Shown in pieces: positions 1 to 64,000 of a stretch of 64,000 nt of DNA. The DNA comes from Raillietiella orientalis (taxonomy: Eukaryota), in NCBI GenBank assembly GCA_036172245.1, contig JAYWIR010000027.1:1860001-1924000 (forward strand). Reading direction: 5' to 3'. Under the pieces are notes generated by a model. It made no database searches. It worked only from the letters and a program-made list of their open reading frames with translations, and was not told the DNA's origin. The position numbers and the translations under genes are program-made. The stretch's first letter is position 1. Every line of letters starts with the position of its first letter.

Positions 1-2229
1 AAACCGTGTGATCCCCTGCGACTTTCGCAAAACGCACGGTTTTCCGCCCGCCGTCAAGAATACGACGTGCCGCTGCATGCGTGATGGTGGCGCACTTTCA
101 AGGATGTTCTTCGATTCCAAGTTAAAAAGAAAGAAAAAACACACACTCTCCCTCTCGCGCGGTTTCTTCGCCTTGGCAAGCGCGGTTGCTATTTTTAAAA
201 CGGAAATTGACATCGAAAGACGGGAGAGAGAATCGAGGAAACGCCTTGAACAAATCGCAGCAGCAGCCCAGCGTGCTTTGAGGACGGGCCAACGGGCGAT
301 GGAATCCGATTTTCCGGGCCGCGCACAAGCGTCCCCCTCTCTGGGAACACGGATGCCGCTCTCTGTGGACAAACAGTTTCGCGGCCCTGTAAGGCCCTCC
401 GACTGGTGGCCCTAAGTATCAACCCTTTCCGGGAACCGAGTCCAAGCTAGGACGCGATTTGGTGCTCCCGGGTGACGGGAAAGCAATCGAAGGATGTCTT
501 CTCTTACACCTACGAATCTTCTTCTTCCGCGGTACCGTAAGAGGCAGGAAGACGGGGAGCAAATGAAGAGGATTGGCTCTCCACTCGCTCGACAAGGGAG
601 CAGCAGCTACCGTCAGAGACACCGTCGTTTCAGGATCCCTAGGATCGTGGAGGGCCGGCGAAAGAGGCATGCTAGGAGAGCCGAAGATGGTCCACGAGAT
701 TCGGGAAGAAAACAGCGCTCTCCAACATAAGCTGCCCAGAGATCTTCCCGGGAAGCACACATGGGGTCGGCAACCGAGACGAAGAAACTCCCATCATGCC
801 AAGGTCTCGAACGAGAGGTAAAATAAAGAGGACAGCCACCTCCTTGCCACCGGCTGTATCCTCCGGCAGCACATCTTTCGGGAACGTATGCAGAAGTCCC
901 CTGCAAGCGCGTCTTTTCGATGAACCCATCGCACCTCTGCGTTCGCGGTCGCATTTTCGAGCAGAAGAGTCGTAAACCACGATCTCAGGCACGAGGGGTA
1001 ACGGCGCAGTGAAGTTCGAACCAAAAAAATCAAACTCAAAAAAGAAAGATGAGTGACAGAAACAGCAGCAGCAGCAGCAAGCCAAAAGGGAAACGACGGA
1101 ATCGCTCGCTAAACCCCCACTTCCAAAATTACACAGGCGTTTTTGTAAACTCCATCATCACCACACCTGAGATCCCGATTTCCATCTCAATCAAAAGTGC
1201 TCGTGCACTCTTCTGACGAACCGTGCCTTCCTCTGCGATTAACCTCGGTAGCCACTCGGCGTCTCGACGCCGCAGAAAGAGTCGCGAGGACTTGGCGCAC
1301 CGACCACGAGAAAAAGAAAGAAGCAAAAAAGCAAAGCCGCCCGCTCCTCCCACCACTGTCGGGCTTTTTTGTCGGTCCGACCCTATTCGATCCGAAACGG
1401 CTCCCCCGGTCCCCAGTTCACTTTTATTTTCATTTTTTTCTTGCGGCAGCACACGCCAGCGATAGAGAGATCGACCTGAAAACAAAATGTAAGATAAGAT
1501 AAGATGGAATAAAATGGGCAATTCTTTGCTATATATTTTTTTGCCTTGCAAACACTCCGGACACCTGTTGCTCCTGAGATCGAACGGAAGAGCCACGCAC
1601 GGCGGCGGCTGTAGCCAATGCCACTTGCTGCAGCTCTTCGACGTGGCTCACCCTTCACGGATGGCTCAAGACGGCGCAGTGAAGTACTGCCTCCCTCCCC
1701 CGCCTCTTGGAGGATGGGCACGGTTTCTTCCGTCTCTCTCTCTCTCTCTGCCTGTAGCGGCTACTGCGCAGCGCGGCAGCCATAGCACTTCCAAAGCTGA
1801 CGGCCGGCTACCGGGAGCCCATCCTTCAAGGAATCTGTTTTCCAAGCGTTCCATTCTTCCACGAGCGAAGCCTTTCGAGCCTGCGGAATTCGAACCGACC
1901 AATCAGAGGCGCCGTGGCTCGGACAAACAGTCCCGAGTCGCTTTCCGGCACCAAAACAAACGAGCAAACAGAAAGCCCCGCACACAAGAAGCCCTGTAAA
2001 CAAATGGGCGAAAAAAAAAAAAAAAAAAAAAGACGGCTCGCAGGGCCATTCTCACGTGCAAGGATGCGGGCGGACAACCGGGTCGAATGGATGGATCGGT
2101 GACCGGGTCCAGATGGACCACGCCAATTCGCAGGAGAGTTGGATGTGATAAGGGGGGGGGGGGGAGAGCGTCGGCTGAGAGAAAGAGAGAGAAGATGGAG
2201 AGGTGCGTACCGACTCTGCAGCGGGTTCA

Positions 2230-3834
<1,605 letters not shown>

Positions 3835-3924
3835 CTGCCGCGGCCACTGGGCGGCTCACGAAGTTCCGCGCTCTGCCGGCCAGCAGCCCCAGGAGTTTCC
3901 TTTCCAGGAGACAAAGAGCAGCCG

Positions 3925-3934
3925 TATATAAAAG
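3925..3934 (+). promoter_or_regulatory. TATA-box-like element (TATATAAAAG) about 90 nt upstream of the ANKRD6-like ATG, oriented away from it
   Basis: Consensus TATAAAAG isolated in a very GC-rich context; function not demonstrated. Confidence 0.3.
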
Positions 3935-6846
3935 GAAGAAGAGCTGCCGGTAGGACAGGGGGTCCAGTGAGGCACCTAGCAACAACGGCTCGAAGACCCG
4001 CGGAGCAGGCAGCGAACGGGAGGGTGCGAGGCGCGGAGCTTCGCCCCGGTATCAAGCGGCAAACCGTCGCCCCTCTCCGCAGACTCGAAAAATATGCCAG
4101 AGCGTAGGGTCGCTGAGGGGAGCATTCCGCTTCCGCTCGCGGTGGAAGAGGGGCACTTCGGCGTTTCCCCCTACGCTCCTTTTCCACCGACCCAGCTCTC
4201 GGTGTACGCGAAGCACGCGGAAACTCGGCAGCAGTACCGCAGCGCGCGCTCCGCTCACCGGCTGGCGGCCTCCATGCACCGCCAGGGTGCGCGATGAGAC
4301 GAACGGCTCGTCCGGGAGCCGCTGCCGCTCCAGGAGTGAGCGAGGTGGGGGGGGAGGGGGAACAGGAACGTTCCACTCCTTCCCTCCAGCCACCTCTCCG
4401 TTTTCCCGCAAGCGGGAACTGCGGAAGGTGCGGGACGACAGGCACCCTGCTCACGCGCGAAGTCGCTCCTGCCGACCGCCCCCAACGAAGCAAGAAACAC
4501 CGCGCCAGTGGACCGGAGGGCGGGAGAACGTCTCGTCTCGTCTCCCATTCTCCTCGTCGAAGCCGAGGAGCGGAGTCGGAAGCGCGGACGCCCGCTACAG
4601 CGAGCGAACCAGGAACACTGGCGGGAGAACGGCTTGGGAGAAGGGTCGGTCGCGTGGAGACGAAACTTCTCCACTCCCCGTTCCCTCCAGCTAACCTCTC
4701 TCAGAGGATGCCGCCTCGCTGTGGGCAGGCAGGCAGGCAGGCAATGCGGCCGCGGGAAACGGGCGCGTCCATCCGTTGCAGCGGCGTCCGGGGCATGGCT
4801 GCCGCCCTTCCTTTCAGGTTTTCATGAGATGCGCAAGCAGAAGCTCCTGGGGGAGAGCATGGACGTGGGACGTTGTTTGTCTGAATGGGGCGCAGGCCAC
4901 CCACGCACCCACCCGGAGTCCTTTTAAGCGGAACTGCCGAACAACGGGTTGGTGCTCGAGGAGGGGGTAAAAAGTGACGACGTCCTTCCGCGTTCCAACA
5001 GGAGGGATGCCTGCCACCCCCATCCGAGGACGCCAGCGACGCTTCCCGGAGGCAAGTGGAGGAACAAAGGGAGCGCACAAACACCACCGGTCCGTGTATG
5101 CTGACGCCCCTCCCTCCTTCCCCCTAACGCATCGGAATCGACCTGCTCCGGGACGATGAATGGGCGGAGGGCGGAGGAAACCTCCGCAGCACCCCAAAAT
5201 CCCGTGAGGCGAACGGTCCGTCGGCGCCAGGGCGCAGCTTCCATCCTCGACAACCTTGATGATAACCTGCCGCCGGCGATCACGAGAAGGATGGTCCTCC
5301 GCAGCATCTCACGAAGACAGAGGACAGTTCCGACCGGCCGGTTGCCGCTAAAGCGCGCTGCCCTCGCAACGAAATTTTGCTCACTGTGGTCTCTGCCAAA
5401 AGGGTGCGATGGGACGATCACGGGCGGCGACGACGTCCTTTTGCTGCTCTTCTGGATCCTCCCCCTCCCCATCTTTCTTTCCTTCCGTTTCGTTTCCTCA
5501 GCCATCCTTTCGATTCAGGTGTATACGCCCAGCAGGCGCTTCCTTGGCTGCATCACCACCAAATGATCCTTCGCGAATTCTCGACCACCTCTTCCCACCT
5601 CCTCCTCCTCCTCCTCTGCCTATAGTGGTGCTTCCGTTTCTTCGAATTCAGTTCCCGCGCCGGGATCGAGGACACTTCCGAAAAGAGTGCGCGGTTGCCA
5701 CGATTACGCTCCCCGTGTGCACCATTACCAGCAGGAGAGCGCCGCTCGCGCACCGCTTTCATCACTCTTTAACATCTCTCTCGCTTCGGGGGTGTAGCAC
5801 GGTGGTACGCCGCGAGACCGACCCGCTCGGGCACGGGCGGGCAGCAGGGGCAGCGAGCAATCCTCCTCGCCTCGCGGGAGCAGCTGCGCGTCCCCGTTCC
5901 GCCTGACCATTCTCTGGGACCCGCTCATAACGCGCGCAGATGCAGCGGCCAACAAGATCTTCCCGCAGGCCGCGGTCACCGCCCAGCCGGAAGCGCTTCC
6001 CGCTCGATCCACACAGCCAAAGAAACAGAAAACGCTGGCAGCAGCATCCAGAGACACGAGGACACGCTATTCGTGAATCGATAGAAAATCCGAAATCCCC
6101 CCCTCCCAACCCCCCACGCGCGTGCTTCGGGGCATAGGAACGATGACGGTATGGCAAGAGCTCCAAGACGATTCCATTGGCCGCTGAAGCAAAATAAACA
6201 GCTGCTACCAGCAAACCACATCAAACCAAGTGCAGCCAAATCTTAGTTCATCCTGGGTGCCATCGCCACGGGCTCTGGAAAGCCCATTGCAAAAAAAAAA
6301 AAAAAAAAAGGAACTCAGGTCCGTGGAAGAACACAAGCAAAATTTCCGATAGCGACAGAAAGAAAGCATCACGAAAACGTTGGCAGTGTACTACGTGCCA
6401 ACATTCAGCTGCGATATGCCTCGGAGAATCTGCACAGCACACAGTTCTTTCGCACATTCCTAGGTCTCAGGCGGAGCCATCCACCGCAGACTAACGAACA
6501 ACCTGTTTGCATGCCGCTTGGAGACTTTTTCGGCTTGGACGTGCCCGAAAGAATCGACTCCGAAATGCAGCATCCGCCCTCATTGGAAAATAACTCGCAC
6601 GGGCCCTCCACTAGGAGAAAACCACCGCGCTAATGTACCTAGTTCTCATGTTTTCCGGTCCGAGGAGGCCATTGGCGAAATCTTCGCCGCATCGCAAACC
6701 TTTTCTAACCATCACAACTAAGCAACAACAACAACACGCACAAAGTATTCTGATCTTTCCACTGTCCGATGCTTCTAATTCTTCTGTGAATGCTGGTTGT
6801 GTATTATATAAGGAAGACCGGAGAAAAATACCACTTCCACTTCGGT

Positions 6847-7354
6847 ACACAGAACACGCCGTTCTCCAAACACATTTCTTTCAAGTTACGCTCAAAACCG
6901 AAGCCCAAATCAACAAAACTTTGTCTTGTGCCTCCTCTAATCAGCGTGTTTTCATGCAGAAACAAAAAGCAAAACAAAACTCTACAGGAAGAACGTGTGG
7001 ATAAATTGTACGAAACTGCCGGATAAATTCCTTTAAAGAAACAGAGGGAGTGAAGTAGAAGGAGGTCAGCACTCACAAAGGTGCAACTCTTACTGAGACT
7101 GGGTTCACTGAAGGACGAGGAATGAAAAAGCACAGGAAAGAAGCTGCTACTCGAGGCCAGAATTGTATTCGGATGCTGTGACTGCGTAAAACGCAGCACC
7201 ACCACCACCACCACGTCTACCGAACGGCAAGCAGAGGCGCGTTCCCCAACGCTCCGATGTGAACACCAACAGCACTGAAAGCACGTCGAAAAACACAGAA
7301 CACGCGGTTCTGCAGAAACATTCCTTTCAAGTTGCGCGCAAAACCGAACCCTAA
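6847..7354. repeat. Diverged 62-bp direct repeat (6847-6908 and 7293-7354)
   Basis: acacagaacacgc[c/g]gttct...ctttcaagtt...caaaaccgaa; 53/62 identical by manual alignment, no gaps. Confidence 0.85.
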
Positions 7355-10300
7355 CAGGCTGAAAGTGAGAGGAGGAAATTTTGGTCGAAGACTCGATCGC
7401 CGAACCGCTGGAATTCGGTCCACCGCGGGAGGGGCAGAGGCATCCATCGCACCGCGAAAACGAAGAATTCTTGCGGAGGCGAGGCTCGCTTGCGAAACCA
7501 AGGGGATTCCACATGCCCGTTGCCGCGTGAAACCAGCTGGCCGCTAGCCCGCCAACAATGGAAACGACGGCAACGGCGACAATCGCGTCGGAAGCGAAGC
7601 GCACACGGGACTGCAACAATCGCAGCCGGCCGAACGAGGTCGACAATGCTGCAGGTGATGCACTCACAAAAGCACTCCGCACGTCACAACGATGGTGAAA
7701 CGAGGGGCAGTCGTGTTTTCCAGCAAAAAAGAAAAACGCGGACACGTGCACGCGAAAGCGAACGGCCAATTCGATCGTCATCATCAAAAAACGGGAGGAA
7801 ACACTACTACTCACCTAAGCTGCTGGCAGAGTCTCTCGTCCAAATATCGTGCTCCATTTGGCAAGCCGTGGGTAGTGTTCGTACGCCGCACGAAACTGGA
7901 ACGTCACTAATTCGATGAGTGTCGATTGCGACTAACTCCGTCTCGCGTAATCGCAACTTTTGGGAAAACAACATCAGATTCGTGCCTTCGGGCCCGCTGG
8001 AAAGCCATTGGCCTTGGAGAAATGACAAAAATCACGTTTATGGCCAGATAATGCCTATTAGCGAGTACATCATGGGGAGCTGAGGGTGCGTAAGGGGTAA
8101 GCCTATTTTCGCTCGTCGGATTGATTTCGCTGGCTTTTACAACTACCCGCCGAAAGAGCTTTCGACGGAACGGAATGCGCCGAGACAAGTGCTTCGCTCA
8201 CGGCGGCTCCGAGAGAAATCGCCCGAGTCCAAGGCGGTTGATCGCTCGTTCCACAGAAACGCAGAATCGCCCTCGTGCAGACGGGAGCGAAGTTTCGCAA
8301 CTTTCACCACCAGTTTACGCGTTCGTGAAACGCGTGTGAGTTGTGGCTGGCGGATAGCGAGGCTCGACGGAGCGAAAAGTTGAGGCCGAAAATATACGAT
8401 GTCCGCATGCGTCGTAAATTTTCGACCGCAGCGCCGTTGATTCGTTTCTGTCCAGAGAGATGCCCTAAGACTTTTTTTTTTTGTTCTGTTTGGTTCTTGT
8501 TCTCGCGTTTTTTAGCTCCCAGAAAGTCCTATGGAGACGAACAGCCCCTCTGAAAATAAGCTGACCGATGACGGAGGCATTGTTGCGTCGCCCGCGCGCG
8601 TTTGCTCGCGGGCGCGCGATTTCGCGCGCTCCTCCTACCGGTTGCGGGTTGCGTTCTGCGCGCATCAGAGCGGGCAAAAAAAAAAAAAAAAAAATCACCT
8701 CCGAGCCGAGTGGTTCAGATTGCACCAAAAGATCACGGGTGATCCCCAAGTGGGAACCCCCAAGCCTCGTCCCTTCATCTGGAGAAATCTGGCCGGTTTT
8801 TCGCTTAGCTTACTTTTAAATCCCTGAGGTTATTCCCCTCTCCTCCGCCTTCCCCAGCACCTTTTTCCTCCTGGAAAAAGGAAAGGCGAAGAAGAAGAAA
8901 AAAAAAAGAAGAAAAAAAATAAGACCAACGTTACAACAGCCTCCGGGATTTACGGACCGCTTGGCTGATGGCAAGCTCGCACATGGGGACAGGAGTTTTC
9001 GTGCAACGCGGGCAGCAGAGCGGATCGCTGGTTTGCTCGGTGATGACCGGAAGAGGAGAAGGTACCTGAGCCTTCCCAACGATGTATGTGTTGAATGGCA
9101 TCTGCGCTCGTAGCCGCATGACACCCAGGTTAATGTAAGACTCTCTCTACCGCCACCAATGCATCCACAGACGTGAAAATTTCCAGCAGGTTTTTCTTTC
9201 TTTTCTTTGCTTCGCTTTCTCTTCCTTTCTTTCTTGACCCCTCCGCTGAAAGTGAAGATCGTCGTGTTTGGATCTTCGTCTTCAGAAGCCCTGGTGGAAA
9301 TAACACCCACGGTCTCGCCTAAGGTCGTCCCTTCTTTCCATTTGCTTCTGTTGCTTAGAGTTCCGCTTTGCGCGTCGAACGCTCGTTCCCACTAACTGCT
9401 CACAGGGCTCTGCGCCTGACCTGACCCTTCCTTCCCGCGAGCAAGGCGAATCTTTCCCAGCACCATTCCCACGGCGAAGCAACCGCCTGTCGAGCCCCTG
9501 CGCCCGACTCCAGACATCAGCACTCGGACTGCGTTCCTTTCCTCCCAAGATCGAAGGAAGGCTGCAAGGGATGCAACTGTGATTCCCTTTCGGTTGTTTT
9601 CCCCCCAAAACCCTTTCGAGTCCTGCACTGCCGTGGGGTTTACCCGTCCGAGGGAGGAGGAAGAGAAGCTACCGTGGCGACTTCTTCTTGCAAAACGGAA
9701 AGCGCATCGCATCGAGCGGGAGATCTTCCTGGAGCAGTTGCCCTTAGGGGATGATCCACTCCTTACCGTAGAGGAGAGATGCGGATTGCCATCAACGTGG
9801 ACAGGTCTGCTACCTCTTGTTTCCGGTGGTAAGCGCCGGCCAAGCCGAATGAATTTTCGGATGGCTGGACGAAATTTCCAGAAACAGTCGCCGCCGGAAG
9901 TCGAGGGAGGGAATGCGCGCACGCGTGGTGGTCATGGTTTCCGAGCAGCGCGCGCCAGCGCTTCCTTTGGGCGGGGCCCATCCTTCTGCACGGACGCACC
10001 TTGTTGCGGGACGGAGAGGGGGAAAAAGCTGCGCACCCTGAAGCGAGCTAGATGGACGGCCTTGCGCACTGCTCGCATGGATACTCTGGGCACCTAGGAA
10101 GGAGGAACGGGGACTATCCCATCCTCGGAACATCCAGTGCAGGATGACGGTCGAGGTGCACAGGCGATTCCGAGCGTGAAAAGCATATGGAGGAAAAGCA
10201 GGCGTCGCCATCCTTGGATCAACCGGACCTGGGAGGGGACCTACTCTTGCGTAAGGCAGGATGACCAGATGCTAAGAAAAACCTTTAGAGGATGTGGGGA

Positions 10301-13300
10301 CTATGCAGTCCCGGTCACTCGGAAGCGCACATTTGGATCACGGAAATGCCTCTCCGAGAATGACCATTATCCATTCTCGGAGAGGAGGAAACTTACTATG
10401 GGATGAGTTTCGCTCCAAGGAGACAGGGAAGCGTCGTGCGTGGAGTTTCACTTGAACACAGCAGCGTGTCTCCTGCTAACTTCAAGAGGCGAGAAGTTTC
10501 ATCCCTTTTCCCTGATTCGGAAACACGGGCCTACGCGCGTTTCTCGGCCTTGAGTGTCTCTGCAGCGTACGGTGCACTGAGGACGGGGCATGGGTTCCGT
10601 ACGGGATGCAGTACGCGGGAGAAAGGAAAACACGTCAAACAATTTCTCCTCCGACTACTACAACGAACCAACATCGAACTGCTGGCATCCATGTAGTGAG
10701 AAACGAGTTTGAATGTTGCGAACTCGAGGAGCCTCGCGGCCAAGCTGCGGACAGGGGAACTCCGCCAATCTACGAGAACTACGGACGGATTGGGATCGAC
10801 TTTCAGAAGCAGGGAATGTGAAAGAAATCACAAGGAAGGACAGTCGAGGGAGGACCCGTCCTCAGAAGCCAGTGAAGTGCTTTATGACCACGCAACGGTT
10901 CGAGGAGCAAAGGAAGCGAGCGTGCAAGGCAGTGCCACAAGAAAAGACACGCACGCAGCTAGAGGGAGAAAGTAATAGCATCTCTCGAGTAGTGTGTGTG
11001 CCATCTTTCCAGGTGTCCGCGAGTTTCTGTGGTTGGAATTTTTCTCCAGGAGGCAATCGAGGTCGCAACATTGCCTAGATGCTGAGAGCTAGATGCTCAA
11101 AGAATGGACATTTCTCGGAAAGTCCATGGATTTGCCTGAAGCAGGGTATCTCGTCTGCTCTTCCCCTTCCCTCTTCGCCATCAAGGCTAATATAAAACAA
11201 AAATAATCCGCCTTCCTCCACCCTCCTTCCCCGAAGATGGTTTCATCTTCGGCCTTGCCGAACCCCTGAAGCCATTCTTCATTTTCCAAAAATCAGTGAC
11301 GTTACCGCTCAACGCTTGCAACTGCTCGCCCCGATCGTCTGAGTCGGTTCGTGACGTAATCCGTCACCCCGCTTGGTTGCATCTCCAACCCACTGCTTGA
11401 CCGACCAACCGACCGAGCATGCCCAACGGCTATATTTGTCGGAGCAGCATGTTCCGATGCATTCAAAATCAAGCAGAAGACAGCAGGGATTTGATGAGGA
11501 AACTCCCGTCAGATCATTCCACAGCAGGGAAAGAACATCGTGGGGGGGAGAGGAGGAGGAAGACATTTTACTCAGATAGTTCTCCTAAGGAAAATGTAAA
11601 AGCATTTCGGTCTTTGGGAAAATGATAGGTTTTCTTGATAGGTTATGATAGGTTCCTTTTGCTCTGAAGGGTCCTGGAAGTCCGCTTCAGGGATCGTCCT
11701 CGCGTCGAAAAAGTAGAAACCAGTCGACGTATGAAAGGAGGATGAAGAGGGAAGAGCACTTCGTTCTCCTACCGGTTCTCTCCCTCGCAGCAGGTAAGCA
11801 AAGAGGGGAAACACGGCGAAGAAACCAGAGGCGAGTTGCCTACCGATCCCTCCAGTGCCACTACTCCTTTGCAGGCATGTCACTGTCCGAATTCTAGAAT
11901 TGTGGCACTAGGCATCCTCTCTTTGCTTTCTGGCAAGGAGGGAAGGTTTCTTCACACTGAAAGATGCGCAGTAAGAGATTGACTTCATCGCTATTGACTT
12001 TTCGTGACAGTGAAATTCGGGTTTTCTCGTGCGCCCTTGTCTTGAGTTTCGCTTTTCCCCTTTTTCACTGGCGAATTCGGGATGCGAAAACATCCTGACA
12101 CGAATATCAGGACATTTTTTCTATCCGGTGCTGTCCGCGGACAGTCAACGGGGACACACCCCTGAGAGTATCCGTAGAACGAGCGACCCGGAGCACGACG
12201 GTAACCACGGACGCTCGCCAACAATGGGATGACGTGATTGGCACCCTTAAGCGCGGGCCGCCGGTATCGCACCATCCCTGCGGCCTTCCGGCCGGTGGTT
12301 GCATCGGAGAGCTTCCGCGATGCTCTCCTCCTCGCCCGGAAAGCGGCGGGATCCCAGGCGTGCGCTCTTTTCCCACGTGGGGCGCGTGACCGGGGGACGT
12401 CGTTTGCTCCGCCTCACGGCCACGGCGCGGAAAAGGGAAGCGCTCCGCCGAAATGCACGGCGCAATGCGGCAACGCTCGCGGTTGAGGAACTCTGCCGCT
12501 GCTCCGCGTAAATCCCCTCGGCGTCCGTCCGACCCGTCGCCGTAGGGTCGCTCCCGCGACGATCGCGCGGCGCCAACGTTCGGAAAAGGCCGGGCGGAAA
12601 GAGAGTTCCCGCAAAAAGGCAAATGCTCCCCTCTCGCAAAGCGGCCCGCTCGCGCGCGCGTCGCCGCTACGCGCTCGCACGAGAGCCCTCTCGGCCACAT
12701 TCTTGCGAACCACTGCTCCGACGGCCTTGGTGACCGCGCAGCTGCCGCTGCGCCTCTGCTTGCGTCTGCTCGCCGTGTTTAAGCGGGCGAAGAGTTCGCA
12801 GGCTTTGGCGGCCAGCTAGAGCAAACGCTCAGAGAGCTCCTCCTCTTTTCTTCCTTCCCCCCTTCGGAGAGCGCGAACCTTCGAGCCACCGGAAGACTCG
12901 TCCCTAATTCTCCCCTGACGAAACCACGTCTCTCGTGATGACGCCCGCTCCACTTGGCTCCCCCCCCCTTCCTCGCAGGAACGAGCGCACGCAACTGTCC
13001 CTCCCACGCATCGGGCACCAAGCAGCCTCGAAGGGGGAGAGGGAAGCCTCTGGTTTCAGTTTCGAGTGCCTCCCCGCGGTGCCCAAGAAAGGGACCGCGG
13101 CGTCCAGGTGCGTTCCTGGAGCCACGGGCGTATCCGCCGCTCTCCTCAACTCCACGGCTCCCTCTTCACGCACCAGAGGAAGGGGAAAAAGGGTGTTTCC
13201 CCCATGCCACGCCCATATCGGCTGTCCCCATCCTCTTCCGTGGCCTCCCCACGAAGGCATTCATGCATCCGATGCACGAGGGTCACCCTCAAACGGGGGA

Positions 13301-15403
13301 CGGTGGTGGACTAGCTTTTCTCATCAGCCTGCCGGGCGCTCCATGCGAACGGGAGCGCAGGACGGTCCCGGACACCGGGGTTTTCTTTCTTCCTGAAGTT
13401 CCTCGAGGATGCGGCAGTGCTGCTGGCGAGCGTCTCCGTTCTCGATCCGTCCTCGGTCGACCCACTCTAGCGAGCGGTGTACAGCGTCTACGGTGCCAAG
13501 GCAACCGCTCGGCATGCCCACGAAGGGGTTTGCGCGACGCGACCAGTCGCTCGGGTGCGTTCCAGTCGCTTCATCCGTTGTGTGCATCGCCAGAGTTTCC
13601 AGTAACCTCTTCAGCCTGTCGGACACCCCGCATTCACCTCCCCTCGACCGCATCCATTCATCGGAGCTATAGCAGGACATCACGAGACCAGGAACGCCTC
13701 TCTATGGAAATTCCTGTGTATCGCGCGCCTTGGACACCCCTACGCTCGCTACGGGGTCCCTTGGTGGGAAGCGAGAAGGCGCGCAGATAGTCTCCCCTAA
13801 GAGAGTGCTCCTCTCGCTGAAGTGAGTGGGGAGGGGGGGGGGGAGTGCTTTGGAAACTGAAGTGCCGCAATCTCCACGGAAATCTAGCAGCGGCTGTCTT
13901 CGTGGGGCATCCCTCTTGGTCTCTGGTGTCTCTTCCTGAAAAGAAGGTAAAATTTCCAGTAATTCACCTGCGGCAGCTTCGAGTTTAAAGTAAAAAGCAG
14001 AGGATTCCTCAATCGGGAACTTCTAAATCTCTGCATGAATCTTGTAAAAGTATCTCTTGTTAACCTCATGCTACATGAAGTGACCTATATTTTACGCCGC
14101 TTTCGTGTAACTTTGCATGGAATTTACAACACTTCTCTATTCTTTTCCATGCCGAGCACAACTTCCAAGGCTTTTGAAATCATTCGGATGCATTCTCAGT
14201 CAGTGAGAATTCTCCATGCTGTCTATATAAACGCTATGCTATATAAACGCCTGTTTCCCCTTTCTAGTTTGCAAGTTATTTCGTTCTTGAGAAGTGAAAC
14301 ACATGAAATAATTCACATGCTTCACTGTTTCACAGTTTGTCTTTCGTAAAGCGAGAACAATCTCAACATATGCACAACTGCTAATCACGAGAGTAAAAAT
14401 TTTTGTTTCTACTGCTACAAGTAGACAAACTTCACGAAATTTATTCAAACTGATTTTTGAAGCAGCAACAACACTTCGGACTTTGTACAACTACGTTCAA
14501 AATTGCAATCACTTGCATTAACAGTGTGCAGTGATTACATGAAGCAAAATTCAGAAAGACATTGCAGATAATGGTATCTATCGAATAATAGACTGAAGTT
14601 TCAAATAATTTTCATTCCATACAATCAAACAAACGAAGTTTTTGCTGTAATTTGGCAAGCCAAAACCAAGCGTGCTTTATTTATTTGGCACAAAGTTGTC
14701 ATTGAACATGCAGGATTCTGTTTTCCTAAACAAGATCGTAATTTTTAACCACATGATTTCACGAATGAAACTTTGATTTTTTTGTTTGTTCGTGCGTCAG
14801 CATTAGCTGCTAAGAATATCAGTTTTCAAGCATACGTGAAACAAAAATTCGATTCTGTAATTGTATGGATATTGTCTTTTCTTCATTGAAGGTGATATTC
14901 ATATTATTTGAGAGGAAAGATTTTAATGTAATTTATAGTGGAAAGAATGGAAACATTTATGTGTACTGAATTCGACAGAACTTCAGCATTCTATAATTCA
15001 ATGCCATAAAGTGTTATCAGCCTATCTTAAAAGTAATAATAATATGTAAATTGATTTAGGACTGCACGTAGTCTTTCAAACAGATAAATTTAAAGTGAAA
15101 TCATCCTCAAGAAATGCAATCTGCTTACTAGCTACTCTCCCTTAAGAATTCGTGACATATTTTGTTGATTTTCAATACTAAGTAGAAACAAGATAGTCAA
15201 TATATTTAGCTGGTTTGTGTGATTTAATTTTGTACATTTTCAAGTTGTGCTGAATTCTATAAAGAAGTTATTTTTGAAGTGACTTTGGATTATTCCTTTA
15301 GGAACGAAAAATCGAAAAGAAACAAAAACATCTGGTACCTTCTCCCGCCATATATACTTGCGGTAGTGGTGTCCTGCGAAAGCGAATGCATGCCCATTGA
15401 AAA

Positions 15404-18233
<2,830 letters not shown>

Positions 18234-18272
18234 CAGACCGCAAACCTCTATTTAAAGTCACCGTTTCCTTTA

Positions 18273-21200
18273 TCAAAAGTTCAGCATTTCCTCGTCAGAT
18301 GAGTGATCTGCGCAGAGCAGCTGTGTGGACTCGTTGGGATCGTTGGTATTCACCTAATAAATTATTAAACTGGTTCGTTTGCGTGAGAACTAGCATTCAC
18401 CTTCGTGTAGCGGACATCGAGATAGTTTTGCCAGTCGCAGAACCTGTTGCGTATTCGAGTACACCACTGCTGCCTCTTGCACACGATAGCGGTCAGGAGC
18501 ACGCACGCCAGGAGCGCCATCACAGCAAATGTAACGCCACCTGCCGCAAAAAAAAAAAAAAAAAAAAGGAAAAAAAAAAAAAAAAAACCCACTGAGCCGA
18601 ACGCGAAGATCGGGGGTCCCTACCTGTCATTCCCCTCAGACTAGGGTTAGGTTCCTTTTCGATTGTCGTCAGTGATGGGCACACGAGCGGCGTCTTCCAT
18701 TCAAGGATAACCATGCACGGATATACCTGCAACAGAGTACCAAAGTCTTGCACAAAAAGGAAGCAGCTAACGTGTGGCACCTTCAGAAATACGTGTGTGT
18801 GTGTTTATATGTGTAAGTGCCCCGAAGCGCAAGCTGTACGTTTTTACTTTTTAGGCTTCAAAAAGCGTGGGGTTCGCAGCGAGGACGTTGTTTGCTGCTG
18901 CTCGCGCTCCGCCGCGCGGGATGCTGCAGGTACTGCGCAGAAAGGGAGGAGGGATGGAACGCTCGATCGCGCTTGTGGGGATGGGTGCAATTTCTAAGAA
19001 ACAACCAAAGAAAACGAACTGCACACTCGTAGTGTGTCACCAATGGCCGGCTTCGAGCTACACTTGGTCGCACAGACTCGGTCTTTCCCTCGTGGCGATG
19101 TTTGCAACGAGGTACCCAGGTTGAACGCTCGCGAGGGGACGGGAAAGGCAGACAGATTGCAGCAAGGAGGCTGCGGCGGAAGATCTTCCGTGATTATCGA
19201 TGCTTTCGAAGGGGAACAGGCAGCCGCCGCGCGCAAGCAGAGAGAGCCGGGGAGCGCGCACTGTGCGGCGGAGCTGGCAGACCGCACCTACCGCGGCCTT
19301 TCGCGAAGACGTCTGCCTCAGGCCAAGACGCCTCGTCAACCGATGGGAGTTCACCCTTCATTGCTCTCAGCCGCCGGTGATCTGCCGATCTCGCAACCCG
19401 ACTTACCCACCGCCTTTGACGCTCGCGAATGCATTGCTGTCATCGTTCGACTGATGCACTCTCGGACGTCATCGCCCTCGTTTCGTTCGTCAGTTCCTCT
19501 GAGAGAGGCCAGCTCTAGAGGCTATCGCTGCGCACCCCCAGATGACTGCACGATCCGCATTAGCGGTAAGATCGTGCCGGAGTTCGCCGGAGGCGATCCA
19601 CAAGGTCTTCCTTCCTCCTTTCCCTAATCACAATTCAAAGCTCGTGTTTGCTGCGATGCTCGGGTTCTTCCCCTACAAACGGCCTCCTTCTCCTCCTCCT
19701 CTTTTTTCAAGACGATCCCGTTTCTCCGGCACTCGGGTGCGATCTGGCAGCGCATATTTCGGGCGGACCGAAAAAACTCTGCCCCGACGGGGTCGGTGTC
19801 GCAACTCGGACCATCTCCGTGGACAAATTGCTCCGAGGGCCTCCGATTTATCGCGCTTTTTCTTTCTTGCAACATCGGGACGCTGTCCGATCCCGGATGC
19901 CGTTGCAGACCAGGATGAAGCTGACGTCAAGAAACCACGCAATCCGTTGGCGACCTGCTTGAGATCTCCGCCCACGCTTTTCGAGGCACACAGGGAGAAC
20001 ACAACCGGACCACCATCCAGGCAAGAAAGTCCACGAAGTATCCACTCAGGCGCTGTGGCGGCGCACCAGCCTCGAGCGCTCCCTCTCCCTTTCCCCTTGA
20101 GCATCGTCCTACCGTCAGAAAATAGACCGCAAGCGAACTGCCGTCGATCGCGGTGCGCGGCCTCCTCTCGAAGGGCTCGCGGTCCGTATGATCTGGTCCT
20201 CCCACGTCACAAGCTGAAGAGGAGGGAGAGTGGTTGAGATGCGTGCTCTTTTCTCACCCCCCCTTCCTTTTTATGTATTATTTTCGCGTTCGTTCAGAAA
20301 CAGCTCCAACATGTGTGATGGGCGCGCTGCAGGTACCACTGGATACAAAGAACACAGGCGCATGGTGCCTGCAGGGGGTTGCGGGTCATGTATCGGCTTT
20401 CTCCGTACGGAGAGGGGGGACAGCGGACTACACAGGGTACGAGGGAGAGCAGGGCACATCTTCCTTTCCCCGTTTTTCCCTCTGCCAGTCCTCGACTGCT
20501 TCCCTCCCCTGTTACCTTGCAGTAACTCGGTTTTACTTGCAACCCAAGCAGAGATGCCCTCCCTGACGAACCCGACAATGCAGCAGGGCGAGCTTGCCTT
20601 CCCGAAAGGGAGTCCCCCGAACCCTCTGGACGAAGCTGGGGAGTAGAGACACACTCCTCGGGGACGTGGGGAGTGAATTAGTGACTTTCGCAAGTGGAAG
20701 TCAAGAGGTCAAGCCGACAGAGCCGAGTCGTGACTCTGTGGGAATGGGAATGCTGCTCGCCGCACTCCAGGCACCGTCTCCTTTGCCCCTATGCCTGGAA
20801 GCTCCCCCGCCGTTCGGTTGAAAGAGAGCAAGGGATGCTCCATGAGGGGAACGACATCCTTCCCATCATCCCTTTCGCGCGTGGATAGCTACCAGCCGTT
20901 CTATCTTCCTTATTTTCTCTGCAGAAAGCGTGCCCCACAGGAACACAGAAATGGATCCGCGCAACGAAAGGAGCGATTAGGAAGGGGAGCGCCAAGCACC
21001 CCACGCGAGCTCGCGAGGAGGGGAGCCATGCGGTCCCTTCCCCCCTCTCGTCCCCAGGAAGAAATGGGAGGGCGACTCAAATATTCGCAGAGAAGAAATT
21101 CTGCAAGGCATGCCGCCACCCTCGGCATACACAACCTCTCAAGTTTTCTCCCGCTCGCTGCCTCCCCTTCCAACCATTGCCACTCCCAAACACGCATGTG

Positions 21201-24200
21201 CGATCGGCTGGGCAAGGAAAGCTTGTTGAAGCTCCTTCGCTTTCGTACGACTGATGGCAAAAGAAGAAGAAAAAAAAGAGGGTGCGGGCAAAAACTGTAG
21301 GCGGCAAGGGAGGAAGGAACAGAAAATGTTGTTCTCGTGATATTATCATCACTCACGAAGAAAAGGCTGGTGCCTCGTGCAGTATGCTTCTTTGGGGATG
21401 TGTCGGGAAAACAGAAGTATTCGTGCCGATGACCAAAGTCCGGAGCGCTTCCCTTGCAAGATAACTACACGAATACAGCACAGCACACTGGAGAAATAGA
21501 AGAGGGGTGGCCGATTGGAAAAAGTTCTTCGGGATTCTGTATGGGTTCGCTCCCCTCCGCTGGCACTCGAAACCAACACATGCCTCCTTCAACTTCTGAA
21601 GGCTTCACTTTTCCACAGGGCCACATTTGCTTTCCGATTTACGCGGGAATTCACCATCGTCTAGCCGTACAAGCTACTCGATGCCATCGCAAACGATGGA
21701 ATCGGGCATGCGGGAGGATCCGAGAGCATCCCCGCTTAGGAGAGAGAGCCCTCGACGGACTGGGACGCCTCCTCTCTTCCTCCCCCATCTCTCACGCCTC
21801 ACGAGAGGGGTCTCCGGCGGGGCTCACTGCACCCGCAAAATTTCAGCATGATTTCAGCACTCACGGGTACGCCGTTTCCAAAACCGCCGCACGACGGACT
21901 CGACGCGCAGCCAGAGGCTCCGCAGCATCCACCACTTCCCCGCGGCGGACCAGGCGAGCCGGCGCGGCTACGCGTCGCCTGCTTCCTCCTCCTGCCAACA
22001 ATGCGCTCCAGCCTCCGGATCTTCCGGCGGAACGGGGTGTGACGCAAGCGGGCGCGCGCGCGGGGAGCGCCCGGAGAAACGCGACTTTCGCGGCGCGTGG
22101 TGGGAGAGGATCGATCCCTGCGAAATCACCGAGCATCTCGGCGGCGGATGGGTGGATGCTGGGGGGAAAAGTCTGCTGTTCCCCCCCCCCCCCCCACGGA
22201 GCGCGACGAAAGCACCTGACGGCGGTGCTTCGCCGCGAGGAGTCATCCCGAGGAGTCGATACTTCTTTTCCTGGTTACCATGAAGAAACAGGATGAAAGA
22301 GGGAGGGGGGAGGGGTCGGACGGAAACCGCCAAAATCGTGCACGCGTGCGATCATCCCTGTAGAGCCCGCTGCAAGCGCGATCGGAAAACCTCGGCGCCA
22401 AAGGCGAGCATCCTTGAACGCACGAAGGCAACGGTTGCTCTCTGTACGGCGCAGACTCGGAACGGCACACCCGAGCGCGCTTTTCGAGGGCGCTTTCTTC
22501 GGGAAACGCTTTCTCGCGGCCGTTCTCTCTCTCCTCTCTCCCCCTCTTCTCTCTCTCCTTTTTTGTCGTCCACCATATCTCGTCTGTAGCTACATACATG
22601 CATGCCTTCCAGTCAAAGTGTCAAGGGCGCTTGTCACCGAGAATACGGTTCGTTTGAGGAGTTCGTTTGTGTGTGTTCGCGACGTTTCGCCAGTCTGCCA
22701 GTGTCCGCGTTGCCCCCCTGCAGGATACGCGAAGGCGCGTGCACCCCAGGAGTGTTTTATTCGCGTGGTGTGCGCGCGGCCGCGCGCCGGATCCCATGCT
22801 GGGGAAGGGAACGAACGCACATCTTCCAGGCTGCGCAGGATTCACCCATGGGTCTTTCACGAAGAGGAAACAAAAGGGGCGCGCGAAGAGGAGAGGTGAC
22901 GTGATCACGAAAAAGTAAGTGAGGCTGGGCTGCTCGCCGACGGAATTTCGCGAGTCCTTTCTCTCCTTTTCGGAGCTTGCATCTTCGACGCACGGGCGGT
23001 GGTGCTCTACGGTCCCCCAGGCAGCCGCGACTAAGCGCCGGAAACCGCGCTGTCCATCCCCTCCCCCTCTTTCGGTCAATGCAACAACCGGGCAAAAAAA
23101 CAGCGCCATGTTTGCCTTCGCGCCAGATACGCCGCTCACTGTCATGTGGGAGGGGGGGGACGGGGAGGAGTGACGCAATTTCCATCGAAAGTCTGAAGGG
23201 AGGGCACGTTGATTTTTCTCGGGACGTTAATTTTGAGCAGGCGCGCGCGCCCGCGCCTGCCTTCCCTCTCAGAGGGATGCGAAGGGGGGAGAGGGGAAGA
23301 GGAGCAGACAGAAACAGAGAGCACCAGACATGGCAACGGTTTGCTCGCACAGCCTCTGTTTGAATTAGCTGGCAACACCTTTCTTATTGCTCCGTCGTTA
23401 TAGAAACAACCGGTAGCCAGACGGCGTCGCCAGCCCATCCGCTGCGGTGCGCGTAGCTCTTGGGCTCGAAACACCGAGGCAGCAGCAGCAAGCGGCCTTC
23501 GACTCGTCGTCCGTCGGTCGCCCGCCGTTCGCGTCTCCTCACTTCCGCCCGAGGAAATGGCAAATCGGTTCCTCCGGAGCCAGAACCGTCCCAGGCAGCA
23601 AGCGACCCGAAAGCGGAGCTGCCGCTCGCCTGTTTCGACACGCCAGCGGAAGACAAATTTCGGGTGGCACCAGACGCCCTTAGAAAGTCAACTTTTTCCT
23701 TTCTAAGAGTGGATGCTGTGCGATGGCGACCAAAAAAAGAAAAGAAGAAGAGCAAAAAAAAAAAAAAGGTCGGGGAAAGAAAACTAGGAAACGCAATTGC
23801 AAGACGGCAACCAGTTCCACGTTTCGCAAGAAGCGGACTCGTAAACTCTCTCCTCGCGCCATCCAGAATGGCATCGTTCGCGGTAACGTCCTCGCGCCAT
23901 CTCGCGTGACAGAGCCCCTACCCTTGCTGGCAAAGTCAGCAAAGTGCCGCGGACGATGCTGAGTGACTCAGGCAGCGCAAGGGGAAGGCCCGGAAGTCTT
24001 CTGTTTTCCACTCCGTTTCTCGAAGCGAAGTCTTCCTCCGCAGAACGATGGACCGGTTCGCGGCGGAGGAAGTTGTAACGCTTCATTTGAAAAAAACAAA
24101 AACAAAAAAAGCGGGAAGGTAGCAGCAGCGTTCGGATCACTGAATTTGCCGGAAGCTTCCCGTTGCCAGCCCGCTTACCCTACGGCGGCGAGCTCTTGAG

Positions 24201-27200
24201 GAATTTATCGGCTATTTCCTCGCAAGAACCACGACCACCACTGGACTCTGAAGGGAAGGGAAGGAGGACGGCTCTTTTGGCAAATGCCACTCTTCGAACC
24301 TCGTAGATCCAAACCAAGATCGAAGCAACACGAGTGCGCTCGTGAAGCCGCAGCTCACGGCCCTCCGGATGCGCGAGATCACTTCCCGAAGTTTTTTGTT
24401 CCCTTCTCCGGGGGGGCCGCCCGAGGACGCTCCGTAGCAACTCCCGCTCGCGATCTGCCCGGCGAAAGCGTCGGATGGGGGAGGGAAACACGCTCGACCT
24501 CATGCGACGGGAGAGGATGGACCAAGGGAGCGCGAGGATTCTCCCCCTCCCCTGTCCCAAAGCGAGGGGGGAGGAGGGGGCACACTCACTTCCCCATGTC
24601 TCTTCCTCCACACCCCTTCCTTCTCTTGCTCCGCAGCAAGGAGACCCGCAACGAGACGCATGTAGTGGGCCTTCCGGCAGGATGCTCGCGCGCCCTCCCT
24701 GATCCGCTTTGATTTCAGGCAGGATGCTCGAGAACACGCGAGGAAGGAAAACGCAGGCTGTCCTCCTGCTCCTCCTGTCTTCGCTCCACCTCTTTCACGC
24801 GAGCGACTTCGTTTCCAAGTGCAGCCAGTTCGTCGCCAAGCAGGATCACTGCCAGTGCGATCCCAGCCTGCGTTACGGCGGCTACGAGATTGCGTGCCCC
24901 TCTTTCGTCGCGCCTCGCCTCGCCATAACCTTCGTCCCGGAAAAGGTGCTCCAAGTGCAGTGCCATAGCTTCGACCGCGACCACTACCTGCACCTGAAGC
25001 ACCTCAGGTTTGATGCTGCGCCTGTGGTGAACCTGAAGCTGTGCCCTCTCCCCTCCTTTTCCTTTGAGAGGATCTTCCGCGGGATGGGTCTGGGACCCAC
25101 GAGGAAGCTGACATTCAACTCTTTCAGCAAGGTGGCGCTGACCATCAACCCGGCGTACTTCGAAGGCATGCGCGCGCTCAGCGACCTCCAGATGCAGCAC
25201 AACAACATCTCCGTCTTGCACCCGTTGCCGCTACACAACCTCACTGCCCTCTACCTCAGCGAGAACGAACTGCGCGTGCACGAAAGCATGTTCATGCACT
25301 ACAAGAACCTGCAGATCCTCGAACTGGGCAGCAACCGAATCGCGAATCTGCCCAGGCAAACATTTGAGCCTCTGGGACGGCTGCGTATCCTCAATCTGCA
25401 AAAGAACGTCCTGAAGAGCCTCCACCCGCAGCAGTTCGCCAACCAGGACCAGCTCGAGAGCCTCGACCTCCACGGCAACCGGATTGAGCTCCTGCACGAG
25501 GACACCTTCAGCAAAGCAGGCAGGCTGAGGCAGCTGGACCTGTCCCACAACAGACTGCTGTCGCTGCCGGAAGCCCTGTTCGGGAACAATCGCGAGCTCG
25601 AGTATGTGAGCCTGAGCTTCAACAGGGACATGAGAGAGTTCCCTGAGCACCTGTTCGACAACAACACCGAGCTAAAAGAGCTCTACATCTCGCACTGCGC
25701 CATAGGCAACATCCGCAGGGGTAGCTTCGGCTCGCTCCGCAGCCTGAGAAACCTCAGCATCGCGAGCAACCGGCTGAAGTTCATACCGACCGGTTCGTTC
25801 GGCAGTCTCAAGGAACTGGTCCACCTGGACGCGAGCGAGAACTTCGTGAGGAACCTGGGCGCGATACCGATCTCCGAACTCGAAAACCTGAGGACCCTCG
25901 ACCTTCACGGGAACCTCATAACGATCGTGACGGAGCAAAACTTCCAGCCACTGAGGAAGCTGCGCAGCCTGGATCTCAGCGACAACGCCATCGCCACCAT
26001 AGCTCAGAAAACGTTCGTACAGAACCGCGACCTCAGCTACGTGAGTATGAGTGGCAACCTCATCCAGATGAACGGGGCGCCGCTGTCGACCGCGCCAAGT
26101 TCCCCCTTCGGCGCCTGCGTGAACCTAGAACACCTCGACCTGTCTCGCAACAACCTGACCTACATCAGCGACGACTGGAAGCTGCTCCTCAAACTAAGGG
26201 TTCTCGACCTGAGAACGAACGCCTTCCGGAGTCTGACGGGCTTCGATCTGAACTTTCTTTCGGAAGGACTGGAGGTGTACCTGCAGGACAACAAAATCGA
26301 GACCGTGGATGTTGAGTTCCTACCGAAAAGCGACCTCAAGAGATCGAACAGAAAACAAAACTACATCCACCTGAACAGAAATCCGCTCGTATGCGACTGC
26401 AAGATGCTTTCCTTTGTGAGCTACGTGCACAAACAACACCTATTAAGAGCAAAGTTCACGTTCGACTTGGACATGACTTGTAGTAAGCCGGATTCCGATT
26501 CGACAATAATCTCGATAATATGCGTCAACGTAGCCGACCTTTACTGTCCCATAGAACGCCAGTGTCCGAAATTGTGTTCGTGCAAGCTGAGGGCAACCGA
26601 CGGAGCAATCGTGGTGGACTGCAGGTCCCAGAATCTCACGGCAATCCCCAGCACCATGCCTCTCAACACCTCTGTTCTCATGCTCCACAACAACTCCATC
26701 GAAACCTTGGAGAATCTAGAGATGTACAGCAATCTAAGAGAACTAAACCTCTCGGGGAACAAGGTCAAGGCACTCGAAGTCACGAGCTGGCCGAAATCAT
26801 TAAGAGTTCTGGACCTACAGAGTAACGAATTCGAAGCCTTGGAACAGGGCACCTCCAAAAGCCTGATACACTTCCTACGAAATCCGAGCTCGGTCCTGCT
26901 GCTGGGAGGAAACAAGTGGGCTTGCGACTGCCGTGTTTTCGCGCTGAGGAATTTGGGGCATGCCTACTATGCAAGCATTCTCGACTTGGCCAACGTGACA
27001 TGCGAGAACCACACTGCGGTCATGGAAATGCAAATAGATAGCATGTGCAACGCCACGGCCACATCGAAGATAGTGAACGCGTGTATTGCGTTTGCCGCGA
27101 TACTGATGGCCGTCTCTGGGGTGCTACTTGTCTACAGCAGGCATAGTGACACAATCAAAGTATGGCTACATGCCCACAGAATGCTATGCTGGTCAGCAGC

Positions 27201-30200
27201 TTCCGCAGAGAAGGAACTTGATAGGGACAAGAGATACGACGCGTTCATCAGCTACTCGCACAAAGATGAGGAATTCGTGCTCAGGGAACTGGTCCAGAAG
27301 CTGGAAAACCAGGAGCCCAAATACTCGCTCTGTCTGCATTTCCGTGACTGGCTGCCTGGGGAGTGGATCCCCACACAGATTGCCTGCTCTGTTCAGAGTT
27401 CACGGCGCACCATCATTGTGCTGTCCAAGAACTTCATGGCATCCATTTGGGGACACATGGAATTCCGGTTAGCACACAAGCAAGCACTGCAGGACAGGCA
27501 CAACGGTGTTATTGTGATTGTGTATGGAGAGCTGCCTCCATTTGAAAAGATTGATGCAAGTCTGAGGATGTACCTCAGAACAAACACCTATTTGAAATGG
27601 GGAGACCCATGGTTCTGGGAACGCCTGCGTTATGCCCTTCCCCACAAGGGGAGGTCAGGGAACAAGGGGAAGCAACGAGCAAGCGCAACAGATGGGAGCT
27701 CATGAAGACATAAAATGGCTACTTCTTACCCCAAAGACAGATAGCTGCAACTGATTGTCAGGAAACTGTGAAGGACTGCACACAAAGCGAACTTCTGCAC
27801 TGTAGTGACCACCTGGTAAATGAAGGTGGGGTGGAGATGAGAATGAAAAGAAAAGAAAAGAAAAAAAAAAAAGCCTTCTTCTTTCAAAACTACCAGCTCT
27901 ACAAGACTGTGAGTCCAACCTACCATAATTAGTGCAGGAATCTCCACCTGAAAACATCATGTGCAGCATGCCATCAACATACAACATCTTCCCAAGCTGG
28001 AATGAGCCATATGACTGGATCTGTTGACTGCCGTTGTTGTAAAGTCCACATACTGCTGCACCTGCACAAGAAGCAATCCCATGGCACACATTGATCAGGA
28101 ATGTGTAGTTCTCATGGTTTACCTAGGTGAAAAAAGAAAATGAAAAGAAAAGACTGACCTATGATCCCACCAAAGCAACAACCCAACCTAACCTAACTCA
28201 CCACATGACTTTGCTTGCTGCCACTTAGGGGGGAAAGGTCAAAACGGATCCCCAACTCAGAATCCTGGTAGATACACGTATCAGACACATGCTGGGTTTT
28301 GGATTTTAAATTGCACACCAAACTGGTGTTCCACTCAAACTCATACTGGCAGCTACTGCGATTTTTCAAATGGGGCAGCTGAAACCTAGGTCTGAAGAAG
28401 TCCAGAGAGCACATGTATCTTACCCCCAGTGATCCCTTGGAGCAATGAAATGTGATTTTTGAAGTAATGTTTTCTTTCCCTGATGGACCACAGGCAGAGC
28501 CACCTGAATACAGCAACACCACACTGCCATCCTTCTTTAGGATGGGGTTCATGCTAGGGGAACCGAGGCTCTAGAGCCAGTGTATTTAAATCTCCAGATG
28601 TTTTTAGAGGATGCTCACCAGTGGTTCCGAATACCCTTCTGTGAGACCTACCACTCTGCAAATGGCTGTCTCAGGAGGGCAGTTCAGTTTGGGCTGTGAC
28701 AACAAGGGACCACACACATTCAGAAAGAACTCCTCCGTGGGATAACTTCCATATATGAGATGATAGTTGTGTGTGGTAGCCATCAAAGGAGTGAGGTTGA
28801 TCACATCAGTAGAAGTCTCAACCAAGCAATCAATCTGCTTTCAAAAACCAATAAAAACAAGGGAGCTTCTCCCACATGGCTTGTCTTACCTTTGGTCTTG
28901 GGCACACAAGCTGAGTGTACCAGTAAAACTCAGCTCCACACCTAGCATGCATTTCTCGGACAAATTGTGGTCCTTCCACTTCAGAAGATGGGCACAAGAA
29001 GGTGATGGAAGCACTGCTTTGTCCAGAATTGCAACTACTGCCATTGAGATAGTTGAGGATGGGAAACCCATTTTCCAGTACCACTCTGTTTGTAGCAGTA
29101 CCAATCTTAGTGAATGCATGCATTGAACTGTTTCTCCAGCAAACTCCTGAGACATGGGTTAAGAAACATCTTACCATACAGTAGAGGTGCTACCTACCAG
29201 CCCCTGGACCACAAGGAGAATTGGGGATTTCCTGACAGATATTGAGGATGAACTCCATCTCCCCATGAAACACGGAATAAGAAGAATGAGACAGTTGTAA
29301 AGATGATAGGTTGTACCTAGGTACCTAAGTGTTGGGTATCATTTTCATTGCTCATACCAAGAACCAGTGTCAGAGTCCTGGATGCAACAATCACAAGCCT
29401 TGGAAAAAGGAATCAGGCATGCAGCTGAACTTTCCCAGACAAATAAATGCTGGCAACCAGTGTTGCTTATAAACTGTGGCTCTCCAACCTGCATTGCAAG
29501 CCAAAAACAAAAACGAAAGTTGAGCATAGCTTGTTCACACATTCACTCACCTTTACAGCTTTGTTGCAATGGAATTCAATCAAAGTTTCATGATGCAACT
29601 TGCCTGATTTCAATGTGTCGTCTGAACATAAACTGCCAGTTATGTAATGCAAATACAGCAATCCATTTTTCACAAAAGGTCTTTCAGACAACAGTCCAGT
29701 ACTGATGAATCTGTTTTGGACAGTGAACCGGAATCCTAAGAGAATGACTAACTGACTTTTCATGTGAACTGTTTTCTTTCTGAATAATCTGACAAACTGC
29801 ACTGTTGTGGGTACAATGAATTCCAGGCTGGGGATGTAGTGTGCGGCAGATGTTCAAATAGTACTTGGTTTTATTCCCTAAATCTATCTCATAGTTGGAA
29901 TAGTGGCGCATGAGTGACGAAATATCATAAATTCCTTGGAGTGTGTTTGTTTTACAGGGGAGCCAATTATGTGGAGGGCACACATAATGACTTCTCCAAA
30001 TGAAAGTAGCAGTGCATCTGTAGCTACTAACAAATTCAATCAGAGATTCCAAAAACATGTCACACAAGAAAATAAAAACTGTAGATCTGGGGCTTGGGCA
30101 TAGCATTTCATCACCATTTACATAGGTAAGGGTGCTTGTATTGAATACACCAGGGTATTCACCTGCAAACAATCACTCAGGCAGCACAATCAGGATACTC

Positions 30201-32306
30201 ACCTGCACTATATGACCGTTGATCATGAACCTCACAAACACTAGCACTTTTCTTTCCATCACACTGATTTACAAGTGGTCCACAAACATTGATCAAATAA
30301 GTCACATTATCTGCTATCACTTTCCAATCTTTGCTGTTACGCAAAGGCTGTAAATCATAAGCATTCCCTAGCTCATCAATAAGCTGACAATTATTTTTCA
30401 TATCATCATGCTGAAGAAAAAACAACAGTAACATATTTAGCACATGAGTTCTACCTTTTGAGGACAAGCTGCTGAAGTATTCCACTCGAAGTAATACTCA
30501 CACTGATTGCTGGTGACACTGACAAGTGCAGGCTGACCAATATTATCTGCACACGTGAGCTTAACAGCTGAACGCCGAAACTTGTTACTAGATGGGCATA
30601 AAGATCCACCTATTATGAATTGAATACATGCATTACTGCCTACACTGAATGAAAAATACCAGAATAGTTTAGCAGCAAACTGTTGTCTTTCTGTAACATT
30701 GGTCCACTGTGTGAAATACCCAGACTCAACACTTTCTTGCTGCGCCAGTGCACCTGACAGATCCCAAATCCTACATCCTTCTGAGCTCCCTCGATATTCT
30801 TTTTAATAAAGGTCTAACCTTCACATTCTTTCCATGATGTGGCCCTCTCATTAAGAGGATGGCATACACTTAGGAAGAACAGTAAGTCTTCCTCATCATC
30901 TAATACAGCAAATCCCTCAGAAGCTTGCAATTCAGAAAGATCATAAGATTCATTGTTGCTGTTTCCTATTTGACAAGTAAGAAAAGATGGGCACACAAGT
31001 GGTGTGCGCATTTCAAACTGAAGTGCTTCCTTTGAAACTGAAACAAATGTGAGGTGTTTGGAGTTGTGTTCATCACAAATAAATTGGATTTCCGTTTGAT
31101 ACCCCACATCTAGTAGTACCTGATGAGTCAGTGTGTAGTCAAATCCTAAATTACCTGATCCATATGATAACAACAAGATTTCCTGCTCCCACCTTAGCTG
31201 CATCTTGTTCTTAGCTCCTAAACTTTTACCACTAGCATTTCTGTTCACTTGACAAACTGCAACCCCTGCATCATTACAGTGACCATCGAAAACTTCCCCA
31301 CAAATGTTCACTTCAAATGTTTGGTCATCATGAAGAACTTCATAGAAATCTGGTTTCCTTAGAGGTAGTATATTGACAGCATGGTTTGTATTCGGAAAGA
31401 GAATGGAACATTTTGATTCCTTTTCAACTACAGGGGAGTGTTTGGAAAGGCAACCAGCTAAAGATGCCCACACAAACTGGAAGACACATTTGCCAGCAGG
31501 AGGCAAAAGATGAGGACCAGAATTCTGGAACGAAAGAATTCAATCTATGTACAACTGCTAAGACAATAATCTCTGAAAGAATCAAACTAAAAGAACCATT
31601 TAGTATTCCAAGGCTAAATGGAAAAAAGAGTATAATCCTTTACCACTTCAGAACAGCTAATCTGTATTCTACTTTTGTAAGTTGTGTTCCTTCCCATAGC
31701 TATACATGGAGTACTGCTGTCTAGAAGGAGATGTATCCCCAAACCTTCAGTGTAAAACACTACAGACAAAAGAAAGTTTGTGTGGTAATCATATTTCTCA
31801 CTTAATCTTCAATGCGCAATCACAGCATTAAATTACACAGTTTCCTCTAAAAATTAACCAGACTCTATGCACATTCTTTACTCAAGCAAGTTTCTCAATA
31901 TGCATGTGTTTGAAAAACCTTTCATGGTCTGTCCTGCATTTTCAACATCTTGCACTTCTTTTCCATTTTCTACTTTTGTAACACATACATGAGCATCACT
32001 ACTACACACATTCCTTTTCGTTTGTAATGAATCCCCACATATACTTATGTAGTAGTTATTAATTTTATTGGAATCCTCAATTTTCGATGGTGTAGGGTCA
32101 TGCAGACTGTAAAATGATCATTGAAATCAGATACAAGAACAATGACCATCTTACAAGGCTAGGTTATATGATTCGTTGTGATTTCCAATAAGGCTATATA
32201 CGCAATTTCCCAGATGTGTCAGTTCAAATTCATCCAATTCTCTGGATAGCAACAGCAAAGTGAGAAATAACAAGGATTGGAATGCATAAGCAATATATCT
32301 AGGCAT
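18273..32306 (-). CDS. IGF2R: Cation-independent mannose-6-phosphate receptor / LERP-like type I membrane protein with 8 MRH (CIMR) repeats
   Basis: ATG at 32306 with signal peptide (MPRYIAYAFQSLLFLTLLLLS). Multi-exon repeats of the pattern C..YDL..L....Y.IN[VI]C....C...C..F.W.[TS]..C run to exon 27812-27730 (..LQLSVFG|gtaag). After a 9003-nt intron come exon 18726-18624 (VYPCMVILEWKTPLVCP..), exon 18540-18401 (TM GGVTFAVMALLACVLLTAIVC, tail ..YLDVRYTK) and exon 18353-18273 (VNTNDPNESTQLLCADHSSDEEMLNF*). Phases are consistent at these junctions; some internal exon boundaries were traced only approximately. Confidence 0.9.
24724..27705 (+). CDS. Toll-like receptor, protostome multiple-cysteine-cluster type, single coding exon (993 aa from first ATG)
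   Basis: Signal peptide, long LRR array (LxxLxLxxN), LRRCT (NPLVCDC), LRRNT (CPKLCSC), short LRR block, second LRRCT (NKWACDC), TM (IVNACIAFAAILMAVSGVLLVY), TIR domain (YDAFISYSHKD, CLHFRDWLPG, TYLKWGDPWFWERLRYALP). The ORF track starts at TTG 24709; the first ATG is 24724. Confidence 0.97.
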   Translation: MLENTRGRKTQAVLLLLLSSLHLFHASDFVSKCSQFVAKQDHCQCDPSLRYGGYEIACPSFVAPRLAITFVPEKVLQVQCHSFDRDHYLHLKHLRFDAAPVVNLKLCPLPSFSFERIFRGMGLGPTRKLTFNSFSKVALTINPAYFEGMRALSDLQMQHNNISVLHPLPLHNLTALYLSENELRVHESMFMHYKNLQILELGSNRIANLPRQTFEPLGRLRILNLQKNVLKSLHPQQFANQDQLESLDLHGNRIELLHEDTFSKAGRLRQLDLSHNRLLSLPEALFGNNRELEYVSLSFNRDMREFPEHLFDNNTELKELYISHCAIGNIRRGSFGSLRSLRNLSIASNRLKFIPTGSFGSLKELVHLDASENFVRNLGAIPISELENLRTLDLHGNLITIVTEQNFQPLRKLRSLDLSDNAIATIAQKTFVQNRDLSYVSMSGNLIQMNGAPLSTAPSSPFGACVNLEHLDLSRNNLTYISDDWKLLLKLRVLDLRTNAFRSLTGFDLNFLSEGLEVYLQDNKIETVDVEFLPKSDLKRSNRKQNYIHLNRNPLVCDCKMLSFVSYVHKQHLLRAKFTFDLDMTCSKPDSDSTIISIICVNVADLYCPIERQCPKLCSCKLRATDGAIVVDCRSQNLTAIPSTMPLNTSVLMLHNNSIETLENLEMYSNLRELNLSGNKVKALEVTSWPKSLRVLDLQSNEFEALEQGTSKSLIHFLRNPSSVLLLGGNKWACDCRVFALRNLGHAYYASILDLANVTCENHTAVMEMQIDSMCNATATSKIVNACIAFAAILMAVSGVLLVYSRHSDTIKVWLHAHRMLCWSAASAEKELDRDKRYDAFISYSHKDEEFVLRELVQKLENQEPKYSLCLHFRDWLPGEWIPTQIACSVQSSRRTIIVLSKNFMASIWGHMEFRLAHKQALQDRHNGVIVIVYGELPPFEKIDASLRMYLRTNTYLKWGDPWFWERLRYALPHKGRSGNKGKQRASATDGSS

Positions 32307-34484
32307 TGTTTTCTACACAGAATTAAGCTTCATTTTCACATATAGCCGTACTCACAAGTTACTCCTGGAAAGTCAAAAAATGTTTTCAGTGACCTAGGAA
32401 ATAAATGGCAAGCCTCCGACAAACAACTACCCAAAAACATCACACAAACGTGACTGTTAGCGAATTGCAATTTCCAAGTAACGAAACTTTATTCCTTTTT
32501 AATGTTTTGTTGAATTCATGGCAGAACTCTTTTGGCAATCTGAAAATTTCTTTTGCCTTAGTTGCCTATGGAGATTCGTCTCAAAATCCGGAGAAACGGC
32601 CCGAGCACAAAATCATTCGTTATCTCAATCACTTCCCACGGCGGGATCATTTGTGTAATGCGTGGCTTTATTAATTTGCAGGCTACGAACCGTCCTTGAA
32701 TCAACCGTTCTGTACAGGTACGTACACAGTGTACTTTGGGAGAGAGCACACCTGGGCTCGCGCGCTCGCATCTTGCAAAGGCAAAACCACCAACAGCCTC
32801 CTTGCCAGCGGACCTGCACGACGGCAGCCAGCAGTTGCTGCCGGCGTTCGCGGCTCCGATTTTCCGGGCTGCGCGCGCATGGCACGCCTGCGACTTCAAC
32901 TCATCCGCTTCAAAGCACCAAGGACTCTAGAAGGGTCCTGCGGCGAAAACAAGAAAAAGGCAGCCACATGCCATCACGTGGGGATTCAGTAACCGAGATC
33001 ACTTTTCAGAAAGGAAAAAATGGATTACTTCCATATTCTTATAGTTGGGTTTTGATGGTTTGTATCCTCCTCATTCATGACTGCCGAAACTATCATCGTC
33101 TCGCATCTTTCCAAACCTGCGAGTTTCCCAGTTTTCAAATTCACTTTCAAAATATCTTTTTTCCTTCACTTTGTCAGCACTTTACAAAACAGTGAACAAA
33201 CAAAAATTCGCCATGTTCGCCATTCTATTTAAAAAGATGAAAATTTGAAACAAATGACATCAAAAAAGCATTTTACCCGTTTCAACTGCCAATACCTTTG
33301 CTTAAGATTCGTTGGCTAAATTACAATGCTTGCCCGGTAATCAAACAAATATCTATCATTCCGGATCCACTCCAGACCAAAGAGAACAACTTTTATCATG
33401 GATTGTTCTGGAGATGCTGTTGGCGGAGCATGGTCATTCATTACAAAGACCGAAGAAAACGATTGGCGAGAGAGAATAACAGAAACTTGAACCCGCTTCA
33501 TACTTCATCAGGATCTCTGATAGAGTGTGATCATCACGAAACCGAAACTTGAACCCGCTTCTGAGATTTCTGTTTTTCTAAAAGTTGAAGTTGTCTCACT
33601 CCTCCTTGAAGCGCTGCTGACCGACACGTGCATTAATGACGGCAGGTCGCCAATCAGTCATTCATAACCGACGAAATGTCTGAAATCATGGAATCCTGAG
33701 CCATTGAAGAATTTACATTTGCGCCTGCTAGTTCACGGTCAACGAGCACACTTCCCTTTCAAGATCTGCATGTAGGCTTCCTTTCAAGTGTGCAACAACT
33801 AATGAAAGTTTCTTCTGTCCCCGAACGAACCACAGTGACCAGATGTCCCGTTTCTCTTCTGAATCTGTACACCCGGAACTTATCTTGCTTCAGGAAAGTT
33901 CTCTTCCAAAGTTCTTTCAGGAAAGTTCAGATCAGATACTGAAATTTTTGATAGCTTGAAGAAAAAAAAAGGCATTCTTGCGGCCGAGGTGCTAGTCTGT
34001 TGGAAGGAAACTCATCAGAGAAAGAATTCCTGTCCCTATTTGAAGCTTGTATTTCTTGGACTTTCCTAGCGTGACCATATGGACAATGGGTGCTGTGATT
34101 CCTTTAAGTACCATCTCATTCCTCTCTCGTTGCACTTACTAGCATATTCTTCGAGTATGCCTTGGTAGTTCCGTTCGTTATTACTGCTCGTGAGTTGTGG
34201 AGGAAGTGAAGGAATGGAAAGTGCCCCTGGTGACACAGAAGATTTTATCCACAATTGCCCCCAGGGCGACTTGTGGAGGGGTGAATTTATTTAATGACTT
34301 TCAAAAATACGATGCACGCAATCCGTTTCGCAAACACTTTTTCGAGTGTAGCTGCACACAAAACTTCAAGTCACAAAGTACAATTTCTTTGTTCACTTGG
34401 GAAACTGCTCCCCTTTTGGGAGACGGGTCACCAGGGTCTGGTCGGCAGTACACTCACTTGGAACACATCCGCCACCTTCTTCAT

Positions 34485-34667
34485 GATGTAGCAGTGAGTC
34501 CAGGAGGGTACTCTGGAGCAGCTCCTGATCCCAATCTCCCTCTTAATGACTCCTTGGATGATATTCACGGCAGACACTATCGCTCCGGTATTCCGCACTT
34601 TTGTCCTTATCGCGATGCTCGTGATGAAGAGCGTGATGGTAATACAGACCATGAGACTGTATCGGGA
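34485..34667. repeat. Copy 1 of an unidentified diverged, coding-like duplication (copy 2 at about 38003-38188)
   Basis: Manual alignment gives about 110/183 identical nt with one 3-nt indel; core cctgat[c/a]ccaatctccct is shared. Confidence 0.7.
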
Positions 34668-34806
34668 GCGTTCCCATTCTCTTCCAACATTCCCATCCCG
34701 GTCCTGCAACGGAGAGCGGACCCCCACACTAGAGGGTCCCCTCCGGTTCGTTCAAGATGGATCAGGTGCCTTCACAGACACCTCACCAGTTGTTAAAGGA
34801 GCGGAC

Positions 34807-34958
34807 CTCCAATCAGTTGCGATTCCAATTGTTTTTGCGAAATGTTTGTTAATGTCAGCCGTCTAAACAAGAAACTTCGTTAATTCAAATATAAACATGC
34901 AATACACGATAAAATTAAACCCGCTTTCAGCTCTTCCAAACTAAATCCTCTATCGGGG
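34807..34958 (-). pseudogene. RPL13: Inverted partial copy of RPL13 (end of exon 1, intron 1, start of exon 2)
   Basis: Reverse complement reads cccc gatagaggatttagtttggaagagctgaaa|gcgggtttaattttatcgtgtat...acgaagtttcttgtttag|acggctgacattaacaaacatttcgcaaaaacaattggaatc, matching 37057-37201. The donor is changed GT>GC and the intron is 7 nt longer. Confidence 0.93.
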
Positions 34959-36844
34959 TGGATCTTCGCTTTCTCCTGCAGGCTGCTCACCGCCTTGGGC
35001 GTCGTCCAATCCTGACACAGCGTTGGTCAGGTGAAAATGTGGAGCTGGATTTCCCCATTTCCACAGGCCTTGCAGAGCTCGTCTTGGCTGCTTCCTGTCC
35101 GGTGCTTCACTCGGGTGGTACTTGGGATGCCTCTGTGGTGGTAGTATATCAGGTGGTCGTCCTGAGTGTCCGGTGCTAGGTCGCTCCTCCACATAGTCGT
35201 ACCAACAGCTGACAGGTTCCGTGTCTCAGGATGCCGTAGCAGTTGGTGGCCTTCGTTGGTGGCTCCCTTCATTCACTCCCAGATGTTGGATCTGCGACCA
35301 ATCCTCGCGGATCAGGCGCCACGCATTGGTCGCTTGGTGCTTCCAATGCCGGCAGGTCCTGTGGCTGAATCTTCCTATTTCCGTGATGCAGGAGTAGACC
35401 CCCCTTTGGGAGGGGGACCCTCCGTGTCGTGCCATGGAGTAGGTGTGTTGCCATCTCGCCAGAGAGTGCAGAGAAGCTTGCCGCTCCCTTCAGGGAACGC
35501 CTCATCTGAATTTCTGATTGTCCCTTCGGGGTTCTCTTCAGAGGAGTTAACAGGAGCGGTTCCTTTGAAAGTTGCCTCCGGAGTTGTCACCCGATCACGC
35601 CGGGGCGTTTATTGATAACAATAAACTTATCACTTTCGTGGTACGAGGTCCCACTATGACTAGCTCAACAATGGATCTGCCGGTCGCCAGTAGGCAGGTC
35701 GTCGGGCTCACCTCAGCAGCAGAGGGAGATGGAGAAAACACAAATGAAAAAGAGCAAAAGAATAGATAAAAATAAACCAAAACACTTGGGAGGGGTGGGA
35801 AGGGATCACTGCCCGCTCGGAGGAGTCTTCATCCGTTCCAAGATGCCAGAAAGATCCGTCCGAATAATCCCCAGGTGGGACCATCTGGCCGCTATCCGCA
35901 GGAAGCGAACTGCGATACAAAGTGACTTTTTGCTAGAAGGTAACTTAAGTAATTTGAGCTCTCCGAAAAGACGTGATTCGAATGAAGACATTAACATGAA
36001 AACATGTGTAACATTTTTTTTTCCAGGAGTTCTAAGGTTGTTAAGACAATAATAATCCAATTAGGGTATGGAAAGATCATTTCGGTTTCTAGGGAAAATA
36101 TAGGTACATTAACCGATTTTCAGATTACAGTGTCTCCGAAATTTCCATATGCAAATGGGTTCCACAGCCTCAGTCTTTTTATTTTTTTAAATTTGTCATA
36201 ATCTTATTCTTGTAGTTATAGAAATGAGTTTCTCAGAGCTTTTTAATACAAATTGTTGCACAGAAAATAATTTCATGATTTCATTAAGAAGCATTGTGAG
36301 CATTATTAAACCATTATTGCAGTAATAAACATTATAAAGTATCTCATAAAGCATAATTTTGAGTGCTTTTTGAATAATTGAGTAGAATAAATGAATGTTC
36401 GGAACTCTCTTTCGAACTACAACGAACTTTCATAAGGTAGACATTTATAACTTGAAAATTAGATCTATTTTCTAGAATTGACAAAAAAAAATTTTTTCAA
36501 TCGGGAATGTTGTATTCTTCATTATCTGGTTAAAATCAAAATCATCAGTTAAGAATCGTGATTGTGTTTTATTGGATTGCTCCTTCATTCCCGAAAAATT
36601 CATACCTTTGCAGAATTGTGTTGGCATCCCTTATGCCTTTACTTCCGTTACGGAAAGACTGATGCATCATGTAAGTTGTACCTTGAAGGATGTTTGAAAT
36701 CGTGTGATATTTGGAAATAGGAGACAGATTTTGGAACGTATGTAGCCCGTACCTGTGTACACGGATCAAGTTTTTTATGATGAATTAATTTTAGGTAGCT
36801 TAGCTGTTTGAAACTTTGGTGAATTTTGAGGGAAAGGCTTGAAA

Positions 36845-37661
36845 ATGGCACCGAAACGAAATAATATGATTCCTAACGCTCATTTCCACAAAGACTGGAA
36901 AAAAAGAGTGAAAACATGGTTCAATCAACCCGCTCGTAAGCAAAGACGGAGGCTAAAGAGGCTCAAAAAAGCCAAAAGGTTGGCACCGAGACCTGCAGCT
37001 GGTTTGTTGAGGCCTATCGTTCACTGCCCAACTGCAAGATACAACGCGAAAGTTCGCCCCGGTAGAGGATTTAGTTTGGAAGAGCTGAAGGTGGGTTTAA
37101 TTTTATCGTGTATCGACGACGTTATTAACGAAGTTTCCTGTTTAGACGGCTGGCATTAACAAACATTTTGCAAGAACAATTGGAATCTCTGTTGATTGGA
37201 GAAGAAAGAATCGTTCGGTTGAGTCTTTACAGGTTAATGCTCAACGTTTGAAAGAATACAGGTCACGTCTTATACTTTTCCCCCTGAAAAAGAAAATTAG
37301 GAAAGGTGATGCAACAGTAAGTTGATAATTTGTTCTAGATAGTGTAAGGTATATTTGTGTGTGATTAGCTTGAAGAGCAAAAAATGGCCCAACAGTTAGT
37401 GGGGCCAATCATGCCTATTAGACAGCGCTACAAGAAGGAAAAAGCAAGGGTCATTACTGATAAAGATAGAAAGTACTCTGCTTTCATAGCTCAGAGACAG
37501 GTAATGGAATTGGATTTTGTACTGGTCTCACTGTTCATATGTAGGCACGTGCTAATAAACGCTTATTTGGTTATCGACAAAAAAGGGCCAAGGAATCCAC
37601 AGAAAATCCGGACACTACCAAGGCTTCAAAAAAAGACAAAGCTGCCAAGAAAAAGAAATAA
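36845..37661 (+). CDS. RPL13: 60S ribosomal protein L13 (eL13), 221 aa
   Basis: Exons 36845-37090, 37146-37316, 37369-37500 and 37545-37661 splice in frame: [32 protein letters not shown]...[39 protein letters not shown]...[17 protein letters not shown]. Introns are 55, 52 and 44 nt. Confidence 0.97.
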
Positions 37662-38002
37662 AAGCAACAGTCTAAAAATGGAACCCTTTTGAATTCTTGT
37701 TCATTTGTTCTTTTTTCTCATGCATTACATGTGATATTGGTTTCCAGATGGTCCAATTATTGGATAGGGTATTGAATTGGTCTTCACTAGATGTCCGTTT
37801 TAGATTTGAGTTTTCCCAGTCCCATGAGGGATGGGGTAAGTTTATTTATCTTCATTCACAGTACAAAACACATTCACTCAAGATGGGGCACAGATTAACT
37901 GTTTCCTTAAGTTCACTTCCTTTGGGGGACTGCACTTGGGTCTATGCACTTGGAGGACCTGTGTGTTGGGTGTGTCTGGATGGTATCCTCACTTCTTTTC
38001 AG

Positions 38003-38188
38003 GATGTGGTGGTACATCCAGGACTACACTCTTCCACAATTCCTGATACCAATCTCCCTTTGGATAATCTTTTTCAGGATTTCTAGGGAAGATATGGCTA
38101 TCCTGGCTTTCCTCATCTTCCACCATTATATAAGGATGACAGTGACGAATAGGGTGATGGTTGTCTTGACCATTCGGTTGTATCAGGA
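38003..38188. repeat. Copy 2 of the unidentified duplication; contains stops in both in-register frames
   Basis: Aligns to 34485-34667 in direct orientation; minus-frame REIGIRNCGRV vs REIGIRSCSRV. Confidence 0.7.
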
Positions 38189-41100
38189 CACGTTTGCAGT
38201 TCCCTGGAACATTCTGACGAGGGAACATTCAACATCTTCGTGTTGTTTGGCAGCTCATTTTAGATTTGAATTCAGTACATGCTGAACAGAGCAGATGCTT
38301 GGAATCTCTCAGAATGTGGTTTTTGGCTTGTATGTGTGGGTATACCTTGGATCAGGAAACAGTTTGTTTACTGTTTGGAGGTGTACTAAATGAAAGTTGT
38401 CACTGATCATCTTAACCTTGAGTAAGGCTGGGTCAGAGTGCTTGTCCAGATATCAGTATGTGAGTGATGATGGTCAGTATTATAGTTGATAATGATGTAT
38501 GCTTGTAACTACTAAGTTTATCCCAGTGGGAGGATGGGTTTTAGAATGTGCAAGGACATGCACAAATGTAATTTGTAAACACAAAGTATCAAGTATGCTC
38601 ACTGTCCATCCATGAGATTTGCTTGGGAAAGTGGATGATGCCCCATTTGCCATGAGGTGGTGAGGTGGACGATTCTGTCTTGTCTTAGTTTTGTACAGGG
38701 AAATTTGGTTAACACTTCTTTCATTGCATATCAATTGCATGGACTACGCACATGCAAGCCATGGCTTTGATTGTTGATTTGATTGGTTGGTAGTTCCAAT
38801 TTTTTTTCAACCACAGAGTGAATCATAAGGGTATCTGCCTGGCAAGTTAAAACTTGTACCAATTTCAGTCTGTTTCATGCCCCACAGTGGTTTTTATTTC
38901 AGTGACCAATAGTGGTGCAGCATACAGATGGAATGCCATTTCCCAACACATGCAGTAAGTGTTGCTGTTATTCATGTGTCATGAGATGTGCTGGTCTGTA
39001 ATGGGAGCATTCATCACTTGCTGTAGAATGTTTGAGGTTTCTGGCACCCAGTAAAGGGCATCAAAATAGAATGGGTGGTTTCACAAGCATAAGTAGAGAA
39101 ACTACCAGCCCAGTTGAGCTCACTATTCATCTTTAAGCGATGAGCCGAACATAGGAAGCCTTGGAGATCTAATCTATTCGTTACGCAAAATCCTATTGAT
39201 ATGCTAGATCCTGTTGGCCACAGTGCGTCTTTTCTCCCCAGTTTGCCCCTGTTCAAGTAGCTTGTAGCACCTGAAATTGTGAGGGAAACAGCTTTTTATG
39301 GAATCTGCGCTGTCAACAGCAAGGAACTTAAAACGGAAACTTCGGCCATGTTACTTCAGCGTCTCAAGTTTATTCCCTGGGTTTGTTACGTGCCGAATTT
39401 CATGAACCTGCTCCCGAGACGTGTACCGAGCAAACATCCGTGCCGTTGTCCACGCAGTCAGATGACGGAAGGCGACGGATGCATCCCAAATCCTCACATC
39501 TGAAATGACCGTAAATCGGTCCGTGAAAGTTCAAACGGATGCTGTCGATGAAATGCCATCCTAAGGACCGACGTTATCCTCCTTGCAGCCAGACTGCAAG
39601 TGGTCCCTCGCCCAAGGGCTGCTGCTGCTGGGTCTTAATCCTGCTCATCCCACCCATCCAACCTTATGGCACCATCCACGGCATCGCCATTTTCCGCGTG
39701 CAGCTGGATCTGCGCGGCGAGCATATATCGTGACTTGAGCTTCTCCGTTTGCCGGAGAAATGACTTTTTCTGCATATGAGAAAAGGTGTATTATTGTTTG
39801 CAAGGGAGAGATGACCCCTCCGCTGCCGATGTGTAACTTTCTATCGAATTCCTATGAATCGGCATATGGTACGGTCCACCTGCAGCATGCGTCCGTATGC
39901 TGTCCCCCGAGGTTTGCAGAACGAACATTAAATTCTAGAACCAACCGACTCAACCCATTTGACATCCATGCAGTTGTTCCACAGAAATGCCTAAAGGTGA
40001 GTGAGTAAGAAACTCGAAGCGCAGTTGTTCCAGAACGAGCAATGGGTCTTGACCGGTGGCTGCTGTCTGGACCAGGTAGAAACAAACGCACCAGGCGCAC
40101 GATGAGCAATTCGTGAGACCGCCAACGATTCGCTGCGAAAAAGGACCATCCCCCCCCCCCCCTTCTGGCGTTCGAGTCCTCGGGGTTGCGAACTCACGCG
40201 CCAGCAACTCAAGGAGGCGCGAAGGCGGCGGCGAGAGCGAGCGAACGATGCGCGCACCATCCACTTGGGAAGCCGACCGTCGTCGCATCCCATTCGGGAA
40301 GGCTCCTCAGCACATCCCCGCCACCTTGCGAGGAGTCGATTCGTTTCGGATGGTGATAAACTCGGATGCGCTTCCGAAGTGCACAATGCCACATGGGGAG
40401 GAGGGGGAGCATCTCCTGGTAGAGGAACGCGCCCTTTTCGGGGAACTTCGCGTCAGACATACACGAACTTTCACGTGTTCCGTCCTCTTCCAACAAAAGT
40501 GAAATTTCCGGCTCAAATCTCGTTAGCAAGTCCTGAAGCACCGAATAAGGGTCAGTTCTCGCGGCTTTCCTGAAATCCCATGAACGGGTGAGGATAGACA
40601 TTCCCCAGATAGCGGAAACCACACTGCTGGCATAAGGGGGGGAAGAAGAGGATGAGATCATGCTGCAAGTAGAGAAACGTAGAGAGAGGAAAGGGCACAG
40701 TCCATTGGGGGAGGGGGCATCTTCGTCGAGACTACCACGAGCTACCGCCCGTAGGCTCCCTTGACGTGTTTCCTGCTCCCCTTCCCCCCATCCAGTAAGA
40801 CTGCCCAATTTTCCGTGCTACGCCCTCATTCCCTCGTCCGTCCACGCAACGAAGCGGGCCCCTCTAGGTCCAGGAAGGCGCCTCCGGCGCTGCCACCGCC
40901 TCAGGATCCTTCTCCTCATCGGGTCTGCTTCCCTGAATCGGGCGTCGCTAGCGACGAGCGAGCTCGCGCATGCTCACCTGAACGCTTCCTCGGCAACGCC
41001 CAAGCAAAAAGAGAGGAAAAGAAAGGAAAGCGCGCGCGCTGCAAAGCCTTCAGGGGTCACGACCGCGGCCCTTCCCTTTCTCCCCTCCTCTCCCTTGGAG

Positions 41101-41439
41101 AGCGCGAATCGCCTCTTTCCTTGCCGCTGCAGACGGAGTGAGCTCCGGAACGGGTCCGGGAGAGCTTCCTCCGCCGCAGCAGCTCGCCTCTGCCTCCATG
41201 CGCAACGAGCAGAACGCGTACCTCCTGAGGTTCTGGATAGACGGGAGAAGAGAACACGGGAAGCCGGCATGGGAAGAGACGCTGCACAAGGAGTTTCGGT
41301 GACGGAACCGTCTTTCCTGTATTCTCGTTTCCTTGCAGTTTCATCCTTCTTCTCGTCCCCCTTTCCGGGCCAGAGGTTCTTGGTGCCAAAGGTGCGTCGG
41401 AGGGAAAGGAAGCGGTCCAACCGGGAGGATTTCCGCGGA

Positions 41440-44400
41440 TCACTTCTGGGAGCGGGACACGAAGCAGGAACACGCCACGGGGACCTCGAATACCTCCCAC
41501 CTGGGCTCCTTGACGGAATGCGAGATGTCGATGGACAGCAGCTTTACGTGGGCGTACCGCTGCGTGCAGCGGGAGCGGAAGCACGGGGGCAGATAGCCGC
41601 AGCTCCGGCCTTCCTCCCTGAAAAATTCGACAGCTGCTTAAGATGACTGCAGCATCATCTCCAGCAATGACGCTGCCTCGCAGACAAATTTTACCGCTCC
41701 TTCGCCTTCTACTCCCCTCCCCCCTCCCCTTCACCTCACTCCGCCGCAGCACGGCGGTGTAGCGCATACGCCGGCAGGAAAAAGCCCTGGGACTCCGGAA
41801 GGAACTCCCTCGGTTGCCCCGTGCAAACTCCAGGAGTCGTAGGGAGGCAGACGGTCCCCTTCGCCCCATGCCTCAGGCCATCTCTTCCTCCCTTCACCCT
41901 CCCAAGAGCAAGCTCGCTCGGGGCGACAGCCGCGCTCGCAGTCACCTACCCACTCCCGAACGCAGGAGGCCTTAGGAAGCGACCCTGTCGAAACTCAGAA
42001 ACCCTCCTTTTCTTGCGACGACCCGAGATGAGCCCTTCCTTTCCCTTTTTTCAGAGCCGGAGCCAGGCGGCGTTTCACGCACGGGAGCGTGCGCGCCGCC
42101 CATTTCCGGCGAACCCCGCTGGGCGTCGGGATGCCCCCAAGCGGCTTCCGACCTCCCAAATCCCTTTGTCCTCCTCTTGCCGGTAGCCATAAGCGCCCAG
42201 CAGCAGCAATCCACGGTCCACTTCGTCCTCTCCGTCCGCGTCGATCTGAAGGTCATTCTGATCTTGAGATCCTCCCGGGCAGAGGAGCGAAAGAGCGGTC
42301 TCAGGTTCAGCGCCTCCTGCGGTCCGGCCTGGGGCTGGAGGGTCGGTCGGAGGATTCCGCTGGCTCTGACATGAATCACCGGAGGGGAAGGGAGAGGTCC
42401 GCCCCGTAGCTGGGGAACGGCAGCCGCAGACTCCTGAGTGGCTCCTTGCAGGTCGCGCGCACACGCGGGACCCACCGAGATGACCGCCCGCTTGCCCGGA
42501 GCGCATGGCCTTCACTTGAGCCGGAGTCTGCACCGAAAGGTTGGGCCCATTATCTTTTCACGAGGTTACAAGGGGTTCCTGGCAACCTCAACAGGAAGGG
42601 CGGCGGGAGGCGAAAGGGATGAGAGAGGCTGTCGCACGCCGACGCCTCTCTTCAGAGGCAGAAGCGCGAGGCACCGATCACGGGATAGAGAGAGAGAGAG
42701 AGGGGGGGGGGGGGGGGGTGGAACGTGCGTTGGCCTCGCGGGGTCGTTGGGCCTGACCCTCTTCCGCAGGACATTTTTGAAGCGAGGGCGCGAGGCCTAG
42801 AGGTTCCTTCATGGAGCTACAAAGCACCTGTGCAACAGAATAGCCTGCGGCTGGGAGACGTACGCTTGCCAGTCCCGGTTGTCCCAACAGGCGGGTAGCG
42901 GGTAGGGGAGTCTCGCGCGGGTAAACGGAGAGCTGCAGGACAGAACTCCCGTCTGATGGCCCTCGTGGAGGCGCGGAGGAGAATGAGGAATGGAAAGTGA
43001 GTCCCTGAGCAACGCGGATGCACCAAGGACGCTCTCCCGTTGGTTCGCGATCCTCGCCTGCTGGTTCCGTGCTTCCGCCGAGGCGTCCCGTTCCGCTGCC
43101 TCCCCCGGGCAAATAGGCGGCATCGGAGACCATCAGCATTCCCCATGGCCGCTCTCCATCTTCGCTTTCTTCCGTCCGGGCCAGAAGGGCCACTACCGAT
43201 CTCCTCAGGGGACCCTCTTGACTTCAGCTCCGAGAGGGAGGACAATCTTCCAGAACCGGTACCATTCGGCCCGACTTCTAGTGACAGTTATTGCAGAGCG
43301 AAACTCGAGGGCAAAGAAAGTCAAAGCCCCCCTTCCCCCCCAAAAGGGAAAAAGGGATTGGGGGAGAGGAAGAACACACTCCTTTCGAAAAACACTTTTC
43401 TTTTGACACTTCTTTCATCCGTTCCCCCACCAGCACGCCGGATGCGAACCAGAGTCGAAAGAGGGCAGGGGCTAACCCTTCTCCCCTTCGCGCAGAATCT
43501 TCCTCACCTGCACTGCTCCATCCGCACGGTCTGCACGTGAGTGCTGGTGTTGATGATGATCATCCACTTGCCCGATGCGTGCCTGGCCCACCCTGGCCGC
43601 ACGATGCTCGGGTCGGACTCGCATACGAAGGACCCTTCCTCTCCCTTCTTCTCTTCGTCGCTGAAAAGAGTAGTCGGATGCGTTTCTCAACCACCACCAC
43701 TACGCTTCCTTCCCGCAGGCACGGAAGGGGGGAAACGGAAATCGAAAAGTGCGGCATGTGCTACCCACAATGGCGGCCGACAATGAAAGCCTCTCCTCCT
43801 CCTCCCCCCCCGCACCCAACGAAAGCAGCTTCCGCTGCTGCTCACCAGGAATCGCTGCCGCCGGCAGCCTCGCCATCTGCGTCGCGAGGAGCTCACCAGT
43901 CCGTCTCCCAGATGTCGAGGCATACCCACGGTCCTGGGGGCACCCGGCGTCCTGCGTGACCCGGGCAGCAGCACTGCCTCTTGCGTAGGGACAGGAGCAC
44001 GGCAGCCGGCGTTGCCTCGTCCTGAGGATTTCGCCCTGAGGGGCTGCGCCTCCGCAGGGGACCCTCTGTCTTCCCCGGCCGGAAGTGGAACGGTTCCGCG
44101 GAGGCGAGCGGGTCAGAGTCCAGAGCGACCTCTCACGGCGAGATCGAGGCGCCTCGAGAGGACTTTCTCCCCAGGGACTCCCCCCCAAGCACGTCGCAAC
44201 CCCAGCCCGTTGGACGCTGATTCCGGAGCAGCTTCCTCCCCTCGCAGGGGTCGGGGGAACGCCCTGGGACGCGAGAAACACATCGAGCGCGCCAGACGCG
44301 GACTTTTCTTGCCAGCACGCTGGTCGAGACCTGCGTCCACGACCTCCGCCGGTAGGCCGGAGGCCGCCAGCGCCGCGCGAGCAAGAAGAGAGAGGGTTTC

Positions 44401-46282
44401 GGAAGTGTTCCGCATCCCGTGCTGCAGCCTGCCCCTAGTGATCCTCATGGGAACCCCTCCCTGGAGAACTCGGCAGCGGACAGGGTGTCTCCCCGTTTCC
44501 ACGGCGATCGGCAGACGGAAGCGGGAAAGCTGATTGGGGAAAGAGAATCAGTTTGCCTTTCCCCGTTACGCATGGCAACCGCCTTGCAAGGCTGCGGTGC
44601 TGCGCGGAGAGGGGGAGGGCATCATCGTGGCAGCGGAGGAATGGCGGTGCCCTTCGGAATTCTTCTGCCTCGAAGGGCGAATCCCGGAGATATTTCAAGG
44701 ACGCCGCCAGCAGCATCTCGACCCGCCCGCATGAGTTCCCTGGTACTCGCGACGGAGCAAGGGCGACCTCAGCGAAGCCCTCTGCGAGACCCTGCGTTTC
44801 CCCCGTCCGCATGCAGCGGCCGGGTTGGGAGGAGACCGGCGCCGTGCCGTGAAACTGAAGATCATCCTGCGCGCGCGCGCGCTCACGACGGGTGGGTGCC
44901 ACCTCAGCAGCTCCACCCCCGGTTGCCGAATCCACGACCAGGCGAAAGCGCCATAGCGGGAGAACAGGGTCGCCCAGGGTCCCTGACCCCGGAAACTGCC
45001 CTCCAGGACCGGCCTGCTGCGTCCCAAGATATCTCGACTGCTCCGCGGCTCGGCGGAGGGGGCACCCCGTGCTGCGCGCTCCTTCCGGTCCTTTCCTCCC
45101 CCCCCCCCACCGGACACCGCGCGGTTCTCCGACGTGCGTCAGGGATCGCTCCCTCCGGGGGAGATCCCTTTTGCACCACGCCGGTATCTCGCGATGATAT
45201 CACAGAGCTCCGCCCCAGCGGCCAGGGGCGGAGGGGGAGACCCACTCGCCGCCGGCTCTTCGGAGGCTACTGCGACGCTCTCGAGTCGGCGTGAGCCTCT
45301 GGATCCTGCGCCTGGGAGTGGTAGCCGGCGCGCAACCCTCCCCGGATGGCCGCGGTTGCCCCTGTCACCTGCCCCGCGTGGCCGACCTGGCTCTTGTGCC
45401 CTGTCTTCGTCCCCGGGGAGGCCTCCTTCCAGACGCCGCCCCGAGGAGGAATTTAATCCTCACCTTCCTGCGTCTCGAAAAAGGAATCAAAGTGGCTGAT
45501 CAGCGTTCCCATGGGGACGGAGCGTCCGTCCTCCGCTAGGCTCTGCCAGCGATGGCCGCCGCTCTTCGGCGCCCGTGGTCGTCCGGTGTCCGCGAGTAAA
45601 GCGGTAGCGAATTGTCGCGCGCGGGCTTCCTCGCTGTCAAGCCCGGAGGCCGATTCGACGCACCGGGGAGGAGGAGGGGCTGTGGAAGTTCCTACCCATC
45701 CGGCAGCCTCTTTTCGGTCCTCTCCTGCGATTCATCTCTCGCTCTTCCGCACGGCTACAACAGCGGATGAATCTTTCCTTGAGAAAGCGGCTGCCCCTAG
45801 CTGCCCTTAAGGGTATGGTCCTTCGTGCCCGTGGACACCCTCGGCCAACGGGGGACTCCGGAGGAGATTCCCGTTTCTTCCCGGTCGGTGAAGCCGCCGC
45901 CGCTCTCTTTCCGTCACCCGGTGCAAGCGCACCCCCTCGGGCTAAGAGTCAGGGGAGAGAAGGCGAAGAGACCTCCACATGTCCCTCCGGATCAGGAAGA
46001 CCCTCCTGCCCGTCGGGGAGGGGCGGTCGGGAAGCTCACCTGAACGAGTCGTTCGTGAGGATAACGGCGTCATCCAGAGAAGCGTCCTGGAGCTGCTGGA
46101 GAGACCCGTGGAAGAGGTCGAGTATGACCTGCACCTGCTCCCTTTGGCTGACGTCACGAGGGAGGGGACGCGCTGCGCGCTCCCGGATACTCACTTGGGG
46201 TAGCTGTCGTCCATGGGGCAGAGCACCAGGTTTTCGCGGGCGCACCGGGGAACACCACTGTGGCGCTCCAGCAGCGATCCTC
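41440..46282 (-). CDS. Spaetzle / neurotrophin-like cystine-knot ligand (last four exons; signal-peptide exon not located)
   Basis: GT-AG exons 46282-46195, 46147(or 46141)-46040, 43660-43508 and 41617-41440 splice in frame. Prodomain-like ..PRCARENLVLCPMDDSYP..EQVQVILDLF.. is followed by SFVCESDPSIVRPGWARHASGKWMIIINTSTHVQTVRMEQCREEGRSCGYLPPCFRSRCTQRYAHVKLLSIDISHSVKEPRWEVFEVPVACSCFVSRSQK*. This has the spaetzle pattern C.S....P..A....G.W..I.N....Q.V..E.C...C...C.Q.Y....L.....P..CSC. Confidence 0.9.
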
Positions 46283-46760
46283 CTGCATCACGAAGGGGAA
46301 GTGCTGAGAACACAGGAAGAGATCGGTTGTCTCGTTCGGGAATCGTTTCGGGGAAGGGGGAGGAGGGAGAGTTGGAGGCGGGAAACACCCTACTCCCTCT
46401 GCCAGCGTCCCAGCTTCCCATGTGCTCCTTCACGCTGTTGGAGGTGTCAGACCCGGGTCGCTGGGCGCCTTCCTCTGCGTGACGCCGGCGTTAGAGGAGG
46501 CGGAGTGGCGTCACTCGCGGCCGGTCCCCGCGGTCGATCGGCGGCGTGCGCGTCGTCAATCGACCGCACTCGAAAAATGCCACGCATTCCGTGGATGGGG
46601 GGGGGGGAGAAGGGGGCATCCCATCATCCATTAGGCGGCACATTCCCCAAACCAGATCTTCACGACCGCGGTGCCTGCGGCATGCGAGGCCTGGAGCGTT
46701 CCAGCCAGCAGAGGAGGCCGCGTTGGCGGCTACCTGGATGCGGTCCCTCTGAGTGAGGCA

Positions 46761-47167
46761 CTGCGCGCTGCGGGTCCGAATTCCGCCCGGGGAAGGGTTG
46801 ATGCTGAGAATGGAAGGGGGATGTGGGTTTCCAGCCCTCATCTTCCTCACAGGACGACGCTGGTTAGCCCACAGGCATCAGGTGCTACCGCACCGGTGGA
46901 AGCTGGAAACCCCTGTCGACCGGCCGGGACGGAAAGTCGGTCGACTTTCCTTCCCGGCCTAGGATCCTTGGAGGACATAAAGGAGCCTTTCGGGGCTGTT
47001 CTCTTCGGTTGCGAAAAGGGAGCGTGAAGCCGGTTGATACCTCGCAGATCGGCCTCTCCAGAATGTCAAGAAGCGCGCTGCACCCGTCGGGGAGGAGGAC
47101 GCGAAGAGGGGAGGGTGTTCTCGGCGTCGACCCTTCGCCGGGCGGGATTCGAATCCGCGACGCGCGG
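46761..47167. repeat. Diverged 50-bp inverted repeat (46761-46810 and 47118-47167)
   Basis: 40/50 identical by manual alignment; five of ten differences are CpG>CpA. The right arm contains ggattcgaatcc, resembling a tRNA/SINE B-box. Confidence 0.8.
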
Positions 47168-50100
47168 AGCTGCGCGCGGAAGCCGCAGCTGCACGGCTGC
47201 CGGCATGGCGCCACAGGAGTTCCGGCAGAATCAAAGGATGGGACTCCGCGGGATGGAGACTCGCGAAGCGCGGCAGCCCGGGACTAAGAGGGAATTCTCT
47301 GGTGGGTCGCGGAGGCAGCAGGAAGCCGAGTGGGCCTCACGCAACCCCTCCGAGGCTGGCGGAGGCAGCCACGGGCGCGCACCCAGACGGGCTCATCGGT
47401 TCTCCTCGAAGGCTCCAGGGATTTTTAACCCGAATCACCTCGAACCTTGCCCTCCTAATAGATTCCTTGCGGACTCGGAGCGGGGAGCGGGGACTCCAGG
47501 GAGGGATCGGATGTGCCGTACGCTGCGGGAGAGGAAGGGGGGAAGGATGCACCGCCCGACGGGATCGCTGCCGGCATCCAGGCGGGAAAGGCTAACGCAC
47601 GCGGGAGAGACACCGGAAACAATTGGACAGATGATCTCTTCCCTCCAAGAGAAAAAAAAGTCTTCCCGAAGATGCCTCCACTCGGTCATTAATCTGGAAA
47701 AGTAAGGGAAGCGAGCCTCGCCCACCGCGGGAAAAGCATCGCGCAGGCAGCTCGGCTCCTGATTTTGCGAACGCCACATGAATCTATTCGCTCGCAAAGT
47801 GCATCAGTAAGCGTTGGATGAGCGCGTGAGATCTTTTCCTGGTCCTCGCGATGCGGTCGCGACCCCCAGTTTTTCCGAATCGCGACAGAAGGGTGACGGC
47901 GGACCTGCCGCCGGGTTCTCTCGCGAGTAGCTTTTCCCATTAGCCTCCTTCGAATCGCCCGCTCAGGGATGCCAACCGTTGTGGATCCTCATCGCGCGAC
48001 ACCGCTGCTACTCTTACTCGAGATCCCCCCCCCCCTATCCTCTGTCCCCGCACAGCAAGCGCCACCGATTCTCCAGGAATTGCAATCATCGCGATTAAGC
48101 GGGGGGTCGGATAGTTCGGGTTCTTCAGATTAGAGGAAGTTTCTGCAATGTGCAAGTTGCGCCTAGGATGTTCGTTCCCTGTTGCCAAGTTAGCGACGTT
48201 CGCTCACTGGTGCATGCACTTTCATGCACATTGATTCGAATGAAACGCAACTCTTACAGCCACTCATGTACTCACAGTATGGAGGGTGGAGTCTGTACGC
48301 TGAAAGTCTCCTCCAGCTTTCAAGCGTTAGCGATGGAACCATGGAGATGATGGTCCATACAAGGATATCCATTGCTCTTCTGAAATGTTCTCTCTAGAGG
48401 AGAGAGAGAGAGAGAGATACGATCCGAGATACACCTTTGGCTGTGGATTTTCCCCTGCTGAAGAACTTCGCTGTTCTCTTTAACAGCTGAATTCCCCAAA
48501 CACTTAAACATGGAAACATCTCTCACAGTCATGAATTTTCCCATCAGCGCACGATTTTGTGTCAATTGAAACGATTGTGTGGCATATCTTATTATCAGAT
48601 GACAGATTCTTAAGATTCTTAATGATCAGGGAGGTAGTAAAGCACAAGAAAAATGTCGACATGAGAATTGAACATTTTTTTTTTTCATTTTTACTTTCGT
48701 AGTCCTTTCCGCACATTCCATTCATTTTTTGATTCGGAACGTATCGAAACATTTTTTTCTCTTTTTTTGCCTTCGCCGACTAACAGCAGAAAGATATCAC
48801 TGAAGCATTCGTTTCAGCCCGTTTCTTAGGCGCGCTCCGTGGGTCTGGAGGCACTTGCCAAGTTTGTCAAGCTTGCACTCGACTTTCCTTTTCTTAAAGA
48901 AAATTCTCGATCCGTGTTACATGCTTAGCTTCTTTCACTTTCGATCCCTCAATTAAGAAGTTTAATTAGATGTCCGTTAGCAATGCACTGAATGTAGCTA
49001 GTAAACCTGTCAAGTGCGCACTCACAAGTCGACAATTATTTTTGATTCCACATTCCACGTTGTGATTAATTTAATCAAATAGGGCAACGCTGAAACGCTT
49101 CCGGTCATTACTCTCCCATTTTGGCAACAGTTAAAAACGAAAATTCGAATTTGTGGTTTTGAGGAAGCCTGTTTTCTTGCGATGAGGGCAACTAAAGAGT
49201 TCGCGGCATTACCGATATGGCCGAACTTGAGGGACCGCAGAGACGCGCTCTATTTCTTGAGCCGCGTGGATGCAAAGTGGAAACGAACGACCTGCAGGAA
49301 CGAATGATTCGAGGAACAATACGGCTCATTCGCATTATCACTCACAAACCGTGAGAAGGCAAATGGGAATACTGGGAGCTAGGCAAAGATGGCGGGAGGC
49401 GAAAACTGAAATAAAAACGAAAACATGCAGCGCGTCGTTGCCATGACCACTGAGGACTCGCTGCAAACAGGCAAAGCGCTGTGCGTGTCGCGTCCGAAGA
49501 GAGGGTGCTCTCCAAGAGCCTCGAAGATGCGTCCGGAGAGGCGGAACGAGATCTCAATCAAGGACGCCGAGTCCTTTGGTACTTGTACAAGTTTCTTACG
49601 TGGATTTTGTGTCGGTCGGCGTTTGCTTTCTGAGAAAACGACTTCCGTTCTGTGACTGCAAGCTCTCGCTCATTATTTTCAGCGGCTGCTGGTCCCTTTG
49701 TTTCGTTTTTCTTTTTTTCCCCGAGGAATGGGGACAGGTGCGAAGGAAGGGGTGAGTCTGTCTCTTACCTGTTTTGATGTGCACAGAGAACTGTCCTGCT
49801 TCCCTCACTGTACGGGAAACATAGCCTGACGACACCCTTCTCCGTATGGTGGGTACACGCACGCAAGCAACCGCACCAGTGTGCTCGGCCTCTGGAGGAG
49901 ACGCCTGCGTCCGTCTTAAGGCGGATCTGACGAAGGTAGGGTGGCAAAGGAAAAGGAGGGAAGGGTGCGGTCGCTTGCTCCCCTTTCGTCGGCCTATATC
50001 CCTGCATAATGGGACGAGCACACTATTCCGTCGCGGTCTCGAGAACGCTGAAAGAACCGGCGGGATTCTAGATCTCTGGAAAGGCCGTCCGACCCTTTGT

Positions 50101-52107
50101 GCCGCCGCCCGGCGTTCCGCCTGGACGCGTGCCTTCGTGGAGCCGGTCGGGACAAGAGGCAGGTGGCTCTCCTGCGCCCGCCGGGCAATCCGCGGCGATT
50201 CGGACCGTTAGCTCGCTCGCATGCGCGCGATCTCCTTCGAGGCTGTTTCTGCCGCAGTCCTCCTCCTTCCCTTCCCCGGTCGCGTTCTAGGCACCGTCCG
50301 AGCGGGAAGCGCAAGTTCTGGCCACTTCCAAAACTCCCTCATCCCACGAGATGCCGCGACTTCGATGCCGTGGCGCGTCCGTTACTAGCAGACCGAGAGT
50401 AAGGTCGACGAGGAATGCATGCATCGGATCCAGGAGCGAGGTTTGCTGACCTTTCACCCCCTTTCCCCTCCATTTAGTGCTTCTTTGCCCTTCTGGCCTT
50501 GCTTCCCATCTAGAGCAGAATCCGCTCGTGAGTTCCAGTCAAGTCTTCCGACAGACGAAACAGCTAGAAGAAGGGATGAAGATTGCTCCTGCAGACCCCT
50601 GCTGGGTGCAGCGAGGTGCCACTCCACATAAGTGAGGAAAAAGACGGCTCCCTCACATCTCGAACCAGCTCCACGAATGCCGCATCCGTGTCTCCATGAC
50701 TGGAGGCGCGAAGCCTTGATGGAACCTGCAAAGAAGCTACCGGCGGGAGGTGGAAGTGGACTTCTTGCATCCAGGAGACTCCTGGTTGACGAGGACCTGA
50801 CTCTACAGAGGAACAGTGGTTTCCTTTACTTTCAAAGGGCGTGTACCGCCCTTTTCAAAGTGTGACAGCAGCGTTCAGGGATGCCTGGGGGACTGAAGAA
50901 TCCGCTTGCCGCGCGGTGACTCTCCCGTACAGCTTTTGCTGGGATGATCGACTCTCCAAGAGCATTTGTGGTTGGCTACCTGGGATCCTGAGGGAGGCGG
51001 GGCACTGCGGGGGAAGCGCAGGGGTCGTTCTCATGCCTACTAACCGATGAGGAAATTTCATTGTTGCTTATCGAGGATCCACACGATACTCAATTGCTGA
51101 ACTATCTCCGATGAGGTGCTCAGTGGTGTTTCTCAGCATCCAGAACGTCGTCCGGTGGTTGGCAGAACCCATGGGTGAGTCCGATGGTGTCTCTTCTGGA
51201 CCCTCCGGCTCGGCTATCAGGCAGAAGAAGGGATGGGCCATCTTTCGGAGTGACCCTCCGAAAGGAGTTCCCCAAAGCCGTCGCACCTCCGAGAGAGGTT
51301 TTGCTGGGTGGTCACGCCAGCGGTGCAGTCGACAGCGCACCGCCACCGTGAGCACCACAAGGCGCCCCATGAAAAGTTTGAACTCCAATTCCAACATCCT
51401 TGCACTCCTCCAGATACTGGCGCAAGGGAATCGTCGCCGGCACCAACCACTTCGGCCATAGCACGCTCGTTCCGTGCGCACGGCTATGTCGTCTGTCAGG
51501 CGCGCACGTTGTCCTACGCCTCCCTCACTCAGCTACCACGTTCACGAGTGCCAAGAACCTTGCCGGGTCCCAGGCTCCCAGAGCGTCCCGCTGGAAACTC
51601 CCTCACCGACTCTGACGCTGCCGTAGAGTTCCCCGGCATGCAGAAAGCGTTGTCGGAGCCGGTGGTTCGACCTTCGTTCTGGAGTGTCGTGTCGCACACT
51701 GAACCCTGCCAGAAGCTGGCTGGAGGAAGGCAGCTTCCAGCTCCCGTTGGTTCTGAGCTGCTTCTTTGGTTTGGTGCGCCGAGACTCCGAGCAGCACGTC
51801 TTTCTGCATAGGCGGCCGCTCCATGGAGGGCTCGCCATGGGGCCGCTCGGGGTAAGGCTGCTACTCTGGAAGACTCTCGATCTTCGGAGGCGCCTAACCA
51901 ACGGCTCTCTCAGGTGGGTGCCCGAGAGGCGAGAAGTTGCAGTCGTGAAAGATCTGTTCGAACCTGACCTGTTCGGCTTCTATGGTTCCGCGTGACCTAT
52001 GTTGCGAAGCGCCTGAGGAGGGATCGACCCTTCCTTCTCCGAGGTGATGGATGGTGGCATCTCAGGAGAAGGCACACGGAAGTGGTCAAGTCGGACTCTC
52101 CTGAGGC

Positions 52108-52192
52108 CTCCTTGTGGTAGCCGGGAAGAGTTCACGGAATTGGAGTGACAGTCCCTCCAGTTCCGTGAACTCTTCCCGGCTACCACAAGGAG
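52108..52192. repeat. Near-perfect inverted repeat: 38-bp stem, 9-nt loop
   Basis: ctccttgtggtagccgggaagagttcacggaattggag-tgacagtcc-ctccagttccgtgaactcttcccggctaccacaaggag; 37/38 Watson-Crick pairs, and the remaining pair is U.G on the + strand. Confidence 0.95.
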
Positions 52193-52272
52193 TACTCCCT
52201 GTAGGAGTGCGCAGCAGCTCCGTGCACTCCCACGCCAAGGTGCATGCAGCCCTCCACTGCGCCTCGGGGTCT

Positions 52273-52964
52273 CCAAGACTTCCAGTCCGGTCCTGGATTT
52301 TCCCCAAGCCTCGTAGGGCACCCCTCGGCACGCCATCCGGAAAGTCCTTCAAGGTGGACGGAAAGGGAGAGGGGAGGAAGGTCGAAGGTCGAACGCGACC
52401 ATTGCCTTCGGGAGGTCGAAAGGAGGACGGCCCTGTCCGCGCAATCTCCTTGGCCACTGAAGGTCGGGTCAGATCTCCTCTGCGCTAGGCTTCCCGACTC
52501 CCTTGCCGGAGGCGGGCAGCAGGCGATGGCAGGCGATTACCGAGTAGGAAGGGAAGGAGAGCCCCTCCGAACCTCGCCACCCATCATTCTCTCTCTCGAG
52601 AGAGGGGGACCTGCCCTCTACCCCTACCTACCCCTTCCCTCCTCTTCCTACCCACCTCCCCGTGCCCTACGGCGCGGCCTCTCCCTCCTCCTCTTCCTCC
52701 CCCCCGAGCGTTCGCCCTGGCAAATAGCCCGACCCGTCTGAGGCGTTCGTTTCTCCCAGGACGCGACGGGAGAAGCCACCTTCTTTCCTTCCTTCCTTCC
52801 TCCGGTCGCCTGACAACATCGTTCCCATGCTGCTCTGGTGCGACTCGGAACCGCCGTCCTGGCAACCGGGAGTCGTCTCCAGGCACGAGGAGGGAGGAGC
52901 TGCCAGGACTTCCAGACCGGACCCGGATCTTCCCCGGTTCCCATAGGGCGTCCCTCGGCACGCC
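52273..52964. repeat. Diverged 62-bp direct repeat (52273-52334 and 52903-52964)
   Basis: 49/62 identical, ungapped, offset 630 nt. Confidence 0.8.
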
Positions 52965-55900
52965 CTCGAGTCGACTCTGGAGGGAGGCGGGTGGACAGCG
53001 GAGATCGCAGGGCGGGGCGAGACCGAACGCATGCCAGACAGAGGGGGTCGGCGGCGTCTTGCGGCTGCTCGAGAGCGACTTGGTCCTTCCTCCAAGGTAC
53101 CAGGCTCGCTCCGCAAGGAGCTCGCTCCCTGATGGGGACTCCCCTGATCTGGAATCATGACGGGCAGGCAGGTCGGTCGGCCGGGGTCCGAGCGCCCGGT
53201 CAGCGTGCTGTTCGCGTCCGGACGAGCGTCGATCCGTCCGGCCTGTTGGCTGACCTATGACCGTCCCCAGAGGTCTTCCTCGGAGGATCCTTCGGACCCG
53301 ACGCGCTGATGTGGCAGGCGAGCTCAGACTACCTGCTTCTCATGGCATTGCTTCTCGAGCGGGCTTGGAAGTCCTGACTCGACTTCCTCTGACCCCTCGG
53401 TCTTGCGGGTCGCTCTTGCCGGTGGGAACAGCAGCAGCAGAGGGGCCTCCGCTCCGAGCCGCGCGCGCATCCTGTCGCTGACGCGGCTTTCTCCGAGTGA
53501 AACTTGAGGGAGAGGTCGAGGTTGACTCCAAGGCCCAGGGGCGGGGGGTCGAGGGGAAGCGCAAGAGGCGAGCTCACACTAGCCGTTTCTCCGGTATGGG
53601 CGGGGGAGGAGCTCCGGCCGTGGGCCGGTGCCGGCTAGAGAGATCCTTCCTACTCTCCGCAGTCTTCGCACCCGAAGGGTAGAATCCCCTTTGTTTTCAC
53701 CCCGTGATGCCCAGGAGACGTCTGCTTGATGGAACAGAAGCACTCCCTGAAGTGGGGACCCGGTTCCTCCTGAGGGAGATAGCCAGAAATCCTAGGAAAG
53801 GCACCAGCGATACCTAGTAGTTCGCTTTCGCGGGACATCCGCAGAGGGAGGGAAGGATGGGGGGGTACGGCAAGCTAAGGAAGGAAGAAGGGAAGGCGGG
53901 GACAGGGGCTCGTGGCGTCGGGCGATGCTTTCTCCCCGGAAACGGCGCAGAGTGCCGGCGATCTCCCTGGCGGCTACCGTTCCCATGGAGGTGACCTCCG
54001 TCGAAGAGGAGTCTGTCCCAACGCCATCATGAGAGGAGTCACGCGAAGAGAGTCTACCGCGGGAGGAGAAGAAGTTGCCTGACAAGGAGTGCAATCCATG
54101 CGCAGAAGCCCTGAGGCCAGTATCCTCCGCCCGCCGTTCCTGGAGCGTAGTCCCCAGTCGGTTGGTATGGAGCGGTTCGGGGATGCGACTCCCCAGGAGA
54201 CGAGGGGTTCAGGAGCGCCCGTTAGGTTGCACGGTCCAGTGCGAGAAGAGCGCCTCCCCTGCCTCCCGTGCAAGGAGGGGGGGCAGCAAAGCATCCAGAC
54301 GCGTCAAGGGATGAACCGCAGGTTCCTTGAAGGGCACGCCCGAGGGGTTCTTCGCACCGGAAGGGTCCGTCGGCCCGAGACCATAAGGCAGGGGCCCTCC
54401 CCCCATCCCCCCAGCTCGCTCGCCCTTCAGCTGACGAGCAGTTGTTCGGTCGCTCCTGCAGAGGGTGCAGGAAACTCTTAACCCGCGGGTTGGCCACCGT
54501 CCTTTCTCTGTCCCGAGGGCAGTCAGAGCTGCGGCGAGGGACGTGACGATGCGGACGGCCTGGCCGCTCACCGAAGTCTTGCGGCGGCACTTCCAAGGGG
54601 ATGCTGCTACTCAGGTTCTTCAGGGAACGAGCTGATGAGTTCATTTCGGGGTCGCCTCGGAAGGAGGACACGTAGATTTTTCCTTGGTCTCCCACTGCAA
54701 GGCGTTGAAGCTTCCAGGGTGGCAGGGGGTCCAGTAATGCTGCCATATCGAGGCCATTCAACTCAGTGGATCTTATCCGTGAAAAGAATCCTCAAGAAGC
54801 CCGGATCGGGGAGGGCACCTGCGAAGGGTCCCGAAGTTCGCTGCAACTAGAAGCAGCAGCTTGCTTGGCACTGCCCTCAGGCCTTACACCTCCTACTGAA
54901 GGACACGCGTCGAGAAACTCCTTTTCCCTGCACAGAATTTTTTCTGGAACTCACTTCTTCCCAACTCTCGATTTTCGGCTGGTAGGCGCCCTAGCGTCCG
55001 GACCAGGTCAGAGGCCAGAACGTCCTGGAACCTTCAACCCCGTGAAGCCCTCTGCAACGAGTGGTGGGTGGGACGGGGTCGGCGTTCTTCTCGGAAAATG
55101 CCCTCTCCGGCCGTTTTCCATGAATCGACTGGAGCTCGGCGACTGTGCTCGAGCGCGGGTCACCCCACAGGGGGTCGCGCACTCACACCGGAGTTTCCAG
55201 GGTCCGCCTCCGGGCAGAGTCACGGGCTTCACAGCGGCCGGCAAGCGAAAGTGACTGCCTGCTTCTACGCCGGACGGAGAAGTCAGGAGGCCTCAAAGAT
55301 GGGTGGCTCGCGGAAATGGGGGAGCAAGAGCGAGAGAGGGCTGGCTGTGTCGGCGGACACGTCCCTGGGATTTTTCGCTCCTTTTACACATGCGCGCTCC
55401 AGATCTGATCCCGGCACTGATCCCCTTCAGTCCAGTCCGAGCAGCACCAGACAGGTGCCGTTTTCGCTTTCTCCGCAGCCCATCCGGGCACTGTGGGGAA
55501 TCAATCATCCACAATGTCTGAAAGGCCGCTGCTGTGGCAACAACCAGGGGAGACCAGCCGTTTGCCAGTTCGCGTGCAGCAGCACAGATGGTGGTTTCCC
55601 CCTAGGAAGTATGGATGCTCTTTGCAAGTTCCTGCATTCCTGAGCTTCTTGGACGACGACCCTCTGCTTGAGAGACCCATGGAAACCAGCCGAATGCGGA
55701 ATGCACGCAAAGCGCTCGTCTCACAGCAACACGCAGAAGTGCATGGAACATTCAGAGTGTACGCTGGGATTTTTCGAGCTGGCCTATGCCGGGCGGCGTC
55801 TTGAAATTTTACTTTTGTTTTCTTCAGAGCGACCTGCTTTCAAAGAGCCTTTAACGGGAGCGAACAAACCCGGGGAGTTGCAGGGAATCTGGAGCGGCGA

Positions 55901-57135
55901 CTGTCAACACGACATGGCGAGCGGCGAGGGGAGAGAGGAGTCCGATTCGGTGGTCTCGATTATCCCTGAGCTCTAGCCATGGACGAAGTACGGGATGCGC
56001 AGTGGGAATGAAAACATTCTTGAGCTGACTACTCACAGCACCCGGAGGTTTCAGACAGCTGTGCCAACGCTAGTGCAAGTAGATTGCGAGAAAGCTATTG
56101 TGAAATTTTTATCATCCCACGGCAAGACAAGGAGCACGTTTGTTTGTCCGTTTTTTCCTTTCTGTGTTTATCACTTTTCCCAAGGCACGTATGCCCTACT
56201 TGCCAAGGGAGAAAGAAAAACAGTTCGTAGAACGGAATCTTCACACGCTGCAAAGAGGGCCGTGCAAATCCATCCGGTCAGTCTGCTGGATGCCACTCCA
56301 GAACGAGAGTGAAAACTCGGGAAAGGAAAGAAGAATGCGAAGGGAAGGCTCACGGGATGGCGTTGGAAAAAAGGAACGAGCATTTCTCCAATTCCCGCGG
56401 AGTAAAGCTCGAATAATCGAAATTCCGCGAGAGATTGAGTTCCAAACTTGGATCCTGGATCGCCTGCATTCTTAGGCATTCCACTTGGAAAGATGCAGCA
56501 TCCATTAGCGGAGGGGGGGGGGGGCAGTTTGCAGACGAGAATGGAAAATCAGTCATCAATCAATCTTGAATGCCAGCATTAAGCGACGTGAAAAACGAGG
56601 AAATATGGACTGACACCACGAAATTACGAAGATCCCGATTTATGAGATTTATCAGGAAATGGAGCAAAGGTGGTGCCGAGGCAATGCGTTTATCAGACAA
56701 CTTGAAGCAGTCGGAATTACGTATCGGGTAATTAGGCGATGATAGTAGTCGATAGTTTGGACTAGTAATTTATCAACTTTCAATGAGTATCGAAGGAAAA
56801 CTGATTAATTGCCTTGTTGCACCGGTTTTGAGAACAGTCAGTACGATTACAACAAACAAACAATGATTCTCGTTGATCGTAGTCTTTATCCAGGGGTATT
56901 TAAGTCGAGAACGAGACGAAAAATTCCTGATCGAACTTATTCGAAACCTGGTAAAGAACTGAACACCTATTCCGGGTAAGCTGGATAGTGCTACATGACC
57001 TTTACACATATTCAAAGAACAACTGAGTGCCAGGATTAAAAAAGATACAATGGAGGCAAAGTAATTAATTTTGATTTCCATTTCTTTTCCAGTTCACTGC
57101 ATCCTATGTTCTTAAAGCAAATCAAAATTGGGCAA

Positions 57136-57166
57136 ATATATATATATATGTGTATATATATATATA
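57136..57166. repeat. Imperfect (AT)n microsatellite
   Basis: atatatatatatatgtgtatatatatatata. Confidence 0.8.
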
Positions 57167-57462
57167 AAATACCCATGCTTTGCAAAAGCTGTAACAAGAG
57201 ATCGAATTTTTGATGTGATCAGTGAACCACATGAATTGTGCAAATTATAGGAAAGCAACATTTGTAATGGAAATGAATACTCCACTTATAGAGTTATTCC
57301 ACTAATTCATGGTGTAACAAAGTAATGTACGTATTTTCAAAATCAGAAGCACACATTTAATATTACTTTTATCTACACATGCCACTCAAACTCTTAAATG
57401 ACTCATTCTGGTATATGTGGCAGAAAATATCCTTTCAGATGAACTTCATGCTATATATAAAA

Positions 57463-58429
57463 CTACGTTGTCATCTCTTTTACTGCTTTCAACTTGTCTA
57501 TATCAGATGAATTTGCATGCTCTTTGTTTGTTAAATCTGATAACAATATGGTGTATTTTTCAATAGGTTGCAACTCCTCAGCTTTCTGAACCAACTCATC
57601 AAACTCTGGCCCTACAGCCCATAACATTTCAATGTCATACATTTTACGTGAGCTTTCCTTCATCAAATGCAGTGCAATGTTTCCTAAAATATGTCTCTAG
57701 TTTTTACAAGAAATGAGACTTGAAAAGCCATTCTTACCCAAATCCATGGCTACCCAATCTGAGTCTTTATCTCCTTCTATGGGAGGAATGCCTTCCTTTG
57801 CATTTCTCTTCATTTTAAAATATCTTCTAATAAACTCACTGGTAGCTGTGAGGTGACGTGAGGATTTCACTGTACCAATCATAATGTAGTCTACATAATT
57901 TATATGCTTTGACACTTTCAATGTGCAGATATCCACAACCTTCTCTTCTTTCAGGATATCAAACATTTCATCAACATCAAATACTCCAGTAGCACCTCCT
58001 GCAGAAATGTATCTTTCAACATGTGATCTATAAAATTATTGTTACTTTTCAGGTTCAGTCCATGAAACACATCCAGAACGGTTGATTCTTCTTTCATCTC
58101 TTTAGCAATTTCATCGGCCATCAATTGTTCCTCATCTCGATCATAAATTATTTTTGACTCATTTTCTCGAAATTCCTTGTACTTTAATAGGAGAGATCTT
58201 GGAATCTTTTTGTTTCCTGTGTAACAAAAAAATACATACTTAAATGGCGTGAAATGATGATTTGCGTACCATCTTCATCTGAGTTTCTATTTGGGTGACT
58301 GGTGTGCAAACTTTTGATCAACTGAACTTTCAATACTGAATTTTTGTTGGCTATGGAAGTGTTTATCAGTGATGGCAGCTGTTGCTGAACTAGGCACTTA
58401 AAAAATGGAAGTACTATGCTTTTGCGCAT
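57463..58429 (-). CDS. MALSU1: Mitochondrial assembly of ribosomal large subunit protein 1 (RsfS/Iojap family), 270 aa
   Basis: Exons 58429-58270, 58216-58046, 57998-57738 and 57683-57463 splice in frame. A basic N-terminal targeting-like peptide precedes GLNLKRGATGVFDVDEMFDILKEEK..YVDYIMIGTVKSSRHL..IEGDKDSDWVAMDLGNIALHLMKESSRKMYDIEMLWAVGPEFD. Confidence 0.93.
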
Positions 58430-59831
58430 TTTCCAAAACACAAATAAATACTCTCAGGGGTTCACATTGTGCAGAGAACTGTTTAAAACTAAAACTCTGG
58501 CATTCTAATGTTCGAAAATGTTTTTCTTATATTCAGGAGTACTTTACCTGTAGTGAGCAGCTTTGGATCCTAGGAAAGAAAAAACAATACTCCCTTCAGA
58601 TTCCTTGATTACCAAGAAAATATATGATCACTGCTGTCCAAGTGGCACCTTAAGTTTTAAAGGCTATTCTAACAGCCACTTGCAACTTTAAACCTTAAAT
58701 AGCTTTTAAAGATATCAAAATGAATACATCCAGAGAACTCTACACGAAACCGCTTCGGAATCCCCCGGTACGAAGGGATAAGTGAGAAGACCTTTTCTGC
58801 TTTGCTTCCTTCCTTGCAAGCAACCGGAAACCGCTCCTACGCGTGCACGCGCGCGCCTTCACTTGCTCCAGCCAGCCTTGCATTCCCATCCCTTCGGCTG
58901 CCAAGGGGGAGGAGTTGCCAGGGCTGCCAGCTCACACAGCTCGTTCTCTTCGGGAAGCACTCCGGATCCCAACCCCGTTCCGGCCCTCATGTCCTGAAGA
59001 CATTTTCCGAGAATTACGGCTTGGCATCACAAAAAGTTCTGAAGTAGGCAACCGAGCGTGATCATGCCATCTGTGAGGAATGCTATGCTTTTCCAACCTT
59101 CATCATCGTTCGCAGCACCTTTGCACTGAGCATAAATCAGAAACGTATCCAGAAGTCTTCGCTAGGTCAACTGACTCGAGTATGTCAGCATTCCACTATT
59201 GATGTATGATGTCCGACACATTTCTATAGCAAATTTTTATCATTAATTACCGGCATTGTTATCTCTGAGATACGTTTGCGCCCGCTCTACTGATCTTTCG
59301 GTTTCGTCTTAAAGTAAATCCTCATATATTCTCCGAAAGCACTCCGCGCCATCTCCTGCAGATCCCAGGGGGATTCTTTTCCGTTTTTGATCCATGCCTC
59401 ACACCAGTGGCAAAGTTCTTCAAAGCTCTATTATTTATGGCACTTTCAAAAGACTGAATTTTCGAGGCAAGACCCTAATGGAGATATCGTTGTTTTCATT
59501 CGTGTCCACTACTGTTGTCTCTATTTCTGCCCTCTGGATCGAGGGATATGAGTTTTCGTACGTTTAGCTACTCAGTGCGTAGATTTTAGAAGCGATTTGA
59601 AAAGCTTTGGATGTGCTTGATTCAGAAGAGCAGCTACAAGATGGAAAACTTCTAGTCAAGAGAGCAGAACGTAACAGTACTCCTCCTTTTGCGAAGGATC
59701 ATTCTAAGGATCTGTTTTGCATTTTTATAAGGAAGAAAATGTTCATTTTGTGATTAAAGAATTCCGATAAGCATCTCTGAACATTTCTCCATAAGAAATG
59801 ATGCAAAGTAGTTTTTTTTCTTGGCAATGAC

Positions 59832-59868
<37 letters not shown>

Positions 59869-62094
59869 AACGACATTTGCAAGCATTCAGGTACGAGATG
59901 CACTGGGGAATATTTTAAGATCTTTAATATTTCCAGTAGTTTCAAGCAATGCATGCTGTCAGTATTTTTGCGGGCTGAAACTTTTAGGTTGTTTTCATGT
60001 GTCTGTCCACTTCCATCTGAGCTGCACTGTTTATGTAGAATAATCATTAGTATCTAATAGATGATGTATGTGTGATGGAGGAAGTACCCTATTCGTAATT
60101 CAGGTTGTAAAATCTGACATTCAAGCATTGCTTATTAAATGAACACCTGATGTCGCTTGCAATTAAGTTTGTTTGTTTTTTTCCATACTCTTAAGAACCC
60201 AAGGATATGAAGAGAAATTTCTGAAGACTGATATTTGTCGTGTATTTCTTATCGCGATGTCTGTTTCGTGAGAGAAATGAAATAGAATATAGGCGTACGA
60301 GAGATAAATACATTTGCTAAACCAGCGATTCTTTCAGTGACTATCAGTAACTCATTTTTTCAATGTGGCTTTTAGTAAATATCCGAGAAAAAGAAAATCG
60401 TACCATTGTTCTATTCTGCTTCTCCATAAAAAAGCAGTCCGTGCTTCAGTTTTAAACCCTTCTTTAATTTCTCGACTGAGTTGGACTGTAGTCCAAAAGT
60501 AGTTCTGTGTCGTTAGAGGGAAGCATCCAAGAAAGAAAAATTTTCAATTTTCTGAACTGAACGTCAAAGTATGTTCATGAAAACACGCATGACGAAAAAA
60601 GAAAGAAAGAAAGAAAAAAAAAAGGTACCCTATGCGAGCAATAAATTTGTTTAACAGAACACCACATACTGTGAGGATTTGAGGCTACTTTAAGCACAGG
60701 ATGCGACATTCGCAAGCAGCAAACAAGAACAAATGATTCTGATGAAAGTTCATGTGAAACAATTGTAAAGTAAGAAGGGAGGAAACTGTAATGTTTCAAC
60801 GTCGAAACTCAAGATGGATTCCAAAGGAATTCGAGATTCCTGTTCAGAAGAACTCGCAAACAAAAGCTGCCTGATCAAACATTCGATTTTATTGTTTAAA
60901 AAATGTGCAATTAAGTTGCACAACAGAAACATATATAAGGATGTAACACAATGTTTTTTAATTAATGGGACACATTTAACAAAGCATCTGATTTACGAAT
61001 AGAGATTTTGATCTCAAAGGGAGGAAGAAAAAATGCTCATATTTTATTTATGAGTGCAGCAAGCGTGCGGGCTAAAAATAGATGTTCGTTAACAATGAAG
61101 CACGCTCAGCTCGGTGACGCCCGCCAAATATAGCCAAAGTAACAATGGAAACAGGGACGTGCGTAGGCTTCTGGGTGTCTTCTGGCAGTCGGCGCGTACG
61201 ACCTGGATAAGCCACAGCAGCTCGAACGCTCATCGGGTCACACGCTGCGCAATAGTGGCAGTGCACGATTTTTGTACGAGCTGTTCGAGGCAGACAGACT
61301 CCGCAACGCACGATGCGTATTGGCACGGGTCCTGGTCCTGTGCCTTACTTTTTTTCTCGGGGCACGGTAAGATGGCGCTCTTTAGATGAGGGCTCGTTCT
61401 TGCCGGGAGCTGGAAGAATTGAAAGGCTGGGCGTGGAACCCAAACGAGGAACGGGCGGACGCAAGTTGTCCGTTCTCCCTGCGCTCAACACGGGGCGACC
61501 GCTCTCTCAACATACGTTTGTTGACAGTTTCCAGGAAAATGAATAAGGGAAGGAACTTCGTTCCACCCCGGGCATCGAGGTGGGATGAGGTGTCCGGAGC
61601 TTTGTGGACACCGACTTTCGCCGCCGGTATCTCCAGATGGGTTTTCACGGCTGGCCGCGAGTCGGCGTAGAAGGTGCGCGGGCTCGCCAAGCCGAAGGTG
61701 AGCGACCGGTGCGATGGGAAGCGGCATGGATGGACCGAAGGTCAACGCGGAGTTTGAGACGCCTCAAGCGAAAGGAGACGGGAAAGAGGAGGTGGGGAGG
61801 GGAGCCGTTCAGTCGCCGGGAAAAATTCAAGACCTGCGAGTATGATGAACGGGAGAGGTTTTCTGGAAAGCTTTGTTTAGGCTGCTGCGGCAGCATCTCC
61901 GACGGCAAATGCGGGATTCGCTGCTAAAGCTTCTTCAGGAGGCGCGGGTCTCTTGAGGCAGCAACTGAAGTCGAGGGAAGGAGAGATGCGCCGCTGCTTA
62001 GCGAACACTGAAGCGACGTCTTCGGAAAGATGCACAGCACATGTGGGAGCAGCCGAGAGAAGGAGGCTGCTGACTGTTCCGCCGAGGCGGACTC

Positions 62095-62350
62095 TCACAG
62101 AGGACAGGAAACAGGATAGGGAGGGGGGGTATGTAGGGTGGAGAGGGACGCTGATGGAGGTGGGAGATGTAAGGGATGTATAAGCCCAGTGTGGACAGAA
62201 GCAAGATGGGGAGAGGATAGGAGTAGGGGTAGTGGAATGAGTATGTGGATGATGGTAAGCTAAAGGGGAAATGAGTTGAAAGTAGAGTTAGAATGAGGAA
62301 GTGAGCAGGGGCCGGGAGGAATTGGGAGGGTCGGGTGTTAGAGAGGGAGT
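62095..62350. other. Strongly purine(G/A)-skewed, CpG-poor low-complexity tract; possible non-LTR element remnant
   Basis: About 250 nt dominated by G/A on the + strand, with an abrupt compositional contrast to the flanks. No recognisable RT or endonuclease motif. Confidence 0.3.
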
Positions 62351-64000
62351 TTGAACGCGAGCCGAGGGGAAAGGGGCCTACAGGGATCAAGATGGAGGGA
62401 AACTCTCATTGGAACCTGCAGGTTCCTTCGTGAAGGGGTAGGGAACCGCTCCGGGAAGGGGGAGCGATGCGTTCTGATAGTGCATTGAAAGGTCTTGCGT
62501 CCTGGAGAAAAGATGAGTGAGGAGTACGGTTTAACGGTCAGCTTCGACCCAGCTTCCACATTGCCTTGGAGGTGAAGCAGGAAGCCTGATGCTTCAGCGA
62601 GGATCCCGTCTACCCGGATGAGCTACTTTTTTCTTTCAGGATACATTCCCATGGGACCTTACCCTACAGCATGCTGAAAATTCAAATCCTTCTTTCCCCT
62701 CAACTACCATTTGAATTGTGTTTCTGAACGTTTATTTCTGAAACGAACACTCAGGTGCAACCGGGCTATAAACTCCCTCTCCAAGGAGACCCGGCGACAT
62801 CCTGAAGGGCACTCTGCGGTCCCCCGTTTCTCTCCTTCCGCGGGAGCGAGCCGCCGAAACGGCGACCGCACGAAGAGAGGACGACGCTTGTCCGGGCTGT
62901 CAGATAACGGGAGGGGGCCGTCGTCCGCGTTAGGGCGGACCGACTCGGAAGTTGCTCGCGAAGGTGCAGCGACTGTGAGGGTGCGACGCTTTAGGCTCAA
63001 CGGAGCAGATGCGTCGAAGAAGGGTCAGTCGTCGGAGTCCACGTTGTCCAGACAGGAGCAAGCTCTACACGAGGGGCGTCTGCGAAGATCGGACTCCCTC
63101 TCCCCCCCTCATGCTGGCCGCTAAACGAAAGGGAGGAGGAGACGGACAGAGGCGGGATGATGCCCAGTGCTCGGCGCCGTGCCGTCGACATCACCTCTGA
63201 ATCCTCTTCCCGGGCGCCGGACTCACGCGGGGTGGTGGGCGACCCGTCCACAGTTCGGATGCGGCAGACGGCTGGATGATGACGGATCGTGGGCGCTGCG
63301 AGGCGCTAGACTCTTGCGGAACGTTTGGCATGCCGCCAGTGGAGCGCGGGAAGTGCTGTGGGCGCGCCGGCGCTGCCTCCCTGTGCGACCTTCGCGACAT
63401 GCCTGGCCTCTTGGCCGGGAAGAGTCGGATCCGCAGCTCTGGCCACCATCCAAGCTGTCTGAGACGCATTTTCTCTGGAGGAGATGACGTCTAATGGACC
63501 AAGTTCCCTTTGACAGGCGTCTGCAGCATTGTCCCGTCGCAGCCTTCCCACAACGGAAGACACCCTGACACTGTGGAGTCCAAACGGGAAGAGGTACTCG
63601 GGGGAAGGGGAGACAGCTCCTTAGGATTGGTCAGGGACTCCCGAGCTCCCTCGGGACGGAGCTGGAGGACGACAGCCAAACACGTCAATAGTGCCGCTCC
63701 ATCACCGTCCTCGAACGTGGAGCCGGAGCATAGCCATGGGGCGAGGCGTCGGCGCGATTCCAGAACTGAGAAATGATCGACTCGTCGCACGCGCACGAGT
63801 CGATTCCTTCCTCTTCTCTGCAGTCTTCCTCTTCTCTAGAAAAAGTGCTCTCTGCAGGGGATCAAGAAGACGAAGATCCACCCTCCTCCTCCGCGGGAGA
63901 GCGTTCCGCTTGATGCCGCGGATGTCAAGCGGAACCTTTTGGGCCCCTCCGACTTGCGCGCAGTCCAGTCGGGATCCCCCCCATCCACTTCCTTCGAGGG

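Follow-up and report, generated by a model that had tools for sequence, protein, structure and literature searches.

The 64-kb window, which is the whole stretch of DNA that was analysed and has an N count of 0, contains a CI-MPR-like gene (MPR) with eight MRH domains on the minus strand and, inside one intron of that gene, a Toll gene on the plus strand. MPR exons 1-16 with their short introns occupy 27730-32306 from the ATG at 32306, as delimited by Pfam CIMR matches, tblastn, HMM searches, heuristic gene models and the CpG observed/expected ratio (o/e); the tblastn and HMM matches to MPR homologs span 32117 to 27703. These exons encode a signal-peptide-like start, the first seven MRH domains and the greater part of domain 8. 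A preliminary description of this DNA had the reading frame breaking at a GTAAG donor within the last MRH domain and resuming in phase 0 after 9,003 nt, and direct reading of the splice sites bears this out. Exon 16 (27730-27812, minus strand; peptide end ..LQLSVFG) has its edge at 27730 with GGG/GTAAGA, or ..CTGTCTGTCTTTGGG/GTAAGAAGT, where the slash marks the exon boundary and the GT lies at 27729-27728. The GT-AG, phase-0 intron (18727-27729, minus strand) closes with the acceptor ..CTCTGTTGCAG/GTATATCCG. Exon 17 (18624-18726, minus strand) opens in phase 0 as VYPCMVILEWKTPLVCP.. and carries the end of MRH domain 8 followed by a linker. It is separated by an 83-nt intron from exon 18 (18401-18540, minus strand), whose translation reads as the transmembrane helix GGVTFAVMALLACVLLTAIVC, a KRQQ stop-transfer sequence and the first part of the tail, RYTKV among it. 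A 47-nt intron then precedes exon 19 (18273-18353, minus strand), which finishes the cytosolic tail with ..HSSDEEMLNF before the TGA stop at 18275-18273. The remaining MPR introns are about 38-165 nt in heuristic gene models, one of which gives 40-165 nt, compared with 9,003 nt for the large intron, in line with the earlier claim that the others are short. A stricter gene-model variant gave introns of mostly 38-81 nt and over-spliced the 5′ end, with introns of 228 and 431 nt there. Domain 7 is also interrupted by a phase-0 intron, of 45 nt (28423-28379), at the place matching the 9,003-nt intron of domain 8.

Completion of the last MRH domain was evaluated with an HMM made from 50 domains of seven homologs. 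Domain 8 spliced to exon 17 scored 63.4 bits over HMM columns 37-147, whereas the truncated or read-through domain scored 47.2 bits over columns 37-122; exon 17 adds 16.2 bits and columns 123-147. Without exon 17 the domain is incomplete; splicing to that exon supplies the remainder, including the final conserved Cys/Trp strand, as the preliminary description had proposed. The two strands of the window yielded 2,383 ORFs with a length of 12 aa or more, and among them 18523-18804 on the minus strand was the only one outside the main MPR exon block (27.7-32.6 kb) that matched the C-terminal HMM columns. A motif scan of the minus strand from 18.2 to 27.7 kb revealed no other MRH-end motif of MRH character. 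An alternative domain-completing exon closer to the donor was rejected, none being returned by the motif scan or the HMM search of ORFs. Exon 17 by itself gave no Pfam match, and its tblastn alignments with the last-domain ends of three crustacean homologs were weak (E ~1).

Pfam CIMR (PF00878) matched all three of the long MPR ORFs tested (24.3, 34.1 and 55.3 bits; cut-off 22.5), and the homolog-domain HMM attained its last column eight times, corresponding to eight MRH repeats. Such domains number 15 in the CI-MPR of vertebrates and five in Drosophila LERP. With eight repeats the host differs from the vertebrate receptor and resembles ~1,300-aa crustacean proteins named CI-MPR, represented by Procambarus clarkii XP_045597766 (1,318 aa) and Armadillidium nasatum KAB7506987 (1,312 aa). 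It has in common with these short arthropod forms the MRH/CIMR repeats, a similar length, one transmembrane helix and an acidic-dileucine C-terminus, while identity over the query region is just ~27-30%. The transmembrane and tail exons claimed earlier are present with both sorting motifs found in homologs: RYTKV is of the YxxΦ type, homolog tails having Y-x-x-L/V motifs in a similar place, and the C-terminal ..SSDEEMLNF is of the acidic-dileucine type, comparable to the homolog C-termini ..HDDSDEDMLNI and ..DDSDDDLLRV. An exhaustive representative protein search with the MPR query returned 173 homologs, and a search for longer homologs with one MPR ORF found none among 53 candidates at E ≤ 0.001. 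In tblastn of 2,000-2,600-aa homologs orthologous domains were not assignable because the repeats cross-match. Since the homologs are distant (27-30% identity), the exon order stands without confirmation from any ortholog.

The Toll coding sequence (24724-27705, plus strand) comprises 993 codons and a stop in one coding exon, identified by Pfam LRR_8 and TIR and by homolog search. Its stop-to-stop ORF (24703-27705) is intact, with the ATG at 24724 and the TGA at 27703-27705. The product has a signal-peptide-like start, LRR blocks, an internal LRRNT-like cluster, a transmembrane segment and a TIR domain. LRR_8 matched in nine stretches (1.1e-62, 208 bits) and TIR at residues 842-963 (7.8e-16, 58.8 bits; cut-off 21.3); the LRRNT match at residues 617-650 (24.0 bits) was under the 25.8 cut-off. 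The best homolog was Orussus abietinus 'protein toll' (E 2e-153; 35% identity across 93% of the query), which likewise combines an LRR ectodomain, a transmembrane segment and a TIR domain, with a candidate internal cysteine-cluster region also in common; the identity is low. The preliminary description had spoken of a single-exon Toll coding sequence. That holds, but a single exon for the whole gene is doubtful, given the pyrimidine tract and AG directly upstream of the ATG (acceptor-like sites at ~24636 and ~24719), which suggest an intron in the 5′UTR.

The 6 kb of intron DNA upstream of Toll (18727-24723; GC 0.58, CpG o/e 1.04) presumably holds its promoter and 5′UTR. None of the 14 long ORFs in this DNA matched Pfam. 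No tandem or dispersed repeats beyond A-runs were detected in the intron, and no Rfam family or tRNA across the whole window. Host-sense poly(A) hexamers are neither enriched nor avoided in the intron, with one AATAAA (22761) against 1.5 expected. Toll was not accepted as a retrogene. The A-rich run at 27836-27877 is located past MPR exon 16 and forms part of the pyrimidine tract in one of the short MPR introns, and the 6 kb of DNA upstream of Toll within the large intron also argues against such an origin.

The whole Toll coding sequence and the DNA upstream of it thus lie on the opposite strand inside the single MPR intron at 18727-27729, as described before. Only 24 nt separate the Toll stop from the edge of MPR exon 16, and the first AATAAA downstream of Toll on the plus strand is at 28850; therefore a Toll 3′UTR of normal size must overlap MPR exons antisense, and the arithmetic behind this part of the preliminary description is sound. 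From these distances, the Toll transcript is probably not free of overlap with host exons. At the other end of the host, a convergent RbAp48/Caf1-55-like WD40 gene has its last exon (17265-18233, plus strand), recognised by Pfam, homologs and poly(A) signals. Its stop (18231-18233) is 39 nt from the MPR stop, and its product is ~90% identical to many animal homologs.

Strong CpG depletion (o/e 0.18) marks MPR exons 1-16 together with the short introns between them, exons (0.18) and introns (0.17) alike. The 9-kb intron, Toll and MPR exons 17-19 have an o/e of about 1.0; in exons 17-19 it is 0.99, and the depletion never returns. At NNY/G sites the C:T ratio is 12:6 in exons 17-19 versus 6:174 in exons 1-16 (p 5e-11). 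Between these states the depletion fades across the final ~600 nt of the Toll coding sequence, so that the host footprint ends ~600 nt into the intron. In the last 202 Toll codons (27100-27705; o/e 0.43) synonymous C:T is 7:20 at NNY/G versus 51:14 where a base other than G follows (p 3.5e-6); the NNY/G ratio of 7:20 compares with 95:23 in Toll codons 1-792. The footprint of RbAp48 is already present ahead of the first coding exon that was mapped, crosses >0.7 kb without mapped exons and reaches the stop; a unit transcribed throughout is therefore expected to be depleted throughout. A CpG-depleted block that starts within RPL13 extends ~1.5 kb beyond the stop of that gene, where no recognised gene lies. 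Footprint ends are an uncalibrated marker of transcript ends here. Moreover, methylation profiles along genes vary among arthropods, according to the accessible part of PMC7343188.

The CpG record points to a long-term difference in methylation between the germline states of the two genes, in which the 5′ 5 kb of the host would be methylated like nearby housekeeping genes, and Toll, its upstream DNA and the last three exons of the host would be unmethylated in the germline. In Nematostella, loss of gene-body methylation leads to open chromatin and spurious intragenic initiation, as stated in the available portion of PMC13345969. If gene-body methylation suppresses intragenic initiation, an unmethylated pocket is a requirement for an intragenic promoter.

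The locus is, with good confidence, explained as an ordinary opposite-strand nested pair in which Toll occupies the 9,003-nt intron of a short arthropod-type CI-MPR. The anatomy, splice-site sequences, phase, domain completion and conserved tail motifs are observed, and on sequence grounds the junction from 27730 to 18726 is predicted to be used in vivo. The host would be transcribed on the minus strand from ~32.3 kb to ~18.0-18.2 kb and would yield an arthropod-type short CI-MPR of eight MRH domains and roughly 1,200-1,350 aa. Removal of the 9,003-nt GT-AG intron would place exon 17 directly after exon 16, in phase 0, completing the last MRH domain and supplying both the membrane anchor and a cytosolic tail that carries endocytic (YxxΦ) and acidic-dileucine sorting signals. 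Toll would be transcribed on the plus strand from its own promoter inside the MPR intron, with a predicted transcript start and end; the 3′ end would have to enter at least MPR exon 16. Against the nested-pair reading are the CpG footprint of the host, which ends ~600 nt into the intron and is absent on exons 17-19, the matches of exon 17, which are individually weak in tblastn and absent from Pfam when that exon is taken alone, and the distance of the homologs.

The overlap of the Toll mRNA with MPR exon 16, nearly forced by the 24-nt gap and the distant AATAAA, could go further and couple the two genes, with convergent transcription or duplexes between the Toll 3′UTR and MPR exons causing mutual inhibition and linking immune signalling to lysosomal sorting. 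Transcriptional interference has been published for nested genes (accessible parts of PMC3192792 and PMC5174743). The sequence holds nothing specific to regulation, however, and searches for a conserved structure or RNA family found none, and such coupling is considered unlikely. Antisense coupling, transcriptional interference and a soluble MPR from premature termination are proposals that exceed what an ordinary nested pair implies.

Somewhat less likely still, the Toll locus may be a long-standing boundary that splits the gene-body methylation of the host. If methylation tracks germline transcription, MPR transcription in the germ line would mostly stop at the Toll locus, or its chromatin mark would be erased there, and the state of Toll could in that case decide whether an anchored or a truncated receptor is made. 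In the 'soluble MPR' reading of the preliminary description, germline and perhaps general MPR transcription would mostly cease within a few hundred nt of the end of exon 16, giving a product without a transmembrane segment that ends ..LQLSVFGVRSSHFMSS, with exons 17-19 used rarely or conditionally. The end of the CpG-depletion block at ~27.1-27.3 kb and the undepleted exons 17-19 agree with such a short isoform, as do a read-through frame that hits a stop nine codons past exon 16 and a weak AATACA variant on the host strand at 27087. Yet this product would end within an MRH domain, lacking HMM columns 123-147 and the final Cys, and the host strand at 26.5-27.7 kb has no AATAAA or ATTAAA. The frames of exons 17-19 are intact, their splice sites are good and the two sorting motifs are preserved, which is hard to square with disuse; the footprint is uncalibrated as a guide to transcript ends, as the ~1.5 kb overrun at RPL13 illustrates, and gene methylation profiles differ among arthropods (PMC7343188, in the part available). 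A predominantly short isoform is accordingly judged improbable. Least likely is an assembly artefact in which the GC-rich Toll block, with or without exons 17-19, was misjoined to MPR and the nesting is unreal: the shift in GC and CpG between 27.7 and 27.1 kb is abrupt, but it is graded, the C:T ratios of 7:20 before G and 51:14 otherwise in the last 202 Toll codons are a CpG-specific decay expected only if these codons have for a long time adjoined the methylated MPR block, the window is free of N, and the exons flanking the intron agree in phase and complete one domain. The graded decay thus speaks against misjoining at 27.7 kb and marks the adjacency of MPR and Toll there as old.

The MPR/Toll pair lies in a genome with a CpG-depletion (methylation) record, which Drosophila is not known to carry. 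In other features the preferred reading, a nested pair, fits what is known of them. According to the accessible part of PMC3814207, nested structures include nearly 10% of Drosophila genes, the nested gene being on the opposite strand in 71% of cases, the median intron is 4,826 bp with a nested gene versus 138 bp without, and nested genes are narrowly expressed and including genes broadly. As in the Drosophila melanogaster pairs of that source, the guest here is on the opposite strand in one oversized intron (9,003 nt versus ~40-165 nt), the MPR host is housekeeping-like and the Toll guest belongs to a gene type with narrow use. Unlike those pairs, whose UTRs and coding sequences are non-overlapping in the same part of PMC3814207, the Toll 3′UTR must overlap host exons. 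The gene 2mit, in an intron of timeless2 of Drosophila, is likewise a protein-coding guest in opposite orientation, the genes being unrelated to MPR and Toll (PMC3786989, in the part available). Since nesting of this form is common in Drosophila, the MPR/Toll pair belongs to a known kind, an ordinary one in arthropods. The literature search found no paper joining mannose-6-phosphate receptor, Toll, nested and intron, and, for nested genes with gene-body methylation, nothing on host and guest methylation among the matches listed, as far as their accessible text goes; for arthropod CI-MPR it brought up nothing of use. The CpG record is the new part of the finding.

The nested pair as such matters little, such pairs being common. 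It carries a warning for annotation, in that the MPR gene spans Toll and, if this is missed, MPR would be called without its transmembrane segment and its three last exons would be orphaned. The CpG record provides an argument for the true adjacency of MPR and Toll that is independent of the assembly. It also predicts that methylation of the host body is broken by a pocket without methylation, containing the guest and the last exons of the host; such a pocket would bear on the proposed suppression of intragenic promoters by gene-body methylation.

The mannose-6-phosphate-receptor-like gene (MPR, minus strand) was modelled heuristically from the ATG at 32306 down to 27730 as 14-16 exons, with exon edges in the 5' half being approximate. 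The introns of this part measured 40-165 nt in one model and mostly 38-81 nt in a variant that over-splices the 5' end. Exon 16 ends at 27730 with the peptide ..LQLSVFG, followed by GTAAGAAGT. A pyrimidine-rich tract closing in CAG precedes 18726, from which the frame reads VYPCMVILEWKTPLVCP in phase 0, defining a long intron of 9,003 nt at 18727-27729. On the minus strand, exon 17 (18726-18624) is followed by an 83-nt intron, exon 18 (18540-18401), encoding a 21-residue hydrophobic helix and then KRQQ, by a 47-nt intron, and exon 19 (18353-18273) ends with ..HSSDEEMLNF and a stop codon; signal peptides and transmembrane helices were called by eye. The pyrimidine tract of the 83-nt intron corresponds to a 40-nt A-run of the plus strand with one GG interruption (18548-18587), read as a T-run in the MPR orientation. 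The stop-to-stop ORF of the Toll receptor gene occupies 24703-27705 on the plus strand, with the ATG at 24724. All coordinates previously assigned to the MPR/Toll locus were found correct when re-read in the sequence, and the sequence-level evidence backs the proposal that Toll is nested antisense in one 9-kb MPR intron, a structure considered highly probable.

In order to evaluate exon 17 as part of MPR, an HMM of the MRH domain, the repeat of the lumenal part, was built from 50 domains excised from seven homologs obtained by a representative search. Domain 8, the last and the one split by the long intron, scored 63.4 bits and reached the last HMM column when spliced to exon 17; when cut at 27730 or continued into the intron it scored 47.2 bits and ended at column 122. 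The HMM was then run on every ORF of 12 aa or longer on both strands of the whole window (2,383 ORFs). On the minus strand the matches extended from 32117 to 27703; outside this block of exons 1-16, the C-terminal columns were matched by a single ORF, at 18523-18804 (minus strand; E 0.17 in the 2,383-ORF set). Other columns gave four weak matches elsewhere in the window (4.1-6.9 bits), and a motif scan agreed with the HMM scan on exon 17. The end of the last domain also aligned to exon 17 in three homologs of ~1,300 aa (two crustacean and one Logan), each with a weak E value of about 1 because the aligned stretch is short. The MPR tail carries RYTKV and an acidic-cluster dileucine-type C-terminus close to the homolog ends ..HDDSDEDMLNI, ..DDSDEELLPTI and ..DDSDDDLLRV.

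The end column of the HMM was reached eight times in MPR, giving eight MRH domains. Domain 7 contains a 45-nt phase-0 intron behind a GGG codon at a position matching that of the 9-kb intron and, in view of this counterpart, the latter resembles a normal domain intron that grew large. An exhaustive protein search with MPR returned 173 proteins at E ≤ 0.001 with top identities of 27-30%, and the homologs looked up were all annotated as cation-independent mannose-6-phosphate receptor. Long homologs of 2,300-2,500 aa were found in a scorpion, echinoderms, a hemichordate and a nemertean, and short homologs of about 1,300 aa in crayfish and woodlice; the R. orientalis MPR fits the short arthropod form of the latter. 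No close relatives were present among the searched collections.

The Toll protein matched Pfam LRR_8 (E 1.1e-62) and TIR (E 7.8e-16), and an LRRNT-like cluster scored 24.0 bits, slightly below the cut-off. Exon 17 and the Toll ATG are separated by 6 kb of GC-rich DNA (0.58), in which 14 long ORFs were tested and yielded no Pfam family. The intron contains no repeats besides A-runs and no Rfam family or tRNA. The Toll ATG is preceded by two acceptor-like sites with a pyrimidine tract and AG at about 24636 and 24719, and an upstream ORF of 6 codons arises at about 24682 from a 13-nt direct repeat containing an ATG. These features suggest a spliced 5'UTR, and a non-coding first exon of Toll is probably located farther upstream.

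The Toll stop lies 24 nt from MPR exon 16, and the Toll mRNA would therefore have to overlap at least that exon, as anticipated in the preliminary description, according to which a Toll 3'UTR of ordinary length would run antisense over MPR exons. Downstream of the Toll stop, the plus strand has its first AATAAA at 28850 and no ATTAAA up to 30.5 kb. Judged from these signals, the Toll mRNA would extend over up to five or six MPR exons if it is polyadenylated at the first canonical hexamer. A second overlap is predicted at the other end of the host gene. The stop of an RbAp48/Caf1-55-like gene on the plus strand (18233) and that of MPR (18273) are separated by 39 nt; the first AATAAA of the former (18356) is inside the last MPR intron and that of MPR (18059, minus strand) inside the RbAp48 coding sequence, signals suggestive of a tail-to-tail overlap at 18059-18361.

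Four blocks had a CpG observed/expected ratio (o/e) of about 0.1-0.3, compared with about 0.8-1.3 in the rest of the window. The depleted blocks, sharply bounded and located at housekeeping-type genes, cover RbAp48 (15.9-18.2 kb), MPR exons 1-16 (27.1/27.3-32.3 kb), a stretch beginning within RPL13 and running onward (about 37.4-39.2 kb) and an RsfS/MALSU1-like ORF (57.0-58.6 kb); Toll and an ankyrin-repeat gene have an o/e of about 1. Such a mosaic is the pattern expected if some broadly expressed genes are germline-methylated, housekeeping genes being reported as enriched among arthropod methylated genes (PMC7343188). The RbAp48 depletion sets in ahead of the first mapped coding exon, crosses more than 0.7 kb without a mapped exon and reaches the stop.

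Several further features of the window were recorded. The depleted block at RPL13 continues past the stop (about 37660) over 37700-39200; this extension may correspond to a long 3'UTR, to a gene that escaped recognition or to a non-coding RNA. Two inverted-repeat arms linking 34807-34972 with 37043-37201 (78 and 71 nt, 89-90% complementary) reveal that part of the RPL13 exon sequence is copied in inverted orientation about 2 kb upstream of RPL13, in DNA with higher GC and CpG than the gene itself. None of the 12 ORFs tested at 37700-39200 and in the copy region (34.4-35.2 kb) gave a Pfam match. Two ankyrin-repeat ORFs at 2230-3855 on the minus strand (Pfam Ank, 6e-12 and 9e-8), in a CpG-normal block of 61-65% GC, are probably parts of one multi-exon gene. 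The regions 40000-48000 and 50000-56000 (59-67% GC, CpG o/e about 0.9) contain numerous long ORFs in every frame, with no Pfam match among those tested, and a near-perfect 47-nt palindrome with arms 91% complementary and 1 nt between them is located at 52103-52197.

Depletion in MPR is similar in exons 1-16 (o/e 0.18, GC3 0.39) and the short introns (0.17), stops within the long intron (1.04 outside Toll) and does not return on exons 17-19 (0.99, GC3 0.65). At synonymous third-position C or T preceding G (NNY-G sites), C:T was 6:174 in exons 1-16 versus 12:6 in exons 17-19 (p 5e-11). The Toll coding sequence as a whole has an o/e of 0.87 and a GC3 of 0.74. Depletion nevertheless extends about 600 nt into it and is specific to synonymous CpGs: the last 606 nt have an o/e of 0.43, and in these 202 codons C:T was 7:20 before G versus 51:14 otherwise (p 3.5e-6), the first 792 codons having 95:23 at NNY-G sites. 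This CpG-specific decay indicates that Toll has long adjoined the methylated MPR block. The graded decay into Toll, together with the absence of N bases in the window, argues against an assembly misjoin near 27.71 kb, one of the refuting conditions named in the preliminary description.

For the host gene, the end of the MPR depletion inside the long intron is genuinely unusual. One possible explanation is that the Toll locus is kept unmethylated and that the small terminal exons of MPR fall within that pocket. In Nematostella, gene-body methylation is reported to suppress intragenic initiation (PMC13345969); should this apply here, an intragenic promoter would need the unmethylated state. It is also possible that methylation in R. 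orientalis does not follow the whole transcription unit, consistent with a report that methylation profiles along genes vary among arthropods (PMC7343188) and with the block beginning within RPL13, which continues for about 1.5 kb beyond the stop through DNA where no gene was recognised. That germline MPR transcription often stops near 27.1 kb, yielding the soluble MPR proposed in the preliminary description, is quite improbable since the product would break off within a domain, the host strand has no canonical poly(A) hexamers at 26.5-27.7 kb and exons 17-19 are preserved too well for idle sequence.

In Drosophila melanogaster, nearly 10% of genes are reported to be in nested structures, with 71.27% of nested genes on the opposite strand, a median intron length of 4,826 bp with a nested gene versus 138 bp for others, and expression that is narrow in nested genes and broad in hosts (PMC3814207). 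The MPR/Toll pair agrees with that report on each of these points. A literature search returned no paper joining both gene names with 'nested' and 'intron'. The pair itself seems to be undescribed, but the kind of arrangement is well known. Overall, the locus adds one more case to a known kind of arrangement, and only the division of the host gene into two parts of different composition merits experimental follow-up.
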